This document shows positions 1 to 64,000 of a DNA stretch of 64,000 bases, piece by piece. Below the pieces are notes generated by a model, which was not told the origin of the DNA, searched no databases, and saw nothing but the letters and a program-made list of their open reading frames with translations. Position 1 is the first letter of the stretch. Every line of letters starts with the position of its first letter. The translations under genes were made by a program, and so were the position numbers. The stretch is from Actinomycetes bacterium. Its GTDB lineage: Bacteria; Actinomycetota; Acidimicrobiia; Acidimicrobiales; Bog-793. The DNA lies in the NCBI GenBank assembly GCA_021796535.1, contig JAKABW010000005.1, forward strand, positions 75,672 through 139,671. The letters run 5' to 3'.

Positions 1-865
1 TGATAACTCCGCCCCCGACGGCCAAGACTACGTCATGCCTGCTCAAATGGAATTGGGCAAAAACCGAGCACAGGTATTCGATGTTGGAAAGTGATTTGGA
101 TTTTTCGCCTTCTTCTATGTAAATGATCTTTTTTTCCAGATCTATGACATCCAGATCGATGGCTGTTTTTTCCAAAATATTTTCGCTCGTCACGACGGCA
201 ACTTTTTTTGCCTCCGGTGGCAGCAGATCTTTTATATAAGAACTTGCGCCCGGCCCTATGCAGACTTTGTAAGAACGCCCGGCCAGTTTTACCTCGACTT
301 CTTCCGTAAGCGCTCTTTTTACTTTTTCCGCTACTTCTTCTTCGCCGAGACCATCCACATCCACGACAACATCCGCTATTTCCAAATAAAGCGGCATCCT
401 TACTTCCAATAAAGCCGCCAAAGTATCTTTTACCTTTTCGCGTTCCGCTTCTTCGTCATTTTCAGTGCCGCCGGCATTGAGAAGAGGTCTCCCCTCTCCG
501 GTGCCCAGCCTGTCGGCCAAAGTGTCGAGAGAGGCCCGCAAAAAAACAACTTTGCCGGCTTGTTCCAGAATGCGTCTGTTCGATTCGTCCAAAACCGCTC
601 CGCCCGCCACCGAAATAATTGCCGGTGGGAACACTTTGACGGCTTCCTGTAAAGCTATACGCTCTTGGCGGCGAAAAGCCGCTTCTCCTTCTTCTTTGAA
701 AATCTCGGCCACACTTTTACCTGTTGCCTGCATCACCTGCCGGTCGCTGTCTATATAAGGTCTTTTGAGCTGATCCGCCAGAATTTGGCCTATTGTCGTT
801 TTACCGGCGCCCATCATGCCGATCAGTAAAATGTGAGCTTTCCGAAGAGAGGCGATTGCTTCCAT
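1..865 (-). CDS. aroK/aroB: Shikimate kinase fused in-frame to 3-dehydroquinate synthase (AroK-AroB). Only the first 288 codons are present; the gene continues past the window start.
   Basis: Absent from the ORF track because it runs off the edge. I reverse-translated by hand from the ATG at 865..863. The N-terminus reads MEAIASLRKAHILLIGMMGAGKTTIGQILADQLKRPYIDSD...AGGAVL, with the shikimate kinase Walker A and core. There is no stop codon. It then continues VEVKLAGRSYKVCIGPG...HDVVLAVGGGVI, the AroB N-terminus with its GGGV motif, at the window edge. Confidence 0.85.
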   Translation of the reverse strand, partial: MEAIASLRKAHILLIGMMGAGKTTIGQILADQLKRPYIDSDRQVMQATGKSVAEIFKEEGEAAFRRQERIALQEAVKVFPPAIISVAGGAVLDESNRRILEQAGKVVFLRASLDTLADRLGTGEGRPLLNAGGTENDEEAEREKVKDTLAALLEVRMPLYLEIADVVVDVDGLGEEEVAEKVKRALTEEVEVKLAGRSYKVCIGPGASSYIKDLLPPEAKKVAVVTSENILEKTAIDLDVIDLEKKIIYIEEGEKSKSLSNIEYLCSVFAQFHLSRHDVVLAVGGGVI

Positions 866-1068
866 ATACCACAATCTTACACTTATCGACTTCAGGGGAT
901 TTCTTACTCTGGCAATTTTCAAAGTTGCAGGCAAGACACCCATAGTGTTTTACAAAAACATATAAAAGATTCAAAAGGACACACAGACGGCATAAGATAA
1001 AGTTAGTCTTTATAGTATCCGGTCATACACCGATGCAACGTTTGAAACAACCGCGCAGGCCTATCTCC

Positions 1069-1141
1069 GGGGGTGTAACTCAGTTGGTAGAGTGCCACGT
1101 TCGCAACGTGGAAGTCGGCGGTTCGAGTCCGCTCACCTCCA
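1069..1141 (+). tRNA. tRNA-Ala, anticodon CGC
   Basis: Cloverleaf folded by hand. Acceptor stem is GGGGGTG/CACCTCC and includes the G3:U70 wobble that is the classical tRNA-Ala identity pair. D arm is ACTC-AGTTGGTA-GAGT. Anticodon arm is CCACG-TTCGCAA-CGTGG. Variable loop is AAGTC. T arm is GGCGG-TTCGAGT-CCGCT. Discriminator is A. CCA is not encoded. Confidence 0.9.
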
Positions 1142-1399
1142 CGTTTGCTGACCAGCCAAAGCCTGGTGCGTTCGCATGCCCTAAACCCGGAAATATAGGG
1201 TAGCCATACGTCAGAATATGATCTCGACGCGGTCGGCCAGCTCTTTGGAGCGCTGCTTCTTCTCGTAGCTGTTCCCTTCTCAATGGCGGTTAAGATCGCC
1301 AACCGCGTGGAAGTAGCAGCTAAGCGTGGCAACGGTCTCTCTTGGTTGCATCAGCCCTTGTCTTTTCGGCTTAGATGGGACGGGGCAACTTTGACCCCA

Positions 1400-2635
1400 T
1401 CATCTTCTCAAAGCTTCTGCGGGTTCTATTCCCGATGCTCTGATGGATGGATACAGACCGGCTAAAAGACCTATAGCAGCGCCCGTGAATGGAGCAACCG
1501 CAACTATATATGGATCTAATGCAACAGTCCAGTGTTTTGCCAGTGCAACCAGGATAACTACCAATACACCGCATGAAGAGCCCACGAGACCGGCAACAAG
1601 GCCCATAAGAGTAGACTCCAGCAGAAAGTGGGCTGCTATATGATACCTCCTTGCGCCGAGTGCTCTTCGTAAACCTATTTCACCTGTCCTCTCTAAAATA
1701 GCCACAAGGGTAGTGTTTGCTATCCCGACTGCCCCTATGATAATGGCTATAGCTGCCAGGATATAAAACAAAGTATTTAGATTTCCAACAACTTGATCTT
1801 TCAGAGCGTTTGGGTTCAATGCCGACATGGCACTAAAATAGGCGGGGTGAGTGGGGCTGAGTGCTACGGGAGCTTGCCTCGTAATAAGATCGGAAGCCCC
1901 GAGCTTGGTATGTATAAGCATTTGAGCCGGAAATTGACTGCTGGGTAGTCCGAATAAGTCAAGAGCCGTGGTTGTGGGGATCATCATTGCGATCTCCAAT
2001 TGAGGCAATCTTCGGTCATTAGATAATATGCCAACTACGCTAAAGGCTTTATCTCCTATAAATACGGCAGGAGCATTTTCGAGGTTATTGATGCCAAGTT
2101 CACTTGCAACAGGACTTGACAGGATAATAACGTTTTGGTGTGTTTTGATATCAAATGAACTAAAGCCTGTACCCTGTGAGATAACACCGCCTGAAGCCGG
2201 CAGGACCGAGGAGTCTATGGCATATAAGTTATATATCTGGCTATAGCCGACACCCGGAAAGGCCGTTGTGGGATCAATTTCTTGAATCTGCCACCAAATA
2301 CCTGATGTTATGACACCCGCCAGCCTGTCTATCGCTTTATCCGAATCAGGTGAAAAATTATAAGCACTTTTACTCTGTGAAGGTCCTATATCGGTGACAT
2401 TTACCTGTGTGGCATCTAAGACATTGAACTGTTTGCTTATCTGGGTAGAAGCCGTTTGGGAAATACCTATCAACACGACAAATGTTCCTATACCAAGAAA
2501 AGTACCTACCATAGTCATGATAGACCTGCCGGGCCTTTGCAGAATAGCGGCTATGGCTTCAAAGATAAGGTCAAAAAATGACAGATGAGAGGGATCCAAA
2601 TATCTCTTTTTCTTTTTAGACCTTATAAACAACAT
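1400..2635 (-). CDS. MacB/FtsX-type ABC transporter permease (module A)
   Basis: 411 aa. It has an N-terminal TM, a large extracytoplasmic domain and a C-terminal FtsX-type 3-TM bundle with ERTGEIGLRRALGARR. Only 3 nt separate it from the upstream ATPase gene. Confidence 0.85.
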   Translation of the reverse strand: MLFIRSKKKKRYLDPSHLSFFDLIFEAIAAILQRPGRSIMTMVGTFLGIGTFVVLIGISQTASTQISKQFNVLDATQVNVTDIGPSQSKSAYNFSPDSDKAIDRLAGVITSGIWWQIQEIDPTTAFPGVGYSQIYNLYAIDSSVLPASGGVISQGTGFSSFDIKTHQNVIILSSPVASELGINNLENAPAVFIGDKAFSVVGILSNDRRLPQLEIAMMIPTTTALDLFGLPSSQFPAQMLIHTKLGASDLITRQAPVALSPTHPAYFSAMSALNPNALKDQVVGNLNTLFYILAAIAIIIGAVGIANTTLVAILERTGEIGLRRALGARRYHIAAHFLLESTLMGLVAGLVGSSCGVLVVILVALAKHWTVALDPYIVAVAPFTGAAIGLLAGLYPSIRASGIEPAEALRR

Positions 2636-2638
2636 AGT

Positions 2639-3358
2639 TTATCCGAGTAATCTGCCATCTGAAAAAGACAAGGAACGTTTGGCTCTTGCTGCCACTTGGC
2701 TGCTGTGGGTAATAACCAGAAGCGTAAGACCGGATTGTGACAGTTCGTCTAGAATATCTAATATCATATCTGCGGTTACACTATCCAGGTTGCCCGTCGG
2801 TTCGTCACATAAAATAAGACTTGGTCTGTTGACTATAGCCCTTGCCATGGCCACTCTTTGACGCTCTCCACCTGACAACTCGCCTGGTAACGCATATGCC
2901 CTTTTGGCTAGACCTACTTTTTCTAGAGCTTCTATCGCATCCTTTTCTCTTTTAGCTCTGGGTGTCTTAATATAAAGTTGAGCAAGCATGACATTTTCTA
3001 GTGCGCTCTTATAAGAAAGAAGGTGAAAAGCCTGAAAAACAAATCCTATCTTCCTGGCCCTTAGGGCACTTCTTTCTTTTTCTTGTAGGTCTTTTGTGTC
3101 TATGTTATCTATATATATTGCCCCGGAACTAGGCCTGTCAAGCAGACCTACCAGATTCAGAAAAGTTGATTTGCCGGAGCCGGAAGGTCCGACAATAGCT
3201 ACATGTTCAGCTTTTCTTATATTTAGACTTACTTCATAAAGAGCTTGCAGAGGAGGAGGGCCTTTATAGACATATGAGACGTCTACCATCTTGACAACAG
3301 AATCTATCTCAATGTCTGCAATTGTATCTTCATCCCGCTTATTTTTGAAAAAAGACAT
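2639..3358 (-). CDS. ABC transporter ATP-binding protein, MacB/LolD-like (module A)
   Basis: Walker A is GPSGSGKST, the ABC signature is LSGGERQRVAMARA and Walker B is LILCDEPTGNLD. Confidence 0.92.
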   Translation of the reverse strand: MSFFKNKRDEDTIADIEIDSVVKMVDVSYVYKGPPPLQALYEVSLNIRKAEHVAIVGPSGSGKSTFLNLVGLLDRPSSGAIYIDNIDTKDLQEKERSALRARKIGFVFQAFHLLSYKSALENVMLAQLYIKTPRAKREKDAIEALEKVGLAKRAYALPGELSGGERQRVAMARAIVNRPSLILCDEPTGNLDSVTADMILDILDELSQSGLTLLVITHSSQVAARAKRSLSFSDGRLLG

Positions 3359-3371
3359 CTAAAGCCTATTC

Positions 3372-5168
3372 CTATTTGATGCCATCGACAACTTCATCTC
3401 CAACATGCAAGGCATTGGGTGTTGTGGGATTGACGGCAATATCTCCGTTTCCACTTATCCCTGTTGTAACTTCGACACGTTTTTCTTTACCGGATCGCAA
3501 GATATTTACATAGGTATTTCCGTTGGAAGTGGCAAAAATGGCAGCTATCGGAACCACCAGAACTGGCTTAGCCGTCTTTGCCGCCGTTATTGATATCTGT
3601 ACATTTTGGCTTACAAGTGATGTAGACACATGAGGTATCGGGGTGATGACTATAGGGTAATCAGCAGTGACTCCTATGCCAGAGTTGCCTGAGTTTTGAC
3701 CGGCACCTGAGTTTTGACCGGCTGGGCCGATAGATCCCGAATTGGAAGATCCCGAATTGCCCGAATTGGATGTGCTTAGATGACCTATTTTGGTTATGAT
3801 TCCTTGACCTTGATACCCAGTAATGCTCCCTGATATTATTACTTTTTGTCCCAGATGAATAGCTGATATGTCACTCGGAGTTATCTGTGCGTCTAGGACC
3901 GGATAGCCCGTTGAAAGTTTGATAAAAGGCAAGCCGGGCTTTGTGCCCAAAGATCCGGATCTGGAAATTATGCGAGCAGGTAAATTGGGTACAAAAACTA
4001 CTTCCGATTCTTCTACCTCAGGTCCAGTGACCTGTTCCAGGGCATCCAGATTGTCGGTTGTACTTTTTATAAGACTTTCGTAGTACGTGATTTCATTTTT
4101 ATATTCAGTCAGCGAGGATGACGGTGAACCTGTATTTATTGTTGCCGAAGGAGAAGATGCCACGCCGGAGTCAGTTAATCCGGAATTACCCGAAGAGCCG
4201 GAGTTATAGCTCACTACATAGTGATTTGCATAGCTTTTAGAATAATCCCTCTTATGTCCAGGCAGGCATTTCAGAGACACGAAGGGGCTTGTCACCTGAT
4301 CCCCTATTGATCCTGAAAGAGATACCACTTTTGCCCTTACACAAGATAAGAATATGGCCTCTGATTCTTCTACCTCAGGCCCGAAAGAAAGCTCAGCCGA
4401 AGAGAGACTTTGCTTATCATTTGCAACACTTTGCTGAGCAGCAGAGACCTCTGCCTGTAAAATATCTGTTCCGGTATTACCTGAGGTATTAGTAGTTGTG
4501 GTAGTCGAGATACCGGGCAGAGAAGTGGTAGTGGTAGTTGATTGATAAAGTTGATTTTTTAAGTTCAACAAATTGGATTCATCACTTTGCAGTGTTTGCT
4601 GATCCTGCTCTATTGCGGAAATACTGCCTGCAAATATAGGAGAAAACCCAATATGGTGATAATAGTCAGATACAGCTTTCTTGGTTCCGTTCCCAAACGT
4701 TCCGATCTGATCTTGTCCTATTGAATACCCAAGTGAGATAAGAGCTCTTTGTAACTCTGCTATATCCGGTCCTTGTTCTCCCGGCATAAGATTGCGATAA
4801 ATGGGTATTTTGCCTTGTAAGACAAACAGGGGATTGCCCGAGATACTGGCCAACACATTACCCGATCTAATAAAATTATGATTGTAGTTGTATACCTTTG
4901 TAATAACAGGTGAGGTTATACCCGACTGCTCAGACGGGTTGATATTCATAACATTTTGCTCTGTAAATGTTCCCCTAAATATTAAATTATTTACAAGTAC
5001 TTGTCTCCTTATGGGAGAAGTAATAAAACTTGGATTGGGTGGAGCAGTCTCTGCTGCAATAGCTGCCGGAGACTTTATCCTAGAAGATAGAACTATCCCT
5101 ACCACAGATACGATGACCAGCAGAACTACAGCTAATAAAAACATCTTTGTTCTTTTATTCATAGACAA
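3372..5168 (-). CDS. Membrane-anchored HlyD/MacA-like periplasmic adaptor with an inserted peptidoglycan-binding domain (module A)
   Basis: 598 aa with an N-terminal TM (LLAVVLLVIVSVVGIVL). It has a PG_binding_1-like motif, GPDIAELQRALISLGYSIGQDQIGTFGNGTKKAV. The C-terminal beta-barrel-like region (PVLVVPIAAIF...VGDEVV) is shared with the paralog at 9071..10339. It also has Thr- and Ser/Gly/Asn-rich low-complexity tracts. Confidence 0.7.
   Translation of the reverse strand: MSMNKRTKMFLLAVVLLVIVSVVGIVLSSRIKSPAAIAAETAPPNPSFITSPIRRQVLVNNLIFRGTFTEQNVMNINPSEQSGITSPVITKVYNYNHNFIRSGNVLASISGNPLFVLQGKIPIYRNLMPGEQGPDIAELQRALISLGYSIGQDQIGTFGNGTKKAVSDYYHHIGFSPIFAGSISAIEQDQQTLQSDESNLLNLKNQLYQSTTTTTSLPGISTTTTTNTSGNTGTDILQAEVSAAQQSVANDKQSLSSAELSFGPEVEESEAIFLSCVRAKVVSLSGSIGDQVTSPFVSLKCLPGHKRDYSKSYANHYVVSYNSGSSGNSGLTDSGVASSPSATINTGSPSSSLTEYKNEITYYESLIKSTTDNLDALEQVTGPEVEESEVVFVPNLPARIISRSGSLGTKPGLPFIKLSTGYPVLDAQITPSDISAIHLGQKVIISGSITGYQGQGIITKIGHLSTSNSGNSGSSNSGSIGPAGQNSGAGQNSGNSGIGVTADYPIVITPIPHVSTSLVSQNVQISITAAKTAKPVLVVPIAAIFATSNGNTYVNILRSGKEKRVEVTTGISGNGDIAVNPTTPNALHVGDEVVDGIK
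3915..4382 (-). repeat. Intragenic duplication inside the module A adaptor gene (copies at 4269..4382 and 3915..4025)
   Basis: GPEVEESEAIFLSCVRAKVVSLSGSIGDQVTSPFVSLK (aa 263-300) recurs as GPEVEESEVVFVPNLPARIISRSGSLGTKPGLPFIKL (aa 382-418). At DNA level, gattcttctacctcagg is present in both copies. Confidence 0.8.
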
Positions 5169-5255
5169 TACTTTACTTTTATCAGCATGAGATAAATAGA
5201 TACGTCTTTCATAAAACAGTTATTTGTCTCAAATAAATCTACATAAAAAATTATA

Positions 5256-6161
5256 TTAATACTTTGTCATTACACGTTTTGCAGCCGTAATAAGATAAGA
5301 GTCGATCTGCGCCATTTCTTGAAATTCTGTAGGATGCTTATTTATAATTTGTTTTTGATAATATGACTCCACCGCCAGCCAAGTATTCATCATGTTTACC
5401 TTGACTTTGCAGTTATAGTCTGTAATAGCTTCTGCAATTTGCGCCTTTTTGGGCGGATGTTTATCATTTTTAATAGCCGGCGGCGGAGTCTTTATGTCGT
5501 AGCCATGCGAAGCCATGCAGGAAGACCATTTCTTTATATCGCTCAGCATTATGGGATTATCTTGCGTTTCGCTGACAGAATTATTTATTTGATTACCAAT
5601 AAAAGTATCTGTTGCATTAAGCTCCTTACCTTGCTTTGCCGTAATAAAATTTGTTGCAGAAACATATTTCAGACAACTATTTTGCATTATATAATATGCC
5701 TGCCCATACTTTTTCGCATAGTTATTATTTAAATCCATCACGTATTTCATATTCCTGTTAGCAAGTGGCGTAGCTGGGGACACATATATCTCATACCCAT
5801 GCACTTCAGCTTCTTTTAGGTTGTAGACCCCAAAAATGTGAGCACTTATTCCCAAGTGTTGAGCATAAAAAGGGTCCTGCTCTAAAGCAAGCAGTGAGTT
5901 GATTGCAAAAGGGACGCCTTTCTTGGCCATGCAATTTTGATCTAATAAAGTTCCCGCATAAAATACCGTTGCCTCCGTATTTGCCGTCAAGACGTAAGAG
6001 GAAAAAGGTAAAACCGGCGCTGGACTATTGACGGGAGGTATATGAATACTGCCTGTGTCTAGAGGTTTTGTCGAAGACAAACCAGAACTGCACGAAGAAA
6101 GAAGGGAAAGAAGAGCAATACTTATAATGATAAGAAATAGTTTTTTACATTTAATTTTCAT
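5256..6161 (-). CDS. Lipoprotein with 4 conserved Cys, unknown function (module A)
   Basis: Signal peptide plus lipobox LLSSC (Cys24). Mature-chain cysteines are C77, C163, C215 and C251. It shares INNSV...W[ST][ST]C[MV]A and other Cys contexts with the lipoprotein at 8116..9069. Confidence 0.7.
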   Translation of the reverse strand: MKIKCKKLFLIIISIALLSLLSSCSSGLSSTKPLDTGSIHIPPVNSPAPVLPFSSYVLTANTEATVFYAGTLLDQNCMAKKGVPFAINSLLALEQDPFYAQHLGISAHIFGVYNLKEAEVHGYEIYVSPATPLANRNMKYVMDLNNNYAKKYGQAYYIMQNSCLKYVSATNFITAKQGKELNATDTFIGNQINNSVSETQDNPIMLSDIKKWSSCMASHGYDIKTPPPAIKNDKHPPKKAQIAEAITDYNCKVKVNMMNTWLAVESYYQKQIINKHPTEFQEMAQIDSYLITAAKRVMTKY

Positions 6162-6277
6162 ATTTATTTATATCAATCTTTATAAAATAACTTAACAAAT
6201 TTACAGATTAGGTACATTGATTTTTAACAAATGTACCTAATCTGTAATACTTACTTCAAAGGTATCTCTATATCTTA

Positions 6278-6727
6278 CTACTGCCAAATAGCATAGGCGG
6301 GATTACATCCAGTCAACGTTGGGTCTTTTACATAGATGCTGTTAGACCAGCCCTCAGGGTATTGTCCATAATATGCTGCCGGATCAACGTATGTACCATT
6401 TGGATTCACTCCATACATGTCATACCACGTATTATTAGGTTGCAATTGTCCGTTGCCTACAAAATATAGAGTCTCACCGTCTGCCCAATAGGCGACGCAT
6501 ACACGATTACTGCTTCCGGCTACGGCGGAAATCCAATCATTTTGAGATGGCCCGGAATGCATGAGGAGCTGATTTACCGAAGGATAACTCTCTTGTCCTA
6601 TTGGATATATTGTCCTTGCAGATGCTATAGGAATAGCTACAAACATAGCAGTCAAACTGATTGCAAATGCAACTATTAGTTTATGAATATCTTCATACTT
6701 CTCCTTTTTTATAGAAACATAAGGCAT
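6278..6727 (-). CDS. Small secreted Trp/Tyr-rich protein, unknown function
   Basis: 149 aa. It has a Sec-type signal (LIVAFAISLTAMFVAIPIASA|RT). The mature chain of about 110 aa has 2 Cys and many W/Y/N/G residues. It is the first gene of the minus-strand module, next to the AT-rich divergent region. Confidence 0.6.
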   Translation of the reverse strand: MPYVSIKKEKYEDIHKLIVAFAISLTAMFVAIPIASARTIYPIGQESYPSVNQLLMHSGPSQNDWISAVAGSSNRVCVAYWADGETLYFVGNGQLQPNNTWYDMYGVNPNGTYVDPAAYYGQYPEGWSNSIYVKDPTLTGCNPAYAIWQ

Positions 6728-6769
6728 ATAAACTTACTTATATAGCTTATGTTATACTTGACCGTGGTT

Positions 6770-6798
6770 ATCCTATATATATATACATACGTTGTCAA
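6770..6798 (-). promoter_or_regulatory. Candidate sigma70-like promoter for 6278..6727 and the genes downstream of it
   Basis: On the minus strand the sequence reads TTGACA (6798..6793), a 17-nt spacer, then TAGGAT (6775..6770). It lies about 40 nt upstream of the ATG at 6727. The context is AT-rich, so a chance match is possible. Confidence 0.3.
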
Positions 6799-8067
6799 GC
6801 AATATTTAGTTATTTTAAACTCAATTCCAAAATAAGAGCCATTTGCTCTGGTGAGACTAAATACGACATGCCTATACTCCCGGTAAATTTCATGGAAAGT
6901 TTCCCCTTCTAGGCATTTTCTTGGGTTGCGGTAGGTTTTCACAGCATCGCTTAGGTCGCTGGGATCAGCTCTGGGATCCTCACAATTCATTGCAAACTAC
7001 ATTAACCAAAATATGAGGATGACTAAATAATGGAGTAAGCAGCGCCGCGGAAAGAAAAGACGGCCAGCAGATCATTTGACAATCCGAGGTCACAGATGTG
7101 TCAGCTTAGCTTAAGCTTTAGTATTCAAACCTCAAGCTAAAGCTATACGAAACCAACTTTAGGTTACCCAGAAAAAGTAAGCATGGGTTATACTCGCTTG
7201 TCTCTTCCCGTAATACCGGGTCGCAGTCAATGGTACTTGTTTTTGACTTTTCTTACATCTGCTGGCGGTATTTTAGCAATTCAAATACCAGACATCCTTA
7301 CACCAAAGTATCCCTTAAGCGTAGTTCTCCTATACTTAGAAAAGCATATATCGAGAGAAGAGTACCTGCGCATTCCCTAAAAATGCACTGTAGGGAAATT
7401 AATTTAAGAGTCTTAAGACAGTTGACAACAAAAATTGATGAACTCTAGACTGTTGGCAATTAAAAAGATACGTTTTATACGATTGAACGAAAGGAGTATT
7501 TAAATTCGCACATAAATGTCCTGTTAATACGATCAGAAGAGCTTTACTTGTAGTTTCCTTGATATTGAGTATTAGCTTTTTCAACCTCACCGAAGACGGC
7601 ACAAAGGCAAATACTTCAACAACTTAGGAATACGTAACTATATCGATACCAAGCCAATATCCATAAGACAAGGACCGAATGGTGTGCGTACGAGTAACTA
7701 TCTAAATACAAGCGTGGCTTACCTGATTGTGGCTTTTTTATCAAAATCATGGTGTCTGGAAATATGATGCGAGAGATTTGGATTACTGTTGGCCATCCCT
7801 CTGCAATACCTGGACGGAAAACAGATTTGAATTATTGCAGGTAGCATCCTCTTGCTTTATACATAGTGTTAGCGCCGAAAGTCTCATCCAAATCAGACTG
7901 ACTGCGTATCATATGTATCCACCTTGCACTGCCAACAACTCATTGATTTCTATGAATATTTCATTAAAAGTCGCCAGTTTATTTACTGTCAGATAAATAA
8001 ACTCCAGACAGATATGTCTACCTTGTCAATCTATTTTGATAAAAAAATAAAACTTTGCTTACTGCTA

Positions 8068-8096
8068 TTGACATAAAAATTTTACAAGCTATAAAT
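8068..8096 (+). promoter_or_regulatory. Candidate sigma70-like promoter for the module B operon
   Basis: TTGACA (8068..8073), a 16-17 nt spacer, then TATAAAT (8090..8096). It overlaps the first ATG of the ORF (8095), which argues for the ATG at 8116 as the real start with a very short leader. Confidence 0.35.
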
Positions 8097-8115
8097 GAGG
8101 GGCGTGAAATATATC

Positions 8116-9069
8116 ATGAAAGTTAGGTTACTTAAAATAAAGTTATTGAAACAATTGATGGCTATCGCGATAGGGTCGGCTATTCTGGCTTCTTGCAGTA
8201 GCAATTCTTCTTCCCTGTCGCAACCCGGTTCCCGTCAAAGTAAAGATACCCTCAATAGCAAGTCCACCCATCGTCCCTCTACCAAAATACCTGCCATATC
8301 TGAAAGCAGTTTGGCATCTTCTTTGTTTGTCGCCACTTCAGCTGAATATAATAATCCTCACTTTCAGAACCAATGGAGTAGTTTTATTACTTCCATGGAA
8401 AACAAAATGGTGGCATCGTGTTTAGAGAATTACGGATTCACGACACAAGAAACAGCATTTATCGCAAATCTACAGCTCAAGGGAAACTCTACAGACAACG
8501 TAGACTATCCTGATGTGGCACGCCTTAGGCAAGGTGACCTTGGTCTCGGTGGCCCTGCAACAACTGCCCAGATCCCAAAATCAAATATCCCTGCAAACGA
8601 AGAAAAAGCATGGGGCGTGGATCTCAGAAAGTGTTTTAACGTAAAATTGCCCGGACTGAACGGGATAGTTGCTCAACTGGATCCGATAAGAGCGATTTGG
8701 AATAATGATCTAACGTCGGTATGGATAAATAACTCTGTCACAACTGCATTGCGCACGTGGACAACTTGTGTAGCAGGCAGTGGCATGGCAAATATGCCGT
8801 CCACCCAACTCGGATTACGTGACTTCTTTGGCAAAATAGACGATTTGATGATGACACATACCAATTTGACTTATAACTCACCTCAGATAGTGGGTTTAGT
8901 CAAGATATATGGTAAATGCATTGCGCCTGTGGCAACAGCAATGGATAACGTACGCTCGCATGACCGTCACATGCTGCTTGCACAATATGCAAGCCAATTA
9001 AACGTAATAGCTCAAGAGATGAGTAAAGAAATATCTATAGACACTGCTAAGTATGGACTAAACATATAA
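8116..9069 (+). CDS. Lipoprotein with 4 conserved Cys, paralog of 5256..6161 (module B)
   Basis: The ORF opens at 8095. I prefer the start at 8116 (MKVRLLKIKLLKQLMAIAIGSAILASC, lipobox LASC). Mature-chain cysteines sit in contexts that parallel the module A lipoprotein: VASCLENYGF, RKCFNV, INNSVTTALRTWTTCVAGSG and YGKCIAP. Confidence 0.7.
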   Translation: MKVRLLKIKLLKQLMAIAIGSAILASCSSNSSSLSQPGSRQSKDTLNSKSTHRPSTKIPAISESSLASSLFVATSAEYNNPHFQNQWSSFITSMENKMVASCLENYGFTTQETAFIANLQLKGNSTDNVDYPDVARLRQGDLGLGGPATTAQIPKSNIPANEEKAWGVDLRKCFNVKLPGLNGIVAQLDPIRAIWNNDLTSVWINNSVTTALRTWTTCVAGSGMANMPSTQLGLRDFFGKIDDLMMTHTNLTYNSPQIVGLVKIYGKCIAPVATAMDNVRSHDRHMLLAQYASQLNVIAQEMSKEISIDTAKYGLNI

Positions 9070-9070
9070 T

Positions 9071-10339
9071 ATGTCCTCTTCAAAAGATGCTTCCCCAAAA
9101 AGTATCAAATTCATCACAATAGGGGTGCTGACCTCGCTTGCGCTAGCTGCCGGAGCTTTTATGGCAGGCTCCCATATCAAGTCGCCGGCGCAAGCCGCCG
9201 CTACGGCCAAACCTCCCCCTCTCAGTAACATAACGGTTCCCATACAAAAAGAAGTCTTAAAATCTGAGATAACTTTCCGGGGAAATGTCGTTGAATCCAA
9301 TCCTATCCCAATCCCCATGCCCACCATTCCGGCAGGTGACTTGCCGGTGGTTACCGGTGATTACGTAAAGACCGGAAATAAGGTTAGCCTGGGCTCTGTT
9401 TTGCTGGCAATAGCTGATCAGCCTATTATTTTAATGCAAGGTAATATTCCTGCTTTTAGAACCATGCAGTATCAAGATCAGGGTCCGGATATAGCAGAAC
9501 TACAAAATAACCTGATAGAACTTGGTTTTTCTATAGGAAATGATAAGAGCGGCACCTACGGGACAGGCACGGCTAAAGCCGTCAAAGGACTGTTTGGTTC
9601 CCTTGGATTTCAGCCAAATATGTCTGACTTCACGATTCCAAATACATCCAAGTCATCTGGGAAAACCAAGAAATTAAACTCTGCTGCAAAGACTGCCGCG
9701 GGTAATATATCAAATGACTCCGGCCAATCTCCCACTTTGACACCTTTGGCCACAGTGCCGCTGGGGGAAATAGTCTTTTTACCGAACCTTCCTACCTATG
9801 TAATAAGTGATAAGACATCTTTGGGAAAAAATCTGGATGCCCTGCCTCAGGGAGGAAATACGGCTCTTATAACGCTCGGATCTAATAATTTATCCGTTAC
9901 GGGTCAAGTTAGCTCTCTGGATGCCCAGAGCCTTCGAGACGGAATGGCTGCTACTCTGATAGATAACGTCAGTAACAAAAAGTGGACAGCAAAAGTAACG
10001 AGGATCTCGCAGGCCACTTCACAAGGGAACTCCGGGATACCGGAGGTTAACGTCAGTCTGGCTACTTCCACAAACAATAAACTTCCTCAATCCGAATTGG
10101 GCAACAACTTACAGATTGTTCTGACAGCGGCTTCAACTTCACGTCCCGTATTTGTGGTACCGATAGCAGCCATATATGCACGACAAAATGGTTCCAGTTT
10201 TGTCACTGTCGTAAAACATAACCGCCTTATAAATATAAAAATCGATGTGGGCCTTGATGTGGCGGGAAACGTAGAAATAACCCCAATAGGCAATCATATA
10301 TCAGCGGGCGAAAAAGTTGTGACCGGTGCCGCTAGGTAG
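9071..10339 (+). CDS. HlyD/MacA-like adaptor with a peptidoglycan-binding domain (module B)
   Basis: 422 aa with an N-terminal TM. It carries GPDIAELQNNLIELGFSIGNDKSGTYGTGTAKAV (PG_binding_1-like). Its C-terminus, PVFVVPIAAIYARQNGSSFVTVV...AGEKVV, matches the module A adaptor. The start is 1 nt after the lipoprotein stop. Confidence 0.7.
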   Translation: MSSSKDASPKSIKFITIGVLTSLALAAGAFMAGSHIKSPAQAAATAKPPPLSNITVPIQKEVLKSEITFRGNVVESNPIPIPMPTIPAGDLPVVTGDYVKTGNKVSLGSVLLAIADQPIILMQGNIPAFRTMQYQDQGPDIAELQNNLIELGFSIGNDKSGTYGTGTAKAVKGLFGSLGFQPNMSDFTIPNTSKSSGKTKKLNSAAKTAAGNISNDSGQSPTLTPLATVPLGEIVFLPNLPTYVISDKTSLGKNLDALPQGGNTALITLGSNNLSVTGQVSSLDAQSLRDGMAATLIDNVSNKKWTAKVTRISQATSQGNSGIPEVNVSLATSTNNKLPQSELGNNLQIVLTAASTSRPVFVVPIAAIYARQNGSSFVTVVKHNRLINIKIDVGLDVAGNVEITPIGNHISAGEKVVTGAAR

Positions 10340-10362
10340 ACAGTGGTTTCAAGGAACAGAAA

Positions 10363-11034
10363 ATGCCTGACCAACTCGTAGTATTAGAAAATATAAGCCG
10401 CATCTACGAAGGCCCTAATCCTGTCAATGCTTTAGTGAACGTATCCGCATCCATACAACAAGGCGATTTTGTCTCCATACAAGGCGTCTCCGGTTCCGGA
10501 AAATCTACCCTTCTAAACGTCTTAGGATTACTGGACCGGCCTACGGCAGGAAAATACATACTAAATGGTTTAGATGCAATGCATATATCGGAAAGAGAAA
10601 GAACCGATTTGAGGTGCTACTACATTGGATTTGTCTTTCAATCATTTCATCTGCTGGCAACCCGCTCTGCAGTGGAAAATGTCGAATTGCCTTTATACTA
10701 TCGAGGTATCAACCGTAAGAAGCGTAAAGAATCGGCAAGCAAAGCTATTGAAAAAGTAAACCTTCTCCACAGATCCGCTTCCTTCCCGGCAACGCTATCG
10801 GGAGGAGAACGTCAACGTGTAGCCATTGCCAGGGCCTTGGTCGGTTCACCAAAATTGCTTTTATGTGATGAACCGACAGGAAGTCTGGATAAAAATAGCT
10901 CTGACAATATTTTAGAGCTATTGGAAGAACTAAACGAAACAGGCCTTACTGTCATTATTGTCACCCATGATTCCGCAGTTGCCAACCGTTCAAAACGTCA
11001 CTTATACGTTGTGGAAGGACAACTTCATGAATAG
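10363..11034 (+). CDS. ABC transporter ATP-binding protein, MacB/LolD-like (module B)
   Basis: Motifs present are GVSGSGKST, LSGGERQRVAIARAL and LLLCDEPTGSLD. By eye it is roughly half identical to 2639..3358. Confidence 0.92.
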   Translation: MPDQLVVLENISRIYEGPNPVNALVNVSASIQQGDFVSIQGVSGSGKSTLLNVLGLLDRPTAGKYILNGLDAMHISERERTDLRCYYIGFVFQSFHLLATRSAVENVELPLYYRGINRKKRKESASKAIEKVNLLHRSASFPATLSGGERQRVAIARALVGSPKLLLCDEPTGSLDKNSSDNILELLEELNETGLTVIIVTHDSAVANRSKRHLYVVEGQLHE

Positions 11035-12334
11035 AATCAAATACAAAGTGTCGAAAGGAACAGAACAAAGAAAAAGTCATCTGAGAATAAAAGATGCCAT
11101 ATATGATGCTTTTTTAGGATTCGCCAGAAACCCCACCCGCACCTTTCTGGCCGCACTTGGTACTATTATTGGGGTTGGAACTTTGGTATCCGTATCCGGA
11201 ATTGCCACTACCGCAAAACAACAAGTCACATCGCAGTTCAATTCCATACTTGCCACAGAGATTACCGTAAGTGATAATAGCGTGGGACATATACCATTTA
11301 GCGCCCAAGAACGTGTCATGCACATTAAAGGGGTGGCGCATGCCGGTATTTCATGGCAACTTATGGCAGATGTAAATGTTGCGAGAGATTTATCAGTAAG
11401 TGGACCGCAGCAATTCTCTACGACGCTGCCCATCTATGCTTCTACACCGGATGGGTTAACTCAAATGCAGGCTGATATCATTACGGGAAGGTTATTTGAC
11501 AAAGGCAACGAAAGGCGCTTCGATCGCGTGGCATTGATAGGATCTATTGCCGCCCGGCAATTGGGCATCACAAGTGTAGCCAACCGACCGGCAATTTTTA
11601 TAAACGGAACCCCTTTCACCATAATAGGCATTGTCACGGGATTATTTGGACAACCCTCGGCGCTATCGTCAATAATAATTCCCGCGTCAACGGGCTTGGA
11701 TCTTATAGGTTCGCCTTATGCCGGCAGTTACTTGGGTCATAAAATCAATGAAAAATTTATAACAGAAAAGTCAAATGCGGTACTCCAGAATTCTTCCGCC
11801 CAAGAACCGACCATGTACGTCACAACGGCTAAAGGTGCCGCAGGTGTGGTTGGTAAAGAAATTGCTTATGCAATTTATCCACAAAATGTAAACGCTTTGT
11901 CAGTCATTACGCCACCCGGTCCGGATTTACTCAGTAACGCCATCGAGGGGACAACTGCCACTCTATTAATACTCTTGGGGATCGTAGCCCTGGTAACCGG
12001 AGGAGTTGTGATTGCCAATACCAGTCTATTGTCTGTTTTGGGAAGGACAAGTGAAATAGGACTTCGGCGGGCACTCGGAGCGAGACGAAAGCACATTGCA
12101 GTCCTTACTTTGCTTGAAGCAGGATGCATTGGCGCCATAGGGGGTATGATCGGCGCGTCACTGGGAGTTTTGGCAACCGTAGGAGTGGCGGCCACACATA
12201 CATGGACACCCGTACTATCATATCAGATCATCGTTATGGCACCTTTTGTAGGTGCTATCGTAGGCATTTTGGCTGGCATATACCCATCAATACGGGCAAC
12301 GAGAATAGAACCTGTTTCTGCATTACAGCACTAA
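11027..12334 (+). CDS. MacB/FtsX-type ABC permease (module B)
   Basis: The ORF opens at 10958. I prefer the ATG at 11027 (MNRIKYKV...), which overlaps the ATPase stop by 8 nt. The FtsX motif is GRTSEIGLRRALGARRKHI. Confidence 0.85.
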   Translation: MNRIKYKVSKGTEQRKSHLRIKDAIYDAFLGFARNPTRTFLAALGTIIGVGTLVSVSGIATTAKQQVTSQFNSILATEITVSDNSVGHIPFSAQERVMHIKGVAHAGISWQLMADVNVARDLSVSGPQQFSTTLPIYASTPDGLTQMQADIITGRLFDKGNERRFDRVALIGSIAARQLGITSVANRPAIFINGTPFTIIGIVTGLFGQPSALSSIIIPASTGLDLIGSPYAGSYLGHKINEKFITEKSNAVLQNSSAQEPTMYVTTAKGAAGVVGKEIAYAIYPQNVNALSVITPPGPDLLSNAIEGTTATLLILLGIVALVTGGVVIANTSLLSVLGRTSEIGLRRALGARRKHIAVLTLLEAGCIGAIGGMIGASLGVLATVGVAATHTWTPVLSYQIIVMAPFVGAIVGILAGIYPSIRATRIEPVSALQH

Positions 12335-12524
12335 TACTCAGACACAACGTTATTTTTATACTTAACTGTAAATATCAAAATAAACAATCCTTTATAAGAT
12401 CAGTGGTTCTCACTCGCGTCCTACGCCATCTCCATCACTCAAGCGCTGATCAGCCCGAACTTCCGGTTTTCGACCGATACCGAAAACAATGTTACGAACC
12501 ACCCGCTCGATAAATACATTGACT

Positions 12525-12570
12525 GCTACGTTTCTGACGGTTACCATTGAGATGTCTTTAGAAACGTAGC
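12525..12570. promoter_or_regulatory. Perfect 11-bp inverted repeat (GCTACGTTTCT ... AGAAACGTAGC) with a 24-nt spacer, upstream of the third ABC operon
   Basis: Read directly: 12525..12535 is the reverse complement of 12560..12570. The repeat lies 70-115 nt upstream of the GTG start at 12640. Confidence 0.3.
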
Positions 12571-12639
12571 CATCAATTCAACGATCTGTACTGACCAAAA
12601 ACCTGCAAGTATACCTAACTAAATGAATCGGAGAAAAAA

Positions 12640-13389
12640 GTGAGCGGGAACTGTTCGACAACACCCCTTGTATATGCCAAAGGGCTGTGCAAGGAGTACG
12701 GCACCGGGGAAGGACTGATCCGAGCGGTTGACGAGGTCAACTTGGAGATCGCTTCCGGCGAAGCGCTGGCCGTCATGGGACCGAGCGGGTGCGGCAAGTC
12801 GACGTTGCTCCACCTCATGGGTGGCCTTGACAGACCGAGTGCCGGTGAACTGTGGGTGGCCGGCAAACGCATTGATAGGCTCTCAGAACGCGGACTTGCC
12901 CAACTTCGCCGTCACGACGTCGGCTTTGTCTTCCAGGCCTTTCACCTCATGGACGAGCTGACCGCCCAAGAAAACGTTGAGCTGCCGGCTTTACTCGCCG
13001 GGCGCTCGTCAAGAGAAGCCAAGAGCCGTGCCCGTCAACTTCTCCACCAAGTCGGACTCGCTGAGCGGGCTGGACACCTCCCCTCAGCCCTCTCGGGCGG
13101 CCAACGCCAACGCGTCGCCGTCGCCAGGGCGCTCGTCAACGAGCCAAAACTTTTGCTGGCCGACGAGCCGACTGGAAACCTTGACAGCGTCGCCACCTTG
13201 GAAGTGCTCCGCCTCTTCGAGACGCTTCATAGCTCCGGTCTCACGCTCGTGATGGTCACCCACGACGAGCGGGTCGCGGCGACCGCCGACCGGTTGCTGA
13301 CGATGCGCGATGGTGCCTTCCTCGAGGAGACACTCCTTGTGAGCGATGCAAAGGGCAACCTTGGCGATTTCACAGGCCTCGGAGACTGA
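12640..13389 (+). CDS. ABC transporter ATP-binding protein (third set, GC-rich)
   Basis: GTG start preceded by GGAGAAAAAA. Motifs present are GPSGCGKST, LSGGQRQRVAVARAL and LLLADEPTGNLD. Confidence 0.92.
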   Translation: MSGNCSTTPLVYAKGLCKEYGTGEGLIRAVDEVNLEIASGEALAVMGPSGCGKSTLLHLMGGLDRPSAGELWVAGKRIDRLSERGLAQLRRHDVGFVFQAFHLMDELTAQENVELPALLAGRSSREAKSRARQLLHQVGLAERAGHLPSALSGGQRQRVAVARALVNEPKLLLADEPTGNLDSVATLEVLRLFETLHSSGLTLVMVTHDERVAATADRLLTMRDGAFLEETLLVSDAKGNLGDFTGLGD

Positions 13390-13391
13390 CT

Positions 13392-15203
13392 ATGGGGAAG
13401 ATCTTGCTCCTCTGGCGGCTTGCCGTGAAGGACCTCCGCCACAACGCCTTCGAAGCCGGGCTTCTCATGCTCGCCGTTGCGGCGGCAGCGACGACATTGA
13501 TGCTCGGACTTTCGCTCCATGGAGTGGCGAGCGCCCCATACACACGTACCCGGGTGGCAACCAACGGGCCCGACATAGTGGCATCCGTCTTTCCCGGAGG
13601 CCCCAATCCCCTTGGGCCAAACCAGATTGGCGAGCTCCAGTCTCTCGAACATGCAAAGGGCGTTGTCGCATTGAGCGGACCGTTCCCCGTTACCTGGACG
13701 GTGCTCCGGGGAACCACTGCCACCGGAGCCGAGATTGAAGGTCGCAGTACTGCTTCCACTGTCGTCGATCAGCCAAAGCTGACCGCAGGACACTGGATCC
13801 GCGCCGGGGGTGTCGTCGTTGAAGCCGGGTTCGCATCGGCATTCGGCCTACGAGTCGGCAACCGGATCTATTTGGCGGGGATTCCGTTTCACGTGGTTGG
13901 TACGGCGGTGACGGCCGCCTTCCCAAGTTACGGAAGGCTTTGCTACCTTGGCTGTGAAGAAACGCACGCATTCTATGGCCAACCCGGTCTCGTCTGGACA
14001 ACAAAAGCCGATGCCTACCGTATCGCGCTCACTGCAAGAGCACCTGTTGCGTACTTCTTGAACTTGAAACTCGCCCAGCCGACAGATGCCACCACATTTG
14101 CCGCCCGCTTCGACGCCTCAACCGCAAACGCTCTGGAGGCTCCCTACCTCGTCTCGTGGCAAGACATCGCCAACGAGGACGCTAAAGCGACTGCAAATGT
14201 GCAGCTCGTTCTGTTTACCGGCAGCGTACTGCTCATGCTGCTTGCGTTGGCAAGCGTCGCCGTCTTGGTCGGCGGCCGTATGGCAGAGCAGTCTCGACGA
14301 GTGGGACTCGTAAAGGCCGTCGGCGGTTCCCCGGGATTTGTCGCAGCGGTACTGGTGTTGGAACACATGCTGGTCGGTATTGGCGCCGCGGCAGTCGGAC
14401 TGCTACTGGGCCGGTTGGCGGCTCCCACCCTCGACGGGCCGGGGGCCGGGATGCTCGGCGCAGCAGGGACACCCGCCTTCGACTTGGCAAACGTCGGCCT
14501 CGTGATGGCACTGGCCGTCGTCGTAGTGGTTGTGGCGACCTTCGTCCCGACCGTACGTGCGGCAAAAACGAGCACGGTTCGGTTGCTCGACGATGCGGCT
14601 CGGACGCCAAAGCGGCGGCCGGCGGTAGCCAAGCTTTCTGCATATCTTCCCGCTTCGCTGCTCGTGGGGGTGCGACTGGCAGTCCGACGGCCACGCCGGC
14701 TCCTTCTCAACGTGTTCAGTGTAGCCGTCACGGCGAGCGGAATCATGGCGGTGCTCATATTCCACGCTACAAATGCGCAGGACTCCCTCTCTCAAAACAA
14801 CCTATATACACTTCGGGTCGACCAAGTAACGACCCTCCTATCGGTGATGCTCGTCGTTCTCGCCGCCGTCAATACATTATTCATCGCCTGGGCGACCATC
14901 CTCGACACCAGGCATGCCTCGGCGCTCGCCCGCGCACTTGGGGCGACCTCCAAACAGGTAACGATCGGGGTTTCCGTATCCCAGATCCTTCCGAGCCTCT
15001 TGGGAGCGCTGCTTGGCATTCCCGGAGGACTCGGCATCTATGACGCAGCGAAGAGCGGGGGCTCGACGGCGATCCCTACGGACGGATGGATCGCCGGCAT
15101 GATCGTCGGCACTGTCCTCGTCGTGGCTGTGCTGACAGCGATACCGGCTCGCATTGGCGGCCGTCGCCCGGTGACAGAGCTTCTTCAAACTGAGGTGGCG
15201 TGA
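13392..15203 (+). CDS. ABC permease with two FtsX-type domains and a large N-proximal extracytoplasmic domain
   Basis: 603 aa. The first FtsX-like segment is RVGLVKAVGGSPGFV and the second is ARALGATSKQV. The start is 2 nt after the ATPase stop. Confidence 0.8.
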   Translation: MGKILLLWRLAVKDLRHNAFEAGLLMLAVAAAATTLMLGLSLHGVASAPYTRTRVATNGPDIVASVFPGGPNPLGPNQIGELQSLEHAKGVVALSGPFPVTWTVLRGTTATGAEIEGRSTASTVVDQPKLTAGHWIRAGGVVVEAGFASAFGLRVGNRIYLAGIPFHVVGTAVTAAFPSYGRLCYLGCEETHAFYGQPGLVWTTKADAYRIALTARAPVAYFLNLKLAQPTDATTFAARFDASTANALEAPYLVSWQDIANEDAKATANVQLVLFTGSVLLMLLALASVAVLVGGRMAEQSRRVGLVKAVGGSPGFVAAVLVLEHMLVGIGAAAVGLLLGRLAAPTLDGPGAGMLGAAGTPAFDLANVGLVMALAVVVVVVATFVPTVRAAKTSTVRLLDDAARTPKRRPAVAKLSAYLPASLLVGVRLAVRRPRRLLLNVFSVAVTASGIMAVLIFHATNAQDSLSQNNLYTLRVDQVTTLLSVMLVVLAAVNTLFIAWATILDTRHASALARALGATSKQVTIGVSVSQILPSLLGALLGIPGGLGIYDAAKSGGSTAIPTDGWIAGMIVGTVLVVAVLTAIPARIGGRRPVTELLQTEVA

Positions 15204-15923
15204 TAAAGCACGGCCTAGTCGATACACTTAGGCATTTGTCATTGACCCCACCAAGACCAAGCCAGACACCACGGGGTGCAGCGGCGACTGGTTCCCCACC
15301 AAATAGAGTATTCGACTTGGCGGAAACATTCATAGAGCGACTTCGATTTTTATCTTGCGCCATAATACTTATAGCATGTCTTAAAAATATATATACCTAC
15401 CGGTCTACCTATCTGTATCTACATATAGAATTCCATGGGTTGGTACATCCTCAGGAATAGACCATTCAGAATGGTACATGCGAATAAATTGTTCTTGCTT
15501 TATCAGTAGATTTTTGTTAAAAAGATATTTTTTATTCAAAAAATAAATGAGTCTACCTCACTAATTTATATGAAATAATTATAAATTAAGTGGTTGAATT
15601 GTGCAACATATGTAATACGGTGAACTACTTCTGCGTGATATAAAGTGTCGAATCCTATAACGAGAACCTAACTAAACAGGGAATTACCACAATAAGAAGT
15701 TTAGTCAATACTAAAAAAATCTTTTACCCTACTTTAAGAGGTTAAATAAATACTTATAGTGGTTATATACACCCCTTGCAGACTATTTTGAAATCTCGAT
15801 GCATCGATATATACTTTTGCTGAAAACCAAGAGGTTGGTCTCAAGGTATTACCGATACAACTTAATTTATTTACCACGTAAAAATATTACTTATGATTTA
15901 TGACTATTTGAAAGAGAGGAAGG

Positions 15924-16580
15924 ATGAAAATAATAAATAGCGATGCAGTAAAGACAGAAGAAAAGGATACAGCTTCTTATTACATGAAGTTTGTCGTAAC
16001 AGCAGCAGCTGTCGGTACCGCAGCGGGATTACTTGGCACCGCAGGGTCGGCATGGGCGGCAGGTACCGGTTACGGACCGCCTGTCGTGATTACCAAAGGT
16101 GTTGCACAAGGATTTGGCGGCATCATGACAGCCGTAACGATAAACAGATCGGGAAAAGTCATACATCTCAAAAATGCTCACGGCGCAAACATCACCCTTC
16201 ACATAGGCGGGTGCCGCAACAACTTCCAGGCTATAGTGACCGATGCGTCGATCAAGGCAATAGACAAATCACACTATAAAAGCATCCCGAAGTCTGCCCT
16301 TCACGATCATGTTCTTTACTCGATCGGCGTACTTTTCCAAAGCGGCACGCGCGAAATCTCATCTTGTAAGATTGACCGATTGGATATCTACGGCAAGACG
16401 TTTACCAAAAAAGACTACGTCCTTTATTACAACTCACACTTCAGAGCTTTTAGCTCTGCTCCGAAATACCATGCGTCCGTATCCCAAAGCCACGTGATCG
16501 CCAAATTCAGAACAGACACAGAAATAGTGGTATTGGGGCCAAACACACCACAGCCACATACACAAAAGAAGGGAAAATAA
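15924..16580 (+). CDS. Exported hypothetical protein
   Basis: Strong SD (AGAGAGGAAGG) before the ATG. A hydrophobic Ala/Gly-rich signal-like segment (VVTAAAVGTAAGLLGTAGSAWAAG) follows a 20-aa charged N-region. I recognised no family motif. Confidence 0.5.
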   Translation: MKIINSDAVKTEEKDTASYYMKFVVTAAAVGTAAGLLGTAGSAWAAGTGYGPPVVITKGVAQGFGGIMTAVTINRSGKVIHLKNAHGANITLHIGGCRNNFQAIVTDASIKAIDKSHYKSIPKSALHDHVLYSIGVLFQSGTREISSCKIDRLDIYGKTFTKKDYVLYYNSHFRAFSSAPKYHASVSQSHVIAKFRTDTEIVVLGPNTPQPHTQKKGK

Positions 16581-16907
16581 ATTGAATCTTGATCAAATAT
16601 ATTGTCTGCCACACAAAATGTGATTTAGCTGTTTGTCTTTGATACAGAGGTAATTAACATAACTTTACGATAGCTCATAGTATTAATACTTTTCATAAAA
16701 TATGCATACTTTTGTAGTATTAAGTTAGTTGGCATATAAAGTTAAAAGTATTGGTAACATGGTTTTGCTTTAAATTCTTTTCTAACTCTCCCAATTTACC
16801 TTATATACAATAGTTTTTTTGACATATAAATGTCAATGTAACTTTATTTTAAAACATTGATAAAGGATAAATAATTAAAACTAAATCTTTGATAAAAGGC
16901 GAACATC

Positions 16908-19079
16908 TTGATACAGAATTTAAGAAAAGAAGAGGAAATCTCTCAACCGAGTGGTATTGACGACAACATGTCCTTTTCACTCCATAATGAAAAACTGGGG
17001 TTCTCTACACGATACTCAGACGATGATAAAAATTTATTTACGTTCTATCGAATTATAGTCGCATTGCTATGGGTATTTTTTTCTTCAAGATTTTTTGTAG
17101 AAATAGGAGTCTATCCACCTGCACCCTATTTCTCTGTTTTTTACGGCATCACGGCCACTGCGATACTTGCTTACACCAGTACTCTTATTTCAGGCAAGCA
17201 ACTTTCCCGTTTGGATATATTCTTGGGAGTCGGCACCGTAATAGCAGGTGTGGCATGGGTAATAGGTCTTATTTATACGTCCCCCGGATATGGAACCGAC
17301 GAAGCGGCATTTGTGCAGGGAGCCGCCCAAGTCCTCTTTGGTGGACATAACCCTTATACAGCCAACCTTGGCAAATATCTGACAGAATTTGATGTTTCAC
17401 CCTTTGCACATACCTATACACTAAATGGCGCTACCATCACAAGACTCGGATATCCTTCTCTCTCCTTCCTGACTGAATACATTTTACTGCTCTTTGGAAT
17501 CAGCAGACAAGATCCGATACTTGTCACGACAGTAAGCTTGGTGGTTGCCTCCCTGTTTGCATTTTTTTCTTTGCCAAAAAACTATAGGCCATTACTGCTC
17601 ATATTAATTGGGACAAGCGCATATTTTTCAAACGCTGCGGCGGGGCTGATATACGACGAAATGCTCATGTTTCTGACACCCTCTTTTTACTTCTGGGAAT
17701 ACTTCCACCAAAGAGAGTCGTCATTCAAAAAATACATTTCACCTGTCTTTTTTGGTCTTGCCTGTGCCGTAGTCCAAGACGCATGGTTTTTTGTTCCATT
17801 CCTTATTATCGCTGTATACAAAGAAGCTTCTTATAGAAACAAAAAACCGATAAAGCAAATCTTTTTGTACTTTGCCGTGAGTTTGATTCCTTTTTTGATT
17901 GTCAACTCACCTTTTATTATTTGGAACCCTGTTGCTTGGATCAAAGGTTCCATAGGACCCCTATTGCAACCGCTCGTCCCATTGGGGCAAGGCGCCATCG
18001 GGATGACAATATATATGGGGTTGGGTGGAGGCAATTTAAAATACTATACTTACGCCGCTATTTTTGTCGGACTTCTAATTGCATGTGCTTTAATTATAAA
18101 CTACAGCAAATACAAACTGCTTATTCCAATTGTGCCTGGAGTTATGCTCTTCTTATCCACAAGATCTCTCAATGAATACATTCTTGCAGACATATTTGTC
18201 ATGCTCGTATGTTTTGGCAGCTGGAAGAAAATTAACATAACAAACACCACAGCGGAAAACCCAGTAAAGCCCGCTCATACAAATAAAAAAATTACCAAAT
18301 ACTTCCTCAATTACAAGAAACCCCTAAGATTATTGATGCTTTTTTTTGGCTGTGCAACAGTACTACTGATCGGACTTGCGGTTACAACCCCGTCACCGCT
18401 CCAAATCTCTGTTGTAGCCGAACATACGACAGGCGAAGAGCAGACGGTCGACTCTATGGTGCTCAAAGTAACCAATCATGCCTCCGTAGCGGCAAAACCG
18501 GACTACGTCATAGGCATAGGGCCCTATGTCCCCACTCCGTGGATACCGATAGGAAAAAACCAAAGCATACCGCCCGGTAAGACACGTTACATAAGAATTG
18601 TGGCTTCAAATATAGATGTCATGCCATCAACAACAAATCAGTTTCATATTTTTGCTTTTCTGGAAAACCCCTATTCAGTCTCCTATCTGGTAGTGCATCC
18701 TTTGACAAGTCTCCATACCTTGTTGACCCCTCTTGATATCAGAAAAATACTGAAACCCGGACAGTCATTTACAGTGCACGTACAGCTGTTGAATCAAATC
18801 GGAACTCCGGTAGCACAATCCAGAGTTCTTGTTGCGCTGGCACAAATTATCTACTCGCCACAAGGCATAGAATATGCCGGAGAAAGCATAGACAATGCTC
18901 CACCAGGTGCAACACCGATCACCTCGTATACCAATAAAAATGGCATAGCTACTTTTCATGTCAAAGAAATCCAGCCGGCAAACCAAGAGGTAAACTTCCA
19001 AGCCTGGCTGGCAGGAACTGCACCTACTGCATACAGCAACCAATTGAGTGTATGGTTTGGCCCAATTTCAGCCAAATAA
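16908..19079 (+). CDS. Polytopic membrane protein, possibly a GT-C-type glycosyltransferase, with a C-terminal extracytoplasmic beta-rich domain
   Basis: 723 aa. The first 470 aa contain more than 10 hydrophobic helices. An early loop reads GYGTDEAAF...GHNPY, a D/E loop motif of the kind used by GT-C enzymes. The last 230 aa or so are soluble. The ORF opens with TTG at 16908; an ATG at 16968 is an alternative start. Confidence 0.4.
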   Translation: MIQNLRKEEEISQPSGIDDNMSFSLHNEKLGFSTRYSDDDKNLFTFYRIIVALLWVFFSSRFFVEIGVYPPAPYFSVFYGITATAILAYTSTLISGKQLSRLDIFLGVGTVIAGVAWVIGLIYTSPGYGTDEAAFVQGAAQVLFGGHNPYTANLGKYLTEFDVSPFAHTYTLNGATITRLGYPSLSFLTEYILLLFGISRQDPILVTTVSLVVASLFAFFSLPKNYRPLLLILIGTSAYFSNAAAGLIYDEMLMFLTPSFYFWEYFHQRESSFKKYISPVFFGLACAVVQDAWFFVPFLIIAVYKEASYRNKKPIKQIFLYFAVSLIPFLIVNSPFIIWNPVAWIKGSIGPLLQPLVPLGQGAIGMTIYMGLGGGNLKYYTYAAIFVGLLIACALIINYSKYKLLIPIVPGVMLFLSTRSLNEYILADIFVMLVCFGSWKKINITNTTAENPVKPAHTNKKITKYFLNYKKPLRLLMLFFGCATVLLIGLAVTTPSPLQISVVAEHTTGEEQTVDSMVLKVTNHASVAAKPDYVIGIGPYVPTPWIPIGKNQSIPPGKTRYIRIVASNIDVMPSTTNQFHIFAFLENPYSVSYLVVHPLTSLHTLLTPLDIRKILKPGQSFTVHVQLLNQIGTPVAQSRVLVALAQIIYSPQGIEYAGESIDNAPPGATPITSYTNKNGIATFHVKEIQPANQEVNFQAWLAGTAPTAYSNQLSVWFGPISAK

Positions 19080-19103
19080 ACTTATACCAGTTCACCCGGA
19101 TTG

Positions 19104-19133
19104 AGTGTGTATTTGATAAGTCAAATACACACT
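19104..19133 (+). terminator. 13-bp perfect hairpin (AGTGTGTATTTGA-TAAG-TCAAATACACACT) 25 nt after the 16908..19079 stop
   Basis: Read directly. It is followed by an A-run rather than a T-run, so it is not a canonical intrinsic terminator on the plus strand. Confidence 0.3.
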
Positions 19134-19424
19134 GCTGAAAAAAATACAAATAACCCCAAACGACAAGGAGAGGCCTTCTCGCTCTACAGATTGAGACTGC
19201 TCACGCGGTGGTGGCTTCTTTTAATGTGCTTATCAGTTGCCGTATACTTTCCGACGGCTTAGGAGATGTTTTGTCCGGCTTACTTTAGATTTTGTCGCCG
19301 TGCTGAGCTTTGCCGCCTATTTATCTATATCCTTTATTGTAAACGACAGTTAAATTGCCTTATTAATATCAATGCTGCGGCATCGGATACCTCGGCAAAA
19401 GACCGCTCACCAAAGGAGAACCTC

Positions 19425-20393
19425 ATGAAAGCAGTTCTTTACCGATATACCGGCCTTTCTTCGGTCCTCTCATTTGAACAGACAGAGACGCCGAAACCGG
19501 GCCCGGGAGAAGTGAGGGTGAAAATTGCCTGTTCTGGCGTGAACCCCACCGATTGGAAAATCCGTTCCGGGCTGACCGGGAATCAACCCGACGGCTTTCA
19601 AATCCCCCACCAAGACGGAAGCGGCGTTATAGATGCCGTAGGTGACGGCGTAACGGAACGGGAAATAGGCCAGAGGGTCTGGCTGTATACAGCGGCGTAT
19701 GCCAACCCCTACGGTACGGCGGCAGAGTATTGTGTCCTGCCAGCCGAACGCACGGTCGTCTTGCCGGACAGCGCTTCATACGAACTCGGGGCTTCTCTCG
19801 GAGTTCCCGCGTTGACCGCCGCACACTGTTTGGGCGGCAACCCGTCCGCATTGCGCGGTGCCAACGTTTTGGTTGCCGGAGGCGCCGGTGCGGTGGGATA
19901 TTATGCCATCGAATTGGCCAAGCACGCCGGAGCAAGGGTTGCCACCACCGTCAGTTCCGCAGAGAAAGAGCGACTGGCTAAAACGGCGGGAGCCGATTTA
20001 GCCGTCAATTACAAAGCACCGGGAGCTTTGGAAAAACTGAAAAGTTTTGCCCCGCAGATGGATTACATCACAGAAGTGGCTTTCGGGGCAAACATGGAAA
20101 CTGACCTGGCCCTCTCCGCTCCCGGCACCGTAATAGCCATATACGCCAACGAACCGACTGACCCGATCCTGCCCATACGAAAGCTTATGCGAACAAACGC
20201 AACAATTCGTTTTGTCATGCTCTACACCATCACAAAACACGACTTGAACCAAGCAATAGCATGGATTGAGGATGCCTTAGAACAAGATGCTTTATCGGAA
20301 CTGCCGATACATCGTTTTTCATTGGAAAAAACTGCCGAAGCTCAGGATTTTGTCCAACAAGGTGCCGTGGGGAAAGTGCTCGTTATACCCTAA
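19425..20393 (+). CDS. NADPH:quinone oxidoreductase / zinc-type alcohol dehydrogenase superfamily (MDR) protein
   Basis: The ORF opens at 19266. I prefer the ATG at 19425, which follows AAAGGAGAA. The sequence MKAVLYRYTG...PGPGEVRVKIACSGVNPTDWKIRSG and the Rossmann motif VLVAGGAGAVGYYAIELAK are typical of zeta-crystallin-like quinone reductases. Confidence 0.8.
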   Translation: MKAVLYRYTGLSSVLSFEQTETPKPGPGEVRVKIACSGVNPTDWKIRSGLTGNQPDGFQIPHQDGSGVIDAVGDGVTEREIGQRVWLYTAAYANPYGTAAEYCVLPAERTVVLPDSASYELGASLGVPALTAAHCLGGNPSALRGANVLVAGGAGAVGYYAIELAKHAGARVATTVSSAEKERLAKTAGADLAVNYKAPGALEKLKSFAPQMDYITEVAFGANMETDLALSAPGTVIAIYANEPTDPILPIRKLMRTNATIRFVMLYTITKHDLNQAIAWIEDALEQDALSELPIHRFSLEKTAEAQDFVQQGAVGKVLVIP

Positions 20394-20897
20394 GTGTTTT
20401 TGGCCGACAGGAAAACATGGCCGTGCCCTGTAGTGTACTGTATATTTTGGAGTATTGTCCGTTGACTAAATTGACAAAGATGCCTCCTCTGTCCTATTTA
20501 CCGATGCGTAGGCCTTGCCAAAAGCGTTTTCCGTGACATTTTTAAAATAAATTACGCGCTAGAAAACAAGTCTGATAAATATTTTTTGTCGGCAAACGAT
20601 TACAAAAGCGCTATTTCTCACCCATCCCCAAGCAGACGACTGGCAGGACATCCCGGCTTTTGCTGTGAGTTATACGACCGCATGTCACAGAGGTTTTTAG
20701 CCACAAAACTTTTTTTATGTTATATCAAATATGGTATAAGGTAGTTTATATAAGCAAAAGTTACCCCAGAGACTTCTGCGGGTAAGGATTTCCGGGGTTT
20801 TATCGATACTCCGAAGTGCTTCGATACCAGACATTGTATCCTGTGACACCCGTTATATAAGATTTCATACGCATCACAAAAATGAAAGAGGTTCGAG

Positions 20898-22361
20898 ATG
20901 TTAAAAAGATTTATTCCCAATATCAAGGTATTTTTTGCTGGACTGGCAATTGTATTGGGTTCATTTACCTTGATTGGAAGTGTAGCTGCTCCCGCTTCAG
21001 CGGGAGCAGCTACTTCATGCCACACAATCACCGTGATACACCGCGGCACACACATGGTTTTTTTGTGGAAACGTGTCCGCATTGACAAACACGGCAGACG
21101 CTTTGTGAAAAGAGAGCACATCTGGAGATCCAGGACCGTCATCGTAAGGGGCAAAAAGGTTACCAAGAAAATACCGGTCAAGGCAAGACGCAGATACGCG
21201 ATAAAACTGCGCAGAGAGGAATGTGTGGTCACCACGACCACGGCGGCACCGACAACGACCACGGCGGCACCCACAACGACCACGGCGGCACCCACAACGA
21301 CCACGGCGGCACCGACAACGACCACGGCGGCACCGACAACGACCACGGCGGCACCCGCGGTTCAGCCCAATCCGATAAGTGCAGATTTATCTCTCAGCAC
21401 AAATACTGTTTCTTATATCGGGGGCAGCGTCGGCTTAACCTACACGTCCGACAGTGCCGCATCTTGCAGTCTTTCCTCAACGCCTGCCCTCTGGTCCGGA
21501 AACAATCCTGCCGCGGTAAGCTGTAACGGCAGCTATTCTCTGGCAATCGATCAATCGGCTTCCGGGGGGCAGTGGACAATTACTTTTACCGCAACAGGAC
21601 AAAACGGTCAATCTGTATCGGATTCCCAAGTCCTCACACAAGACGCTCCTCCGCCTTTTAATATCACACCCAATTGGAGCGGATACGTAGTGCCTTCCGC
21701 CACGGCGATAATAACCGACGTCAGCGGAAACTGGACGGTCCCGACTCTCAATTGCAACGACACCCAAAACGCTACTGAGTCAGATTGGGTTGGGATAGGC
21801 GGTGCACAAAGCGGAACCAACTCGGGGGGAGTATTGCTGCAAACCGGCATCGACAACTCTTGCGTAAACGGAATACAAGAGAGCAGCGGATGGTGGGAAG
21901 AATTTCCGTCTAATCCAAATTATGGGATGCCATTTAGCAACTTTCCCGTATCCCCAGGCGACAATATACAGGCAAGTGTTTTTGAAAACAGCGGCGGCTC
22001 CTGGACCACGTTGCTGGAAAACCTTTCGACGGGACTGGAGGGGATCATGGTCACGGGCGAAGGCTGGGGCGTGGCACCCATCGGCGCCACGGGGTTTTCT
22101 GACCAGGGCACGACAACCAACGTATCCTATGCGGGAGGTTACACCGCCGAATGGATTGTGGAAGATCCCACCGGATCTTCAGGGAACTTAGTCCCGTTTG
22201 CCAATTACGGAAGCGTTACATTCACCAATCTCGGGACAAGCCTCAATCCATGGTATCTGACCGCAAGCGAAGGATACGCGATACAGCAAAACGGTTCTGT
22301 ACTTTCCGTACCGTCCCTTCCAGGAAGCGACGGTTTCAGCGTATACTACACCGGTCCTTAG
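20898..22361 (+). CDS. Secreted glutamic peptidase, family G1 (eqolisin-like), with a basic N-terminal module, a TTTTAAP x6 linker and an Ig-like domain
   Basis: It has a signal peptide (AGLAIVLGSFTLIGSVAAPASA). The C-terminal domain carries NWSGYVV..., DWVGIGG...VLLQTGID (Gln context) and AEWIVEDP (Glu context). These match the conserved blocks of scytalido/aspergilloglutamic peptidases. Confidence 0.75.
   Translation: MLKRFIPNIKVFFAGLAIVLGSFTLIGSVAAPASAGAATSCHTITVIHRGTHMVFLWKRVRIDKHGRRFVKREHIWRSRTVIVRGKKVTKKIPVKARRRYAIKLRREECVVTTTTAAPTTTTAAPTTTTAAPTTTTAAPTTTTAAPTTTTAAPAVQPNPISADLSLSTNTVSYIGGSVGLTYTSDSAASCSLSSTPALWSGNNPAAVSCNGSYSLAIDQSASGGQWTITFTATGQNGQSVSDSQVLTQDAPPPFNITPNWSGYVVPSATAIITDVSGNWTVPTLNCNDTQNATESDWVGIGGAQSGTNSGGVLLQTGIDNSCVNGIQESSGWWEEFPSNPNYGMPFSNFPVSPGDNIQASVFENSGGSWTTLLENLSTGLEGIMVTGEGWGVAPIGATGFSDQGTTTNVSYAGGYTAEWIVEDPTGSSGNLVPFANYGSVTFTNLGTSLNPWYLTASEGYAIQQNGSVLSVPSLPGSDGFSVYYTGP
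21231..21356 (+). repeat. Six tandem in-frame 21-bp repeats (ac[ca]acgaccacggcggcacc[gc]) encoding TTTTAAP x6
   Basis: Read directly. The units start at 21231, 21252, 21273, 21294, 21315 and 21336. They differ only at the Pro third position and at one base of the first unit. Confidence 0.95.
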
Positions 22362-22399
22362 AAAAGCGTAGGCATACGTTCCAACCTGCAACTGCAATG

Positions 22400-22448
22400 T
22401 TTCTTGAGTCCGATATCAGGGCCCTGCCGTGATAGAGGACTCAAGAAA
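22400..22448 (+). terminator. 12-bp inverted repeat (TTTCTTGAGTCC ... GGACTCAAGAAA) with a 25-nt loop, followed by a T-rich tract, 39 nt after the G1 peptidase stop
   Basis: Read directly. The loop contains a further TATCA/TGATA pairing. GTTATTTTAATT follows the stem. Confidence 0.45.
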
Positions 22449-22807
22449 GTTATTTTAATTAATATGCCATCTGCCGATAAAGACATACTTTTTGCTTACA
22501 TCTTTTTAATCCCGGAGCGAAAAATCTCCTGTCCGACACCGCCGGTGAAAGAGAAAACAGCGGTTTGTGCGATGAAATACTGAACGAAGCGGAGTTGGAT
22601 GCGGCACAGGACAAAGCGGCGATACTCAACGGACTGTTTTTTGTCAGTACGACATAGGGTATAAATATTTTATCGTTTTCCGTTGAGGTTTTTTCTCTTT
22701 GAAAACACGGCCAAGAAAACAAGGACATCCGACCCGGAGTAAAATATCCTTACAGTTCAAATTTCCATAGGCTCTTTTGGCTGCCGGGAATCCGTCGGGT
22801 AAAGAGC

Positions 22808-23983
22808 TTAACCCGCCAGAGATACGATATAGCTGTCCTTATTACGGACGAACTCAGCGATACTGTCCCCGCCAAACTTGGCCAAAGCTTCTTTGGCCAA
22901 AACAAAAGCAGTCATCGCCTCAGCGACGACACCCATCGCCGGAACGGCGGTGACATCTGTGCGTTCTTTAAAAGATACCGTTTCTTCTTTGGTGACAACG
23001 TCGACTGTTTTCAAAACGGGACGGTTCAGCGTGGCCAGCGGTTTCATGTAAAGCCTTGCCACCAGGAGCGCTCCCGTTGAAATTCCGCCTTCGATACCGC
23101 CCGCATGCGAGGTTTCCCTGCCGTAAGAATTGGAGACCTCATCGTAGAAAATGGCGTCGTGAGCTTCGGAACCCCGCTTTTTTGCCACTTCGAATCCGTC
23201 GCCCAGCTCCACGGCTTTGATTGCCTGAATGCTCATGAGAGCCATCGCCAATTGGGCATCCAGCTTGCGGTCGTAGTGCACGTGGCTGCCGAGACCCACC
23301 GGTACCCCGTAGGCCAGCACTTCGGCAATTCCTCCGAGAGAATCACCAACTTTTGCCGCGGCCTTAATTTCGGCCACCATTCTTGCGGCGGCGGCTTCAT
23401 CAAAACAGCGCACTTCCGAAGCATCTATGCTTTCCAGATCTGCCATTCCGGGGCGCCGTGTCGTCTCCGAAAGAGCCGCTCCCACTCCGATAATATGACT
23501 GAGGACAAAAACGTCAATTTCTTTGAGCAATAATTTGAAAATTGCACCGGCCGCCACTCTGGCAGCCGTCTCTCTGGCCGAGGCTCTCTCCAGAATATCT
23601 CTGGCATCGTCCAGGCCGTATTTTTGCATGCCCGCCAAATCCGCATGTCCCGGCCTTGGAGCGGTAAGTTTTTTGGACGGCTCACCGGGATCGGGAGACA
23701 TTTCCGTTTCCCACTTGGGCCATTCCGTATTGTCGATCATAATGCAGATCGGAGAACCCAGGGTCCTGCCGTGTCGTATTCCGGAAAGGAGAGTGATCTC
23801 ATCCCTTTCAAAACGCATGCGCGGACCGCGCCCGTAACCGAGTCGCCTTCTCGCCAATTCGTCGGCTATTTGATCTTTTGTGACGGCAAGGCCCGCGGGT
23901 ACGCCGTCGACTATGACGGACAGACCTTTCCCATGGGATTCACCGGCGGTTAAAAAACGAAGCACGGCTTTACTATATCGCAT
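22808..23983 (-). CDS. aroC: Chorismate synthase
   Basis: The N-terminus LRFLTAGESHGKGLSVIVDGVPAGL and the 391-aa length are typical of AroC. GGAG lies 10 nt upstream of the ATG. Confidence 0.93.
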   Translation of the reverse strand: MRYSKAVLRFLTAGESHGKGLSVIVDGVPAGLAVTKDQIADELARRRLGYGRGPRMRFERDEITLLSGIRHGRTLGSPICIMIDNTEWPKWETEMSPDPGEPSKKLTAPRPGHADLAGMQKYGLDDARDILERASARETAARVAAGAIFKLLLKEIDVFVLSHIIGVGAALSETTRRPGMADLESIDASEVRCFDEAAAARMVAEIKAAAKVGDSLGGIAEVLAYGVPVGLGSHVHYDRKLDAQLAMALMSIQAIKAVELGDGFEVAKKRGSEAHDAIFYDEVSNSYGRETSHAGGIEGGISTGALLVARLYMKPLATLNRPVLKTVDVVTKEETVSFKERTDVTAVPAMGVVAEAMTAFVLAKEALAKFGGDSIAEFVRNKDSYIVSLAG

Positions 23984-24200
23984 TTAAAATAAGCTCCAAG
24001 ACACTTAGCAGGTATAAATTTGCCGGCTGCCAATAAACTATCAATTGCTATGACAAAATATGGGAAATGAGGCCGTACAGAGGGGATCGCTATACAAAAT
24101 TTGGTGTCTTGTTGCCGATTTCCAAAAAGTCTGCTTAGCGGATTCAGAGGAAAATCAAAACTTTCATCCCGAGACAAGTCGGGAAAAAGCCTTTGTCTAT

Positions 24201-24848
24201 CTACTTTTTGGCTGACTGGTAGTAAGGGTTTTGCCCGTCTTGGTGGGCCGTCACGTCCACCACGTCCATAATTTCCGGGACCATTTCTTTGATAGCCACG
24301 ACAATGCCTTGACTGAGTGTGACGGCGGCAAGGCCGCAACCCTGACAACCGCCGGAAAGCCTGAGATAAGCCACCCGGTCTTTCAGTCCGACCAAATCAG
24401 CCCTGCCTCCGTGAGCGGCTATCTGGGGATTGACCTGCTCTTCCAAGACCGCCTGTACTTGACGGGCGGTGTCGGAGTCGGTATCCAGATCTTTCAGGAA
24501 CTCCGGCACATCGGAAGGCGGAGTGTTGGGGTTGACCAATGCAAGACCGAATTCACCGGAGCTTTCCTGTACATCCAGTGTTGCTCCCCGCAAACTGGCA
24601 ACGCTGGCGGCCGGAATCACAATGTCCAGGTCGTCATGACCTATGATTACGTCTCCGTCCCTTCTGCCTTCCGGTCCTTCAAACCACATGCTGTATTGAA
24701 ATTGATCCCCGCTTACTCCGGTCACTTCCAAATAAAGAGCAAGCGTATCGGCATCTTCTTCGCCCTGCTTTGCTTCTACGACAAAACGCCTGGCGGCGTC
24801 CGTAACGTGCAAAACAGGTTCCGTGTACTCCTCTTCATTGCTTGGCAT
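24201..24848 (-). CDS. nfuA: Fe-S cluster carrier, NfuA-like (Cys-less A-type domain plus an Nfu domain with CxxC)
   Basis: The C-terminus reads VNPQIAAHGGRADLVGL...LSGGCQGCGLAAVTL, an Nfu/NifU C-terminal domain. The N-terminal 100 aa or so look like HesB/IscA but lack the cysteines. Confidence 0.65.
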   Translation of the reverse strand: MPSNEEEYTEPVLHVTDAARRFVVEAKQGEEDADTLALYLEVTGVSGDQFQYSMWFEGPEGRRDGDVIIGHDDLDIVIPAASVASLRGATLDVQESSGEFGLALVNPNTPPSDVPEFLKDLDTDSDTARQVQAVLEEQVNPQIAAHGGRADLVGLKDRVAYLRLSGGCQGCGLAAVTLSQGIVVAIKEMVPEIMDVVDVTAHQDGQNPYYQSAKK

Positions 24849-24958
24849 AATAAATCCGGTCCGTTCTTATATAGAGTTGTATTATTAAAAATTAGCACTT
24901 ATAACTCCGCGGGACAAACCAAACCCGCTTTATCCGCTAAAGTGAAAACAGCGACACC

Positions 24959-26488
24959 ATGGCGATAACCCGTTTACTTTTTTTGATACCGTCCAAGAGC
25001 TACAGAGCTCCCCGCCTTATGGAAGCCGTCAAAAAATTGCAGACGTCAACGGACTTTGAAGCGGTGATAGGTTCGGAAACCCCTCAGGCACTGGCAAGTC
25101 TGTTTCCCGATAAATTTTTACTGCTTGATTTTGACGACCTGAATGCCTCCGTCGAAAAGATTACGGAATACCACGCCCGACACAGACTGGATATGGTAGT
25201 TGCTTTCGACGAAGAAGCGGTTTCTCTGGCCAATTTGGCAAATGCCGGGCTGTCGCACACAAAGGATATGCTATCCGCTATTTTGACCGTGAAAAATAAG
25301 GCCTTTACCAGGATAGCTCTTTCTGATTCCGACGTGGCCCAGCCGGAGTACCGCTATTTGTTCTGCCGTGCCGAAGACGGCAGAACAAAAACTGTATTTG
25401 GCGACACTTCCGCGGGCATTGAAGTATTGCGCGCTCTCCCCGCCGACATCGCCGGGGATGCCAAAACTGCGGAGACGGCACTGCGGCAGCTGCTGGTACT
25501 CGGCGGCAACGCCGCAGAGGAGATGGGTTTTCCCGTTGTCGTCAAAGCCGTTGGACTTTCCGGCTCCAGGGGAATCATGAGAGCAAACAACCCAAAAGAG
25601 CTCGAAAAAGGAATCCTTGAATCCTTGGCCGTGGCGTGCAAAGAAAAATGCGAAATACGCCCGCAGATACTTATCGAAAAATACATACCGGGTGCAGAAG
25701 TAGCAATAGACGGATTTGTCAAAAACTCCCGCCTGATTCCGCTGGCGGTCTTTGACAAACCCGACCCTCTGACCGGACCCTATTTCGAAGAAACCATCTA
25801 TACCACTCCTTCAAGATATGACAAAGAAACACTTCAAAGCATCATAGATACAGTGCAAAGAGCATGCGATCATATCGGTGTCACTCAAGGCCCCATTCAT
25901 GCCGAATTGCGTCTTCCTTACAGGACCTCATATTCCGAAAGCAATCCCGCTGTACCCGAGGGGGAAAGCGCCGATTTACGGCCGCACCTGCTTGAAATAG
26001 CCGCCCGTCCGATAGGGGGACAGTGCGGAGATATCCTCGGTTTTTTGGATGACAAGTCCTTTTATGAGGTACTGATCGGACTCTGGCTGGAAGAAGATTT
26101 CCGACCGCGGCTTGCCGAAGGAGCTTTCGGAGCGATGATGATACCGATAGAAAAGACCGGCATCCTAAAAGAAGTCTCCGGCATCGACAAAGCTGAAGCC
26201 GTAAGGCACATAGCCCGGGTCAGCATCTCGATACCGCCCGGCCGCGGGGTGATAAGTCTTCCCGAAGGAGAAAGTTATCTCGGCTTCATCCTGAGCAAAG
26301 CCGATACGCCCGAAGAAGCCGAACTGGCTTTGCGGCAAGCTCACGCCGAATTGAAAATCGTTATAGACGACACCGGACCCAAAACCGCTATACTGGACAA
26401 ACTAACCCAAAACGGAGGTGGATACGACATTTCTGCCTATATTGAAACTCTGCTTTTTCACACAAAAGACAAACAATGCGCGTCCTGA
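24959..26488 (+). CDS. ATP-grasp superfamily ligase, substrate unknown
   Basis: 509 aa. It has FPVVVKAVGLSGSRGIMRANN, EKYIPGAEVAIDGFV and GPIHAELRL...LLEIAARPIGG, which are typical ATP-grasp fold blocks. It overlaps the next gene by 13 nt. Confidence 0.7.
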   Translation: MAITRLLFLIPSKSYRAPRLMEAVKKLQTSTDFEAVIGSETPQALASLFPDKFLLLDFDDLNASVEKITEYHARHRLDMVVAFDEEAVSLANLANAGLSHTKDMLSAILTVKNKAFTRIALSDSDVAQPEYRYLFCRAEDGRTKTVFGDTSAGIEVLRALPADIAGDAKTAETALRQLLVLGGNAAEEMGFPVVVKAVGLSGSRGIMRANNPKELEKGILESLAVACKEKCEIRPQILIEKYIPGAEVAIDGFVKNSRLIPLAVFDKPDPLTGPYFEETIYTTPSRYDKETLQSIIDTVQRACDHIGVTQGPIHAELRLPYRTSYSESNPAVPEGESADLRPHLLEIAARPIGGQCGDILGFLDDKSFYEVLIGLWLEEDFRPRLAEGAFGAMMIPIEKTGILKEVSGIDKAEAVRHIARVSISIPPGRGVISLPEGESYLGFILSKADTPEEAELALRQAHAELKIVIDDTGPKTAILDKLTQNGGGYDISAYIETLLFHTKDKQCAS

Positions 26489-27900
26489 TTATATCCACCT
26501 ATGATCTCGGCACTCAGCCCCTGATACCGGCCAGACTCAAGGCAAGCCTGAAAGCCGGCGGCCATGGGGCAAAAGCCGTAGATTTGTCCGTATCGGCCAT
26601 GGACCCCGGCGACTTGTCTTGGGCGGACGCGGTGATCTTGTTTATCCCGATGCACACGGCTCTGTCGCTTGCCAAAGAGCTGGCGGAGACAATCCGCTCG
26701 GAAAGAGAGGACCTGCCTTTTTGTTTTTTCGGACTATACGCCCCCGCCGCTTACGGGGCAAAGCTCTTGTCTCCGGGAGACATCGCAATAGCCGGCGACA
26801 ACTTTACGACTTTATTTGCCTGGCTCGACTCGTTTTCCGCCAAAAACGCCTTCCGCAGCGAAGGCGGCTCCCTGCGAATAGACCTCGGGCCTCCGAAACA
26901 GCTTTTTCGCTTACCCCCCGACAGAACAGACTTTTTGCCGCTCGACAACTATCTCCACTACCTGGAAGGAGACGTTTCCAAAACGGTAGCCACTCTGGAA
27001 ACCGTTTCGGGGTGCTCGCACAAGTGCAGACACTGTCCCGTTCCCGTCGTTTACGGCGGCAGAACCAGACCGACACCGGAAGCAGAAATCCTGGCCGACG
27101 CGGCCCAACAGATTGCCCAAGGGGCATCGCACATTCACTTTTCTGACCCCGATTTCTTCAACAGACCCGCTTATTCCCTCGGGATCATGGAGAAACTGAA
27201 AAAACTTTACCCCGATCTCACCTTTGACGCGACGATCAAAATAAGCCATCTCCTCAAGTACGAAACCCTCTTGCCCTGGTTGGCAAAGCAGGGATGCACA
27301 CTCGTTATAACGGCATTGGAACAGGTAAACGACAGGACTTTGGCCATTTTGGACAAAGGCCATACCAAAAGCGACGCCAGACGCGCTTTCCGGCTTTTGC
27401 GGCAAGTCGGCATAGAACCGAGACCGTCCTTGCTGCCCTTCACTCCTTGGACAACGGCAAATGACCTGGTTGAACTGGCCGACTTTGTCGCCGAAAACGA
27501 TCTGGCGGCCAATATAGACCCGGTTCAGTGGTCCATCAGGCTTCTCATCCCGCCCGGATCCCTCTTGTCGGAAGAAGAAGTCGACATGCCTCCCGGCGTC
27601 TTGGAAGAACAAGAAGAGAGTCTCAGCAGAGGCTGGCACTCACCCGATCCCAGACTCGACGGGCTGGCGGCGGAAATAGGCAACCTGGCCGAAAAAATAG
27701 CCGGCATCCCGCCGCGGGAAGCTTATCTTGCCGTCCGGAAATTAATTTTTTCCGCACTCGGGATCCCCTACTACGAAACAGAAACAGACGGAGACCTTGC
27801 TTCTCCGATCCCCGAAACGGACAGACCGCGGCTCAGCGAAAACTGGTTTTGTTGCGCCGTTCCCACCGGCGACCAAATGAGTAAAATGTCATGTCACTGA
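26476..27900 (+). CDS. Radical SAM enzyme with an N-terminal B12-binding-like domain and a C-terminal CCAVP motif
   Basis: The CxxxCxxC motif is at C180/C184/C187 (GCSHKCRHCPV, 27013..27036). The N-terminal 110 aa or so are Rossmann-like (VLIISTYD...AVILFIPMH). The tail WFCCAVPTGDQ at 27850..27864 resembles the CUAEP/CCAEP-tail naming motif of an NCBI radical SAM family; this comes from memory and needs an HMM check. Confidence 0.75.
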   Translation: MRVLIISTYDLGTQPLIPARLKASLKAGGHGAKAVDLSVSAMDPGDLSWADAVILFIPMHTALSLAKELAETIRSEREDLPFCFFGLYAPAAYGAKLLSPGDIAIAGDNFTTLFAWLDSFSAKNAFRSEGGSLRIDLGPPKQLFRLPPDRTDFLPLDNYLHYLEGDVSKTVATLETVSGCSHKCRHCPVPVVYGGRTRPTPEAEILADAAQQIAQGASHIHFSDPDFFNRPAYSLGIMEKLKKLYPDLTFDATIKISHLLKYETLLPWLAKQGCTLVITALEQVNDRTLAILDKGHTKSDARRAFRLLRQVGIEPRPSLLPFTPWTTANDLVELADFVAENDLAANIDPVQWSIRLLIPPGSLLSEEEVDMPPGVLEEQEESLSRGWHSPDPRLDGLAAEIGNLAEKIAGIPPREAYLAVRKLIFSALGIPYYETETDGDLASPIPETDRPRLSENWFCCAVPTGDQMSKMSCH

Positions 27901-28643
27901 CCCCATATACGAACACAAAAGAGTGGGTGAGCTTTACGGATAAAGCTCAAAACCGCACCTGGTTGCTGGACGTCACTTTTCTGACGTCAAATTGGAGCTG
28001 CATCTACGGCAACGGGTGCAAAGGCGTCCTCACGGAAGACTCCTCCTTCTTGGTACAGGGCTGCTGCAGTTACGGGGCTTTTTTCATCGACGGAGACGAC
28101 GTTGCCAGAGTAAAAAAGTCGGCAAAAAAACTCAACAAAGAAGACTGGCAATTCAAAAAAGCCTCGGACGACTCCGGAGGTCCCGTCAAAGTGCCAAAAA
28201 AATCTAAGGAGTCGGCCACCACCAAATTGTATGACGATGCCTGTATTTTTCTCAACAGACCGGGCTTCCCCGCCGGACCAGGCTGCGCCCTTCACCAAAA
28301 AGCCCTGAAAGACGGGGTGTCGCCCATGTCCTACAAACCGGAGGTATGCTGGCAACTCCCGCTCAGGGTGGAGGATTTGGAAGACGCTTCCGGCCATACT
28401 TTTACCAAGGTAACCTCTTGGGAAAGAAAAGACTGGGGAGCGGGCGGCGAAGAGTTCCATTGGTGGTGCACGGAAGACGAAAACGCTTATGCGGGAACAC
28501 AGCCGGTCCATATCGGCATGGAAGCAGAACTTAACGCTTTGGTGGGGAAAGACGTTTTGGAGCGTTTCAGAGCCTACCTGACGGACAAAAACCCTCCCGC
28601 CGTCAAACTGCCCCGACCCACAAGAGCCGCCAAAAAAACCTGA
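27891..28643 (+). CDS. Cys-rich putative metal/Fe-S-binding protein, unknown function
   Basis: 250 aa. It carries CIYGNGCKG, GCCSYGAFF, ACIFLNRPGFPAGPGCALH and CWQLP, Cys clusters reminiscent of YkgJ/CxxCxxCC-type proteins. It overlaps the radical SAM gene by 10 nt. Confidence 0.5.
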   Translation: MSLTPYTNTKEWVSFTDKAQNRTWLLDVTFLTSNWSCIYGNGCKGVLTEDSSFLVQGCCSYGAFFIDGDDVARVKKSAKKLNKEDWQFKKASDDSGGPVKVPKKSKESATTKLYDDACIFLNRPGFPAGPGCALHQKALKDGVSPMSYKPEVCWQLPLRVEDLEDASGHTFTKVTSWERKDWGAGGEEFHWWCTEDENAYAGTQPVHIGMEAELNALVGKDVLERFRAYLTDKNPPAVKLPRPTRAAKKT

Positions 28644-28647
28644 AGCC

Positions 28648-29484
28648 TTACTTTTGACAAGTTGGGCAGTAATGGCAGCTGCGCCCGGTCACCTTTGTCC
28701 GCACTATCGTGTCCCCGCAGCTTTCGCACGGCATGCCGGCTTTGGAGTAAACTTTGTGATGGTACTGATAAGTTCCTTCGCTTCCCGTTATGTCCAGGTA
28801 CTTTTTGTCCGAGAGCGTGGAGCCTTTGTGCTCAACGGCTTTTGACAAAATACCGCCCACCGCTTTATGCAGCCGGGAGAGCTCCCCATCCGTCAGCAAA
28901 GAGGCTTTTTTCATCGGCAAGACTCCCGCTTCATGACAGATCTCGTCGCCATAGATATTGCCGATCCCGGCCACCGTCTCCTGCTCCAAAAGCAGGCCTT
29001 TGACAGCAACTTCTCGCTTTTTTGCAACTTTGGTGAAGTACCCCAAAGTAAAGTCTTGACTCAGGGAATCCGGTCCCAACGACGACAACTCTTCGGGAAG
29101 ACCCTTGCCGGCGGTTTTTTCGGATATAAAAATCTCCCCGAACGTCCTGGGGTCAAAAAAAAGCAACTCGCTGCCATTGTCCAAAATGAAACGGGCGTGC
29201 AGATGCTTGGCGTCGCCCAAGAAAGGAGGCCGGACGATCTCCAGCCTGCCGGTCATGCGTAAATGGATTACCATATTCACGCCGTTCTCCATGGAAACAA
29301 TCAGGTATTTCCCGTGACGCCCACACGCCGATACCAGATTGCCGACAAGAAAATTATGCAATTTATCAGGTTCGTGACGCCTGATTGTTCTCGGGCCCAT
29401 GACCTCGGCGGCAATGATCCGCCTGTGCCTCAGATGCCGCTCCAGACCCCTTCTGAGTGTCTCCACTTCCGGCAATTCCGGCAT
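28648..29484 (-). CDS. mutM: Formamidopyrimidine-DNA glycosylase
   Basis: N-terminus MPELPEVETLRRGL and C-terminal zinc finger CESCG...CHYCPTCQ. Confidence 0.93.
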   Translation of the reverse strand: MPELPEVETLRRGLERHLRHRRIIAAEVMGPRTIRRHEPDKLHNFLVGNLVSACGRHGKYLIVSMENGVNMVIHLRMTGRLEIVRPPFLGDAKHLHARFILDNGSELLFFDPRTFGEIFISEKTAGKGLPEELSSLGPDSLSQDFTLGYFTKVAKKREVAVKGLLLEQETVAGIGNIYGDEICHEAGVLPMKKASLLTDGELSRLHKAVGGILSKAVEHKGSTLSDKKYLDITGSEGTYQYHHKVYSKAGMPCESCGDTIVRTKVTGRSCHYCPTCQK

Positions 29485-29505
29485 GTCAGTTCCGCATCCT
29501 CCCGC

Positions 29506-30282
29506 TCACGGCCTCAGGGGTTTCCCCGGACCGCCGTTTTCGGTCTCCTTCTTTTCGCAAAGCTTTTCCCAGGCTTTTGCGGCTGCCGCCGATTCCGCCA
29601 AACGGATGGAAGTGCCCTGACCGGCCGCCAATTTGTCGCCGTCCACTATGACTTCGGCCTGCCAGAGTCTTTTGTGCTCCGGACCGCTCCCGCTTACCCG
29701 GTAGACGGGGGTTCCCAGCCTCATGGCTACGGTAAGCTCCTGCAAGCGATTTTTGGCGTCTCCGAAATATGGTTTTTTGGCCTCAGCGGCAATTTTCTTT
29801 TTAAAAAAAGACAAGACGAACTTTTCCGCCGGTTCGAATCCGGAGTCCAAATAGATCGCCCCGATGACGGCTTCCAGAGTATCGGCCAAAATAGATTCTT
29901 TTTCTCTTCCCCCGGAGGATTCTTCCCCTTTGCCCAATTTCACAAGAAGCCCCAAGCCGAAAGACTTGGCAGCTTTGGCCAAAGAGGACGTCCGCACGAT
30001 CTGCGAACGGACACGGGTGAGATCCCCTTCCGGGAAATCCCCGTAAAGGCTGTAAAGATAGGAGGAGATGATCAGGGACAAAACGGAGTCTCCCAGAAAT
30101 TCCAGCCTCTCGTTGGAAACAACCCCGGAGGCGTCCGGCGCAGGCGATCCTTCACTGATAACAGACTTGTGAGTCAGGGCGGTATCCAACAAAGCCGCGT
30201 TAACACACAAGAGGCGCAGTTTGGCTTCCGCTGTGTTTTTTAAACTCAGCGGATCGCCATCCGCAACCGAACCCCTTGACAC
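29506..30282 (-). CDS. rnc: Ribonuclease III
   Basis: It has the NERLEFLGDSVLSL signature and a C-terminal dsRBD (GPEHKRLWQAEVIVDG). The exact start is uncertain. Confidence 0.9.
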   Translation of the reverse strand: MSRGSVADGDPLSLKNTAEAKLRLLCVNAALLDTALTHKSVISEGSPAPDASGVVSNERLEFLGDSVLSLIISSYLYSLYGDFPEGDLTRVRSQIVRTSSLAKAAKSFGLGLLVKLGKGEESSGGREKESILADTLEAVIGAIYLDSGFEPAEKFVLSFFKKKIAAEAKKPYFGDAKNRLQELTVAMRLGTPVYRVSGSGPEHKRLWQAEVIVDGDKLAAGQGTSIRLAESAAAAKAWEKLCEKKETENGGPGKPLRP

Positions 30283-30299
30283 CGATTACACAACCCGGT

Positions 30300-30593
30300 T
30301 TAATTGTTCTCGAGGCGTCCTGCCACATAATCCACGGCGTCGCGTACCGTTCTCAGGTTTTCCAATTCGTCGTCGTCAATATGAAAACCCGGAATGGCGA
30401 CCGACATCTCCTGTTCCAGGGCTTCGACGAGTTCAATCAGCGCGAGCGAATCGGCATTCAAATCGTCGGCAAAAGAATCCGACTCCCCGATGGACGAAGG
30501 ATCTATTTCCAAAATATCGCCCAGTTGCAACTTCACCAAACTCAGAACATCTTGCCTCGTCATCGAAGCAGTGACTTTGACATCACCCAGCAT
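30300..30593 (-). CDS. acpP: Acyl carrier protein
   Basis: DLNADSLALIELVEALE contains the DSL phosphopantetheine-attachment serine. The start may be the internal Met at MTRQDV. Confidence 0.85.
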   Translation of the reverse strand: MLGDVKVTASMTRQDVLSLVKLQLGDILEIDPSSIGESDSFADDLNADSLALIELVEALEQEMSVAIPGFHIDDDELENLRTVRDAVDYVAGRLENN

Positions 30594-30705
30594 TTTTTCT
30601 CCTAATCGGTTGTCTCAATTACCAGTATATACTGATCAAAACTTTATCTCGGTGCAAGCCGGAAGACGGCGCAGAAAGACGGCCCGTCACCGCCCAAACC
30701 CGGAT

Positions 30706-31686
30706 TCAGACGGCAGATGCCAAGCCGCCCACCAAGTCGGCGGCGGCCATGTCGTGAGCCAGCTGAAGGGCATTTACGATGGCCTTGGAAGAAGAACTTC
30801 CGTGGCTGATAACACAAATTCCGTCCACCCCCAGCAACATGGCTCCTCCGGTACTCTCCGGATCGAGGGCTTCGGCATAAGGAATCAGATGCGGTATCAA
30901 TATGTTGCCTGCCTCTTTCGTGGATTCGTCGGTACCTATGACGCCAAACAGGATATCCATGAAAACCGAAAGGGCACCTTCCAGGGATTTAAGAGCGATG
31001 TTGCCGGTAAAACCGTCGGTAACTATCACGTCGGCTTTGCCGAGCAACAGATCCCTGCCTTCGACGTTGCCTATGAACTCCACGTCTTTATCTTCCCGCA
31101 AAAGCTGATGGGTTTCTTTCGTCAGGGGATTGCCTTTGCTGTTTTCTTCGCCGTTGGAAAGCAACGCCACTTTGGCCGAAGAAAGACCGTAACGCAATTT
31201 GGCATATGTGGCCGCCATTTTGGCAAATTGCAGCAACCAGGCCGGCTGACATTCCACGTTGGCCCCGGCGTCCACCATGATCGTGGGGTTCTTCTTTAAA
31301 TCTTTCGGGATGACGAGCGGGGTCGCTATACAGGGCCTGGCCACGTTGGGAAGACGCCCCATCTTGAGAAGAGCCGAGGCCATGACGGCACCCGTGTTGC
31401 CGGCACTCACCATAGCCGAGACTTTTTTGTCCCTTACGGCTTCCGCCGCGACGACGATGGAGGAATCTCTTTTCGTCCTCACCGACTTGGTCGGGTCTTC
31501 GTCCATCGCGATGACCTCGGAGGCGGGCAAAAAGCCGGCCCGGCCGAGCGCATCTCTGTGCTCTTGGGGACCGACCAAAACGATATTCAGGTTGCGGTCT
31601 TCAACGGCAATTTTGGCACCGGCCAAAATTTCGGACGGTGCTTTGTCGCCGCCCATGATGTCAAGGGCTACCGGCAGAATCGTCAT
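30706..31686 (-). CDS. plsX: Phosphate acyltransferase PlsX
   Basis: MTILPVALDIMGGDKAP... at 326 aa is the typical PlsX N-terminus and length. Confidence 0.9.
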   Translation of the reverse strand: MTILPVALDIMGGDKAPSEILAGAKIAVEDRNLNIVLVGPQEHRDALGRAGFLPASEVIAMDEDPTKSVRTKRDSSIVVAAEAVRDKKVSAMVSAGNTGAVMASALLKMGRLPNVARPCIATPLVIPKDLKKNPTIMVDAGANVECQPAWLLQFAKMAATYAKLRYGLSSAKVALLSNGEENSKGNPLTKETHQLLREDKDVEFIGNVEGRDLLLGKADVIVTDGFTGNIALKSLEGALSVFMDILFGVIGTDESTKEAGNILIPHLIPYAEALDPESTGGAMLLGVDGICVISHGSSSSKAIVNALQLAHDMAAADLVGGLASAV

Positions 31687-31768
31687 CTAAATATACCTTT
31701 TCATCAAAACAAAGTTGCGGTGCCCGAGGTAAGCAGAACCCGGCATCGACTCCAAAAATTCATTTTTG

Positions 31769-31948
31769 TCAGTCAACCTCTATGGCTTGACGACCCTTAT
31801 ACCATCCGCACGTGGGGCAGACAACGTGGGGCAATTTGGCGTTACGGCACTGTGGACAGCTGCTGAGAGCGGGCTTAGCCAAAGACCAAGCAGAGGCTCG
31901 CCTGCTCCTGGACTTTGCCTTGGAAGTCTTTTTCTTTGGAACAGCCAT
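31769..31948 (-). CDS. rpmF: 50S ribosomal protein L32 (Zn-ribbon, C+ form)
   Basis: Absent from the ORF track because it is 59 aa. My hand translation reads MAVPKKKTSKAKSRSRRASAWSLAKPALSSCPQCRNAKLPHVVCPTCGWYKGRQAIEVD. The stop is TGA at 31771..31769. Confidence 0.9.
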   Translation of the reverse strand: MAVPKKKTSKAKSRSRRASAWSLAKPALSSCPQCRNAKLPHVVCPTCGWYKGRQAIEVD

Positions 31949-32114
31949 TTTCTTTTCCTTTATCGATTTTTATACTGTCAAATAGCTTCCCGCATTCTTC
32001 CTGCGGAGAAAACAAATTGGCTCTCAAGTTGAGCAGATATAATTTAGCCGATATATGGGGCACTTTTGTCGAAAAACTTCTTTTATCCCATCTTTTCTTT
32101 AGGATTTGCAAGCC

Positions 32115-33197
32115 CTAACCTACAGCCGACACCGGCGTGAGATCAACTTTCTTCTCCCGATACGGAAGCACCATGTATTCTATGAGATCTCTCTCTCCCG
32201 CCAAAACCAAGTACTCCAGGTTATGTAAATGCGATACCGCACCCACCTTGGTGCCCTGAGGATTATAAATGCCGATCTTGGCGCCTACATAACGCCTGGA
32301 ATCAAAAGCCAAAACTTGCACATGCTCGAGATGCGAACACATGGCCACCAGGTCTTCCAAGGAAACCCAGGCTTCGTTGTTATACGAGAGAACGACGACT
32401 TTTGCCGACAGAGAGGAGACGAGAGATCCGAGAGCCTGCGGCATCCGGCCTGCTTTATTGAAAACGCTTTTGTTGACCTCGGATTTATTGTCTTCCCGCT
32501 TGCGGGCAACGCCGTAACAGGCGGGGTTGTCCCAGGCCACCAACGTCTCCCAAATGTGATAGTTGGCATAGTAGCTGTGCTGATTGTAGGGGGGGTCCAA
32601 ATAGGCAAAATCCACCGGGGTAAGTTCGGAAACCAGCTTGCAGGCATCCCCCCTGAGCGCCCGGCCCCCGCCCGGCAAGAGCTCCGGAAGTTCAAGCTTC
32701 AGAGGTTTATACGAACGCGGGGCCCACTCTTTGATGTAGGCCATTTGCAATCCGACGGTGGAGTCCACCTTGTCTGCGGCATAGATCAAAGACGTGAGCA
32801 GCACGTCGTGATACGCGGAATCGGAAAACTCGTTTTTGATGGCATCCCTGATCGCATCTATTTTTTCGCCGTTAAAAGGTTGGAAAAACCTCGATTCCCG
32901 ACAAAAAATCTCGGTGAAATAACCTTTGTAACCGGGCCTTTGCGAAAGGTATTCCAGAATTTCTTGTATTTGAGCTGCATCTGATTTCTCGGCATCCGTC
33001 GTGATGTGGCAATTGGCAAAGACAAAAGAATAGCGGGCCGAGTCAGCGGCGGTCACGTAGGCCCCCCGGCGCTTCAATTCCTGAGCCACGCGGGTCGTCC
33101 CCGTAAACATATCCAAAGCCGACTCCGACGCCGACCTTTCGTAAAGGTCACCCAAGACAGAGACCAACCTTCTTTTGGAGCCCAGGTACTTAATCAT
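32115..33197 (-). CDS. N6-adenine DNA methyltransferase, Dam/D12-class-like, with no adjacent restriction gene
   Basis: MIKYLGSKRRLV is the [FY]xGSK N-terminal motif. DMFTGTTRVAQ is an FxGxG-like SAM motif. AYLDPPYNQHSYY is the DPPY catalytic motif. The motif order is alpha-class. Confidence 0.75.
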   Translation of the reverse strand: MIKYLGSKRRLVSVLGDLYERSASESALDMFTGTTRVAQELKRRGAYVTAADSARYSFVFANCHITTDAEKSDAAQIQEILEYLSQRPGYKGYFTEIFCRESRFFQPFNGEKIDAIRDAIKNEFSDSAYHDVLLTSLIYAADKVDSTVGLQMAYIKEWAPRSYKPLKLELPELLPGGGRALRGDACKLVSELTPVDFAYLDPPYNQHSYYANYHIWETLVAWDNPACYGVARKREDNKSEVNKSVFNKAGRMPQALGSLVSSLSAKVVVLSYNNEAWVSLEDLVAMCSHLEHVQVLAFDSRRYVGAKIGIYNPQGTKVGAVSHLHNLEYLVLAGERDLIEYMVLPYREKKVDLTPVSAVG

Positions 33198-33299
33198 ATG
33201 CTTTTTTCATCTTGGGTAATTTGCATTGTCACAACACATAGTATTTGGAAAAACCACGGGCCGTGATACAAGAGGCAAACATTTTGCATTAACGGAACT

Positions 33300-33800
33300 T
33301 TATTTCAAAAGCGACAAAGACGCCCACCGCGGGTCGTTGGGGGCTTCGCAGTTGCAGGACTCCTCGTTTAAATTGGCGCCGCATGCCGGACAAAGCCCTT
33401 TACAGTCGGGCTTACACAGAGGAGACAGGGGCAGGTTCAGGATACATGCGTCGTGTACCAAAGGTTCCAAATCCATTGTGTCCGCAGTCATTTTGTAAAC
33501 CATTTCGTCGTCTATTTTTTCGGCGTAAAGCTCCCTGACATCTGTTTCCAAAATCCCTTCCGCCGGCATCAGACATCTGCCGCACTCCCCGCGCCAAACG
33601 GTGTGCAGACTGCCCGTAACCAAAATACCTTCATGGACCTGTTCCAAAACAGCTTCCAGGAAAATGGGCTGGTCCTCCGGCACGTTGGCAAACGAAACTG
33701 CCAATTCGCCGAGGACCCCTTCCAAACGGACTTCCCGGCGGGAGCCGGGGTGACGGCGGATGACGCCTATCTCGACAAGAAATTGTTTTTTGGGTTTCAT
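33300..33800 (-). CDS. yceD: YceD/DUF177 family protein (large-subunit rRNA accumulation protein)
   Basis: The C-terminal Cys cluster is LCKPDCKGLCPACGANLNEESCNC. The size and the position upstream of rpmF are typical. Confidence 0.8.
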   Translation of the reverse strand: MKPKKQFLVEIGVIRRHPGSRREVRLEGVLGELAVSFANVPEDQPIFLEAVLEQVHEGILVTGSLHTVWRGECGRCLMPAEGILETDVRELYAEKIDDEMVYKMTADTMDLEPLVHDACILNLPLSPLCKPDCKGLCPACGANLNEESCNCEAPNDPRWASLSLLK

Positions 33801-33912
33801 AAGTCAGCCTCTCTCAATAAATTCTACCCAAAAAAGAAGCCTCTGCAACTCCGCTTTTTACATCGAGGCAAAACCCGACAAAAATACCGGATCCCGAAAG
33901 CAGCCTTGCTTT

Positions 33913-34551
33913 TCAGTCCATGTCCTGGTCAAATAAGCGCTCTTCGTCCAAGAAGTCTTTGGCCTGAGGCAAATCTTTGGCCGCCGGTTCTTTCTCTATG
34001 TTCGGCAGGGTAGCCGTCAGTCTTTCCCTTCCGGCGGCGACGGTTTGTTTGGTCTTGTCAAGCACAATTTCAAAAGCGGCCAACTTCCTGTCGACATAGT
34101 CTTCCGCCTCATGCCTGATCCGTCTGGCCACCGCTTGGGCGTCCTCCACCAAGCGGTCCGCATGGTGACGCGCCTGGCGGGCAATTTCGGTTCTTTGCAC
34201 CAAAAAGGCGGCCTGCGTGCGCGCCTCGTCGATGAGTTCTTCCGCTTCCCGCTCGGCAGCCCGGCGCAAAGCTTCGTTTTCCATCAGCAACCGTTTGGAG
34301 AAAGTGATCTCGTCTGGTAAAACTTCTTTTGCGCTTACGATCAGCGCCCTTATTTCTTCTCTGTTGATCATCACCGAAGAGGAAAGCGGCATTGCCTTCG
34401 CATGCTCCACCATATCCAAAAGGGCATCCAGGATGTCCTCTATGGAAGGAGGATCCTCATAATCTTCGTCGTTTCCGGCATCGCCGTCGAGATCACCTTC
34501 ATAAGAGTCGGCATCATCACGGGGATAATCTTCGTTATTATGTCTGGGCAT
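33913..34551 (-). CDS. Coiled-coil protein resembling the actinobacterial Rv2927c/SepIVA (DivIVA-like) family, with an acidic N-terminal tail
   Basis: ILDALLDMVEHAKAMPLSSSVMINREEIRALI...DYVDRKLAAFEIVLDKT matches my recollection of the SepIVA family blocks. The position next to yceD and rnc-fpg fits the mycobacterial gene order. This call rests on memory only. Confidence 0.5.
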   Translation of the reverse strand: MPRHNNEDYPRDDADSYEGDLDGDAGNDEDYEDPPSIEDILDALLDMVEHAKAMPLSSSVMINREEIRALIVSAKEVLPDEITFSKRLLMENEALRRAAEREAEELIDEARTQAAFLVQRTEIARQARHHADRLVEDAQAVARRIRHEAEDYVDRKLAAFEIVLDKTKQTVAAGRERLTATLPNIEKEPAAKDLPQAKDFLDEERLFDQDMD

Positions 34552-35023
34552 TAAATTTCACCTCAAAGCGTTTAGCAACGATACTAGGCACAAAACCGCT
34601 TACATCGCCGCCAAATCTGGCAATTTCTCTTATCAGCCTGGAGGAGATAAAAGAGTGGGCGGAGCCCGTCGGCACGAAAAGCGTTTCGATTCCGGATAAG
34701 TGGTTATTCATCTGTGCCATTTGCAATTCCGATTCAAAATCGGAAACGGCGCGCAAACCTCTCACGATTACGTCGGCCCTGAGCGATCTCGCCAAATCGA
34801 CCACCAACACGGACATGGCAACCACTTCGACGTTGCCGAGATGACAAACGCAGTCTTTCACCATTTCCGTTCTTTCGTCAATTTGGAAAACGGGTTCCGC
34901 TTTTTGTGGATTGCGCAGTACGGCCACAAACAATTTGTCAAATATCTTGCACGCCCGTTCGATGACTTCCAAGTGACCGTTGTGTATCGGATCAAAAGAA
35001 CCCGGGAAAATAGCTGTAGCCAA
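34538..35023 (-). CDS. coaD: Phosphopantetheine adenylyltransferase
   Basis: AIFPGSFDPIHNGHLEVIERA. The ORF track extends to 35140, but a TTG at 35023 preceded by GGAG gives a typical 161-aa CoaD and avoids overlapping rsmD. Confidence 0.88.
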   Translation of the reverse strand: MATAIFPGSFDPIHNGHLEVIERACKIFDKLFVAVLRNPQKAEPVFQIDERTEMVKDCVCHLGNVEVVAMSVLVVDLARSLRADVIVRGLRAVSDFESELQMAQMNNHLSGIETLFVPTGSAHSFISSRLIREIARFGGDVSGFVPSIVAKRFEVKFNAQT

Positions 35024-35034
35024 CCTGCTCCTAT

Positions 35035-35610
35035 CTAAAGTACTTCCGTCGTGATGACATGTTTGGCATCGTCGGATTTTTTTGACCCGATCACAGTCAC
35101 CACGCTGATACCGTACGCGTAAGTCTTCAGTGTTTCCCACCCCTCCGGCGGAATAACCTCTCTATCAGATTCTAAAACAGCCAATTGACAATGTAAAGCA
35201 TTTAATACTTTGTCCCACATCAAAAATTTATAAGGAGGGTCGCAAAAAGCCACATCGAAGACTTCCCCGGATTCCCTGAGATAAGAAACGGCGTCAGATT
35301 TGATCACCTTGACCGCAGCGCTCTTTGCCGCATCCAGATTCTTGAGATTTTGCCTCACGGTTTCCAAAGAATCGTGAGCCGTATCGACAAAAACCGCTTC
35401 GGCGGCTCCCCTGGAGATGGCTTCTATGCCGAAGGCTCCGGAACCGGCAAACAGGTCCAAAACTTTTTTGCCCGCAAGATCAGTTCTGGAAGCCAGGATA
35501 TTAAAGATCGCCTCCCGCGTCCGGTCAGAAGTCGGTCTGACTGCGGATGTTTTGGGCACGGCGAGACGCCGCCCGCCGTATTCGCCGCCGATTACCCGTA
35601 TCATCATCAA
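35035..35610 (-). CDS. rsmD: 16S rRNA (guanine966-N2)-methyltransferase RsmD
   Basis: RVIGGEYGGRRL, RPTSDRTREAIFNIL, VLDLFAGSGAFGIEA and CDPPY. Confidence 0.88.
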   Translation of the reverse strand: MMMIRVIGGEYGGRRLAVPKTSAVRPTSDRTREAIFNILASRTDLAGKKVLDLFAGSGAFGIEAISRGAAEAVFVDTAHDSLETVRQNLKNLDAAKSAAVKVIKSDAVSYLRESGEVFDVAFCDPPYKFLMWDKVLNALHCQLAVLESDREVIPPEGWETLKTYAYGISVVTVIGSKKSDDAKHVITTEVL

Positions 35611-37925
35611 TTCCTGGTAAGGTACTCGGCTTGTTCGTCTTGGATCATCAGGCTGATTTCTTCTTCCAAAAGACTCATATGTCCGACACAGTCCGGAGAC
35701 GCCATAAGTTCCTTGGCGGTTTCCCTCGCCAAAGCGATCAGCCGGTAGTCCCTGCGCAGAGAAGCCAGTTTGAAACCGTTTCTGCCTTTCTGATTGCTTC
35801 CGAGGATCATGCCTTCGCCGCGGATGGCCAGGTCCGCTTCCGACAAGGAAAACCCGTCCTGGGTCGACACCAAGGCTTCCAGGCGCTTCTCGGCATCTTC
35901 GGTGATCTCTTCACCCGTGATAAGGCAGCAGTAAGACTGCAGGCTGTTTCTCCCGACCCTGCCCCTCAGCTGATGCAATTGGGAAATACCGAACCTGTCC
36001 GCGTTGAGAACGACCATTACGGTGGCGGAGGGGACGTCCACGCCGACTTCGATGACGGTGGTGGCTATCATCACATTTGTCTTTCGGGCACGGAAGTCAT
36101 TTATTTGCGCCTCTTTTTCCGCCGAAGTCATTCTCCCGTGCAAAAAACCGACTTCCAAACCGGCAAAAACACCGGCGGAAAGCTTCTCTTTGAGTTCCAT
36201 AACGGCATTCAAATTCGTCGCGGCAATCCGCCTTCGTCCGCCGACGGGGCTTTCTTCGTCTTCAAACAGAAAATCCTCTTCGCCCCCGTCTCCGGAAGCG
36301 CCGTCTCCGGTCATACAGTCTTCGATATCCTCATCGCCGTCAAAAGACGTGTCGCCGCCCTCAACCAAAGGACACACTATATAGGCCTGGTTCCCTTTCC
36401 CGACTTCTTCCAAAACTTTTTCGTAGGCCGTCTTCTCCGCTCCTTCCCCCCTCAGAAAAACCGTCTCGATCGGCAAACGCCCCTTCGGCAATTCCCCCAT
36501 CACCGTTTGGTTCAGATCGCCGTAAGCGGTCATGGCCACCGTCCTCGGAATGGGGGTGGCCGTCATGAACAAGACATCCGGATCACTGCCCGCACCTTTG
36601 GAACGCAGGACTTCTCTTTGATCCACGCCGAAACGGTGCTGCTCGTCTATCACCGCCACCCCCAAAGCGGAAAAGACAACGTCTTCCGTGAGCAGGGCAT
36701 GCGTTCCGATGAGTATATCTATATTGCCATTCGCCAGATCGTTGAGTATCTTGGTCCGCGAAGCCGCCGCTGTATTGCCTGTGAGAAGCTCCGCTCTGAG
36801 GGGCCGGGTGGGGAACAGGCCTTCTTTTGCTTCCCGCTCCAGACCGGCGGTGAACCCGAGGGCCGCGATATAGTGCTGTTCCGCCAGAACTTCCGTGGGA
36901 ACCATCATAACCCCCTGGTATCCGAAATCCAGACCGTAAAGGAGAGCGGTCAGAGCCACCACCGTTTTCCCGCTCCCCACGTCTCCCTGCAACAGACGGT
37001 TCATCGGATAGGGAGATACCAGATCCCGATAGATATCGTCTATCGCTTTTTGCTGGGCACCGGTCAAAGAGAACGGCAGAGCCGACAAAAACTTGTTGAC
37101 CAGAGTCTTTTCCCCGGAAGTGTCGTATTTGTTTTTTTTGGCTTCGGCGATTATCTTTTGTCTTCTCTCCAACAGCTTTACCTGCAACCGCAAAATTTCG
37201 TCGAACGCCAACCTGTTTCTGGCAAGTTCTTTTTCCGCCTCCGTCCCGGGAAAGTGTATCCAGCCCAGTGCCCTTGTACGCGACGGCAACTTCAGTCTTT
37301 TCAGTATCCGTTCCGGCACGGGATCGAGAAACTCTCCCGAGCGCTTCAGGGCCTCGGCCATAAAAATGGAAATGTCGTTGGAAGTCAGATCGGCCTTGGA
37401 ACTCATCCTGTAGACGGGCACTATCCGCCCGGTGGCTTTGTAGTCGCGTCCGTGCTCTCCGAGCACTTCCGCCACCGGGTTTGCCATTTGCCAATACCCT
37501 TTGTAAAGGGAGGCTTTTCCGAAAACCTCCGCGTGAACCCCGGTCACCAACTTCTTTTGCAACCAGGGCTGATTGAAAAAGGTCGTCGTTATCAAACCGG
37601 TGCCGTCGCTTATTTTGACGGAAAAAAGCGAACGTCCGCCGCCCAGTCTTCGGAAATTGGCCGCTTTTACCGTGCCTGAGAGGAGGACTTCTTCCCCTTC
37701 TTCGATCTGGGTTATGGAACGGGGCTTATCCCTGTCGATCCACTTTCTCGGATAAAAAGTTACCATATCCAAGATGTTGAATATCCCGAGCCTGGCGAGC
37801 GCCTGCTGTTTTTTGGGACCCACCCCTTTTAATTCCGCTACGCTTACTTTTTCAAGGCGCGCCAAATGCCTTCCTGCGGCATTGCTGATCTCATATTTCT
37901 CACTTGAGCTACCTTCGGCACGCAT
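35607..37925 (-). CDS. recG: ATP-dependent DNA helicase RecG
   Basis: 772 aa with a wedge domain and a helicase core: LLQGDVGSGKT, DEQHRFG and the TATPIPRT motif. It overlaps the rsmD start by 4 nt. Confidence 0.93.
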   Translation of the reverse strand: MRAEGSSSEKYEISNAAGRHLARLEKVSVAELKGVGPKKQQALARLGIFNILDMVTFYPRKWIDRDKPRSITQIEEGEEVLLSGTVKAANFRRLGGGRSLFSVKISDGTGLITTTFFNQPWLQKKLVTGVHAEVFGKASLYKGYWQMANPVAEVLGEHGRDYKATGRIVPVYRMSSKADLTSNDISIFMAEALKRSGEFLDPVPERILKRLKLPSRTRALGWIHFPGTEAEKELARNRLAFDEILRLQVKLLERRQKIIAEAKKNKYDTSGEKTLVNKFLSALPFSLTGAQQKAIDDIYRDLVSPYPMNRLLQGDVGSGKTVVALTALLYGLDFGYQGVMMVPTEVLAEQHYIAALGFTAGLEREAKEGLFPTRPLRAELLTGNTAAASRTKILNDLANGNIDILIGTHALLTEDVVFSALGVAVIDEQHRFGVDQREVLRSKGAGSDPDVLFMTATPIPRTVAMTAYGDLNQTVMGELPKGRLPIETVFLRGEGAEKTAYEKVLEEVGKGNQAYIVCPLVEGGDTSFDGDEDIEDCMTGDGASGDGGEEDFLFEDEESPVGGRRRIAATNLNAVMELKEKLSAGVFAGLEVGFLHGRMTSAEKEAQINDFRARKTNVMIATTVIEVGVDVPSATVMVVLNADRFGISQLHQLRGRVGRNSLQSYCCLITGEEITEDAEKRLEALVSTQDGFSLSEADLAIRGEGMILGSNQKGRNGFKLASLRRDYRLIALARETAKELMASPDCVGHMSLLEEEISLMIQDEQAEYLTRN

Positions 37926-38014
37926 CCCGACCCTTGAAAAACAAAATAAGGTTCAGACCTTATGATTCTAACACCAAAGAGCTTTCCCGTCGAAACGCTC
38001 TTTGGGCAAAAGCT

Positions 38015-39853
38015 TTACTCCACGGCCACCAAGTAGTTGTAAACCGGCTGACCGCCTTTCAGACGCTCCAAGGCGACGCCTGGATATTTTTCTTCCAGCC
38101 AGTCCTTGAGGGCGCGCGAAGAAGATTCATCGTAGGAAATGCCCTCCAAAACGGTCGCCAATTCGCTCTCTTCGTCTATCAGATAGTCCACCAGGCCGAT
38201 CAGCACTCCGCTCAGGGTTTTTCCGGCAACCACAATCCCGGCCGGCTTGGCTATTCCGATATAGTCACCTTTTTGTATCACAATCCCGCCAAAAATACTG
38301 TCCCTGACGGCGGAGGTGACCTCGCCGGATTTTACCTTTTTCATGGCCAGCGACATGTGTTCCAAGTTTTCCTCGCCCGTCGCCATGGGATCGAAATCAA
38401 CCAATGCCGACAGAGCTTCCTGAACGCATCCGGTCGGCAGGACGTAGGCGTTGGTATCCGGGTCCTCCAGAAGTCCGACCGCCTGATTGGCCACCGAAAC
38501 TATATTGGGGTTATTCGGCAGGACAATGACGTCTTGACCTTTAAAAGAAGACACCGCGTCCAAAATATCTTTTGTGGAAGGGTTCATGCTCTGAAAACCG
38601 GGAATGATCTTGGCCACACCCAAAGAAAGGAGAAGCCTGTTCACGCCTTCCCCCATGGAAACGGCTACCGCCGCCGTTTTGGAGTAAGAATGTTCCGGAG
38701 AGTCGATAATTGCGCCGCCGGAAAGAGACGGATCCGCCTGGTGCCCCGCCAACGCCTGGACCACCCAGGTTTCTTCTCTCATGCCGGCGGAAATGCCTTC
38801 CTCCGGGGCTTTTGAAACCTCCGAGACTTCATCCAGAAGATAGGTAACCCTGATTTGGCGGGGACGCCCTATGTCGAGAGCGGCCTCCACTGCCGCCCCG
38901 GCGTCATCGGTATGAACATGGCAATTGTAAAGACCGTCTCCGCCCACAACGACTATGGAGTCTCCGATAAAGTCGAGGGCCCGACGAAAGCCGCGGATGG
39001 CCTCGTCCGGTGCTTCCAACAGGTACATCACCTCGAAGCGCAATTCCGCCAGACCGGGACTCACCTCTTCGCCGGTGAAATCCTCTGCCTGTGGCGCGGC
39101 TTTGCCGATGTCGCCGGCGATTCTTGTCGAGGTGGCCTCCGGAAGGCAAAGGGCGGGAATCTCCCCGTCCAAATACGAGGCCAGCAGACTGGCGTAAAAA
39201 AGAGTGAGACCGGCTCCGCCGGAATCCACGATGCCGGCTTTTTTCAAAACCTCCAACTGGTTGGGAGTTTCCGCCAAGGCCGCCCGAGATCCGGCCAAGG
39301 CCGACTCCAGGACTTCTGCCAGGTCCGGATCTTTCTCTCCCGAGCCGACTGTTTTTTCGACGGCCGAAGCAGCTCCGGCCGCCACTGACAAAATGGTTCC
39401 TTTGACCGGTTTTTGCACCGCCCGCCAGGCCGCATCCGCCGAATTGCGGATCGCCGCGGCCATTGCGGGGGCCTCGACGGCACCGGCTTCGGCGCAGGTG
39501 TCGGCAAAAGCCCTTAGAATCTGACACAGGATGACGCCGGAATTGCCTCTGGCCCCCATGAGGGCGCCGCGCGCGATGCCCTTGCACAAATCCGCCGTGT
39601 TCAATTCGTTTATTTTTTCGTCCCGGATGTCCGTCACGGAATTGTCTTTCAAAAAAGCTTCCGCCGCCGAAAAAGCTTCTTTGACGGTGGCGGCCATGTT
39701 GGAACCGGTATCGCCGTCCGGAACGGGAAACACATTCAAGGCGTTGATGACGGCCGATTCGGCGGAAAGCGACTCAGAAAAAAAATGCAAAGCTTTCAGC
39801 AGGTGACGATTGGTAAATATACCCGTCGCATCGTCTTTGGTTTTCACTGTCAT
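38015..39853 (-). CDS. DAK2 domain fusion protein (YloV-like)
   Basis: The N-terminal PVPDGDTGSNM is the Dak phosphatase-domain motif. The 612-aa length, the position upstream of recG and the divergence from rpmB match the conserved Terrabacteria arrangement. Confidence 0.85.
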   Translation of the reverse strand: MTVKTKDDATGIFTNRHLLKALHFFSESLSAESAVINALNVFPVPDGDTGSNMAATVKEAFSAAEAFLKDNSVTDIRDEKINELNTADLCKGIARGALMGARGNSGVILCQILRAFADTCAEAGAVEAPAMAAAIRNSADAAWRAVQKPVKGTILSVAAGAASAVEKTVGSGEKDPDLAEVLESALAGSRAALAETPNQLEVLKKAGIVDSGGAGLTLFYASLLASYLDGEIPALCLPEATSTRIAGDIGKAAPQAEDFTGEEVSPGLAELRFEVMYLLEAPDEAIRGFRRALDFIGDSIVVVGGDGLYNCHVHTDDAGAAVEAALDIGRPRQIRVTYLLDEVSEVSKAPEEGISAGMREETWVVQALAGHQADPSLSGGAIIDSPEHSYSKTAAVAVSMGEGVNRLLLSLGVAKIIPGFQSMNPSTKDILDAVSSFKGQDVIVLPNNPNIVSVANQAVGLLEDPDTNAYVLPTGCVQEALSALVDFDPMATGEENLEHMSLAMKKVKSGEVTSAVRDSIFGGIVIQKGDYIGIAKPAGIVVAGKTLSGVLIGLVDYLIDEESELATVLEGISYDESSSRALKDWLEEKYPGVALERLKGGQPVYNYLVAVE

Positions 39854-40075
39854 TTTTCAGCCCGACTTCCGCGGGACCCCGTGTCCCGTAAGGTATTTTA
39901 CGCATTATAAGCTACAGCAAGAAACTTTTAATATATAATCTAAAAACTAAGATCGTATCATAAAAGTACGAAAACAGCTCCCTTTGTTGACACCCGGACA
40001 AAGAATGGCTTTAGCGACGCTAAAGTAGGCTATAGTGATAGGGTTCAATGAATTTTGAGAAAGGTACGTAGATAA

Positions 40076-40291
40076 ATGGCTGCCGTATGTGACCTGTGCG
40101 GAAAAGGACCCGGCTTCGGAATGAACGTGTCCCACTCCCATCGTCGGACAAAGAGAAGATTTAACCCCAACATACAAAGAGTCAGAGCCCTTATCAAAGG
40201 TACCTCCACGCACATCAACGTCTGCACCTCTTGCATCAGAGCCGGCAAAGTACAAAAGCCGCCCGTAAGAAACGCTTCTCTTTACAGATAA
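40076..40291 (+). CDS. rpmB: 50S ribosomal protein L28 (Cys-containing form)
   Basis: [34 protein letters not shown]. Confidence 0.9.
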
Positions 40292-40332
40292 ACACTTTTC
40301 CGCTTCACAAGGAGCACATGTTTGGAGACCCG

Positions 40333-41337
40333 CTAGTCCCCAAACATGTGTTGAAATCCGCGTATTTCCACGGGCTCTCCCCTGTAAAGCCTGATTTTTT
40401 CCTCCCCCACGCACTTGCCGATCCGAAGGGGAGCGGGAAGACCGCGCGATAAAAACGTCTCCTCCACCTTGGCCGCGTCTTTGGCCGTAAAAAGCAGTTC
40501 GTAGTCATCCCCGCCGTAAAGGGCGTCTTCGGCATCGGCCAGTTCGTGCCGCGGACAGAGGTCCAACTCCGTGCCGACGCCGGAAGCCTTGGCCAAACGG
40601 TCCAAATCCACCAAGAGACCGTCCGATAAGTCCATCATTGCGGTGGCTCCCGCCGCTTTGGCCGCCAAGCCGGAACCGACTTTTGCTTCGGGCCGACGAT
40701 GTCTGGCCGCCGCCGCGTTTTGACAATTGTGATCATCCGTAAGATAACGCAGTCCGGCATATCCGGCACCCAGCGGTCCTGTGACAAAAATCAGGTCTCC
40801 GGCCGACGCCCCGGACCTCAAAACCGGCGGTCCCAGCGAAGTGGCCAGAATGGCCACGGAAATAAAAATCTCATTCGCATAGGACAGGTCCCCGCCGACC
40901 AGCGGGCAAGAATACTTGTCCGCGGCTTCTTTGATGCCGCGCGATATCGCCTCCGCCGCCCGTCCGCCGGGGACGGCAAGAGAGACGATGGCCCTGTACG
41001 CCACGGCGCCCATTGCGGCCGCATCGCTGACGTTCACACTGACCGCCTTATATCCGATGTCTTCGAAAGAAGAAAACCTCGTGTCAAAATGCACGTTTTC
41101 CGCCAAACAGTCACTGGCAAAAAGCAGGTACTTTTCCGCGCCGGCCGCGATGCCTGGATCTTCTTCCCGGCCGGCGGATACCCCGCCGGAATACGCCCCT
41201 TCCGGGCTCCAAAACGGTACTTTCCCGAGAGGAAATACCGCCATATCGTCTCCGGCCCATACTTCGCCCGGCGGAGCCGGAGGAAATAAATCAAGTATTT
41301 TTTTCAAAAGGTCGTTTTCCGCCGTGGCATCCGGCAT
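40333..41337 (-). CDS. thiL: Thiamine-monophosphate kinase
   Basis: GDDMAVF and the AIR-synthase-like fold blocks (VSVNVSDAAAMGA, PLVGGDLS). The ORF opens at 41475, but the Met at 41337 gives a typical length and avoids overlap with the divergent gene. Confidence 0.8.
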   Translation of the reverse strand: MPDATAENDLLKKILDLFPPAPPGEVWAGDDMAVFPLGKVPFWSPEGAYSGGVSAGREEDPGIAAGAEKYLLFASDCLAENVHFDTRFSSFEDIGYKAVSVNVSDAAAMGAVAYRAIVSLAVPGGRAAEAISRGIKEAADKYSCPLVGGDLSYANEIFISVAILATSLGPPVLRSGASAGDLIFVTGPLGAGYAGLRYLTDDHNCQNAAAARHRRPEAKVGSGLAAKAAGATAMMDLSDGLLVDLDRLAKASGVGTELDLCPRHELADAEDALYGGDDYELLFTAKDAAKVEETFLSRGLPAPLRIGKCVGEEKIRLYRGEPVEIRGFQHMFGD

Positions 41338-41446
41338 TGGGCCCTCCGTTTCGATAGGTTGAAAACTTTTTCTCCCGCCGGGAATTTCCCGGCCAAAATT
41401 TTTTAGGTGCGGGCACGCGTCCGTACCGAGCTGTATTGTATAGCCA

Positions 41447-42328
41447 ATGAGAATAGCAAACATAGCGACCGACAAAGGACCGAGACTCTGCGTTAAAGGA
41501 AAGAATGGCTATACGGACATCGCCGAGGCCCTCAACGCGACGGAGCGGGTCGACATAAAATCACTTTTTACAAACGCCAAATTGCTGGCCGCAGCGGGCG
41601 AACTGGGTACGGAAGAGGGGACCGTTTACCCGGAGAGATCTTTTTTGGCAATCGTAACCGAGCCAACCAAAATACTTTGTCTGGGTTTAAACTACAAAGC
41701 CCATGCCAAGCAGATGGGTAAAAAAGCGGCACTTTTTTGGCCGGAGATTTTTTTGCGACACCAAAAGACGATCGTCGGTCCGCATGAAGACCTTATCAAG
41801 CCCTATCTCAGCCGACAGTTTCAATTCGAAGGCGAACTCGGGATTGTCATCGGCAAAGGGGGACGTTTTATCAAAGAAAATGAGGCGGCGGATGCCATAG
41901 CGGGTTTTGTGGCGATAAACGACGCCACGGCCAGAGAATGGCAGCTGGCAACCAGCCAATGGACCTGCGGAAAAAACTTCGACGCCACTTTTCCGGTCAG
42001 TTCGGAAATGCTCACCGCCGACGAAACTGATCCCATGAACCTCTCCATCCGCACGACCGTCAACGGCAACACGGTGCAGGACAGCAACACCTCAGAAATG
42101 ATCCTGAATGTCAGGAGGGCCGTCGAATTTCTTTCGGGTATCTGCCGCCTGAATCCGGGCGACATCATCGCCACCGGGACTCCGGCAATCCTACCGGGCC
42201 CCTCTGAGGACTTGCTGTATCTGAAAGACGGCGACAGTGTCGGCGTCGTCATACAAGACGTAGGAGAGATAACCCATAAGGTAAGAGAAGAGGCCCCCGC
42301 CCCCGGCGGCTGGCCCTGGATCCCGTAA
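41447..42328 (+). CDS. Fumarylacetoacetate hydrolase (FAH) family protein
   Basis: ILCLGLNYKAHAKQMG, FEGELGIVIGK and PGDIIATGTP. Confidence 0.85.
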   Translation: MRIANIATDKGPRLCVKGKNGYTDIAEALNATERVDIKSLFTNAKLLAAAGELGTEEGTVYPERSFLAIVTEPTKILCLGLNYKAHAKQMGKKAALFWPEIFLRHQKTIVGPHEDLIKPYLSRQFQFEGELGIVIGKGGRFIKENEAADAIAGFVAINDATAREWQLATSQWTCGKNFDATFPVSSEMLTADETDPMNLSIRTTVNGNTVQDSNTSEMILNVRRAVEFLSGICRLNPGDIIATGTPAILPGPSEDLLYLKDGDSVGVVIQDVGEITHKVREEAPAPGGWPWIP

Positions 42329-42357
42329 TGCCTGTGCATCCTATTTGATGACTCTGT

Positions 42358-44700
42358 TCAGACTCCGATAAGGTTATCGGCTTCCAACAGATAGAGAGGG
42401 TCCGCAAACCACTCGGGAAATTTCGTGCCCGGACCCATAATTCCCAGTTCCCGCCGCATCTCATCGGCGGGCAGAGGTCTGCCGACCTCCCTGGCACAGT
42501 GATAGGCCAGCAAATAAAAATCCGGATTGAACATATAAGATCCGCATCCCCGCAAAGCCGTCTCCAAGGCGTCTTCAAAACGACCCAGGCCCATCAAAGC
42601 CACGATAACCCAACGCAACATCACCGCATTGTGCTTTGAGGCGTCTCCGGAGCTTTCAAACGCGGAAACGGCCCGGAGGTAATCGCCTTTTGCCAGTGCC
42701 AGGACCGCCGGATGCGTCTGCTTCGGGAAAAGTTCCGATGAAGCGTAAGAGCCGAGATACAGCTTGGTCAGTTTTCCTCCGTATCGTTCTTTTGCCTCTT
42801 CGTTCGCGGCAATAACTTCCCAGGAAACGTTTCTGATCCCGCCCACCACTTTCCTGGCGACGGGTACGGCCAAGGCGTAAAAGTTTCTTTGACCGAGTCT
42901 GGCCGCCGCCAAAGAGGCCTCTTCCCGATTCCACTCCAGCGCATCCAAGTTGAGCCTTAAATGTGTCTCCGGCGACAAGAGCTTTATTTTGTATTTCCCG
43001 TCCGGCGTTTCTTCCGTCTCAAAACCTGTCTCTTGCTTTGCCGCCGCGATGGAAGCCGAGAGCGAGTCTTTGCGGTTCCGCAGAACCGGTTCCCCCTGTT
43101 CCGGCCCTTCCCCGGCCTCCTCCTTACGGCAGGTATCGGCCAGCGTGACAAACAGTCTCAAATAGGCATCGCGTAGGCGCTCCCACTCATAGGTTTCGGC
43201 TGTAATCAGGCCGCCCTTTTGCAGCCTGGAGACCAGGTTTTCGTCACCCAAGACCCTCTTGATCAAATCGACGGCTGACTTGGCATCCGCTATCGGCCCA
43301 AGCATGGCATTGTCGCCGTGACGGGCAAAATCCACTATTCCACAGTGATCGCTGGAAACCACCGGCACGCCTCCCGCCATCGCCATCAGCGCGTATACGG
43401 CAAAATTGGCTCCTTTGTCCACCGAAACATAGATATGAGCCCTGGCATAAAGCGCTGCCAGCGCTTCCGGGGATGTGACGGGCATTACCAAAACGCGCTC
43501 GGAAAGTGAGCTTACCTCTCCCTTGACGGCCGCCACAACTCGGACATCCGTTCCGCCGAGCATTTCTGCTACCTTATTTATGATTTCCACGGAGGAAAGA
43601 GGCGATTCCCGTTCCAAAACAAAAAGCAGTTTTTTGCCGGACACCCCGGTGAAATCCTCCGTCGTATCCCCGTTATCGTCTCCAGCCGCAGTCTCTCCCA
43701 AAACGACACCGGGTTCCTCTGCTTCTTCAACGTTTTCCGTTACCAAAGACTCATTGGACTCACGCATCATAAAGTGGTAAGAAAAATCAAACCTTTCTTT
43801 TCCAAACACCCCGTTTTTCCTATAAAAACTGTTTCTTTGCATATGCCAAAAGTTGTCGTCGGAATCGACAAGGGTGCCGTCGGCGTTGAGGTCTTTTAAG
43901 CCCTTCTTTTCCCCTTCTCTAAAAAACGATGGATTGTGCTTTTGTGTGTCAAAAAGTTTGCCGTCGATGCCCAGCGGCATCGTAACAATATTTAAGCCAT
44001 ACTCTTGCGATAATTTTTTATGGATGCGGCTGTTAAAACAAATCGTCAAATCGGCACAATTGAATGCGGAAGCCATCAACAATTTTTCTTTTATGTCAAT
44101 TTCAGGATACAAATAATCGTCTTCGCACGCAAAATACACCAGGGGAATATCAAAAAATGTTTTTATCGCCCTGAGCATGGAGTATGTGCCGCATACGATA
44201 AGGCTGCAATCGGGAATCACGGAAAGCGGGTCGCCCGCCAAACCCACTTGCCGGTAATCCATATTTTCCGGTATTACGGATGGTCGCGGGAGACGGGCTA
44301 TCACGGTTGTCTTTATTCCGAGCAGAAACATCTGCGCGGCCAGTTCCGCCAAGGATTCAAAAGCCGCGGATGCACTGAGTTCATCCGTAACAAACGTCAT
44401 CGACAGAGAAAAATACCCGTGATTTTGTGCGGAATCCGACGGATCCGATGTCTTTAAAAGATGCAGATCCGGTTTTGGCTCCGTTTTGCCGGACGGTATG
44501 GCACGGTTTGAGAAACTCACCGTCTCCGTGACAAAAGCGTCCTTTGTTTTTGCAAATGCTTCGGCGAAAAGACGTCTTTTTGTCATGTCCGCCGAATAGG
44601 CCTTGTTTAAGGCAAGCGCCGTCATTGCCTGCCGCCTGCTTTTTTGGTACTTATCCAATACTTCTTGTATACTCGGACAATTGTTTACTTTATTTTGCAT
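42358..44700 (-). CDS. Large GT-B (GT4-like) glycosyltransferase with a C-terminal helical-repeat (TPR-like) region
   Basis: 780 aa. The central block YALMAMAGGVPVVSSDHCGIVDFARHGDNAMLGP is the typical GT1/GT4 C-terminal nucleotide-sugar block. The last 200 aa or so are helical. Confidence 0.6.
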   Translation of the reverse strand: MQNKVNNCPSIQEVLDKYQKSRRQAMTALALNKAYSADMTKRRLFAEAFAKTKDAFVTETVSFSNRAIPSGKTEPKPDLHLLKTSDPSDSAQNHGYFSLSMTFVTDELSASAAFESLAELAAQMFLLGIKTTVIARLPRPSVIPENMDYRQVGLAGDPLSVIPDCSLIVCGTYSMLRAIKTFFDIPLVYFACEDDYLYPEIDIKEKLLMASAFNCADLTICFNSRIHKKLSQEYGLNIVTMPLGIDGKLFDTQKHNPSFFREGEKKGLKDLNADGTLVDSDDNFWHMQRNSFYRKNGVFGKERFDFSYHFMMRESNESLVTENVEEAEEPGVVLGETAAGDDNGDTTEDFTGVSGKKLLFVLERESPLSSVEIINKVAEMLGGTDVRVVAAVKGEVSSLSERVLVMPVTSPEALAALYARAHIYVSVDKGANFAVYALMAMAGGVPVVSSDHCGIVDFARHGDNAMLGPIADAKSAVDLIKRVLGDENLVSRLQKGGLITAETYEWERLRDAYLRLFVTLADTCRKEEAGEGPEQGEPVLRNRKDSLSASIAAAKQETGFETEETPDGKYKIKLLSPETHLRLNLDALEWNREEASLAAARLGQRNFYALAVPVARKVVGGIRNVSWEVIAANEEAKERYGGKLTKLYLGSYASSELFPKQTHPAVLALAKGDYLRAVSAFESSGDASKHNAVMLRWVIVALMGLGRFEDALETALRGCGSYMFNPDFYLLAYHCAREVGRPLPADEMRRELGIMGPGTKFPEWFADPLYLLEADNLIGV

Positions 44701-44717
44701 GCTTTCCTTAAAGAATT

Positions 44718-46646
44718 CTAAATTCCCGGCACAACTTTTGCAAACGCCGTTTCGGGGCCGTCGCCCTCCGAAGGCTTGGAAGCTGCATAGTATTCATTTA
44801 TGTCGGCCACAAACCCGGCGGCAATGTTTCCCGCCGCAGCCGCCGATGCTTCGTAATCGGCACGATATCGGAGGGTCTCTTCCGTGAGCTCTGACAGTCG
44901 GTCGAACAAAATACTTCCGTTTACGCTATAAACCATCCCCTGCAACAAATGCTCTTCGGGCACCATGGGATCCCCGTTGGGCCAGAATTGCTCTCCGCAA
45001 AGCACAACGGGTATTCCGGCCAAGACGGCTTGCTCGTTGCGGGAGCTCATCCAGTCGCAGCTCAGCAGAATTGCGCTTATTTGCGCCAGCCCGGCAAATG
45101 ATGTCTCGCTTTCCGGCCAGGTATTGCTTATTTCCAATACGGCCGTCCTGTCCATCTGCTTGTCCACCGTCCCGTTGCCGACAAGAAGGAGCCTATGCAA
45201 TTTGGAATTTTGATTGCCGTCTTTTTTCTCTCCCGCATCCGTCAGAGCCGCCACGTCATAAACAGGCAGATGCAAAACCGGGAAATACGGATCGACGGCC
45301 CGCGAGTAGGCGTAGCGCAAAACACCGGCTTCTCCGGCCTCGGCTTCGACAAGCCTCCGTCTGCTGAAATGCCACACGACTTTTTTCTCGCAGGGCACAC
45401 CGAGCTGCTCGGCTGCATCCGAAATGACGCAAACCGTGTCGCCTTTGATGTCTTCTTGGGTCGCATAGTCGATCGCGTGCTCCCCAAGAAAAGACGCCGG
45501 CGCTTTCGGCTTTTCCGTCAGAAGAATTTTTGTGTCATAGCCGGACAGGCGCAGCAGCTTATAGAGACCGAAAAGCTGCTCTCTTTCCAAGGTGGATATT
45601 GCGTTAGGATTGATGCCGATCACGAAATTAAAAGCGTTCTTGGAGCCGGAGACTGCGCTCCGGTAGGCTTCGCCGTACCTTCCTGGCAAAGTTTCTTTCG
45701 GCAATTTCTTTCCCAGAAAAGACACTTTTCCGATATCTTCGGTTTCCCCGTCGGAAAAAGATGTCTGCCGGAAAGAGGATTTCAGGGAATGCACGGAATT
45801 TTCAATATAGCCCTCCACAAAATGGAGCTCCGCCGGTTTCAAGCCGGCTTCTCTGGCCTCCATGAGGTAGTTGTGCAACACTTTGTCGATATCGCCTTCC
45901 CCAATAACATGATTGACTGAAGCAAATTTAAGACTGCTGAGATAACCTATGACATCGGCTGACTCTCTGTAAGCGTTCTTCGGCGCGTAAACGGTTGGCT
46001 GGCCGGCCCAGAGAGACCCCCTGAGCAACAGATCCATCACCAACTGCCGGCGAAAAAGCACCGCATTTTTTACGTCGTAGTCACCGGGAAGGTCCACCCC
46101 CAAAGCCGCCGCCCTGATCACAAAGTTGGAAAGCGAAGGTATGCCGACCGCCCGCAAAGCCAGTAATTCGGCCAGAGGCCTTCCCCCATGCATATATTTG
46201 TCTCCCTGATAAACATCGAAAGTCTCTAAGTCTTCCAAGATTGCCGGCATTCTGTATAACAGTTTTGCCGTGCCCGCCACCGCTCGGGGAAAGCATTCCA
46301 AAGCCAAAACCGCCGCAGAAATATCTTCGGCACCGAATTCTTCTTCTTCGGCGGCAAAGACGACATAGCGGGGTTTGTGTTTCCGTATTTCCGCTCTCAG
46401 AACCGAAGAAGTATCGAGACCTTTTTCCACCTCAATAATTTTGTTCGCCTGCCCCCCGCCGTCACCGCTCACGGAACCGTAAGCGGGACGCCCCTGTGCC
46501 AGAACCTGACTGTTCCGTTCGTCCACAATCGAGACAATTTGGAAGTCTTCTTTGAGCTCAGACAGCTCTTTGGAGTTGCGCCTCAACCAATCCCCGGCGT
46601 TGGCGGGATGCTCCAAGGAAAATATCAGTAAAGACCCCTCATTCAC
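44718..46646 (-). CDS. Large hypothetical protein, possibly glycosyltransferase-like
   Basis: 642 aa, 17 nt upstream of the GT4 gene on the same strand. The C-terminal NEQAVLAGIPVVL is weakly GT-B-like. I recognised no firm motif. Confidence 0.4.
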   Translation of the reverse strand: MNEGSLLIFSLEHPANAGDWLRRNSKELSELKEDFQIVSIVDERNSQVLAQGRPAYGSVSGDGGGQANKIIEVEKGLDTSSVLRAEIRKHKPRYVVFAAEEEEFGAEDISAAVLALECFPRAVAGTAKLLYRMPAILEDLETFDVYQGDKYMHGGRPLAELLALRAVGIPSLSNFVIRAAALGVDLPGDYDVKNAVLFRRQLVMDLLLRGSLWAGQPTVYAPKNAYRESADVIGYLSSLKFASVNHVIGEGDIDKVLHNYLMEAREAGLKPAELHFVEGYIENSVHSLKSSFRQTSFSDGETEDIGKVSFLGKKLPKETLPGRYGEAYRSAVSGSKNAFNFVIGINPNAISTLEREQLFGLYKLLRLSGYDTKILLTEKPKAPASFLGEHAIDYATQEDIKGDTVCVISDAAEQLGVPCEKKVVWHFSRRRLVEAEAGEAGVLRYAYSRAVDPYFPVLHLPVYDVAALTDAGEKKDGNQNSKLHRLLLVGNGTVDKQMDRTAVLEISNTWPESETSFAGLAQISAILLSCDWMSSRNEQAVLAGIPVVLCGEQFWPNGDPMVPEEHLLQGMVYSVNGSILFDRLSELTEETLRYRADYEASAAAAGNIAAGFVADINEYYAASKPSEGDGPETAFAKVVPGI

Positions 46647-47015
46647 CCGGGATCACACCAAAAAGCGCGCAATTGTTCATAATTAGACGAACGGATGCGA
46701 AGCCTCAAACGCTTCCATAAAAGCGCTCGGGATTTGGAGCCAAAACGGCATAAAATATTTCGGAAACCGCCGGCTTGAGAGTGAAAACTCACGACATGCC
46801 GTGAAAACAAACAAGGCGTCGGATCTTTGGGGCACACCTTGACAAAAGCGGACGCTTCCGGTTCCGTCAAGGCCCGATTGACCTTGCCCATCTTTTTTTT
46901 TGATGGACTCTGCAGTGCCGGAAGAAGTAGTCTTTGACGGCCGAGTGCGTTGGGCAAAACCGCCACACAGTCCCGCCGCCAAACGCATTTCGGATACGCC
47001 CGGAATTCCGCGCCT

Positions 47016-47903
47016 TTAGCCCAGAGAATCCTCTGCCGCTTTTGCCAAAGCCTCCACAGCCTCAAACATGGCTTTTCTGTCCGGACCGCATGACAGTACG
47101 GCCCTTGAAACGGAAGGCAAAACGGCTGTTTTACAGGAGGAAAACACTTCGGCGGTCATCTTCATGGTCGCCCCCTGTGCCCCTATTCCGGGAGCCAAAA
47201 ACAAACATCCCAGCTCCGCCAAATCCACGCCGATCCCGTCCGGACAATTGGGGGCAAAAACCGCCCCCACCGGGCCGGTTACGCCGGGACGGTGGTCCAT
47301 GCCGGCAGCGATACCTGCAAAAGAGTTTTGATTGACGGAACGGATTTTCTTCAAAACGGTTTCTTCCACGGAAAGGCCTTCCGACCCCACTTGCTGTATT
47401 GAGCGGGCACCGTCGTTGGAAGAACGGGCCACGACAAAGACGTAACCGCCGCTTTCGGCCGCCAGCCGGAAAACCGGCATCAGTTCCTCCACCCCCAGAT
47501 AAGGAGTCAGAGTAACGGCATCTGCAAAAAAATCCGCTTTTTGATTAAAAAATGCCTCCCCGTATGCAAAAGCCGTACTCCCTATATCGCTTCTTTTTAC
47601 ATCCAGGATCACCAACAGACCGTTGCTCCTGGCCTCTTGCATGGCTTCGCTCAAGACCCTCATGCCGCGCCATCCCTGTCGTTCGAAAAAAGCCGATTGG
47701 AACTTGACCAAGCCGACACGGGAAGAAGCCACTTCCAGACTTGCGGCACAAAACTCTTTCAGACCTACCGGGGAATCCTCCAGCCCCCAGGCCGCAAGAC
47801 TTTCTTTTGAGGGATCTATCCCCATCACCAGCGGACCCAGCCGCCGACGGACGGCAAAGTAGCGTTGTCCGAAAGAAGGCTGTGTAAAGTCATCGGCGGG
47901 CAT
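47016..47903 (-). CDS. pyrF: Orotidine 5'-phosphate decarboxylase, type 2
   Basis: LVMGIDPSKESLAAWGL, LVILDVKRSDIGST and the 295-aa length are typical of the long (actinobacterial-type) PyrF. Confidence 0.85.
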   Translation of the reverse strand: MPADDFTQPSFGQRYFAVRRRLGPLVMGIDPSKESLAAWGLEDSPVGLKEFCAASLEVASSRVGLVKFQSAFFERQGWRGMRVLSEAMQEARSNGLLVILDVKRSDIGSTAFAYGEAFFNQKADFFADAVTLTPYLGVEELMPVFRLAAESGGYVFVVARSSNDGARSIQQVGSEGLSVEETVLKKIRSVNQNSFAGIAAGMDHRPGVTGPVGAVFAPNCPDGIGVDLAELGCLFLAPGIGAQGATMKMTAEVFSSCKTAVLPSVSRAVLSCGPDRKAMFEAVEALAKAAEDSLG

Positions 47904-47965
47904 GTCAGAAATTATAAATCAAGTTGGGCCGGATGCCGGAGGGATCGGCCAAATACATCGTATTT

Positions 47966-48733
47966 TTACGACCCCGCCAGCCAGGGTCCGTAACCCTTTG
48001 CTTCGACTTGGTCCACCAGAGAAGCGTCACCGGTTTCCACAATTTTCCCGTCAATCAGCAGGTGAACTTTGTCCGCCGGCAGATACTCAAGCACTCTGTT
48101 GTAGTGAGTTACCACGATGACTCCCATCCCCGCACCCGCTTTCCCCGTCGGAGATTTTGCGTCCACCAAGTCTTTGACGGCGGTTGAAACCTTCTTCAAA
48201 GCATCCACGTCGAGACCGGAATCCAACTCATCCAAAACCGCGAATTTGGGCGGGAGGCAGCACAGCTGCAAAGCCTCAAGTCTTTTCTTCTCTCCGCCGG
48301 AAGCATCCGTATTGACGCCCCGTTCCAACAATGCGGAATTGATGTCGAGCTTGGCGGCCAGAGCGGAGACCTTTTCCGACATGTATGTTTCCCGATTCCC
48401 GGACGGCCGGGTAGCGCCGAGCGCCGTCAGCAAAATATTTTCCACGGTGACACCGGGAATTTCCGGCGGCTCCTGCATGAGAAAGGCGAGACCGGCTCTT
48501 GCTTTTTCGAAAGTGGAGAGGTCGGTAATGTCTTTCCCGTCGATCAGGATTTGTCCGGAAGTGACTTTATAGCGGTAATGCCCGAACAAGGCATTGGCAA
48601 AAGTGGTTTTCCCCGCACCGTTAGGACCCATCAGTACGTGCACTTCTCCGCTTTTTACCCTCAAATTGACACCGGACAGAACTTGCTTGCCGGATGTCTC
48701 CACCCCCAGGTCGATAATTTGCAACTCGGACAT
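47966..48733 (-). CDS. sufC: Fe-S cluster assembly ATPase SufC
   Basis: MSELQIIDLGV..., GPNGAGKTT, SGGEKKRLEALQ and AVLDELDSGLD. The start ATG at 48733 overlaps the Rieske stop (ATGA). The ORF track extension to 48856 is rejected. Confidence 0.9.
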   Translation of the reverse strand: MSELQIIDLGVETSGKQVLSGVNLRVKSGEVHVLMGPNGAGKTTFANALFGHYRYKVTSGQILIDGKDITDLSTFEKARAGLAFLMQEPPEIPGVTVENILLTALGATRPSGNRETYMSEKVSALAAKLDINSALLERGVNTDASGGEKKRLEALQLCCLPPKFAVLDELDSGLDVDALKKVSTAVKDLVDAKSPTGKAGAGMGVIVVTHYNRVLEYLPADKVHLLIDGKIVETGDASLVDQVEAKGYGPWLAGS

Positions 48734-49080
48734 CAGAAGAGTATCCGGATTTCTTCTCCGACGACACTCACCCGGTACACATCCACCGGTTCGGTGGCCG
48801 GCAGGTTTTGTGGTTCTCCCGTGAGAAGCGAAAAAATGCTTCCGTGCATATAGCACTCTATTTCGCAGGAGTCAAAATCCACCTCCCCCGAAGAAAGAGG
48901 GTAGTCTTCGTGACTGCAGGTGTCGTCGATGCAGTAGATATTGTCCTGCGACCTTATCAGACACAAAGCTTTGCCCTCGAACATCAAACTTTTCACTTCG
49001 CCGACTTTTATGTCGTCAACACCACAAACCGTCTTCCAGGAACCGGGGTCTGTATCTTCTAGAGCGGCGGCATCCGTCAT
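48733..49080 (-). CDS. Rieske [2Fe-2S] domain protein embedded in the suf operon
   Basis: The Rieske ligand pattern CSHEDYPL...CYMHGSIF (CxH...CxxH), 115 aa. Confidence 0.85.
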   Translation of the reverse strand: MTDAAALEDTDPGSWKTVCGVDDIKVGEVKSLMFEGKALCLIRSQDNIYCIDDTCSHEDYPLSSGEVDFDSCEIECYMHGSIFSLLTGEPQNLPATEPVDVYRVSVVGEEIRILF

Positions 49081-49105
49081 GAGTCATATTTCCTTTCGTA
49101 AGAAC

Positions 49106-50455
49106 TTATAATTTATTTGCAATTGTATTATATATATACCCGTTCAACTCAGTGACGGGCGCCGAGTTCAAGAGATCTCTGAAAAACCCCAGCGTAATTA
49201 ACTTTTCTGCCGAAGAAGGATCTATCCCTTTTGTCTCGAGGTAAAAACTCAATTCTTTATCGATCGGGCCGACGGCGGAGGCATGACTGCACTTAACGTC
49301 ATTTTCTTCGATGGAAAGGTTCGGCACGGAATCCGCACTGGCCTTTTCCGACAACACCAAATTGCGGTTTGTCTGGGAGGCTTCCGAACGCACGGCCCCT
49401 TTGGCCATATGTATCAGGCCGGTATAAACGGAGCGCGCTTCACCGTCGACGGCGCCCTTGAAAATCAGCTCGCTTTTCGTATGCGGCGCCAGATGATCCT
49501 GATAGGTGCGCATGTCTTTTATTTGATCATCGCCGGCAAAATACAGCGAATACAAGTTGCTTGAAGCCTGACGCTCCGACAGGACGGAGGAGGTCTCCGT
49601 ACGGGACATCCGCGCTCCGAGAGATACAGAAAATGAATCGAGAAAACCGTTTTCGCGCACAAAGCCGTATTGATGACCATAGTGCTGAGTATTTTTGCCG
49701 AGCACCTGGAGCTGTTCATAGGCAAGATGTGCTCCCTCCTGTACCCAGCAAAAAGTTCTGGGCACCACCAAAGAGGAGGCTCCGTCAGACAGCAAAACCT
49801 CCAGTACTTTCACCTCCGCCCCCTTGTCGGCAAAAATGACCAGGGAGGGAAAATACGTTTCCCCGGCCGCGGAGTCAGCCGAAACAAGGTTGTCTTTCGT
49901 CCCTGAGACGGAGGGATCGTGCAGGCTGTGTATGACGGCAATCGGCAACTCCGCTTTGTAATTCGGCGGTATGTAGAGGAGAATGGGAGTCTTTACAAAT
50001 GCCTTGGCCAACAATTCGAAAAAAGAGTCGTCTCCCGACGGCTCCAGGTATTTACGGACAAGGTCTTTTATGGAGGAAGGGTCGGCAAAGTCGGTCTCCG
50101 ACGGGTTCTCGGCGTCAAAGTCTTCGGCTAAGTTGATGACCCGTATGCCCCCTTTCCCACCCCCGTCCGTCTTCTCTGCGTAACCGTCATTATTAAGTTT
50201 TATGACGGCCGAACACGCAGGAAGGAACTCCGGCCGAATGGTGTCGGCAACGTAAACGGCCTTTGATGCCGGCTTGAAATTGTCCGGACGGAAATTGGAG
50301 ATATCGCTGTAGCGCCAATTTTCCTGATCTTCCGTGGGGACGGGAGTTTTTTCCAGTAGGGCGGCGGCTTGGTTTTTATAACTCTGCAACCAAAGCGGAT
50401 CCGATGTGAATTCAGTTTCTTCCGGCAGTGTGGGCATAATTTCCTTTATTGACAA
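49106..50455 (-). CDS. sufD: Fe-S cluster assembly protein SufD
   Basis: 449 aa. The C-terminal beta-helix blocks (NRNLVLSEKASADSVPNLSIEENDVKCSHASAVGPID) are typical of SufB/SufD. Confidence 0.85.
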   Translation of the reverse strand: MSIKEIMPTLPEETEFTSDPLWLQSYKNQAAALLEKTPVPTEDQENWRYSDISNFRPDNFKPASKAVYVADTIRPEFLPACSAVIKLNNDGYAEKTDGGGKGGIRVINLAEDFDAENPSETDFADPSSIKDLVRKYLEPSGDDSFFELLAKAFVKTPILLYIPPNYKAELPIAVIHSLHDPSVSGTKDNLVSADSAAGETYFPSLVIFADKGAEVKVLEVLLSDGASSLVVPRTFCWVQEGAHLAYEQLQVLGKNTQHYGHQYGFVRENGFLDSFSVSLGARMSRTETSSVLSERQASSNLYSLYFAGDDQIKDMRTYQDHLAPHTKSELIFKGAVDGEARSVYTGLIHMAKGAVRSEASQTNRNLVLSEKASADSVPNLSIEENDVKCSHASAVGPIDKELSFYLETKGIDPSSAEKLITLGFFRDLLNSAPVTELNGYIYNTIANKL

Positions 50456-50501
50456 AATGAAAGGTTGTTAACAATACGTTTATTTAAAAAGGCCTGTTCG
50501 G

Positions 50502-50885
50502 TCAGGATTTATGTCTAAACCTCTTTCCGAAATTATCAAAAAAGCCGCCTTTCTTTGAGAAGCGTCCGTCCTTGTGTTCATTTTCCTTGCGCACTTCCTC
50601 TAAAGCGTCAGGCACGACGCTGTTCACTATGTTTTCCGCCTCGTCCAGCAGTTCGGCGACGTCTCCTTCGGACCCGCCGTTTAACGGCGGCTCTTCTTCA
50701 AGGACCGGCTCCACCAAGGATCCCCTTTCAAACCCCGTGTCGCCGAGCCTCTTTGTATAACCCGGACAGTTGTCCGGACAACGCCACGGTGCTTCCGGAG
50801 CCAAGTCTATCCTGCAGAATCTGGCCACTTCACCGGAAGGATATGTTCTGGACTGATAATGCTTGCAATCTTCTCGCATAGCCAC
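50502..50885 (-). CDS. Small Cys4 protein with an acidic and then basic C-terminal tail, unknown function, between sufB and sufD
   Basis: 127 aa with Cys7, Cys24, Cys36 and Cys40 (CKHY...FCRI...WRCPDNCPGY). Same strand as its neighbours, with short intergenic gaps. Confidence 0.5.
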   Translation of the reverse strand: MAMREDCKHYQSRTYPSGEVARFCRIDLAPEAPWRCPDNCPGYTKRLGDTGFERGSLVEPVLEEEPPLNGGSEGDVAELLDEAENIVNSVVPDALEEVRKENEHKDGRFSKKGGFFDNFGKRFRHKS

Positions 50886-50997
50886 GAGGTCACCCCCACA
50901 AAATCTTAGAGCTCCTACACCAAAATTACGGTTTATCTCCGTAAAAAGTGATTATAGACAACAATAAAGCAAAAGGAGCGCTCTTTTAAAGGCGCGG

Positions 50998-52395
50998 TTA
51001 GCCCACGGCCCCTTCCATTTGCAACTCTATGAGTCTGCTCCATTCAACCGCGTATTCCATGGGGAGGGTGCGCGTGATGGGTTCGATAAAGCCGTTTACT
51101 ATCATCGAAGTCGCCTGGGCTTCGGAAAGTCCTCTGCTCATCAAATAAAATAGCTGTTCTTCGGCTACTTTGGATACAGTGGCCTCATGCCCGATCTGTG
51201 CATCCCGTTCGCTCACTTCCATATAGGGCATCGTTTCCGAAACCGACTCTTTATCCAGAATCAGCGCGTCGCAACGCACAAAAGATTTGGCTTGCTTTGC
51301 CCCTTTGTCCACATGCACCTTGCCTCGGTAAGTGGTGATTCCTCCGTCTTTGGATATGGACTTCGAGACTATGGTGGACGTGGTTTCGTTGGCGCAATGA
51401 AACATTTTTGCCCCGGTGTCCTGGACCTGACCGGAACCGGCATACGCCACGGAAAGCACTTCGCCGGAAGCTTTGGGACCCATCAGATATACCGAGGGGT
51501 ATTTCATCGTAAGCCGGGAGCCTATGTTCCCGTCTATCCATTCCACGTGTGCTTCCGCTTCGGCTCTCGCCCGTTTGGTCACGAGGTTATAAACGTTGTT
51601 GGACCAATTCTGGATGGTCGTATAAGTAATTCTGCTGCCAGGCAACGCAACCAACTCCACAACGGCGGAGTGCAGAGAGTCGCTCGAATAAACGGGAGCG
51701 GAGCACCCTTCCACGTAATGTACTTGGGCACCTTCATCGCAAATGATCAGGGTTCTTTCGAACTGACCCATATTTTCTGCGTTGATTCTAAAGTACGCCT
51801 GCAGAGGCATTTCCACTTTGACGCCCGGGGGCACGTAAATAAAAGACCCCCCCGACCAGACGGCGGAATTGAGAGCTGCAAATTTATTGTCGCTGGGCGG
51901 TATGATTTTACCGAACCATTTCCTGACGATTTCCGGATACTCTCTGACCCCGGTGTCCATATCGGTAAAAATAACCCCTTGCTTTTCCAGATCTTCCCTG
52001 TTGCGGTGGTAAACCACTTCGCTCTCGTACTGGGCGGTTACCCCCGCCAAATATTTGCGTTCCGCTTGAGGGATGCCGAGCTTATCCCATGTGGACTTGA
52101 CGGCGTCCGGCAATTGCTCCCATGAATCGACTTTTTTCTCCGTGGGCTTTATGTAATAGTAAATATCGTCAAAGTTAAGCTCCGGCATTTTTACGGCAAA
52201 CCAGTCTTTCATCGGTTTTGCGAAAAACCTTTGCAGTGACTTCAGGCGAAAGTCCAGCATCCAAGCCGGCTCCTTTTTCATTGCCGACATTTCGCGGACT
52301 ATCTCTTCGGACAGACCTTTTTTCGGCTTATAGATATAGTCCTCTTCGTCACTCCACCCGAGACTGTATTTCCCCAAATCGATACTTGTTGTCAT
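50998..52395 (-). CDS. sufB: Fe-S cluster assembly protein SufB
   Basis: 465 aa, with YGLSEEIV-like N-terminal blocks, [16 protein letters not shown] and [20 protein letters not shown]. Confidence 0.93.
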
Positions 52396-52638
52396 AATCT
52401 CTCCTCAGTCCTTCATGTGCATCGGAAGCGACGAAAACTGCGGCGGGCAATTCCCGCGGCGTCATTAACAGTATAGCAATTTCCACTATCTACATAGTAA
52501 CAAATATTTACCCGACCCACTCTCGCGCGCCGCTCAAAATATAAAAGGAAAAACCTTTATTTTCAAAGCGAATACCGATAAAAACCCGTGTCCTCAAGAT
52601 TTTTCGTAGAGACACCACTGCACGCAAGATACAGCCTT

Positions 52639-53373
52639 ATGCTAACATTTGTTTCCGTGAAAACCCTTATAGTGCTACCGACATACGAAGAAAGCGCAAA
52701 CATAGAAAATATTTTGCGCAGTGTCCGCAACTCTCTTCCGGCGGCAAACATATTGGTCGTAGACGACTCCAGCCCGGACGGCACGGCCGATATTGCGAAA
52801 AAAATAGCGGAAGAGCTCGGAAATATCGAAGTGTACATCAGACCGGAAAAAAACGGACTGGGACCGGCCTACAGGGCGGGTTTTGCCTGGGGACTGGAAA
52901 GAGGCTACGAGATATTTGTCGAGATGGACTCGGACTTCTCCCACGACCCGGCCCAATTGCCCGACTTGGTAAAACCGGTGGAAGAGGGGGCGGATGTTTC
53001 CATAGGTTCCAGATATATCCCGGGCGGAAAAATACCGAATTGGAAACTTTCCAGGCGTCTCCTCTCACGCGGCGGCAACTTATATGCAAGCGTTCTGCTG
53101 GGTCTGCACGTTGCCGACTCCACCGCCGGTTTCAGAGCCTACAGCGAATCCATTTTGCGGAAAATAGACCTTTCGACCGTCACTGCCGACGGATACGGCT
53201 TTCAGATCGAAATGACTTACAGGGCAAAACAAAAGGGCGGAAAAATACGGGAAGTGCCCATAAGCTTTATCGACAGAGTCGAAGGAACTTCCAAAATGTC
53301 CAGATCCGTTGTCACGGAAGCTCTCTGGCTGGTTACAAAATGGAGTTTTGAGCGGATCCTGCACCGCAAATAG
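52639..53373 (+). CDS. GT2 polyprenol-phosphate mannosyltransferase (Dpm1/Ppm1-like)
   Basis: TLIVLPTYEESANIENIL, ILVVDDSSPDGTADIA, FVEMDSDFSHDP and GSRYIPGG. The ORF opens at 52588, and which start is used is uncertain. Confidence 0.85.
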   Translation: MLTFVSVKTLIVLPTYEESANIENILRSVRNSLPAANILVVDDSSPDGTADIAKKIAEELGNIEVYIRPEKNGLGPAYRAGFAWGLERGYEIFVEMDSDFSHDPAQLPDLVKPVEEGADVSIGSRYIPGGKIPNWKLSRRLLSRGGNLYASVLLGLHVADSTAGFRAYSESILRKIDLSTVTADGYGFQIEMTYRAKQKGGKIREVPISFIDRVEGTSKMSRSVVTEALWLVTKWSFERILHRK

Positions 53374-53396
53374 TTGTTCTTGCCGGAGAAAACCGG

Positions 53397-54785
53397 CTAA
53401 GAAGAACTGGCTCCGGAATTTACCGGGGTGAAAACCATGTCAAACGGTTGAACGTTACTCTTCGGAAAACTTACGTCCAGCCCGTTGACCTCTATGGTGG
53501 CATACGGTGGCGCCCCCACTCTGACGACGATGGGGCCCGAAGCGTGATAGGTGGCGCTGGAACCGGGACTTATCGTACTCATCCACAGATAAGGTCCGTT
53601 GGCTTTGGCCTGTACTCCCACCCAGCACTGACCCTGGGATGAAGCTTTGATGGTGATCGTATAGGTCCCCTTTGGCTCGGCGTAGGAAACAACGGAGGGA
53701 GAAGCCGAGATGGGCGCGATTCCGTTCGTCCCGGTCGATCCGGAATTGACGGGAGGGGGAACGGCTGCTTTTTTCTTCGGCTTGGTCCCTGACGTACCGG
53801 TGTTTGTTTTGGCGGCGTGATGTCCTGATACCAGAGCGGCATGTCCCGATCCGCCGTTTCCGGATGTCAATTGCTCTATTCCGGCAGCCATGGCGGCCAC
53901 AGCCACCACCGATGCCGCCACCGTAGAGATTTTGCGTAACTTGGCACTGCCGGTTATAAAGCCGAAACCGTCTTCGTCGTCAGATTCCCCGTCCGATTCG
54001 GCAGGAGCAGACTTAACCGCTGTTTTTCCGCCGGATCCGGACGTATCCAGGCGGCGCTTGGTCACCGTGGGAGATTTGATGCCGCTTTCCAGTTCCGCAA
54101 GAGAGATGACTTCCGTCAACGGCCCTTCGGCGGCGGAGGGCTTTCCCGAACTTATTGCGCCTTCGGGAACGGCTTTTGCCACCCCGGGCAACGACGGACT
54201 TGCTTTCGCCGCAACATCCTCTTTTTCCGCCGGCTTCTTTTGTGCCGCAGTCCGTTTTACGCCGCGTCCGGTCGGCGGTGAGGCTTTTTCGGTTTCTTTT
54301 CCGTTTGCCGCCGGCGGGAGCGGAGTTTCCGGCCTGAGTTTACTGACCAGTTTGCTCAGGTCTTGATCGGGTGCGGGCGGATCGATTTTTACCTTATCGG
54401 TGCCCGTCGGAGAAAAAGCCGACGAAGAGCTGAAGTCGTCAAAGACAATTTTGGTGTCCCCGGTTATATTGCTGGGCAATATTTTAACCCTCGGTACCTT
54501 CTCGATATTCGGGGCATTCCTGGCAACCACGATTCTTTTCGCATCGGATTGCCCGTCGACCGGTGAAGGATTTATTTTCAGAATGTGAGGCTGCCCTATT
54601 TCTTCATCCGTGGGTTGGTGGACATCACCGAAAGACTCGGAGCGCTTTACGACGTTGCTCAAGACGCCAAGGGTTTTTCTGTAACCTATGACCGACCTTT
54701 TTTCTATTGAGGATCTTCTCATATTGAGAGCGAACACTCCTATGACCAAAAGAACAATTACCAATACCGCCACGATTGCGACCAT
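53397..54785 (-). CDS. Membrane-anchored protein with a RodZ C-terminal (DUF4115-like) domain and a long low-complexity linker
   Basis: It has an N-terminal TM (VAIVAVLVIVLLVIGVFAL) and about 300 aa of a P/A/S/K-rich linker. The C-terminus YTITIKASSQGQCWVGVQA...VVRVGAPPYATIEVNG resembles the RodZ C-terminal domain. No N-terminal HTH is seen. Confidence 0.5.
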   Translation of the reverse strand: MVAIVAVLVIVLLVIGVFALNMRRSSIEKRSVIGYRKTLGVLSNVVKRSESFGDVHQPTDEEIGQPHILKINPSPVDGQSDAKRIVVARNAPNIEKVPRVKILPSNITGDTKIVFDDFSSSSAFSPTGTDKVKIDPPAPDQDLSKLVSKLRPETPLPPAANGKETEKASPPTGRGVKRTAAQKKPAEKEDVAAKASPSLPGVAKAVPEGAISSGKPSAAEGPLTEVISLAELESGIKSPTVTKRRLDTSGSGGKTAVKSAPAESDGESDDEDGFGFITGSAKLRKISTVAASVVAVAAMAAGIEQLTSGNGGSGHAALVSGHHAAKTNTGTSGTKPKKKAAVPPPVNSGSTGTNGIAPISASPSVVSYAEPKGTYTITIKASSQGQCWVGVQAKANGPYLWMSTISPGSSATYHASGPIVVRVGAPPYATIEVNGLDVSFPKSNVQPFDMVFTPVNSGASSS

Positions 54786-55144
54786 GGCTTCACCTCACCG
54801 CCGGTAGTAAAATTTACGCTCCGTGCCGTCCGTGTCAGATTTTAGAACAACGGCACATTACCAGATTAGAACATCAAACAGCCTACGGCAAAGCAGACCG
54901 AAGTAATTTTATTCTCTCTGTATTGCCGCTCTTATCATAATGGCAGTTCGGAGGACAGAGTAAAAACCAAAACAAATGTTATTATATTGTAACTTTTACG
55001 ACAAATTCCTGTTCTTCTCTCATAAAATAAGTGTAACCAACTTTCCGAACGAGGTTTGACGGTATAGAAATCCGGATCTTTGAGTCAAAAATGTGCACCG
55101 AGACAGCTCGCGTAATCTAACCTGTAGAGGGGGACAAATTATCA

Positions 55145-57739
55145 ATGTCAGAAATACACATCTCACACAGCATGAGCGATAAAGATTTTGCCGAAAAGCT
55201 GCGCTCTGCTTTGGCAAGAAAAGGGCACGGAGTACTGACATCAACGGGGGAAGAAGGTCCTTTAAAAAAAGAAGGGGGCTCTGATTTTGCCGGATCTCCG
55301 GACGTCTTGCTGTGTATTTTGAGTCCCTCCTTTCTTAACAGCACATCCTGCCTGAAAGAACTCATGGATGCCATGAGCCGTGACATTCCGATTGTGAAAA
55401 TTAACCACAAAACTTCAGAAAAAGACCGTCTGCCGACAGTCTTGGCAGAAGGAGTCTCTATACCGGAAATCGGTCTTTTCAACGAAAAATACGAAGATTC
55501 TCTTAACCGTCTTTTGAAATACGCCGACGGCTTGTCACGGACGGAAACAAAAAAACCCGGCACAAACGCCAAACCGCGGGCGGCGGGACAGAAACCGTCC
55601 GCGGCGTTAAAAATCCCCAAAAGCACGGTTTTGATGACGCTGCTTTTGGTCGTAGCGCTCGTATTTGACTTTGTCAATACCTCTTCCTCTCCCGCTTCCG
55701 GCTTCAAACAAAGTTCCGCTCAGCTTGCAGCCGCATCCGGAGCCGCATTAAACAGCGATCCGGCGTTGGCCGTCAAACTGGCCCTTGACGCTTTACAAAA
55801 AGGCGGGTCGGGAGCCGCCGCGGCCGCTTTGCGACAGAGCCTGCCGATGATGCAGGAAAAAGCTCTTCTCTACCAATCGGGAACCTCCGACGCCACCGAT
55901 GCCGCATTCAGCCCCGTCGGCAACGAAGCCGCCTCCGTCGGCACAAACGGTTTGATAAGCATTTGGTCGACAAAGTCGGACTCGGTTGTCAAAACAATCA
56001 GGGAGCCCGATTCCGCCCCGATCTCTTCCGTCGCCTACAATTCCAACGGTACGGCTCTCCTTACGGCAAGCCTCTCCGGTTATGCCAGGGTATTCAGCCC
56101 GCAAAGCGGCAAATTGCTGGCCACTTTCAAGCAAAAACAAGGGGCTCCCCTCTATGACGCGCAGTTCAGCCCAAACTCCGCAGAAGTCGTAACGGCCGCC
56201 GCCAACGGAGCGGTGGGAATATTTTCCATTGCCACCCAAAAGCAGGTGGGCCAGATAACCTCGCCGGGCAATGCGGCCACTTTTGCCGCTTCCATAGCAC
56301 CCAACGGCAACGCTCTGGCAATAGCTTCGGTAAGCGGGTCGGCCAGTATTTACTTGGCCGGAAAAGCCGCCCCCGTGGTATTAAAAATCGGAGGCGAGGT
56401 AACAGCCCTGAGTTTCACCCCGGACAGTCGGCAGCTTGTGACTGCCGAAGGTAACGGCACGGCAAAAGTGTGGCAGGTTTCAGACGGCAATTTGATAGAA
56501 ACTCTGGGCGCCGTGGGAGATCCGTCTTTGTCCGGCGTGGCGGTGAGCCCGGACGGACAGCAGATTGCGACTGTGGGGGCAAACGGTACCTTTAACATTT
56601 ACAACTCTTCGACCGGCATACTCACGGAGCAGCTGAAGGGTGCCACGGGCCTCATCAACAGCGTCGGTTACAGTTCTGACGGAAAAGAACTGCTCACCGC
56701 GGGCCAAAACGGCACCGTACGCATATGGTCGGCTTATCCCGTCGGGCAGACTCTTTCCTTCCAAGAACCGGGCGGAGCCGATATTCTAAACGCGGCATAC
56801 AGCCCGAACGGAAAACAGATTGCGACGGTAAGCGTGGACGGAAGCATCAGAATCTGGGATGCCCTTACCGGGAAACAAGTCTCGATCGCATCTTTTCCCA
56901 ACAGCGCCAGCCCGACTGCCGTCGCTTTCAGCCCCTCCGGGAAGGAACTGGCCGTGGGAGGAAGCAACGGTCAGGGAATCCTCTATAGGGCCGACAAGCG
57001 GCTTACCGTCACATTTGTCAATCCGACCAAAGCTCCTTTCCTTTCGGCGGCTTTCAACCCGAACGGGAAAACACTTTTATTTTCGACACAGGACGGATAC
57101 GCCCTGATATACAGCGTATCCACCGGACGTCTCATCAAAAGCATCAGGGAGTCAAGCGGGGCTACTGTTTACCAGGCCGTCTACAGTCCAAACGGCAACC
57201 AAATAGCAACCGTGTCGCGTGACGGTTCGCTGAATCTGTACAGCGCCGCGACGTATCACAAGACTTGGTCCGCCTCCGACAACGGCAGCCCTTCCCTCTT
57301 GACGGCAGCCTTCAACACCTCCGGAACCGAAATCGTGACCTGTTCTTCCAACGGCGAGGTGACGATCTTCAACGCCCTTACCGGCCGGGCCCTGGAAACG
57401 ATTCCCAATGACTCCAACCTGCTTGTAAGCGACGCTTCTTTTGAGCCCGGCACATCCGACGTGGCGATAGCTTACAACAACGGGGAGACCGCCTTATATG
57501 ACGCCTCGGATTTGCAACTGCTTGCCCTGTACGGCGCAAACGGCTACCCCGCCGTTTCGCAAGTCGTTTTTTCCCCGCAAGGCAATACTCTTGCCACCGT
57601 CAATAACTTGGGCATGGTGTCCCTGCTGTCAACGTCAATGGCACAAAATATAGCCGCATTGGAAAAAACGGCAGAAAGCAATTTGCCGACATTCAGTCCG
57701 ACGGAGTTGAAAGAATACCGCCTTTACCTGAATTCCTGA
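55145..57739 (+). CDS. TIR domain - single transmembrane helix - 14x WD40-like repeat protein
   Basis: aa 1-135 are TIR-like (IHISHSMSDKDFAEKL..., DVLLCILSPSFLNSTSCLKELMDAM, IPIVKINH). A K/R-rich linker follows, then a TM at aa 160-177 or so (55622..55675). After that come 14 tandem repeats of about 42 aa of the form ...[FY]SP[DNS]G..[LI][AV]T....G...[IV][WYF]. SD AGAGGGGGA precedes the ATG. Confidence 0.8.
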   Translation: MSEIHISHSMSDKDFAEKLRSALARKGHGVLTSTGEEGPLKKEGGSDFAGSPDVLLCILSPSFLNSTSCLKELMDAMSRDIPIVKINHKTSEKDRLPTVLAEGVSIPEIGLFNEKYEDSLNRLLKYADGLSRTETKKPGTNAKPRAAGQKPSAALKIPKSTVLMTLLLVVALVFDFVNTSSSPASGFKQSSAQLAAASGAALNSDPALAVKLALDALQKGGSGAAAAALRQSLPMMQEKALLYQSGTSDATDAAFSPVGNEAASVGTNGLISIWSTKSDSVVKTIREPDSAPISSVAYNSNGTALLTASLSGYARVFSPQSGKLLATFKQKQGAPLYDAQFSPNSAEVVTAAANGAVGIFSIATQKQVGQITSPGNAATFAASIAPNGNALAIASVSGSASIYLAGKAAPVVLKIGGEVTALSFTPDSRQLVTAEGNGTAKVWQVSDGNLIETLGAVGDPSLSGVAVSPDGQQIATVGANGTFNIYNSSTGILTEQLKGATGLINSVGYSSDGKELLTAGQNGTVRIWSAYPVGQTLSFQEPGGADILNAAYSPNGKQIATVSVDGSIRIWDALTGKQVSIASFPNSASPTAVAFSPSGKELAVGGSNGQGILYRADKRLTVTFVNPTKAPFLSAAFNPNGKTLLFSTQDGYALIYSVSTGRLIKSIRESSGATVYQAVYSPNGNQIATVSRDGSLNLYSAATYHKTWSASDNGSPSLLTAAFNTSGTEIVTCSSNGEVTIFNALTGRALETIPNDSNLLVSDASFEPGTSDVAIAYNNGETALYDASDLQLLALYGANGYPAVSQVVFSPQGNTLATVNNLGMVSLLSTSMAQNIAALEKTAESNLPTFSPTELKEYRLYLNS

Positions 57740-57786
57740 GGGTCGGCAAGGCCGCAGACAAAGTTTTTTGAACGGCCTTTTGTGGT

Positions 57787-58341
57787 CTAGCGTCTCAATC
57801 CGTACCTCGGCAGAAAGCGGTCCTGTATTTCCCTCCGCTTTGGATTTTTTTGGTCCCTTTCCGAAACAACGGGGGCACCGGGAATACGCCAATCGGCCCC
57901 GATCTCCGGGTCATCGTAGGCGACACCCAGCTCGTCATCCGGATTGTAATAGCTGTCTACCAGGTAAGTCAGTGCAATGTCTGTTAATGTCGCAAACCCG
58001 TGCGCTACGCCGGGAGGTATGAATACCCCTTTTTCGGTGTCGCCGTCCAACTCGAAGTGCATGGTTGCGCCTTCGGTGGGGGAAGCGACCCTGAGGTCAT
58101 GCAAAACCACGAGCGCCGTGCCTCTCAATAAATACCAATAATCCGCTTGGTGCATGTGATAGTGGAGACCCACTATGGCGCCTTTTTCTTTTTCGGATCT
58201 GTTACCTTGTATCATTTCACGCCCAAGCGGGAACCAAGAACGCCTGTACGTTTCCACAAAACGTCCTCTGGTATCGCTGAACGCTGCGGGTTCCGCGATC
58301 ACTACGTCTTTTATTTCCTGTGATTCAGTAATTTTTGCCAT
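57787..58341 (-). CDS. rmlC: dTDP-4-dehydrorhamnose 3,5-epimerase
   Basis: FSDTRGRFVETYR, GLHYHMHQADYWY and PPGVAHGF, 184 aa. Confidence 0.9.
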   Translation of the reverse strand: MAKITESQEIKDVVIAEPAAFSDTRGRFVETYRRSWFPLGREMIQGNRSEKEKGAIVGLHYHMHQADYWYLLRGTALVVLHDLRVASPTEGATMHFELDGDTEKGVFIPPGVAHGFATLTDIALTYLVDSYYNPDDELGVAYDDPEIGADWRIPGAPVVSERDQKNPKRREIQDRFLPRYGLRR

Positions 58342-58512
58342 TGCATCTCACTTTCGGAACACAAACGCTACATCTTAGCGCACACGGCAGGGAAACAAAA
58401 ACCATTTGAATCTCGGATACAAAAGTGCCCCTCAATAACCAAGAATTAAAATAGGACTTTGAGTGGTAAATATAGCTGACATGATCACTATAAGTGGCGA
58501 TAGAATATCTAT

Positions 58513-61500
58513 ATGCACAATCAGTGGTTGTCTAACTACTCTAAGTTGTTTAAATTATTCTTTGTTACTCTTTCTTTACCGGTTTTATTTCTTGCAGTCT
58601 CATTGCCGGATATGCTGTGGGCATCGGCTCAGGTTACGACTGGAACCGCTCAAACAAGCACCGGATCCATTGTAAACACAAAATTGGTGCCGTTTGGCCA
58701 AGGCGGCAACAGCGGTCTGGGGAATCCTTTTCCTGTCAAAAAAGAGTTTCTTATTCATATGGACTTTGTCTTGAAAAGTTCCGATCAGGCATTTTCCTCT
58801 CCAAACCGGGTTTTTGTGTCCGAAGTCACTTCGTGGCTAAAAAGATACGGGTTCGCCCCCGCCCTGCACGGAAATGCCCTTGCCGTGACCGGGAATTCCC
58901 TTGTCTTGAAAAAACTTTTGCACACAACTCTTTTCTGTTACGGGAAGTTCTGCCGACCCAACGCCACAAAGCACATGACATACGCTTTTGGCAGACCTTA
59001 CGTGCCATCGTATATAGCACATGACCTGCTTGCGGTTATCGGTCTGAATAACGCGGCGACACTTGCTCCTTCCGTAAACGAAACTTTGCCGGGAAAAAAC
59101 ATCCGAGGCACTTCGCCCGTATCTTCTGAGAGCATCACCGCCAATCCTGTTTTGGCCAAAGACAAACCGGCAAGCGCATTGTCACCAAGCCCGGCTTCGA
59201 CCGTCAACGGACAATCCGGACTGACTGCCTGCCAGTCAGCAACTAATTTTGCCCTGGGCACGGGCTTTTATCTGCTGTCGGCCGTTGGAAATCATTACGG
59301 CGTGTCCCAGCTTCTTTCCGCCGGAGATCAGGGGGCCGGCGTCACCATAGGCGTTGCGGAACTGGGAACTGCCAATTCGGGCGACATTGCCGCTTATGAC
59401 CAATGTTTTGGTTTGTCAACGGGCAATGTTTCGACCGTCAACGTAGACGGCGGCGGGCCGGCCGGGCTCGACACCCTGGAAGCCGATTCGGACATAGAGC
59501 AATTGCAAACCAATGCCCCGCAGGCCAAAATTATAAGTTACAACGGTCCCAACCTGGACTGGTCGAGCTTGTATGATGTGGTGAACGCGATGGTAAACCC
59601 TCCTGCCGGAGACCCTTTGCCCCAGGTGATATCGATCAGTTACGGAGGATGCGAAAGCGAATCCGGGGATATCTCGGCGCTGGACGCCTTATTTCAACAG
59701 GCCGCTGCCCAAGGTCAGAGCGTCTTCGTCGCCTCGGGTGACGCCGGTGCGGAAGCATGCAGGAACGAGCCCGACACGCTGGCAGTAAATTACCCCGGTT
59801 CCGATCCCAACGTGACATCCGTGGGCGGATCGGCCATGATCAACTCCGGAGTGAGCAACGGCTCCGGCGACGTCGTCTGGAACGACTGCCAAAACGCAAC
59901 CAGCCAGACTTGTTCTCAACAGGGATTCGGCGGTGCGGGCGGAGGCGGAGTTTCCTCACTGTTTCCGGAACCGGGCTTCCAATCGGCTGCCGTGGGAACG
60001 ATCAACGGCCCGTGCGGTTCTTCCGGCGGCTGCAGGGCGGCACCGGACATATCGGCCAACGCTTTGGACAACGCCGTCTATTACGACGGGTCTTTTGCCG
60101 GCGTAGACGGAACAAGCCTTTCCACGCCCCTCATAGCCGCCATTACGGCGGATGTCATCCCCACCTGCAGCACCCCGATAGGCGATTTGGCGCCCAGACT
60201 TTACCGCTACTACAGCGAATTCGGTTACCAACAGCTTCTCAACCCGATTACAAGCGGGAACAACGACTGGACCGATGCTTTCGGGGGAGCCTATTATCAG
60301 GCAAAAGCCGCCTACAACCTGGCAACCGGACTGGGAACTCTGAATGCTCCCGCTCTGGCCTGCCCGTCCGTCTCTTCGCTCTCTTCGGCCGCATCTCCTC
60401 CCGGATCGGAAATTACGATCAACGGCACAAATCTCTCCGCCGCTTCCGTCATGTTCGGCACACAAACGGCAAATATAACCTCTCGGACCTCCAGCAGTCT
60501 GCAGGTCATTGTCCCCGCCGGGCAAGGCGGCACTTCATTGGAGGTTTCCAATCCGACCGGATCGGCCCCGGGCATCAACTTTTATTACTCCGATCCCGCA
60601 GTCATTATGAACACTCCTTCACCCTACCCGGCTCCGATCGGATCCGATCTGAACCTGCAGGTTTCCTCTTACGGCAACCCGACGGCAAGTTTGAGCGAGC
60701 AGGGAAACCTCCCGGCGGGAACCGCATTTACGGCTTCGGCAAACGGCACGGCCACCATATCCGGTACCCCCGCACCCGGATCGCAGGGAAGCTACACCAT
60801 AACGCTCACGGCAACCAACTCTCTTGGTTCGCAAAGCAAGTCTTTTACCGTCACCGTGGGTAATGCCCCGAACATCGCCGCTCCTTCCTCAATCAACACA
60901 GGCGAAAATAACACATTAAATGTTATATTGGCCGAGGGTAACCCCCAGCCCGTGATCACGGAGGACAACGGGTCGTCTTTGCCGAGCGGCCTGTCCATCG
61001 TCGACAACATGCTGAGCGGTACGGTCGGCGGCAACGCCGGCGGCAACTACGTACTCAACTTCACCGCAAACAACAGTTTCGGATCGGCGGAGTCCAGCGT
61101 AACGATATCGGTGGCCTCCCCCGTAGCGACTACCGTTCAGGCAACGACTACGACAACGACCCCGCCGGCAACTACGACAACGACTCAAAGCCCTGTTGTG
61201 AAGATCGGCAACCCCATTTACCTTATCCCTTCGGGTGAAATTATCACAAATAAGCAGATTGCCCTGCGTGCAGATTGCCCGCTTACGCGTTGCAACGGCC
61301 ATCTGACTATCGGCAGGGGCAAAATGGTCTTGGCCAGCGGTGGTTTCACCGTAGCTCACGGCACAAATCGTCTGATTGTGGTAAGACTCAACGGCGTCGA
61401 ACAGCACAGGGTCGCAAGCATCGCAAGCAAGTTGACAGCTTTGTTGCTACGCAGAGACATCGGGAAAAATGCACAAAAAATGGCAAAGGCACAACTGTCG

Positions 61501-61737
61501 CTCAAAAAGACCAAAAATATTTCGGCCGCCAAACAACAACGGGAGCGTATGCCGCTTGCCGTAAGACAGGTACGGATCGTTGCCGTGCTGACAATATATC
61601 TGTCGCAAAAGCCGGTAAAGCGGGAAACAATATCGCTTATGGTCAAACCGGCAAAAAAGGCGGCAAAGAAAAAACGGGTTTTGCAAAAAGTCATCCGCTC
61701 CGGGCAAATAAGCACTGGCGGGAGAAAAAAACTTTAG
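58513..61737 (+). CDS. Secreted sedolisin (peptidase S53) with pro-domain, IPT/TIG and Ig-like repeats, a Thr-rich linker and a Lys/Arg-rich C-terminal tail
   Basis: It has a signal peptide (LFFVTLSLPVLFLAVSLPDMLWASA). The S53 blocks are LEADSDIEQL (Glu/Asp), VFVASGDAGAE and GVDGTSLSTPLIAA (Ser). An IPT-like segment reads SEITINGTNLSAASVMFG...SLEVSNP. Ig-like repeats read TISGTPAPGSQGSYTITLTATNSLG. The last 95 aa or so are very K/R-rich. Confidence 0.8.
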   Translation: MHNQWLSNYSKLFKLFFVTLSLPVLFLAVSLPDMLWASAQVTTGTAQTSTGSIVNTKLVPFGQGGNSGLGNPFPVKKEFLIHMDFVLKSSDQAFSSPNRVFVSEVTSWLKRYGFAPALHGNALAVTGNSLVLKKLLHTTLFCYGKFCRPNATKHMTYAFGRPYVPSYIAHDLLAVIGLNNAATLAPSVNETLPGKNIRGTSPVSSESITANPVLAKDKPASALSPSPASTVNGQSGLTACQSATNFALGTGFYLLSAVGNHYGVSQLLSAGDQGAGVTIGVAELGTANSGDIAAYDQCFGLSTGNVSTVNVDGGGPAGLDTLEADSDIEQLQTNAPQAKIISYNGPNLDWSSLYDVVNAMVNPPAGDPLPQVISISYGGCESESGDISALDALFQQAAAQGQSVFVASGDAGAEACRNEPDTLAVNYPGSDPNVTSVGGSAMINSGVSNGSGDVVWNDCQNATSQTCSQQGFGGAGGGGVSSLFPEPGFQSAAVGTINGPCGSSGGCRAAPDISANALDNAVYYDGSFAGVDGTSLSTPLIAAITADVIPTCSTPIGDLAPRLYRYYSEFGYQQLLNPITSGNNDWTDAFGGAYYQAKAAYNLATGLGTLNAPALACPSVSSLSSAASPPGSEITINGTNLSAASVMFGTQTANITSRTSSSLQVIVPAGQGGTSLEVSNPTGSAPGINFYYSDPAVIMNTPSPYPAPIGSDLNLQVSSYGNPTASLSEQGNLPAGTAFTASANGTATISGTPAPGSQGSYTITLTATNSLGSQSKSFTVTVGNAPNIAAPSSINTGENNTLNVILAEGNPQPVITEDNGSSLPSGLSIVDNMLSGTVGGNAGGNYVLNFTANNSFGSAESSVTISVASPVATTVQATTTTTTPPATTTTTQSPVVKIGNPIYLIPSGEIITNKQIALRADCPLTRCNGHLTIGRGKMVLASGGFTVAHGTNRLIVVRLNGVEQHRVASIASKLTALLLRRDIGKNAQKMAKAQLSLKKTKNISAAKQQRERMPLAVRQVRIVAVLTIYLSQKPVKRETISLMVKPAKKAAKKKRVLQKVIRSGQISTGGRKKL

Positions 61738-62186
61738 CTTTCATCCTCTTCTGCCGTTACCGTCCTGGTCGAAAAAGCCAGATTCCAGTCCGGTCGCGAT
61801 TCGCCGTCAATTGCCAGGCGCCAGTTGTAACGCTTGCCGAGATCCAAAGGCAAAGGACCGAAGTTGATAGCCAGGGCAACGTCAATGGGACTGCCGGCGG
61901 GAATTGATTCCGGCCGCGCCACTTCAAAATCTCCTCTTACTTCAATCGGCTGGGTCCCTTCCGGTGTTTCGGCCATCACGGGTGCGCCGTCTTCGTCAAG
62001 AAGGTAGAGCTCCCAATGATGCACTTGGTCGGCTTCCGTCCAATCCACATCTATCTTTAGAGCAACCGCCGAAGGCATGGGTGCCGGTCCTATCAGTGAC
62101 CATCCCCCGCCAAGTATATAGAGCTTCCCTTCGGCAACCTGAGCCGAATCGCAAAGCAGCATAGTAACTCTCATGAAGCACTCCAA
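61734..62186 (-). CDS. Hypothetical protein
   Basis: 150 aa with coding-like composition. It is convergent with the S53 gene and overlaps its stop by 4 nt. No motif recognised. Confidence 0.45.
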   Translation of the reverse strand: MECFMRVTMLLCDSAQVAEGKLYILGGGWSLIGPAPMPSAVALKIDVDWTEADQVHHWELYLLDEDGAPVMAETPEGTQPIEVRGDFEVARPESIPAGSPIDVALAINFGPLPLDLGKRYNWRLAIDGESRPDWNLAFSTRTVTAEEDES

Positions 62187-62485
62187 GCTATTACAAAATC
62201 ATCCCCGCGGGATTCGCAAAACAAGATTTCCCGAATGTCCAAAACGAAGATTAGCACATATGCCACCCGCAACATACACCGATTTACTCATTATTGTTTT
62301 GGCATCACCGCAACTTTTCCGGCCGAATTCGTGAGAATACAAGAGCGGCACACATCCTGTCGCATTCCGGCGTGAAAACCCAATGCAAGACCCGAATGAT
62401 AAAAATTGCCCATCGATGGCTTTAATTCCAGAAAACTACTTTTTTGCAGTACAGAAACTGTTGCAAGTAGTTATAGTCTCCAGAT

Positions 62486-63154
62486 GTGGACTATACAAAT
62501 TATTCTGAACTTCTTGGACTGCGAAACGACGTTTACCGGCGCCCTCTCATAACGGCACTGGAACGGCTCAAACTCGGACTCGGATGGAAATGCGCCGATG
62601 TGGGAGCCGGCTCTGGCGACGTGGCTGTCGCATTGGCGGAATTGGTAGGCGAAAACGGCAGAATCTACGCCGTGGACAGCAATCCTTTGGCCAGAGACAC
62701 GGTAGCCAAAGCGGCCGCAAAAATAGGGCGTTCACAGGTGATAGCCATCACACAGGCCGGCGAAGACTTAAGGTTGCCGGAATTGATTGATCTTTCTTAC
62801 TGCAGATTCTTATTGCTGCACGTACCGGAGCCTCAAAAAGTAGTGACGGCGATGTCCGCAGCGATCAGAGACGGCGGGTACGTCGTCATACAGGAACCGG
62901 TCACGTCGGCAGGCAGGATCGGAGGCCTGCCTCTGTCAATGCCGGATGCACGCCATCCCGACATCGGTGCTTTCTTGCCCCAAATGGTCTTGAACGCCGG
63001 TTTGGAGTTGCTGGACGCATGGGCGGAAGCACCGGTGGGTGCCGGAGAAGGGCCGGTGGCATCATATCTGGAAACCCTTACGGAAGTCGACCCCGGCGAT
63101 GAGTCCATTATGCTGCCGCCCCTCGTGACGGTCATTGCCAAAAAACGCGCTTGA
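62486..63154 (+). CDS. Class I SAM-dependent methyltransferase
   Basis: GTG start. Motif I reads CADVGAGSGDVAVALAELVG. The post-I acidic residue (YAVDSN) and the 222-aa length also fit. Confidence 0.75.
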   Translation: MDYTNYSELLGLRNDVYRRPLITALERLKLGLGWKCADVGAGSGDVAVALAELVGENGRIYAVDSNPLARDTVAKAAAKIGRSQVIAITQAGEDLRLPELIDLSYCRFLLLHVPEPQKVVTAMSAAIRDGGYVVIQEPVTSAGRIGGLPLSMPDARHPDIGAFLPQMVLNAGLELLDAWAEAPVGAGEGPVASYLETLTEVDPGDESIMLPPLVTVIAKKRA

Positions 63155-63205
63155 TCAAAAATCTCACCGCGTAACAGGCTTTTGAAGTATGGGGCGACTT
63201 TTTAA

Positions 63206-63967
63206 TCACTTATGGAGATTGGTCTTGCCAGCCGGATTATGGGCGAAGAAGGCAGGCAGGTAAGCTCCGGCTCTTGGAAGCATCAGCGCTCCCAGCAAAA
63301 TGCCCACAGCCAGACATGCGGCTACAGTCCATTGGCGAAGCCCGGCTCCCTGCAGTTGCTTTCTGCTCTTTGCGTAGTAATCTTTTGGCGCAAATTTAAA
63401 TGTTTCCGCCAGGTGTCCGAGTACATGAACCGTCATGGCCATGAACCACAGCACAAAACTGGCCTTGTGGACAAACAACATTCCGTTTCGCATGGAAAAG
63501 GGAACGAAAAGCAAAGCAACTCCGGAAGCCAAGAGCAGTGCGGTCAGGATGACGATAAACGGGCCCAGCACGCGCAACAACATAACCGGCGGGCCCTTTT
63601 TCCGAAATCCTTTGTGCCCGGTATAGTACTTGAAAAATCTGTAGGTCACGCTGATGACTTTAAGTATGACCAGAGGTATGAGGACCATACCTATAAAAAC
63701 GTGAAGTTGCAGATAGCTGAATATGCGAAGTAAGGTAAAACCCTCCAAAGCCAACAAAACAAGCAGTACTGCCGCCACAGAAGCGGTTAGGCGGGCATTT
63801 GCCTCGACGATTTTAGATTTGACAACTTTTCTTTTGTTGTGGTCACTGTCTCCCAGAACAGGAAACTGCCGTCTCGGTTGATATTTAACATTACCTGTTA
63901 TGTACCTAGGGGCCCCGGTTAGGTACTTACTGCTGCTCTTCTTATTTGCTGGCCACATATCAGACAT
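63206..63967 (-). CDS. Integral membrane protein, unknown function
   Basis: 253 aa with a basic N-terminal tail followed by about 5 hydrophobic helices carrying several His residues (HVFIGM, HKASF, HVLGH). Confidence 0.5.
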   Translation of the reverse strand: MSDMWPANKKSSSKYLTGAPRYITGNVKYQPRRQFPVLGDSDHNKRKVVKSKIVEANARLTASVAAVLLVLLALEGFTLLRIFSYLQLHVFIGMVLIPLVILKVISVTYRFFKYYTGHKGFRKKGPPVMLLRVLGPFIVILTALLLASGVALLFVPFSMRNGMLFVHKASFVLWFMAMTVHVLGHLAETFKFAPKDYYAKSRKQLQGAGLRQWTVAACLAVGILLGALMLPRAGAYLPAFFAHNPAGKTNLHK

Positions 63968-64000
63968 AGGCTCATTCTAATAGAGAGAGCGCGCAGAAAC

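Follow-up and report, generated by a model that had tools for sequence, protein, structure and literature searches.

Two divergent modules of a four-cysteine lipoprotein, a predicted peptidoglycan-binding adaptor and a MacB-type ABC system in an actinobacterial genome

The window analysed here is a 64,000-nucleotide stretch of an Actinomycetes bacterium contig (JAKABW010000005.1). A ~21-kb insertion in its aro operon, associated with a tRNA-Ala gene, carries two divergent modules, each encoding a lipoprotein, an adaptor, an ABC ATPase and a MacB/FtsX permease (Table 1). The modules are located in a low-GC stretch of this larger insertion (42% vs. 53% GC). Module A runs on the minus strand from 6161 to 1400 and module B on the plus strand from 8116 to 12334, so that the mirror-image arrangement of two four-gene modules proposed in an earlier note was recovered by open reading frame and domain analysis. 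The same note had described gaps of 1–13 nt or overlaps between genes, which is accurate for most junctions. From lipoprotein to permease, the intergenic distances are 87–93, 13 and 3 nt in module A, and 1 nt, 23 nt and an 8-nt overlap in module B (with the start of permease B placed as in the gene call of the related locus L006); the two exceptions are thus the lipoprotein A-adaptor A and adaptor B-ATPase B junctions. The single nucleotide that separates the lipoprotein B and adaptor B genes indicates tight coupling. The spacer between the modules (positions 6728–8115; 1,388 nt, 37.5% GC) is AT-rich and of the ~1.4 kb reported, but it is not empty, as it holds a pseudogene on the plus strand.

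Table 1 Features annotated in and around the two modules
Feature	Position	Strand	Description and evidence
tRNA-Ala(CGC)	1069..1142	+	Edge of the inserted region; ARAGORN and Rfam
Permease A	1400..2635	-	Four-helix FtsX domain and MacB periplasmic core domain; Pfam
ABC ATPase A	2639..3358	-	MacB/LolD/FtsE-type nucleotide-binding subunit; ABC_tran
Adaptor A	3372..5168	-	Start codon TTG (ATG at 5162); PG_binding_1
Lipoprotein A (lipoA)	5256..6161	-	Lipobox LLSSC
Small secreted protein, 149 aa	6278..6727	-	ORF; directly upstream of lipoprotein A
Pseudogene of small secreted protein	7490..7894	+	Upstream of lipoprotein B; tblastn
Lipoprotein B (lipoB)	8116..9069	+	Lipobox ILASC
Adaptor B, short form	9071..10339	+	PG_binding_1, then low-complexity linker instead of hairpin
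ABC ATPase B	10363..11034	+	ABC_tran
Permease B	11027..12334	+	MacB_PCD and FtsX; Pfam

The transporter core of both modules could be assigned by profile searches, in agreement with the MacB-type identity proposed earlier. The ATPases contain the ABC_tran domain (112 bits in A, 100.6 bits in B), and the permeases possess a C-terminal FtsX domain (62.9 and 52.6 bits for A and B, respectively) and a MacB periplasmic core domain (MacB_PCD; 43.1 and 55.5 bits) located between the first two helices, all four permease scores being above the Pfam cut-offs. The top PDB matches of the ATPase were Spr0694, MacB, MJ0796, LolD and FtsE, with Spr0694 as the solved chain nearest to ATPase B (5xu1_A, E 4e-61). 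Permease B matched MacB over its full length (5gko, E 3e-19) and also Spr0695 (5xu1_M). In NCBIfam, the best matches of ATPase A were LolD, FtsE and MacB, each under its own cut-off; for FtsE, the two ATPases scored 199–205 bits vs. a cut-off of 264.85.

The adaptors combine features of membrane-fusion proteins with a predicted peptidoglycan (PG)-binding domain. PG_binding_1 (PF01471), which the earlier note had recognized by eye, was confirmed by HMM in both adaptor A (27.9 bits, residues 132–169) and adaptor B (25.1 bits; cut-off 23), and the adaptor-family profile matched the PG-binding domains of SleB, endolysins and an L,D-transpeptidase in the PDB. No Pfam HlyD model matched either window adaptor, and their identification as adaptors relies on weaker matches: TIGR01730 (RND_mfp) for adaptor B (E 6e-9, 35.3 bits, under the cut-off of 94.9), MacA and DarC adaptor models at the C-terminus of adaptor A (NCBIfam, E 2e-4 to 2e-3, likewise under their cut-offs), and Spr0693 for the family profile (5xu0, E 2.4e-8). 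Among relatives of the adaptor family, PG_binding_1 was found in 19 out of 20 and HlyD_3 in 4 out of 20. Adaptor A starts with an N-terminal membrane helix, followed by half a lipoyl domain and PG_binding_1. Next come coiled-coil and S/T/G/N-rich linkers, the C-terminal lipoyl half in an additional copy and, finally, the beta-barrel and membrane-proximal region. The PG-binding domain is flanked on one side by the N-terminal half of the lipoyl domain and on the other by the stretch aligning with the Spr0693 hairpin, in line with the earlier placement at the alpha-hairpin site. Past this domain, adaptor A and its long relatives have coiled-coil-like sequence aligned to the Spr0693 hairpin (in short segments in adaptor A), and in adaptor B only a low-complexity linker of ~45 residues is left of the hairpin. 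Compared with L006 and L001, loci whose adaptors have two PG-binding motifs, exactly one repeat unit of 429 nt is missing from adaptor A. Taken together, these matches support the classification of both modules as MacB-type (type VII) ABC systems, each with a membrane-fusion-protein-like adaptor that contains PG_binding_1.

Judging from pairwise comparisons, the description of the modules as old paralogs with roughly half-identical ATPases is correct, the lipoproteins being by far the most diverged pair. Identity reaches 50% between the ATPases (E 6e-75) and 33% between the permeases (E 3e-71); in the adaptors, it is 40% along the N-terminal 173 aa and 26% in the C-terminal part. BLASTP aligned only 28 aa of the two lipoproteins (E 0.02), their small family profiles reached an hhalign probability of 58%, and an HMM built without B-family sequences scored lipoprotein B at E 4e-4 only. 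The lipoprotein B family (alignment A2) matched the 62-sequence family alignment (A7) with a probability of 93.9% (E 1.6e-7) over 196 columns including the lipobox and Cys1–3. Lipoprotein B is a very divergent member of the lipoprotein A family, with kinship detectable at the profile level only.

Both lipoproteins are predicted substrates of signal peptidase II according to their lipobox pattern. In lipoprotein A, the lipobox cysteine (Cys24) is followed by four conserved cysteines (77, 163, 215 and 251; alignment A1), and lipoprotein B likewise has exactly four more. The lipobox cysteine is invariant across the family alignments; a lipobox was present in 128 of 146 full-length representatives, 120 of which have exactly four further cysteines. 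Clustering at 50% identity gave at least 1,931 clusters for the family. Pfam and NCBIfam contained no match for the window lipoproteins nor for at least five distant family members, and searches against PDB sequences retrieved signal-peptide-level matches only (E > 0.3). AlphaFold produced a confident all-alpha model of lipoprotein A (pLDDT 85.9), for which Foldseek found no neighbour in the PDB (best E 0.57, TM < 0.2). By these searches, the lipoprotein could be placed neither in a known family of substrate-binding proteins nor in one of enzymes, and a literature search likewise retrieved no paper on the family.

The proposal of a four-component system was supported by gene neighbourhoods seen from the adaptor side. 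A lipoprotein homologue lies beside the adaptor-ATPase-permease genes, on the same strand, in 48 out of 49 actinobacterial loci (46 from a genome scan and three further ones), a proportion that applies to PG-binding adaptors only, since the loci were found by a pattern inside the PG-binding domain. The adaptor-ATPase-permease set was present in all 46 genome-scan loci, except for a few with a contig end inside the operon. In the 48 linked loci, the lipoprotein gene is located directly upstream of the adaptor (36) or downstream of the permease (12). This adjacency extends from Streptomyces to Acidimicrobiia, has been kept despite the change in gene order and holds in both old paralogs of the window. 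The lipoprotein-family HMM, applied at E ≤ 1 to ~7,000 ORFs, had no match away from the operons, save for neighbouring paralogs in L040 and L001. That the lipoprotein might be an unrelated envelope protein placed beside the operon by chance is, given this synteny, very unlikely, although many family members are indeed located elsewhere.

Seen from the lipoprotein side, the family proved not always to accompany PG-binding adaptor/MacB operons: among 16–17 informative lipoprotein loci (a metagenome sample plus two Streptomyces-type representatives), ~12 had no adjacent adaptor or ABC gene. These ABC-free lipoproteins form mostly a separate (sister) clade, and the nearest neighbour of an ABC-linked lipoprotein was also ABC-linked in 50 of 57 cases. 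The linkage is one-directional: PG-binding adaptor loci nearly always have the lipoprotein, whereas the lipoprotein often occurs without ABC genes. Since such family members exist, the core activity of the lipoprotein is independent of the pump, which counts against the four-part scheme proposed below. Some loci also have a histidine kinase and an OmpR-type regulator beside the operon, consistent with stress-induced expression.

Among solved systems, Spr0693-Spr0694-Spr0695, the MacAB-like pump of Streptococcus pneumoniae (PDB 5XU0, 5XU1; PMC5768738), is the closest, with the nearest solved relatives of all three transporter parts belonging to the Spr0693-0695/MacB group. It shares with the window modules a separate ATPase, a four-helix MacB-type permease with an extracytoplasmic domain and a single-pass, membrane-fusion-protein-like adaptor in a one-membrane bacterium, and it provided the best PDB matches of the ATPase and the adaptor profile. 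However, Spr0693 lacks PG_binding_1 and possesses a complete alpha-hairpin barrel, and no lipoprotein gene is described in the three-gene spr0693-spr0694-spr0695 operon (PMC5768738), whereas the window modules open (and those of some relatives close) with one. Gram-positive MacAB-like pumps protect against peptides (PMC5768738, PMC5985334): Spr0693-95 knockout lowers the LL-37 MIC four-fold (PMC5768738), and YknXYZ, which has an extra partner, YknW, protects against the secreted peptide toxin SDP (PMC5985334). The Bacillus YknWXYZ system also has four components (a MacB-type ABC system together with its adaptor and one additional envelope protein), and peptidoglycan binding is reported for purified YknX; nevertheless, YknW is described as a co-transcribed membrane protein, not a lipoprotein, and YknX is reviewed as having the same fold as MacA, with no mention of a separate PG-binding domain (PMC5985334). 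The Gram-negative MacAB-TolC system resembles the window modules in its permease, which aligns end to end, in the weak MacA match of the adaptor C-terminus and in the presumed mechanotransmission, in which work is performed outside the membrane and no substrate passes across it. It differs in having an outer membrane, TolC and an ATPase fused to the permease, and in the window adaptors a predicted wall-binding domain takes the place of the TolC-docking hairpin of MacA or precedes it. Finally, in YbbAP-TesA of E. coli a type VII ABC system works with an extracytoplasmic protein dedicated to it, a lipid hydrolase, and has no adaptor (PMC12646458), whereas the window lipoprotein has no recognizable enzyme fold.

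On these grounds, we consider it fairly probable that the product of each module is a MacAB-like envelope machine (type VII ABC) with four parts, working in an actinobacterium that has a single membrane. Homology indicates that a dimer of ATPases on the cytoplasmic side drives the four-helix MacB/FtsX permease with its large extracytoplasmic core domain, and that the single-pass membrane-fusion-type adaptor accompanies this permease, with PG_binding_1 predicted where Gram-negative adaptors hold the TolC-docking hairpin. Assuming a ring of adaptor subunits on the permease, with the PG-binding domain at the tip, the distal end of the adaptor would be fixed to peptidoglycan and give a fixed conduit across the membrane-to-wall zone. 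Driven by ATP, mechanotransmission would expel a substrate located on the outer face of the membrane, sending it into the wall or through it; the most likely candidates are peptides active on membrane or wall, and small secreted proteins. The lipoprotein, predicted to be all-alpha and with two probable disulfides, would be held on the outer leaflet by a flexible linker of ~40 residues. This scheme would imply an export or extraction activity, wall anchoring, and a lipoprotein that serves the machine as an indispensable extracytoplasmic partner, be it a receptor, a gate or an assembly factor, rather than as cargo.

Alternatively, the system might serve in the export of and/or self-immunity to the small secreted protein encoded just upstream. 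The lipoprotein would capture or neutralize this protein on the surface of the membrane, and its expulsion through the wall would fall to the wall-anchored MacB machine. The AS-48EFGH and lactococcin-972 ABC systems are parallels for this possibility, which we regard as rather unlikely. In the window lineage, such a gene precedes each lipoprotein. The intact one before lipoprotein A encodes a protein with a signal peptide and two cysteines, rich in Y/W/G and without matches in Pfam, NCBIfam or PDB; a partial homologue occupies the same position in L001/L002. The pseudogene before lipoprotein B has four in-frame stops and corresponds to an intact 158-aa gene upstream of the lipoprotein B orthologue in L010 (tblastn, 32% over 139 aa, E 5.6e-11). 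Orphan lipoproteins, too, have a small secreted Inhibitor_I36-like gene upstream in at least 13 of ~20 loci, as do the ABC-linked lipoproteins of L014, L016 and L059, and both ATPases match TIGR03608, the lactococcin-972-type bacteriocin ABC model. However, the TIGR03608 scores (192 and 204.4 bits) are under the cut-off of 254.85, the I36-like gene is detectable in 3 of 49 adaptor loci only, and the three small-protein types have no detectable homology among them. Moreover, one of the small genes has decayed while module B is intact, and the L001 copy looks truncated.

It is less probable still that the modules are FtsEX-like signalling devices instead of transporters, in which ATP-driven movement of the permease core domain would control a cell-wall enzyme via the PG-bound adaptor and the lipoprotein. 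Non-transporting type VII systems do exist (FtsEX-EnvC, FtsEX-PcsB and FtsEX-RipC; PMC7668044, PMC10694151), the predicted wall contact of the adaptor involves a domain typical of wall hydrolases, and one orphan lipoprotein adjoins a class A PBP and a FemAB gene. Nevertheless, there is no hydrolase domain in any of the four proteins nor conserved next to them, the permeases scored 19–29 bits with the NCBIfam FtsX models (cut-offs 225–255), and a membrane-fusion-type adaptor is absent from FtsEX systems. A Lol-like extraction of the co-encoded lipoprotein from the membrane as cargo is highly improbable: LolD is the best NCBIfam match of both ATPases and the lipoprotein accompanies the pump, but the LolD scores (219–220 bits vs. 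307.75) and those of both permeases with LolC/LolE (19–34 bits vs. 362–540) are under the cut-offs, Lol systems work without an adaptor and handle many lipoproteins rather than one encoded in the operon, related lipoproteins occur without any ABC genes, and the single membrane of the host group leaves no obvious destination.

The lipoprotein family and the cassette to which it belongs appear unstudied. With its predicted wall-binding adaptor and its lipoprotein, this four-gene cassette is conserved across Actinobacteria.

The ORF listing recovered the two divergent four-gene sets described in the earlier note, each encoding a lipoprotein, an adaptor, an ATPase and a permease (modules A and B), and orthologues starting at the equivalent of position 8116 agreed with the start that it had chosen for the lipoprotein of module B (lipoB). 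The short intergenic gaps that it reported held in general, with the exception of the lipoA/adaptor A (~90 nt) and adaptor B/ATPase B (23 nt) junctions. A 47-nt inverted repeat (positions 6201-6247, 85% complementary) lies between the gene of a small secreted protein and lipoA; it could form a hairpin separating or attenuating the transcripts of the two flanking genes. Rfam searches over the spacer and the modules found no match except tRNA, and promoter and terminator scans gave a signal no better than that of shuffled sequence.

Genes of the two divergent modules and of the small secreted protein, in window coordinates
Feature	Position	Strand	Context
lipoA	5256-6161	minus	module A, ORF listing
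adaptor A	3372-5168	minus	module A, ORF listing
ATPase A	2639-3358	minus	module A, ORF listing
permease A	1400-2635	minus	module A, ORF listing
lipoB	8116-9069	plus	module B, ORF listing
adaptor B	9071-10339	plus	module B, ORF listing
ATPase B	10363-11034	plus	module B, ORF listing
permease B	11027-12334	plus	module B, ORF listing
secreted protein, 149 aa	6278-6727		upstream of lipoA

Identity between modules A and B amounts to 50% for the ATPases, 33% for the permeases and, for the adaptors, 40% over the N-terminal 173 residues and 26% over the C-terminal part. The homology of the two lipoproteins was detectable only with a broad alignment. BLASTP aligned just 28 residues of lipoA and lipoB (E 0.02) and the comparison of profiles built from a few close relatives gave an hhalign probability of 58%, both too weak for homology; the lipoB family matched A7, an alignment of 62 sequences of the wider family, at 93.9% (E 1.6e-7) over 196 columns that take in the lipobox and the first three conserved cysteines. 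An HMM built without B-type sequences found lipoB at only E 4e-4. These component identities and the profile-level match of the lipoproteins indicate that the modules are old paralogs, as had been proposed from inspection of the sequence, and the lipoprotein is their fastest-diverging component.

The predicted domains were also confirmed by Pfam: ABC_tran in both ATPases, MacB_PCD and FtsX in both permeases, and PG_binding_1 in both adaptors (27.9 and 25.1 bits, over the gathering score of 23). The closest solved relatives were Spr0694 for the ATPase (E 4e-61), MacB (full length, E 3e-19) and Spr0695 for the permease and, for a 20-sequence adaptor profile, the membrane-fusion protein Spr0693 (E 2.4e-8); the Spr proteins belong to the Streptococcus pneumoniae MacAB-like pump. 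Along this profile, the N-terminal half of the lipoyl domain comes first; it is followed by the PG-binding domain (profile positions ~136-217), which matches SleB, endolysins and an L,D-transpeptidase, and the region beyond that aligns with the hairpin, C-terminal lipoyl half and beta-barrel of Spr0693. Coiled-coil-like sequence beyond the PG domain is kept in long relatives and in adaptor A, adaptor B having a low-complexity linker alone at that place. PG_binding_1 was found in 19 of the 20 family members and HlyD_3 in four. The window adaptors score under the cut-offs of the NCBIfam adaptor models, their family membership being supported by the family profile, not by curated thresholds, and the architecture proposed for them is a prediction from sequence. 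Their wall-binding domain suggests that the adaptors may be anchored to peptidoglycan. Lol-like, FtsEX-like and lactococcin-972-type identities of the modules all fail curated cut-offs.

Adaptor A in the window is short of exactly one 429-nt repeat unit, composed of half a lipoyl domain plus the PG-binding domain, relative to its counterpart in a different assembly of this organism (L006:11018-13219). The unit is also present in a relative, and relatives that have it carry two PG-binding motifs. Its absence reflects either real recombination between the 88%-identical repeats or assembly collapse.

Word-indexed searches with the lipoproteins retrieved only 7 and 4 close relatives, all of them from uncultured organisms related to the source; when the A-type profile was run in a full HMMER scan, 1,931 representatives were recovered at E <= 1e-3, of which 611 at E <= 1e-10, each standing for a cluster at 50% identity. 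Almost all members have ~300 residues, and those sampled are named 'hypothetical protein' throughout. A lipobox occurs in 128 of 146 full-length representatives, 120 of which contain exactly four further cysteines. The conserved motifs are C-M-x-x-x-G-[FY] (twice), G-G-C, W-S-x-C-M and D-V-x-C-K, and a ~40-residue repeat is common to the two halves of the protein (hhalign 83%, E 9e-6). Neither lipoA and lipoB nor distant members of the family had any Pfam or NCBIfam match. AlphaFold produced from the 62-sequence alignment a confident, all-alpha model (pLDDT 85.9, pTM 0.79) for which Foldseek found no match in the PDB (best E 0.57, TM < 0.2); a profile search of PDB sequences found nothing either. 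A model from 11 sequences was discarded (pLDDT 60, with meaningless fold matches). Extra paralogs were observed in a related genome (L001:15659-16579, minus strand, 306 aa, convergent to the end of module A) and in L040, where three lie in tandem around the operon.

We scanned one genome per species from the adaptor side with a search pattern located inside the PG-binding domain, so that the resulting linkage holds for PG-binding adaptors only. Of the 48 loci obtained, 46 were actinobacterial (Streptomyces, Nonomuraea, Streptosporangium, Actinoplanes, Actinomadura, Nocardioides, Arachnia, Acidimicrobiia and many uncultured lineages). All 46 have the order adaptor-ATPase-permease, save a few with a contig end inside the operon, and one round of profile iteration identified a lipoprotein homologue in every one of them. 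The co-occurrence of lipoprotein and operon envisaged in the earlier note thus stands from the adaptor side (48/49 loci, counting three further ones), the lipoprotein gene lying on the same strand as the operon, immediately before the adaptor in 36 loci and after the permease in 12. At E <= 1, the lipoprotein profile had no match elsewhere among ~7,000 ORFs except extra neighbouring paralogs. However, the co-occurrence is not universal from the lipoprotein side, where unlinked copies exist: two directly looked-up representatives have no ABC genes beside them and only 4-5 of ~16 informative lipoprotein loci in a metagenome scan were ABC-linked. Nearest-neighbour analysis separates the two kinds: the closest sequence is itself ABC-linked for 50 of 57 linked lipoproteins, and 11 of 12 unlinked ones have a neighbour that is unlinked or whose context is unknown.

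A histidine kinase and an OmpR-type response regulator adjoin the operon in a subset of loci (L015:5270-7697 on the minus strand, L022, L029, L030 and others). This two-component-system signal was the only usable one in an all-vs-all neighbour clustering of the high-GC loci because of overlapping alternative-frame ORFs, which also contaminate its clusters, covering roughly 14-24 of the 46 loci. The window has no histidine kinase or OmpR-type regulator.

The modules have a GC content of 42.4%, versus 52.9% for the rest of the window. An aro operon is interrupted by a ~21-kb region of mixed GC (1400-22400), with aroC (22808-23983, minus strand) on one side and tRNA-Ala (1069-1142) and aroK/aroB (919 to 1, minus strand) on the other; this region looks like a tRNA-associated genomic island. 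The source is uncultured, and its aroC, aroK-aroB, aroQ, pepQ, efp and nusB order fits the actinobacterial phylum. The island also encodes (15924-22361) a 218-aa secreted protein, a 723-aa protein with a weak macroglobulin-domain match only and, at 20898-22361, a Peptidase_A4 (acid protease) protein. Module B is directly followed (12640-15203, plus strand) by a third ABC ATPase and a 603-aa FtsX/MacB_PCD permease, with no accompanying adaptor or lipoprotein; with 62% GC between flanks of ~37-46%, this pair looks like a separate acquisition. The side-by-side placement of modules A and B is not conserved: in a related genome, module A lies elsewhere, between tRNA-Ser genes, and module B on another contig. 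L003:10001-12317 and L004 contain a decayed module, in which an intact lipoA orthologue precedes a truncated adaptor and the ATPase and permease genes are absent. Since placement differs and a module has decayed among related genomes, the modules are accessory and mobile in this lineage. The closest species-level genome in the adaptor scan was 'Actinomycetes bacterium LSA5.bin10'. L001 (GCA_023475605.1) is publicly labelled 'Firmicutes bacterium', which is probably wrong because L011, the closest genome in the scan led by adaptor B (80% identical), carries an Actinomycetes label, the aro order of the window is actinobacterial and so, otherwise, is the adaptor family.

The unlinked lipoproteins are usually preceded, on the same strand and at <= 250 nt, by a small secreted protein gene; in this family of small proteins, two members hit Pfam Inhibitor_I36 and one of these hits exceeds the cut-off. 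Such two-gene cassettes without ABC genes were observed at L062:5538-6942, next to a class A PBP gene, L063:4213-5743 and L068-L090. An I36-like gene and the ABC operon occur together in L014, L016 and L059. In the window, the '1.4-kb spacer' of the earlier note holds a pseudogene (7490-7894, plus strand, four in-frame stops) derived from a small Y/W/G-rich secreted protein, an intact 158-aa homologue of which is encoded upstream of the lipoB orthologue in L010. The small secreted proteins of this lineage show no homology among themselves or to the I36-like family, and searches of Pfam, NCBIfam and the PDB with the 149-aa one found nothing. MacB homology, the wall-binding domain and near-invariant synteny support, as the favoured explanation, a putative MacAB-like machine of four components that is anchored to the wall and has the lipoprotein as partner; we infer its mechanism and substrate from published relatives (PMC5768738, PMC5985334, PMC12646458). 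Its main rival is that the modules may export the small secreted proteins whose genes lie upstream, or confer immunity to them. The repeated occurrence of small gene and lipoprotein as a pair suggests this; however, the small gene is missing from most loci and one of its copies in the window is decayed. We regard as improbable a further reading, in which the four-cysteine lipoprotein would have a new fold, act at the surface as a receptor of small secreted proteins and form with the peptidoglycan-anchored MacB machine a previously unrecognised actinobacterial system. Its candidate ligands would be the Inhibitor_I36/beta-gamma-crystallin-like proteins in Streptomyces and the lineage-specific Y/W/G-rich proteins in the window, and lipoprotein and machine would pass folded small proteins across the wall, or shield the producer.

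MacAB-like pumps are already known in Gram-positive bacteria. Literature searches on this cassette found nothing specific, and we found no description of an adaptor into which a PG_binding_1 domain is inserted, or of an apparently obligatory lipoprotein, of unmatched predicted fold, conserved across a phylum. The role of the adaptor in bacteria without outer membrane is an open question (PMC5985334), to which PG_binding_1 offers a concrete, testable answer. The fourth conserved component represents a large unnamed family (~1,900 clusters at 50% identity) whose confidently predicted fold matches nothing solved. As the cassette occurs in culturable hosts (Streptomyces, Nonomuraea, Actinoplanes, Actinomadura and Leucobacter), it is open to genetic and biochemical work, which may uncover a route of peptide resistance or protein release in bacteria that produce antibiotics.

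Follow-up and report, generated by a model that had tools for sequence, protein, structure and literature searches.

Organization of the locus

The window analyzed here, a stretch of DNA with a total length of 64,000 nucleotides, contains three consecutive plus-strand genes located among aroC, nfuA, mutM, rnc, acpP, and plsX. Gene 1 (24959..26488, 509 amino acids) codes for an ATP-grasp protein of the L-amino-acid ligase (LAL) type, gene 2 (26476..27900, 474 amino acids) for a radical SAM enzyme (rSAM), and gene 3 (27891..28643, 250 amino acids) for a Cys-rich protein. The gene for an NfuA-like Fe-S carrier (24201..24848, minus strand, 215 amino acids) is oriented divergently. The AT-rich intergenic region of 110 nt (24849..24958), for which a consensus sigma-70 site was not reported, presumably contains the nfuA promoter as well as that of the operon. 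On the other side, the opposite-strand mutM ends 4 nt past gene 3.

A previous reading of this DNA, made from the sequence alone, had described overlaps of 13 nt between genes 1 and 2 (ATGCGCGTCCTGA) and of 10 nt between genes 2 and 3 (ATGTCACTGA) as well as the divergent NfuA-like gene at a distance of 110 nt, and all of these coordinates were reproduced. The claim that genes 1 to 3 form one operon was likewise substantiated, as the overlaps are real and the gene order and the overlaps recur in the two relatives L004 and L005 (75% and 59% identity, respectively). Furthermore, the distance between the ATP-grasp stop codon and the rSAM start codon clusters at −16 to +60 nt in about 60 loci. Thus, the arrangement is more than chance. 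The gene caller places the start of gene 1 20 codons further downstream, but position 24959, as used in the sequence-only reading, is supported by the N-terminal motif 'RLLFLIPS.SYRA', which is kept among homologues.

The earlier statement that a precursor-like open reading frame (ORF) is missing also held. No conserved small ORF was found in the flanks of the module in the window, and no Rfam element was detected in 23900..29000. A call for a 51-residue ORF (24060..24215) overlaps nfuA, and orf95, located upstream of metagenome operons (see below) in one lineage only, occurs neither in the window nor in the actinobacterial loci. The locus was consequently rejected as a RiPP cluster on the criterion of an adjacent precursor gene.

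Gene 1 encodes an L-amino-acid-ligase-type ATP-grasp protein

The ATP-grasp blocks noticed previously in gene 1 were verified by matches above the Pfam cutoffs to ATP-grasp_4 (76.4 bits, cutoff 27) and LAL_C2 (54.3 bits, cutoff 29.4), an architecture shared with BL00235 and BacD/YwfE. BL00235 (3VOT) was also the best PDB match of the single sequence (7e-21). The family profile aligned with BL00235 almost end to end (positions 52-409, 1.6e-62), and the aligned part includes the GP[YF]FEE motif. By these matches, gene 1 is classified as an LAL-type ATP-grasp protein closest to BL00235. It differs from BL00235 and BacD/YwfE, however, in several respects: the identity is only about 25-30%, the protein has 509 instead of about 410-430 residues owing to large insertions and a C-terminal extension, which also make it about 90 residues longer than most orthologues, and gene 1 is always found alongside Nfu and/or rSAM genes.

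Gene 2 is a divergent member of the radical SAM enzymes related to ArsL

The CX3CX2C motif of gene 2 (GCSHKCRHC at 27013..27036; C180, C184, and C187), already identified in the sequence-only reading, was confirmed and is invariant in 30 homologues. The only other invariant Cys residues in these homologues form a vicinal dyad in the C-terminal tail, so that ligands for an auxiliary cluster are missing. Besides matching the Radical_SAM family of Pfam, gene 2 aligned over its full length (residues 3-469) with NF040546, the catalogued family of CUAEP/CCAEP-tail radical SAM (seleno)proteins. The score of 415.6 bits remained below the cutoff of 500, whereas the bona fide member Egibacter P0075 reached 547 bits with NF040546 and 287 bits with ArsL. 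The next family was that of ArsL (NF040542; 209 bits, residues 3-398, cutoff 450), and all other NCBIfam families, including the B12-dependent rSAM enzymes, scored 37.6 bits or less. These scores place gene 2 as a divergent, sub-threshold relative of NF040546 and sister to ArsL, which is the nearest characterized family. Like Egibacter P0075 and other members above the cutoff, gene 2 resides in a neighborhood with Nfu and ATP-grasp genes, and its tail has the RPRL.E.WFCC..PT..Q frame of the family.

ArsL, encoded in the arsQML cluster, takes part in the synthesis of the arsenic antibiotic arsinothricin and cleaves SAM into methylthioadenosine (MTA) and a 3-amino-3-carboxypropyl (ACP) radical. 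It has been characterized with only a [4Fe-4S] cluster. Three Cys residues in its tail bind As(III); SAM is cleaved even without the tail, but product formation requires it. Homology between gene 2 and ArsL-type proteins extends over the N-terminal domain and the rSAM core at about 27-31% identity and includes the GC.H.C..C motif (C180, H182, C184, and C187). The Cys-Cys dyad of gene 2 aligns with the CC of the ArsL tail motif RCCLKC. In contrast to ArsL, gene 2 carries a WFCC[A/S]EPT..Q-type tail (CCAVP in the window) behind a helical linker of about 50 residues that is missing in ArsL, has an Nfu partner in place of ArsM, ArsQ, and ars resistance genes, and is located in the chromosomal core rather than on a plasmid or island. 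Given the score below the cutoff, the absent RCCLKC tail, and the absent arsM, arsQ, and ars resistance context, ArsL itself was rejected as an assignment for gene 2.

The sequence-only reading had proposed a B12-binding-type Rossmann domain upstream of the motif. Its Rossmann-like fold was borne out by the AF2 model (pLDDT 91.5), in which residues 1-121 adopt a beta-alpha-beta pattern in front of a TIM-barrel core, and by the Foldseek matches, with AprD4 at the top, followed by OxsB, MgmA, TsrM, and MiaB and further including CysS, TokK, and lipoyl synthase. Binding of B12 was not borne out, as gene 2 has no match to the B12-binding family PF02310 at E ≤ 0.01. Many homologues do carry precomputed PF02310 matches. 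For gene 2 itself, the use of B12 is unsupported.

The tail of gene 2 (RPRLSENWFCCAVPTGDQMSKMSCH, 27823..27897) contains the dyad C459-C460 (27850..27855), followed by C473. The consensus of the family is RPRL[ST]ExWFC[C/U][A/S]EPTxxQ. In the window, the motif reads CCAVP (27850..27864) instead of C-[U/C]-A-E-P, while the dyad, the Pro-Thr pair, and the upstream RPRLSE.WF are kept. Replacement of the Glu by Val, Ala, or Met is restricted to the clade of the window, with Val in L004 and Met in L005, both from sister metagenome-assembled genomes (MAGs), whereas the tails of the other loci have [A/S]-E-P throughout. C473 is a third tail Cys specific to, and conserved in, this clade, and any further Cys beyond the dyad was found in only 32 of 116 family tails. 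The window protein also ends sooner, with 14 residues past the dyad compared to a median of 23 in NF040546. At the second dyad position, TGA encodes selenocysteine (Sec) in 17 of 18 metagenome operons and in 7 of 80 genome loci, and a SECIS-like hairpin lies downstream. This substitution of Cys by Sec argues for a chemically active site at the dyad. According to Haft, CU motifs are linked to organometallic chemistry.

The NfuA-like carrier and the Cys-rich protein

The C-terminal part of the NfuA-like protein (residues 131-197) matched the NifU family of Pfam with 69.9 bits and includes GGCQGCG with C168 and C171. Residues 13-108, which are free of Cys, matched Fe-S_biosyn with 23.4 bits. The match to the NfuA model TIGR03341 (99.3 bits) did not reach the equivalog cutoff of 269. 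From its domain matches, the protein is an NfuA-like carrier composed of a degenerate A-type N-terminal domain and a CXXC Nfu domain. It thereby resembles the two-domain NfuA that serves LipA and MiaB, also in its genetic coupling to a radical SAM enzyme. Unlike LipA and MiaB, the rSAM encoded here has no Cys residues for an auxiliary cluster. The nfuA gene of E. coli is not known to lie in a cluster with the genes of its clients.

Gene 3 had been described as having clusters of Cys residues, and indeed all of its eight Cys, including the vicinal pair C58-C59, are invariant in 40 homologues. In the window, it is translationally coupled to the rSAM gene. Its match to PF11307.13, the older DUF3109 model, was weak (17.9 bits, gathering threshold 33.5), and 18 of the 40 relatives matched this model at E < 0.01. 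In the precomputed Pfam annotation of the collection, gene 3 has an unmarked PF11307 (Rv0495c) match, and its 40 aligned relatives are assigned to PF11307 as well. The AF2 model (pLDDT 77.9) yielded no fold match in the PDB (best E value 0.4). Judged by the family assignments, gene 3 is probably a distant relative of DUF3109/Rv0495c, from which it differs in its weak DUF3109 score and its association with an rSAM gene in one clade. Deletion of Rv0495c in Mycobacterium tuberculosis results in an oxidized cytosol and raised ROS levels, a phenotype that fits a redox or Fe-S role. The probable role of gene 3 is that of a redox partner with Fe-S or Zn.

The conserved core consists of Nfu, ATP-grasp, and rSAM

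The gene neighborhood was surveyed in 80 genome loci labeled as Acidimicrobiia, Thermoleophilia, Egibacteraceae, Chloroflexota, and Acidobacteriota; adjacency is given for 70 of them. The ATP-grasp gene lies immediately 5' of the rSAM gene in 61 of the 70 loci, and the Nfu gene is divergent and within 2.5 kb in 63, whereas gene 3 directly follows the rSAM gene in only 17. Where the locus is split, Nfu remains paired with either the ATP-grasp (L015, L030, and L039) or the rSAM gene (L042, L060, and L069). On metagenomic contigs retrieved with a Nitrospira ATP-grasp query, 16 loci with unrelated flanks showed an alternative operon in the order rSAM, a single-domain Nfu of 93 residues, and ATP-grasp, the genes being separated by roughly 10-50 nt. 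Gene 3 is absent from these operons. Nfu and ATP-grasp were paired without an rSAM gene in one Nitrospira MAG and on one contig labeled as Dehalococcoidia, and about half of the long-flank metagenome loci with this ATP-grasp gene had neither partner nearby.

Two views of the sequence-only reading had to be revised in the light of these counts. Genes 1 to 3 are not a co-conserved trio, and the nfuA-like gene is not a mere neighbor but a core partner that even lies between the other two in the alternative operon. The core conserved across several bacterial phyla is formed by Nfu, ATP-grasp, and rSAM, and gene 3 has joined it as an accessory in a single actinobacterial clade. In Aciditerrimonas, where the operon is split, gene 3 remains beside the rSAM gene; this locus also contains an inserted gene of the DsrE sulfur-relay type. 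The family member in Thermomicrobium roseum adjoins genes for a PLP-dependent aminotransferase and an MFS transporter.

The suggestion that the module is chromosomal, lineage-conserved, and probably dedicated to a small molecule rather than mobile received support from the synteny, from a GC content that is not atypical, and from the lack of any match to the gene 1 family among 72,556 plasmids. The module is vertically conserved, and the view that it cannot be assigned to any characterized pathway still holds.

Possible function of the module

By analogy with ArsL, we tentatively propose that Nfu, the LAL-type ligase, and the rSAM with its CC/CU tail constitute an ArsL-like small-molecule module that employs an ACP radical. 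The rSAM would reductively cleave SAM to MTA and the ACP radical, which would be captured by a soft heteroatom X held on the flexible tail. X could be S or Se, as hinted by the Nfu partner, or a metalloid, as hinted by the analogy to ArsL. The resulting methionine-like 2-amino-4-X-butanoate would then be joined to a second amino acid by the ligase at the expense of ATP, while Nfu would load or repair the oxygen-labile [4Fe-4S] cluster or provide the chalcogen. Such a pathway would yield a small metabolite derived from amino acids and not a modified peptide. BL00235 forms Met-Gly and Met-Met with methionine as the N-terminal substrate (PMC6920838), and methionine is itself a 2-amino-4-X-butanoate. 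The lack of a precursor in the flanks is in line with this proposal, and the aminotransferase and transporter genes in T. roseum provide further hints. A parallel pairing of rSAM and ligase genes is seen on plasmids: in 35 of 36 plasmids carrying genes of the RCCLKC-tail/ArsL type, an LAL-like ATP-grasp gene was found within 5 kb (99.7% in the hhalign comparison of the ArsL-cluster ATP-grasp). The two pairings may, however, be independent recruitments, since the gene 1 family scores higher with BL00235 (215 bits) than with the ATP-grasp proteins of ars clusters (88-142 bits). Other observations also weaken the proposal. The ACP-radical step rests only on homology to ArsL-type proteins at the identity given above, the family has two tail Cys where ArsL has three, arsenic genes are absent nearby, and the window protein combines its sub-threshold NF040546 score with the loss of the family Glu. 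Homologues often have a detectable B12-binding domain, Nfu may be a plain housekeeping carrier that profits from co-expression, and about half of the long-flank metagenome ATP-grasp loci have neither partner nearby.

An unlikely alternative is that gene 2 is a canonical class B cobalamin-dependent rSAM enzyme. Its 5'-deoxyadenosyl radical would drive the methylation or rearrangement of a small molecule at an unactivated carbon. The ATP-grasp enzyme would then ligate or activate the product, and the CC/CU tail would serve as a redox or hydrogen-atom donor, much as mammalian thioredoxin reductase shuttles electrons through a Cys-Sec dyad on its C-terminal tail. The Rossmann-like domain, the fold matches to OxsB, TsrM, MgmA, CysS, and TokK, and the precomputed PF02310 matches of many homologues are consistent with such an activity. 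The corresponding expectation of the sequence-only reading was nevertheless not upheld, because gene 2 lacks a PF02310 match and its scores with B12-dependent rSAM families are far lower than those with NF040546 and ArsL. Moreover, the closest characterized relative, ArsL, is described with only the [4Fe-4S] cluster, and the top structural match, AprD4, to our knowledge contains the same Rossmann-like domain without cobalamin.

Insertion of S or Se in the manner of LipA or MiaB appears quite improbable. Here, the tail ligand pair of the rSAM and the CXXC of Nfu would bridge an Fe-S cluster, the cluster of holo-Nfu would be consumed as chalcogen donor with Nfu acting stoichiometrically, and the ATP-grasp enzyme would prepare or process the acceptor. 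In E. coli, NfuA restores the sacrificial cluster of LipA. The very tight linkage of Nfu to both enzymes in two gene orders, the two conserved tail Cys, which are too few for an auxiliary cluster of the rSAM's own, the fold matches to MiaB and lipoyl synthase, and the DsrE gene in the Aciditerrimonas locus would all be compatible with this chemistry. However, two adjacent Cys residues make poor ligands for a single cluster, and the homologous tail of ArsL binds no cluster. With S or Se as X, it would merge with the ArsL-like proposal.

We consider it very unlikely that the enzyme is isofunctional or nearly isofunctional with ArsL and that the module captures As, Sb, Te, or Hg as toxic metalloids on the tail and converts them into organometalloid amino acids for detoxification or as antimetabolites, with the ATP-grasp enzyme producing a dipeptide pro-drug. 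The homology of the rSAM to ArsL, the usual presence of an LAL-like ATP-grasp in ArsL-type clusters, and the link drawn by Haft speak for it, and the three tail Cys in the clade of the window (C459, C460, and C473) equal the number used by ArsL for As(III). Most family members lack a third tail Cys, though, and the module is chromosomal and embedded among core housekeeping genes. Neither the window nor the loci whose genes were inspected individually have ars, mer, or efflux genes near the module; the other loci were screened for module genes only.

The least probable explanation is that the rSAM and the ATP-grasp enzyme modify a ribosomal peptide, a protein such as the ever-close Nfu, or the rSAM's own tail; RiPP clusters can contain pairs of ATP-grasp and rSAM enzymes, and Dph2, the other ACP-radical enzyme, acts on a protein, but the module comprises neither a conserved small ORF nor a gene for a protease, a transporter, or leader recognition, and gene 1, with its full-length alignment to BL00235, belongs to the ligases of free amino acids.

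Gene organization of the locus

Three ORFs are aligned on the plus strand: gene 1, encoding a LAL-type ATP-grasp protein (24959..26488, 509 aa), gene 2, encoding a radical SAM enzyme (rSAM; 26476..27900, 474 aa), and gene 3, encoding a Cys-rich protein (27891..28643, 250 aa). The sequence-only reading had proposed overlaps of 13 nt between genes 1 and 2 and of 10 nt between genes 2 and 3, and both were read at the junctions (ATGCGCGTCCTGA and ATGTCACTGA, respectively). The 110-nt gap it described between this operon and a divergently transcribed nfuA-like ORF (24201..24848, minus strand, 215 aa) was likewise confirmed from the sequence. The first residues of each protein are kept among the homologues; the N-terminus of gene 1, RLLFLIPS.SYRA, is conserved, and the public gene call is 20 codons too short. 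Chorismate synthase is encoded on one side of the locus and mutM, rnc, acpP, and plsX on the other, and the GC content of the region is not unusual. No riboswitch or leader element was found by an Rfam search of 23900..29000 (E ≤ 1), and promoter and terminator scans of the divergent intergenic region gave no signal exceeding the shuffled background. Contigs of the MAG assemblies GCA_027408275.1 and GCA_027408315.1 are identical to the window. The closest relatives among the loci listed were MAGs labelled Actinomycetes (locus L004, 75% identity).

Co-conservation of the rSAM, Nfu, and ATP-grasp genes

At E ≤ 1e-10, the rSAM family comprises over 3,000 cluster representatives. At least 539 relatives were retrieved from species-representative genomes, and the best 80 loci were analyzed. 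As ORF calling was poor in high-GC loci, neighbours were counted by tblastn, with 70 loci as the denominator. The ATP-grasp gene lies immediately upstream of the rSAM gene in 61 loci (87%). A divergent Nfu gene is found within 2.5 kb of the rSAM gene in 63 loci (90%), and Nfu is present at any place in the locus in 67 (96%). Gene 3 follows the rSAM gene immediately in only 17/70 loci (24%), all within a sub-group that retains aroC. Thus, the ATP-grasp, rSAM, and Cys-rich genes do not form the co-conserved trio suggested previously. When the ORFs of the 80 loci were clustered naively, nothing conserved emerged besides Nfu, ATP-grasp, rSAM, gene 3, and aroC.

Rearranged loci keep Nfu either with the ATP-grasp gene (L015, L030, and L039) or with the rSAM gene (L042, L060, and L069). 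In Aciditerrimonas ferrireducens (locus L085, 6880-7917), a DsrE-family sulfur-relay gene and an HTH/Pyridox_ox_2 regulator on the opposite strand split ATP-grasp from rSAM, and the Rv0495c-like gene 3 still overlaps the rSAM gene despite the split operon. A pair of ATP-grasp and Nfu genes without rSAM occurs in a Nitrospira MAG and on a Dehalococcoidia-labelled contig. We define the module as Nfu, ATP-grasp, and rSAM.

When metagenomes were scanned with the Nitrospira ATP-grasp protein as anchor, Nfu was located within 400 nt of the ATP-grasp gene in 20 of the 35 loci with a 1 kb flank on both sides, and rSAM was found in 11 of the 23 loci with 2.5 kb flanks. In the commonest arrangement (16 loci), rSAM, a 93-aa single-domain Nfu, and ATP-grasp form, in this order, a co-directional operon; in the metagenome locus L098, 8 nt separate the rSAM stop from the Nfu start. 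The flanks of these operons, followed gene by gene in L098, contain unrelated genes, and no gene 3 homologue was detected in the metagenome rSAM-Nfu-ATP-grasp loci. Given two gene orders and unrelated flanks, a functional module is the only reasonable reading, and we consider it very probably real.

Three neighbours were single-locus anecdotes: the DsrE gene in L085, DUF3386 together with PMSR in L086, and a 345-aa gene overlapping the ATP-grasp stop on the Dehalococcoidia-labelled contig (L087, 4129-5166). The latter matched a MetE-like Meth_synt_2 protein weakly (pairwise E 1e-4, 26% over 224 aa), in an alignment that pairs their HxC and C-terminal CG motifs, and had no Pfam or NCBIfam match.

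The Nfu-like and Cys-rich proteins

The divergent gene product is NfuA-like, with a Cys-free A-type domain and an Nfu domain carrying CXXC. Gene 3 has eight invariant Cys residues. Its match to DUF3109 is distant (17.9 bits with the local model), and the precomputed Pfam annotation of the collection assigns it to PF11307, named Rv0495c. The predicted structure is of moderate confidence (pLDDT 77.9), and no PDB relatives were retrieved by sequence search or by Foldseek (best E 0.4), which makes functional transfer impossible. Deletion of Rv0495c in M. tuberculosis leads to an oxidised cytosol. We infer that gene 3 encodes a redox or Fe-S accessory; it is a clade-specific addition outside the rSAM/Nfu/ATP-grasp module.

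Gene 2 is related to ArsL

The CX3CX2C motif of gene 2 comprises C180, C184, and C187. The structural model consists of a Rossmann-like domain and a radical SAM barrel (pLDDT 91.5), and the fold neighbours of this predicted structure are AprD4, OxsB, MgmA, TsrM, and MiaB. Strong matches were obtained to two families only, namely NF040546 ("CUAEP/CCAEP-tail radical SAM (seleno)protein"; 415.6 bits, below the cutoff of 500) and the arsinothricin enzyme ArsL (209 bits). Every B12-dependent family scored 37.6 bits or less, so the B12-type class given to gene 2 in the sequence-only reading is not supported by its family matches. The Egibacter homologue clears the NF040546 cutoff with 547 bits. The rSAM family is already catalogued, though uncharacterised, as it is also described in the literature.

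The tail consensus of NF040546-type proteins is RPRL[ST]ExWFC[C/U][A/S]EPTxxQ, and the window's version reads ...WFCCAVPTGDQMSKMSCH. Invariant Cys in the CUAEP family are limited to the three of the cluster and the vicinal dyad (C459-C460). The tail Glu is lost (V, A, or M) solely in the small clade of the window, in which a third Cys is conserved. With its sub-threshold score, CCAVP tail, third Cys, and translationally coupled DUF3109-like gene, the window copy is, on sequence grounds, a divergent variant of the family.

ArsL cuts SAM at the C-gamma-S bond, releasing methylthioadenosine and a 3-amino-3-carboxypropyl (ACP) radical that is passed to As(III). The three Cys of its C-terminal CCxxC bind As(III), hold no cluster, and are dispensable for SAM cleavage. 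Papers from 2026 name ArsL as the sole canonical-fold radical SAM enzyme making the ACP instead of the 5'-deoxyadenosyl radical. C180, H182, C184, and C187 (gene 2 numbering) are common to ArsL and the CUAEP family, and in an alignment with plasmid ArsL proteins the CC of RCCLKC falls on the CC dyad.

Selenocysteine forms of the dyad

A TGA codon replaces the second Cys of the dyad in 7/80 genome loci (L040, L046, L049, L053, L058, L062, and L063) and in 17 of the 18 metagenome operons. The reading frame continues past the TGA with AEPT..Q. In-frame sites include L098 5591-5650, its equivalents in L100, L109, L124, L127, and L144, and L169 at about 9369. A GC-rich hairpin (GGGCC-AGUU-GGCCC) located 12-16 nt 3' of the TGA is as expected for a bacterial SECIS and consistent with Sec insertion. 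The public Thermomicrobium roseum gene annotation ends exactly at the TGA codon. The Cys/Sec exchange indicates that the dyad is chemically active.

The ligase in the module and in ArsL clusters

Matches to ATP-grasp_4 and LAL_C2 bore out the ATP-grasp identity proposed for gene 1. Among solved structures, gene 1 is closest to the L-amino acid ligase BL00235 (3VOT), with an E-value of 7e-21 for the single sequence and of 1.6e-62 for the family profile, which aligned nearly end to end. BL00235 forms Met-Gly and Met-Met (PMC6920838). Thus, the nearest characterised relative of gene 1 takes methionine, a 2-amino-4-X-butanoate.

A search of 72,556 plasmids with the gene 1 family gave no matches. 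Among 36 plasmids with RCCLKC-tail/ArsL genes, 35 carried an LAL-like ATP-grasp gene within 5 kb (for instance, at the plasmid loci L171 436-1668, L172 1659-2882, L173 444-1667, and L174 6461-7777). Their hosts are Alicyclobacillus, the Bacillus cereus group, Priestia, Pantoea, and Klebsiella. These ligases contain ATP-grasp_4 and LAL_C2 domains, matched the gene 1 family profile with 88-142 bits (hhalign probability 99.7%), and are often accompanied by a CMD-family gene, an MFS transporter, a GTP-binding protein, and an aquaporin. They form a separate subfamily, farther from the gene 1 family than BL00235 is, which makes the pairing an analogous and possibly independent one. Given the near-constant ligase, the natural products of ArsL clusters may be arsinothricin-containing peptides. 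The literature search retrieved no paper discussing an LAL-like ATP-grasp in ArsL clusters; the sole paper joining arsinothricin and ATP-grasp was unrelated.

Search for a precursor peptide

Listing all ORFs of at least 20 aa in 23984..25020 revealed no RiPP precursor, in agreement with the sequence-only reading. A 51-aa public gene call (24060-24215, plus strand) extends into the 3' end of the nfuA-like gene, has no Pfam match on record, and is probably spurious. Upstream of the metagenome operons lies a highly charged ORF of 95 aa (L098 3622-3909 and 10 related loci; GHYGFERRRRADIQKAKQEAKRQRK...WEWFSPSR...DDWVLLTDV), which was rejected as a precursor. It is conserved within one metagenomic lineage only (73-100% identity), lacks a Pfam match, and is missing from both the window and the actinobacterial loci. 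The module product is probably not a RiPP but a small molecule. The T. roseum rSAM gene is neighboured by an aminotransferase and an MFS transporter, which would fit an amino-acid-like small molecule.

Proposed function of the module

We propose that the rSAM would transfer ACP in the manner of ArsL to an atom held by the CC/CU tail. The resulting 2-amino-4-X-butanoate would be joined to another amino acid by the LAL-type ligase. Nfu would mature or repair the cluster, or provide sulfur or selenium. By analogy to ArsL, ACP chemistry in the gene 2 family is plausible, though slightly less likely than not. Rival explanations are canonical B12 chemistry, LipA-like chalcogen insertion, a part in metalloid metabolism, and protein modification; the low scores to B12-dependent families speak against the first. 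A more specific form of the ACP-transfer proposal is speculative and rather unlikely. It holds that the module is an unrecognised route to an amino acid or dipeptide with a C-S or C-Se bond, such as a low-molecular-weight thiol/selenol cofactor, in which a second non-canonical rSAM would place the ACP radical of SAM on a chalcogen from an Nfu-bound Fe-S cluster. The hosts would be deep-branching Actinomycetota, Chloroflexota/Thermomicrobiota, and other lineages, and, in view of the LAL-like ATP-grasp in ArsL clusters, the natural products of the arsinothricin type in Bacillus, Priestia, and Pantoea would be dipeptides.

In the searchable literature, we found no paper that pairs NfuA and ATP-grasp, or that combines radical SAM, an L-amino acid ligase, and Nfu, and none on the three-component module, the second gene order, the dominance of the Sec form outside Actinomycetota, or the ligase parallel in ArsL clusters. 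This sister family of ArsL is far commoner than ArsL, occupies core chromosomal positions, and is accompanied across phyla by an Nfu carrier and an amino-acid ligase of the methionine type. Together, the Nfu and ligase partners, the frequent Sec in the dyad that presumably binds the substrate, and the ArsL-cluster ligase provide a concrete, testable hypothesis for an uncharacterised family, with Egibacter rhizosphaerae, Aciditerrimonas ferrireducens, and Thermomicrobium roseum as cultured carriers. The proposed function, of relevance to radical SAM and Fe-S biochemistry, would, if true, widen non-canonical SAM cleavage chemistry and maybe add a new sulfur/selenium metabolite or a dedicated Nfu role.

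Other features of the window

The region 4001-8000 has a GC content of 0.38-0.40 vs about 0.52 elsewhere, with few long ORFs at 6161-8095, and may represent acquired or non-coding DNA. A Dam-like DNA methyltransferase gene (MethyltransfD12; about 32115-33197, minus strand; L001 15640-16722) lies between plsX and a yceD-like gene, within an otherwise conserved housekeeping string of recG, rsmD, coaD, yceD, plsX, acpP, rnc, and mutM. At 20898-22361, a Peptidase_A4-family protein of 487 aa is encoded. Its gene contains a near-perfect 21-nt tandem repeat (5.8 copies, 21234-21355), which encodes a (TTTTAAP)n Thr/Ala/Pro linker following a probable signal or anchor region.

Follow-up and report, generated by a model that had tools for sequence, protein, structure and literature searches.

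A predicted membrane-anchored TIR protein with fourteen WD40 blades and no NTPase in an Actinomycetes genome

To our knowledge, all characterised bacterial TIR systems sense trouble inside the cell, and we know of no experimentally defined ligand for the WD40 kinases and sigma factors with which the protein described here is compared. A 2024 survey of E. coli TIR systems stated explicitly that bacterial TIR systems seem to lack Toll-like receptor features such as a transmembrane (TM) segment and repeat ectodomains (PMC11350192). The chassis of a cytoplasmic output, one TM helix and an outside WD40 array has been described for WD40 single-pass Ser/Thr kinases and ECF57-type sigma factors, whose WD40 arrays are predicted to be periplasmic in Planctomycetota and other phyla (PMC11032199, PMC8999054). 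The WD40 regions of these proteins are true sequence relatives of the one studied here (E down to 1e-98) and some share its post-TM stalk motif, but their output is a kinase or sigma domain rather than a TIR.

Toll-like receptors also cross the membrane once and pair a repeat-built ectodomain with a cytoplasmic TIR, and among PDB sequences the family profile used below matches the TIRs of TLR1, 2, 6 and 15 best (E 9e-16). However, their order is type I whereas the present protein is type II (TIR-TM-ectodomain), their ectodomain is an LRR solenoid rather than a WD40 propeller, and no adaptor TIR proteins are known in the present case. The likeness is a topological analogy, not membership or shown common descent of the architecture.

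A TIR and a WD40 sensor also occur in one polypeptide in the TIR-STAND-WD40/TPR conflict proteins (Kaur et al. 2020, PMC7159879), whose WD40 arrays are homologous to the one described here (e.g. P0047, P0051, P0056) and which share its phyletic bias to Actinomycetota and other complex bacteria. These proteins carry an nSTAND/NACHT/NB-ARC NTPase switch that is lacking here, and in the present protein a TM helix separates the TIR from the WD40 array. AbTir, BtpA/TcpB, ThsB, TIR-STING and SARM1-type NADases have the TIR fold and an aligned catalytic Glu in common with it; relative to them it has Ser68 in place of Trp, a remodelled BB-loop, a membrane anchor and a putative rather than established activity. 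The propeller structure 2YMU from Nostoc punctiforme (24% identity over 597 columns) also has 14 WD40 repeats in two propellers, but it is a propeller fragment alone, with no TIR or TM context. In Dictyostelium TirC a TIR is similarly tethered to the membrane by a single hydrophobic helix, and activation by release or clustering has been proposed; unlike the protein described here, TirC has an N-terminal anchor, no ectodomain, a eukaryotic origin and a canonical active NADase TIR (PMC13142454).

The gene studied here lies on the + strand of the window (the whole 64,000-nucleotide stretch of Actinomycetes DNA that was analysed; positions are counted from its first letter). It encodes 864 aa followed by a TGA stop, and only 8 in-frame codons precede its start before a stop is reached. 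A Shine-Dalgarno-like GAGGGGGA run is placed about 11 nt 5' of the ATG. As the upstream neighbour is divergent and the downstream neighbour convergent, the gene is monocistronic and stands alone. The intergenic region that it shares with the divergent gene presumably carries its promoter; this region matched no Rfam family at E ≤ 1, and a + strand promoter scan gave nothing exceeding shuffle expectation. Two Actinomycetes MAG assemblies contain a full-length orthologue (59% identity) with identical synteny, so the gene is not a chance ORF. The features are as follows.

54786..55144, + strand: intergenic region of 359 bp, common to the gene and the divergent RodZ_C-domain gene
55145..57739, + strand: complete ORF, with orthologues (P0001/L001 and L002) at 58-59% identity over the full length
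55145..55540, + strand: divergent TIR_2 domain, aa 1-132, predicted cytoplasmic (Pfam, family profile, AF2)
55238..55303, + strand: remodelled BB-loop/alphaB segment, aa 32-53, TSTGEEGPLKKEGGSDFAGSPD (family alignment)
55358..55360, + strand: codon of Glu72, candidate catalytic residue, in the motif S66-T-S-C69-L-K-E72-L
55541..55621, + strand: basic, Pro-rich disordered linker, aa 133-159 (pLDDT 32-48)
55622..55681, + strand: predicted TM signal-anchor helix, aa 160-179, STVLMTLLLVVALVFDFVNT (N-in/C-out)
55691..55849, + strand: three-helix juxtamembrane stalk, aa 183-235 (AF2 pLDDT 86-91)
55856..56782, + strand: WD40 blades 1-7, aa 238-546, predicted to be the first 7-bladed propeller and extracytoplasmic (Pfam, repeats, AF2)
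56783..57649, + strand: WD40 blades 8-14, aa 547-835, predicted to be the second 7-bladed propeller and extracytoplasmic (Pfam, repeats, AF2)
57650..57736, + strand: two C-terminal helices, aa 836-864 (AF2 helices 836-846 and 852-863)

This anatomy of TIR, basic linker, one hydrophobic helix, stalk and 14 WD40 blades with no NTPase is close to certain. Each of its elements had been proposed in the sequence-only reading and each was recovered: the TIR-like N-terminal domain by profile-HMM search, Glu72 at the catalytic position by alignment with solved TIRs, the Lys/Arg-rich linker and single hydrophobic helix by composition and hydropathy, the helical spacer by the AF2 model, the 14 repeats (enough for two 7-bladed propellers) by repeat parsing, strand count and the match to 2YMU, and the lack of a P-loop/STAND module by the searches given below.

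The Pfam TIR_2 model (PF13676) matches aa 4-124 across profile positions 1-122 of 122 (E 1.5e-9). The score of 38.8 bits exceeds the gathering cut-off (28 bits), although a typical family member reaches 90.6 bits; the family profile matches solved TIRs at E down to 9e-16. In the full-length AF2 model the TIR core has a pLDDT of 82-87 and shows betaA (3-7), alphaA (10-25), betaB (29-31), betaC (54-59), alphaC (67-78), betaD (83-87), alphaD (98-101), betaE (104-107) and alphaE (116-132). The N-terminal-only model was poor (pLDDT 61.6), and Foldseek with the TIR part gave as its best match the TLR15 TIR, which was weak (E 9.5e-4) and mixed with flavodoxin-like folds.

Glu72 is part of the motif PSFLNSTSCLKELM at aa 61-74. 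C69 and E72 are invariant in 26 of 26 aligned family members and are kept in both orthologues, and the family Glu is in register with the Glu of WxxxE in TLR15 ('WCQYEL'), 7uxr ('WTEYEL') and TLR1 ('WCHYEL'), so that E72 is the putative catalytic Glu that NADase TIRs carry on alphaC. The conserved Trp and the ordered BB-loop/alphaB composite active site of NADase TIRs are lacking. The Trp position is occupied by Ser68 in the window protein and by Glu or Gln in the family, and the BB-loop/alphaB segment has lost the family-conserved 'VWxDxEDIxPASxW', including its W/D/W residues, is modelled as coil with no helix (pLDDT ~50) and shows the lowest identity of all regions between orthologues (18%). 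An AlphaFold model, suggested earlier as a check, gave the 14-blade propellers, whereas Ser68 and the divergent BB-loop, modelled as coil, make it doubtful that the active site of this copy is intact.

The TIR is joined to the TM helix by only 27 disordered residues (5 K, 1 R and 4 P), which are 33% identical to the orthologue, where there is an additional Arg-rich insertion. In its place the remaining family members have a conserved helical module, about 75 aa long, that is deleted in the window protein and P0001; the motif of this module, 'TDLDWVRxHTxW...LLSGxEL..AExW...PxPT..Q', does not occur in the window protein. NADase competence is uncertain, given the remodelled BB-loop, the lack of the motif Trp and the missing 75-aa juxtamembrane module; this copy is reduced relative to its family and may be catalytically compromised.

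The helix that follows is the most hydrophobic segment of the protein (Kyte-Doolittle 19-mer maximum 2.12 at aa 161-179; next best segment 1.33) and AF2 models it at 162-178. Between orthologues its hydrophobicity is kept but its sequence is not (30% identity). In the stalk, the motif QLAA..(x)..DP.LA..LAL.AL......A..ALRxxLP is common to P0056, P0001 and the TIR family and also to kinase- and nSTAND-TM-WD40 relatives, while no Pfam model covers this part.

WD40 matched with 163.8 bits in Pfam, alongside many beta-propeller families. The sequence parses into 14 repeats of about 43 aa, and the full-length AF2 model (pLDDT 86.6, pTM 0.71) has 56 beta-strands, that is, 14 x 4. In Foldseek the Nostoc 14-repeat double propeller 2YMU ranked first (E 1e-44), ahead of tandem 7+7 propellers; the matches include Aip1, Utp21 and Pwp2. 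From the blade count and these structural matches we infer a 7+7 split, which would place the boundary between the propellers after blade 7. Identity to the orthologue is 74, 86, 86, 75, 70, 57 and 58% in blades 1 to 7, and 55% in the C-terminal helices, whose terminal residues LNS are kept. There is no Walker A motif (GxxxxGK[ST]) in the window protein, and Pfam, NCBIfam and PADLOC searches of it gave no NTPase family.

The window protein is a trimmed member of an uncharacterised but widespread family. The TIR-TM-WD40 family is defined in the present analysis by a TIR with C..EL, a TM helix, the stalk motif, WD40 repeats and no NTPase, all of which the window protein shows (its stalk reads 'QLAA..DP.LA..LAL..ALR'). 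An exhaustive search recovered NTPase-free TIR-TM-WD40 proteins in about 50 clusters at 50% identity, all with generic names only; about 50 of its 81 matches have the layout TIR (1-130), TM (~205), stalk and WD40 and lack Walker A. This family is in turn one output variant of a broader chassis of cytoplasmic output, TM helix and extracytoplasmic WD40 array, on which Ser/Thr-kinase, ECF-sigma, HTH, nSTAND and caspase outputs also occur.

The sequence-only reading had considered the architecture undescribed. No paper describing NTPase-free TIR-TM-WD40 proteins was found in a literature search, but the architecture is not unique to the window, given the ~50 clusters, and its receptor chassis is already published for Ser/Thr kinases. 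A survey of homologues had also been suggested; it gave a shared TIR-TM-WD40 architecture, while distant members have unrelated neighbours, which are housekeeping genes. The view of bacterial TIR-WD40 proteins as normally cytoplasmic carriers of a STAND NTPase is oversimplified, since many nSTAND-WD40 relatives also bear a TM-like helix ahead of the WD40 array.

The explanation that we prefer, with a probability of roughly 0.55, is that the protein is a type II single-pass membrane sensor-effector with a cytoplasmic TIR and an extracytoplasmic double propeller. The propellers would bind an extracytoplasmic ligand or partner, probably one that is multivalent or envelope-associated. As the linker between TM helix and TIR is flexible, the signal is not expected to be transferred by a rigid conformational change; ligand-driven clustering, or possibly regulated proteolytic release, may instead raise the local TIR concentration. 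Association of TIR with TIR would then switch on the output, which may be NAD+ cleavage through Glu72, production of a nucleotide signal or pure scaffold signalling. Activation by clustering, a model borrowed from the ectodomain-driven juxtaposition of TIRs in Toll-like receptors, is tentative and falls somewhat short of an even chance. NADase chemistry as the output is more doubtful, a possibility on the unlikely side.

A different function would follow if the outside WD40 array were a platform for cell-wall or envelope enzymes or polymers and the TIR were vestigial or structural. The propellers of TolB and BamB act as scaffolds. Weak TolB and BamB profile matches were obtained with the window protein, its synteny among envelope and housekeeping genes is stable, and conservation peaks in blades 1-3 (82%, the best-conserved part of the protein) and is lowest in the TIR BB-loop. 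The lost juxtamembrane module and BB-loop motifs, the absent WxxxE Trp and a TIR_2 score that is low relative to the family would all suit a TIR that is no longer used. Against this, the TolB/BamB matches are far under their cut-offs (55 versus 343 bits) and reflect a generic propeller. Furthermore, C69 and E72 persist family-wide and in both orthologues, identity to the orthologue is 68% in TIR residues 1-31, and the TIR core is modelled with confidence; at 59% overall identity one would expect a 130-aa domain without function to have been deleted or broken up. A purely scaffolding role is therefore unlikely.

Anti-phage abortive infection, in which the propellers would sense adsorbing phages or a damaged envelope and the response of the TIR would be to deplete NAD+ and kill or arrest the cell, is quite improbable. 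It is a special case of the sensor-effector explanation, with a specific trigger and outcome. Bacterial TIRs with the conserved Glu are commonly anti-phage, E. coli is protected by single-gene TIR systems, one of which has a TM segment (PMC11350192), and fusions of TIR, caspase and nSTAND modules to WD40 arrays typify the conflict systems of multicellular bacteria (PMC7159879); the WD40 module of the window protein is common to nSTAND and caspase proteins. Its catalytic pocket, however, is atypical, and variability rises only moderately from the proximal to the distal blades, with no hypervariability seen in the orthologue comparison.

The genomic setting also argues against such a role. PADLOC gave no TIR-system match for the window protein and no defence genes among 10 neighbours; no ThsA, STING or SAVED partner was found near the gene and the 64 kb window contains no other TIR ORF, so that neither the TIR-model match nor the nearby partner gene of Thoeris and other known TIR defence systems is present. 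The syntenic neighbours encode a GT2 protein, a RodZ_C protein, an RmlC-like epimerase and an exported S53 protease, and GC content is ordinary. The locus is vertically inherited core genome among envelope and housekeeping genes and not a defence island, in line with the initial reading of the neighbours as envelope genes, and the neighbours of distant family members are likewise housekeeping genes. For the sensor-effector, envelope or cell-surface surveillance is as likely a role as phage defence, because this is a vertically inherited, stand-alone core gene among envelope genes.

WD40 domains are classically cytoplasmic, as in STAND-WD40 proteins. Nevertheless, an N-in/C-out (type II) topology with the TIR inside and the propellers outside is likely, as the positive-inside rule had suggested at the outset, and it is the best supported reading because flank charge, the position of TM-WD40 units behind cytoplasmic modules, the published placement of kinases and a local composition split agree. 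The window helix has 4-5 K/R on its N side and 1 on its C side, and across 36 family members the means are 5.25 and 2.64 (p = 3e-7); family TM helices have 19-25 uncharged residues and an Arg cluster on the N side. Of 120 WD40 relatives, 86 have one TM-like helix that separates the WD40 array from a kinase, sigma, HTH or nSTAND module, and about 10 more have N-terminal signal-like segments. Published DeepTMHMM-based work on Planctomycetota assigned a periplasmic location to the WD40 arrays of single-pass kinases (PMC11032199). Charged residues make up 11.4% of the propeller region, and S/T/N/Q/G/A 54.9%; the charged fraction is 3.1 SD below the mean of 23.7% for 31 cytoplasmic ORFs of the window and falls within that of its exported class (13.4 ± 2.3%), whereas in the TIR part it is 28%, as in cytoplasmic proteins encoded nearby, and the orthologue shows the same split. 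This composition argument is valid inside this genome only, since among relatives the charged share of WD40 regions is close to 20% whether or not a TM helix is present (p = 0.08).

That the propellers are not outside, the helix being a peripheral, re-entrant or buried anchor with the WD40 array in the cytoplasm, or the protein being N-out, is very improbable: the uncharged run of the helix is only 15 residues with the conserved Asp175 near its end, its pLDDT is low (52-55) and WD40 composition fails family-wide to separate TM from non-TM proteins, but the segment stands well above any other in hydropathy, its family counterparts are longer and have the N-side Arg cluster, the equivalent element follows obligately cytoplasmic kinase and sigma domains in relatives (others having signal peptides), kinase-WD40 proteins are placed in the periplasm (PMC11032199), exported-type composition occurs solely C-terminal of the helix in both the window protein and its orthologue, and an N-out protein would need export of a 160-aa domain with no signal peptide and against the charge bias.

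Extended to the whole family, the sensor-effector explanation would make these proteins cell-surface TIR receptors, in which an outside cue clusters the propellers and the TIR makes or destroys NAD-derived signals; this is speculative and rather unlikely. The cues in such a reading would be, for example, phages, adjacent cells or pieces of the envelope, sensed with neither a STAND switch nor a partner gene, and the family would be a functional counterpart of Toll-like receptors in bacteria, with the domain order inverted. Canonical family members, such as the ~900-aa Acidimicrobiales-type proteins, are a better experimental entry than the window copy. If the sensor-effector explanation is true, bacterial TIR signalling could also be driven from the cell surface, and the family would provide a simple one-gene model in which ectodomain engagement leads to TIR activation. 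It would also be a data point on whether receptor-type TIR signalling arose more than once, and would highlight a larger, little-studied class of one-component receptors in which a TM-stalk-WD40 module is combined with interchangeable outputs.

The protein encoded at 55145-57739 (+), referred to here as the window protein, probably has its N-terminus in the cytoplasm and its C-terminus outside the cell (a likelihood of about 70%). These coordinates are the exact bounds of an 864-codon ORF, upstream of which an in-frame stop is reached after only eight codons. A Pfam scan of the whole protein was dominated by WD40 and beta-propeller families, while residues 1-242 scanned alone matched TIR_2 (38.8 bits, E 1.5e-9, profile 1-122/122; curated cut-off 28 bits). 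PADLOC and NCBIfam scans gave no specific match, and neither a Walker A motif nor an NTPase family was found by a motif check and the Pfam, NCBIfam and PADLOC scans. Membership of TolB or BamB was ruled out, with scores far under the curated cut-offs. The hydrophobic segment (aa 161-179) has a Kyte-Doolittle 19-mer maximum of 2.12 (second-best in the protein, 1.33) and carries 4-5 K/R in its N-side flank vs 1 in its C-side flank. Sequence parsing gave 14 WD40 units, each of ~43 aa, in residues 250-835. Every element of the anatomy that had been proposed (TIR, basic linker, hydrophobic helix, helical spacer, 14 blades and no NTPase) was found in the sequence, and the observation made from the sequence is confirmed.

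The full-length AlphaFold2 model, made from a 45-row alignment, has a mean pLDDT of 86.6 and a pTM of 0.71.

Features of the window protein in the full-length AlphaFold2 model (gene on the forward strand)
aa 3-132: TIR-like beta/alpha core (pLDDT 82-87 except residues 36-45)
aa 134-162: disordered linker
aa 162-178: hydrophobic helix
aa 183-235: three-helix stalk (pLDDT 86-91)
aa 238-829: 56 beta-strands (14 x 4)
C-terminal of the strands: two terminal helices

For the propellers, the top Foldseek match was 2YMU, a Nostoc 14-repeat double propeller (E 1e-44), followed by the tandem-propeller proteins Pwp2, Utp21, Apaf-1 and Aip1.

A full-length search returned a single true orthologue, P0001, of 882 aa (59% identical at 100% coverage), from assembly GCA_027407925.1, with a near-identical copy in 'MAG: Actinomycetes bacterium MAS3.bin18'; the other matches aligned via their WD40 part only. 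P0067, P0087 and P0112, which came from this search, also have the TIR-TM-WD40 layout. In an exhaustive phmmer search of 1.84 billion cluster representatives, residues 1-255 found 81 matches at E <= 1e-3. About 50 of these have a common layout of TIR (~aa 1-130), a single strongly hydrophobic helix around residue 205, the stalk motif and a WD40 array extending to about 900-1000 aa, and no Walker A motif is present in them. Source names are few and generic ('toll/interleukin-1 receptor domain-containing protein [Acidimicrobiales bacterium]', 'WD40 repeat protein'), and a search with the profile of A2, an alignment of 26 family members, added only short or fragmentary, unnamed TIR-TM proteins. 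NTPase-free TIR-TM-WD40 proteins are a real, sizeable and uncharacterised family; the architecture is not unique to this locus, as ~50 proteins share it.

The window protein belongs to Pfam TIR_2, to the WD40 superfamily and to this unnamed family, of which it is a trimmed representative: the A2 alignment reveals that it is without a conserved helical module of ~75 aa between TIR and TM helix, where it carries a basic linker of 27 residues. The module (A2 columns about 160-235, for example aa 130-205 of the relative P0124) occurs in most TIR-TM-WD40 proteins with the motif 'TDLDWVRxHTxW..KAxEW...RDxSFLLSGxEL..AExWL....GKxPxPTxLQ..Y..ASR', and has been precisely deleted in the window lineage. 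No Pfam model covering either the module or the post-TM stalk was found. The window locus is a reduced family member and not the best representative.

The predicted TIR fold is assigned from sequence profiles and not from the N-terminal-only AlphaFold2 model, which had low confidence (pLDDT 61.6) and for which Foldseek placed the TLR15 TIR first but weakly, among SIS and generic flavodoxin-like folds. The A2 profile matched solved TIR domains at E values down to 9e-16, among them those of TLR15, 1, 2 and 6, the Bacteroides-type 7uxr, AbTir, BtpA, SARM1 and MyD88. Only eight columns of A2 are invariant, C69 and E72 of the 'C..EL' motif being two of them. The earlier placing of Glu72 at the conserved catalytic position is correct, since in the profile alignments the family Glu falls on the WxxxE Glu of solved TIRs ('WCQYEL', 'WTEYEL', 'WCHYEL').

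An intact TIR active site had also been expected. Glu72 is kept, but the position of the WxxxE Trp is occupied by Ser68 (Glu or Gln across the family), and the conserved family stretch 'VWxDxEDIxPASxW', which comprises betaB, the BB-loop and alphaB, is replaced in the window protein and its orthologue by a shorter, unrelated segment (aa 32-53). This segment is a low-confidence coil in the AlphaFold2 model and has 18% identity between the two proteins, the lowest of the whole protein. The TIR_2 score is 38.8 bits vs 90.6 bits for a typical family member. In characterised TIR NADases (SARM1, AbTir) the BB-loop helps to build a composite active site; thus Glu72 is necessary but not sufficient, an intact site is doubtful in this copy, and, as judged from these alignments, NADase competence appears uncertain. 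An envelope scaffold with a vestigial TIR would be consistent with the remodelled loop and the low score, but sits less easily with the retention of Glu72, and is considered rather unlikely.

The gene is monocistronic. Its upstream neighbour, across a 359-bp gap, is a divergent gene for a RodZ_C-domain membrane protein and its downstream neighbour a convergent gene for an RmlC-like dTDP-sugar epimerase. The wider neighbourhood encodes SufD-SufB, a glycosyltransferase of family GT2, an S53-like protease that is exported and bears Ig-like domains, a DUF6941 protein and a methyltransferase. Gene order is identical on the orthologous contig.

Identity between the two genomes for proteins of the locus
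SufB: 93%
DUF6941: 92%
GT2: 83%
RmlC: 79%
TIR-WD40 protein (55145-57739): 59%
RodZ_C protein: 55%
S53 protease: 54%

From these values, the TIR-WD40 gene, which is part of a stable core-genome block, shows about the same divergence as its envelope-exposed neighbours (59% vs 55% and 54%). GC content at the locus is ordinary, and no Rfam match was found in the 359-bp upstream region. As the sequence-only reading had it, the neighbours are envelope genes and form no classical defence island: PADLOC found no defence gene among ten neighbours, only generic ATPase and methyltransferase matches. Location in a defence island was rejected from the PADLOC scan of the protein and these neighbours. A dedicated abortive-infection sensor, which would be a special case of the receptor arrangement preferred here and could draw on the conserved Glu72, finds little encouragement in this setting and is judged improbable.

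Distant family members adjoin unrelated housekeeping genes, the contexts of P0067 and P0087 being themselves unrelated. No conserved partner gene was found in these contexts or in the 64-kb window, which also has no second TIR or WD40 ORF; the family thus behaves as a stand-alone single-gene unit. On the contig carrying P0087 (L004), a second large WD40 protein (6232-9066, 944 aa) is encoded two genes downstream of the TIR-TM-WD40 gene, which may point to local paralogue expansion in certain genomes. Several other loci of the window were recorded.

Other loci of the window
1400-12334: low-GC region (0.38-0.45 vs about 0.52 elsewhere) with two mirrored cassettes that point outward from a gene-poor centre (about 6.2-8.1 kb) and each encode a PG_binding_1 protein (exported), an ABC ATPase and a MacB_PCD/FtsX permease
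20898-22361: exported Peptidase_A4 (eqolisin-type), a family rare in bacteria
53397-54785, reverse strand: the divergent neighbour, 462 aa, which begins with a TM helix, continues with a long low-complexity stretch rich in Pro/Ala/Ser/Lys and another hydrophobic segment, and has a RodZ_C domain (33.7 bits) at its C-terminus; no RodZ HTH part was detectable
58513-61737: exported S53/sedolisin-like protein, 1074 aa, which combines a Pro-kuma_activ prodomain with Ig-like domains (TIG/He_PIG/PKD); its C-terminal hydrophobic segment carries a Lys/Arg tail

The region 1400-12334 may represent an efflux or lipoprotein-release-like module that arose by duplication or was acquired horizontally. The exported S53 and A4 peptidases belong to acid-protease families and exported proteins in the window are unusually charge-poor (11-14% K+R+D+E), suggesting that the host may be an acidophile with charge-poor outward-facing proteins.

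The TM-stalk-WD40 part is widely shared. One strongly hydrophobic internal 19-mer was present in 86 of the 120 best WD40 relatives, typically between the N-terminal module (Ser/Thr kinase, sigma-70, XRE HTH, nSTAND1/AAA_16 or caspase domains) and the WD40 array, with the N-side flank more basic. Among all proteins fetched, 132 have an internal TM-like helix directly upstream of the array, 10 have N-terminal signal-like segments and 24 others are without any strongly hydrophobic segment. Many actinomycete nSTAND1/AAA_16-WD40 proteins (for example P0051, P0056 and P0109) have an Arg-flanked, strongly hydrophobic helix between NTPase and WD40, followed by the stalk motif of the window protein; in P0056 the nSTAND1 C-terminus runs directly into the helix. 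This helix is not mentioned in those parts of the conflict-system literature that were examined. The earlier statement that TIR-WD40 proteins normally contain a STAND NTPase and stay in the cytoplasm is an oversimplification.

In Planctomycetota kinases analysed with DeepTMHMM, kinase domains are always cytoplasmic and WD40/TPR arrays mostly periplasmic on single-spanning proteins (PMC11032199), and ECF57 sigma factors with WD40 extensions are on record (PMC8999054). The chassis has thus been described before; what is new is the TIR output.

Four independent computational lines (hydropathy, the positive-inside rule, domain logic and composition) favour the N-in/C-out topology. Uncharged runs at the TM helix are 19-25 residues long in the family. 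In 36 family members, flanks of 15 residues on each side of the helix contain a mean of 5.25 K/R on the N side vs 2.64 on the C side (Wilcoxon p = 3e-7); an Arg cluster, 'SRRxxTRRQRR', recurs on the TIR side, where P0001 has an Arg-rich insertion. Kinase, sigma and HTH domains, which have to be in the cytoplasm, occupy the TIR's place relative to the helix. Among the ORFs of the window, the 31 without a hydrophobic segment have a mean of 23.7% charged residues (SD 4.0, minimum 16.1), and the five with one N-terminal signal-like segment 13.4% (SD 2.3), with 48-53% S/T/N/Q/G/A in four of the five. The propeller region (11.4% charged, 54.9% S/T/N/Q/G/A) contrasts with the TIR region (28% and 33%), and the orthologue is similarly split (11.3% vs 23.9% charged). 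As a general mark of export, a charge-poor WD40 region fails: relatives have ~20% charged residues with or without a TM helix (20.0% behind a TM helix or signal peptide vs 21.2% in cytoplasmic proteins, p = 0.08). The composition argument for outside propellers holds within this genome only.

The proposed placing of TIR inside and propellers outside is thus probably right, given charge bias, domain logic and local composition, but the uncharged run of the window protein is only 15 residues long and is followed by conserved Asp175. That the propellers remain cytoplasmic, as this short run would allow, is very improbable in view of the same three lines.

With the N-in/C-out topology, the propellers would be exposed to the outside and have a binding partner there. 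The orthologue is 82% identical in blades 1-3, 68% in TIR residues 1-31, 62% in the stalk and 30% in the TM helix. As a disordered linker joins the TM helix to the TIR, the signal could hardly be a rigid conformational change. Instead, a ligand might cluster the protein, in the way of TLRs and receptor kinases, or regulated proteolysis might free the TIR; release by proteolysis has been suggested for fused sigma/anti-sigma proteins (PMC8999054) and, speculatively, for the TM-tethered amoebal TirC (PMC13142454). In both cases the TIR would become locally more concentrated, allowing TIR-TIR assembly, with an output that may be NAD+ chemistry through Glu72 or scaffold-type signalling.

The window protein has a sensor module homologous to that of single-pass kinase-WD40 and ECF-WD40 sensors. 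To Toll-like receptors it is alike by analogy, with the domain order reversed, and is no homologue in the architectural sense. It differs from STAND-TIR-WD40 proteins in being without an NTPase, and it is not a member of Thoeris or other PADLOC-listed TIR systems. A 2024 survey of E. coli TIR systems noted that bacterial TIR systems seem to be without TLR-like TM and repeat features (PMC11350192). A TM helix with an outside WD40 array and a bacterial TIR are each known; their combination appears to be new, as no description of a bacterial TIR-TM-WD40 architecture was found in the literature searched, which left out most subscription journals. Overall, the sequence-only reading holds for the anatomy and the probable topology, but not for uniqueness or the STAND premise, and an intact active site is doubtful in this copy.

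Should the nSTAND-WD40 helix prove to be membrane-spanning, the sensor repeats would lie outside the cell in a large group of 'STAND-WD40' conflict proteins. With support that is purely computational, a bacterial surface TIR receptor is an attractive and directly testable idea at the level of the family.
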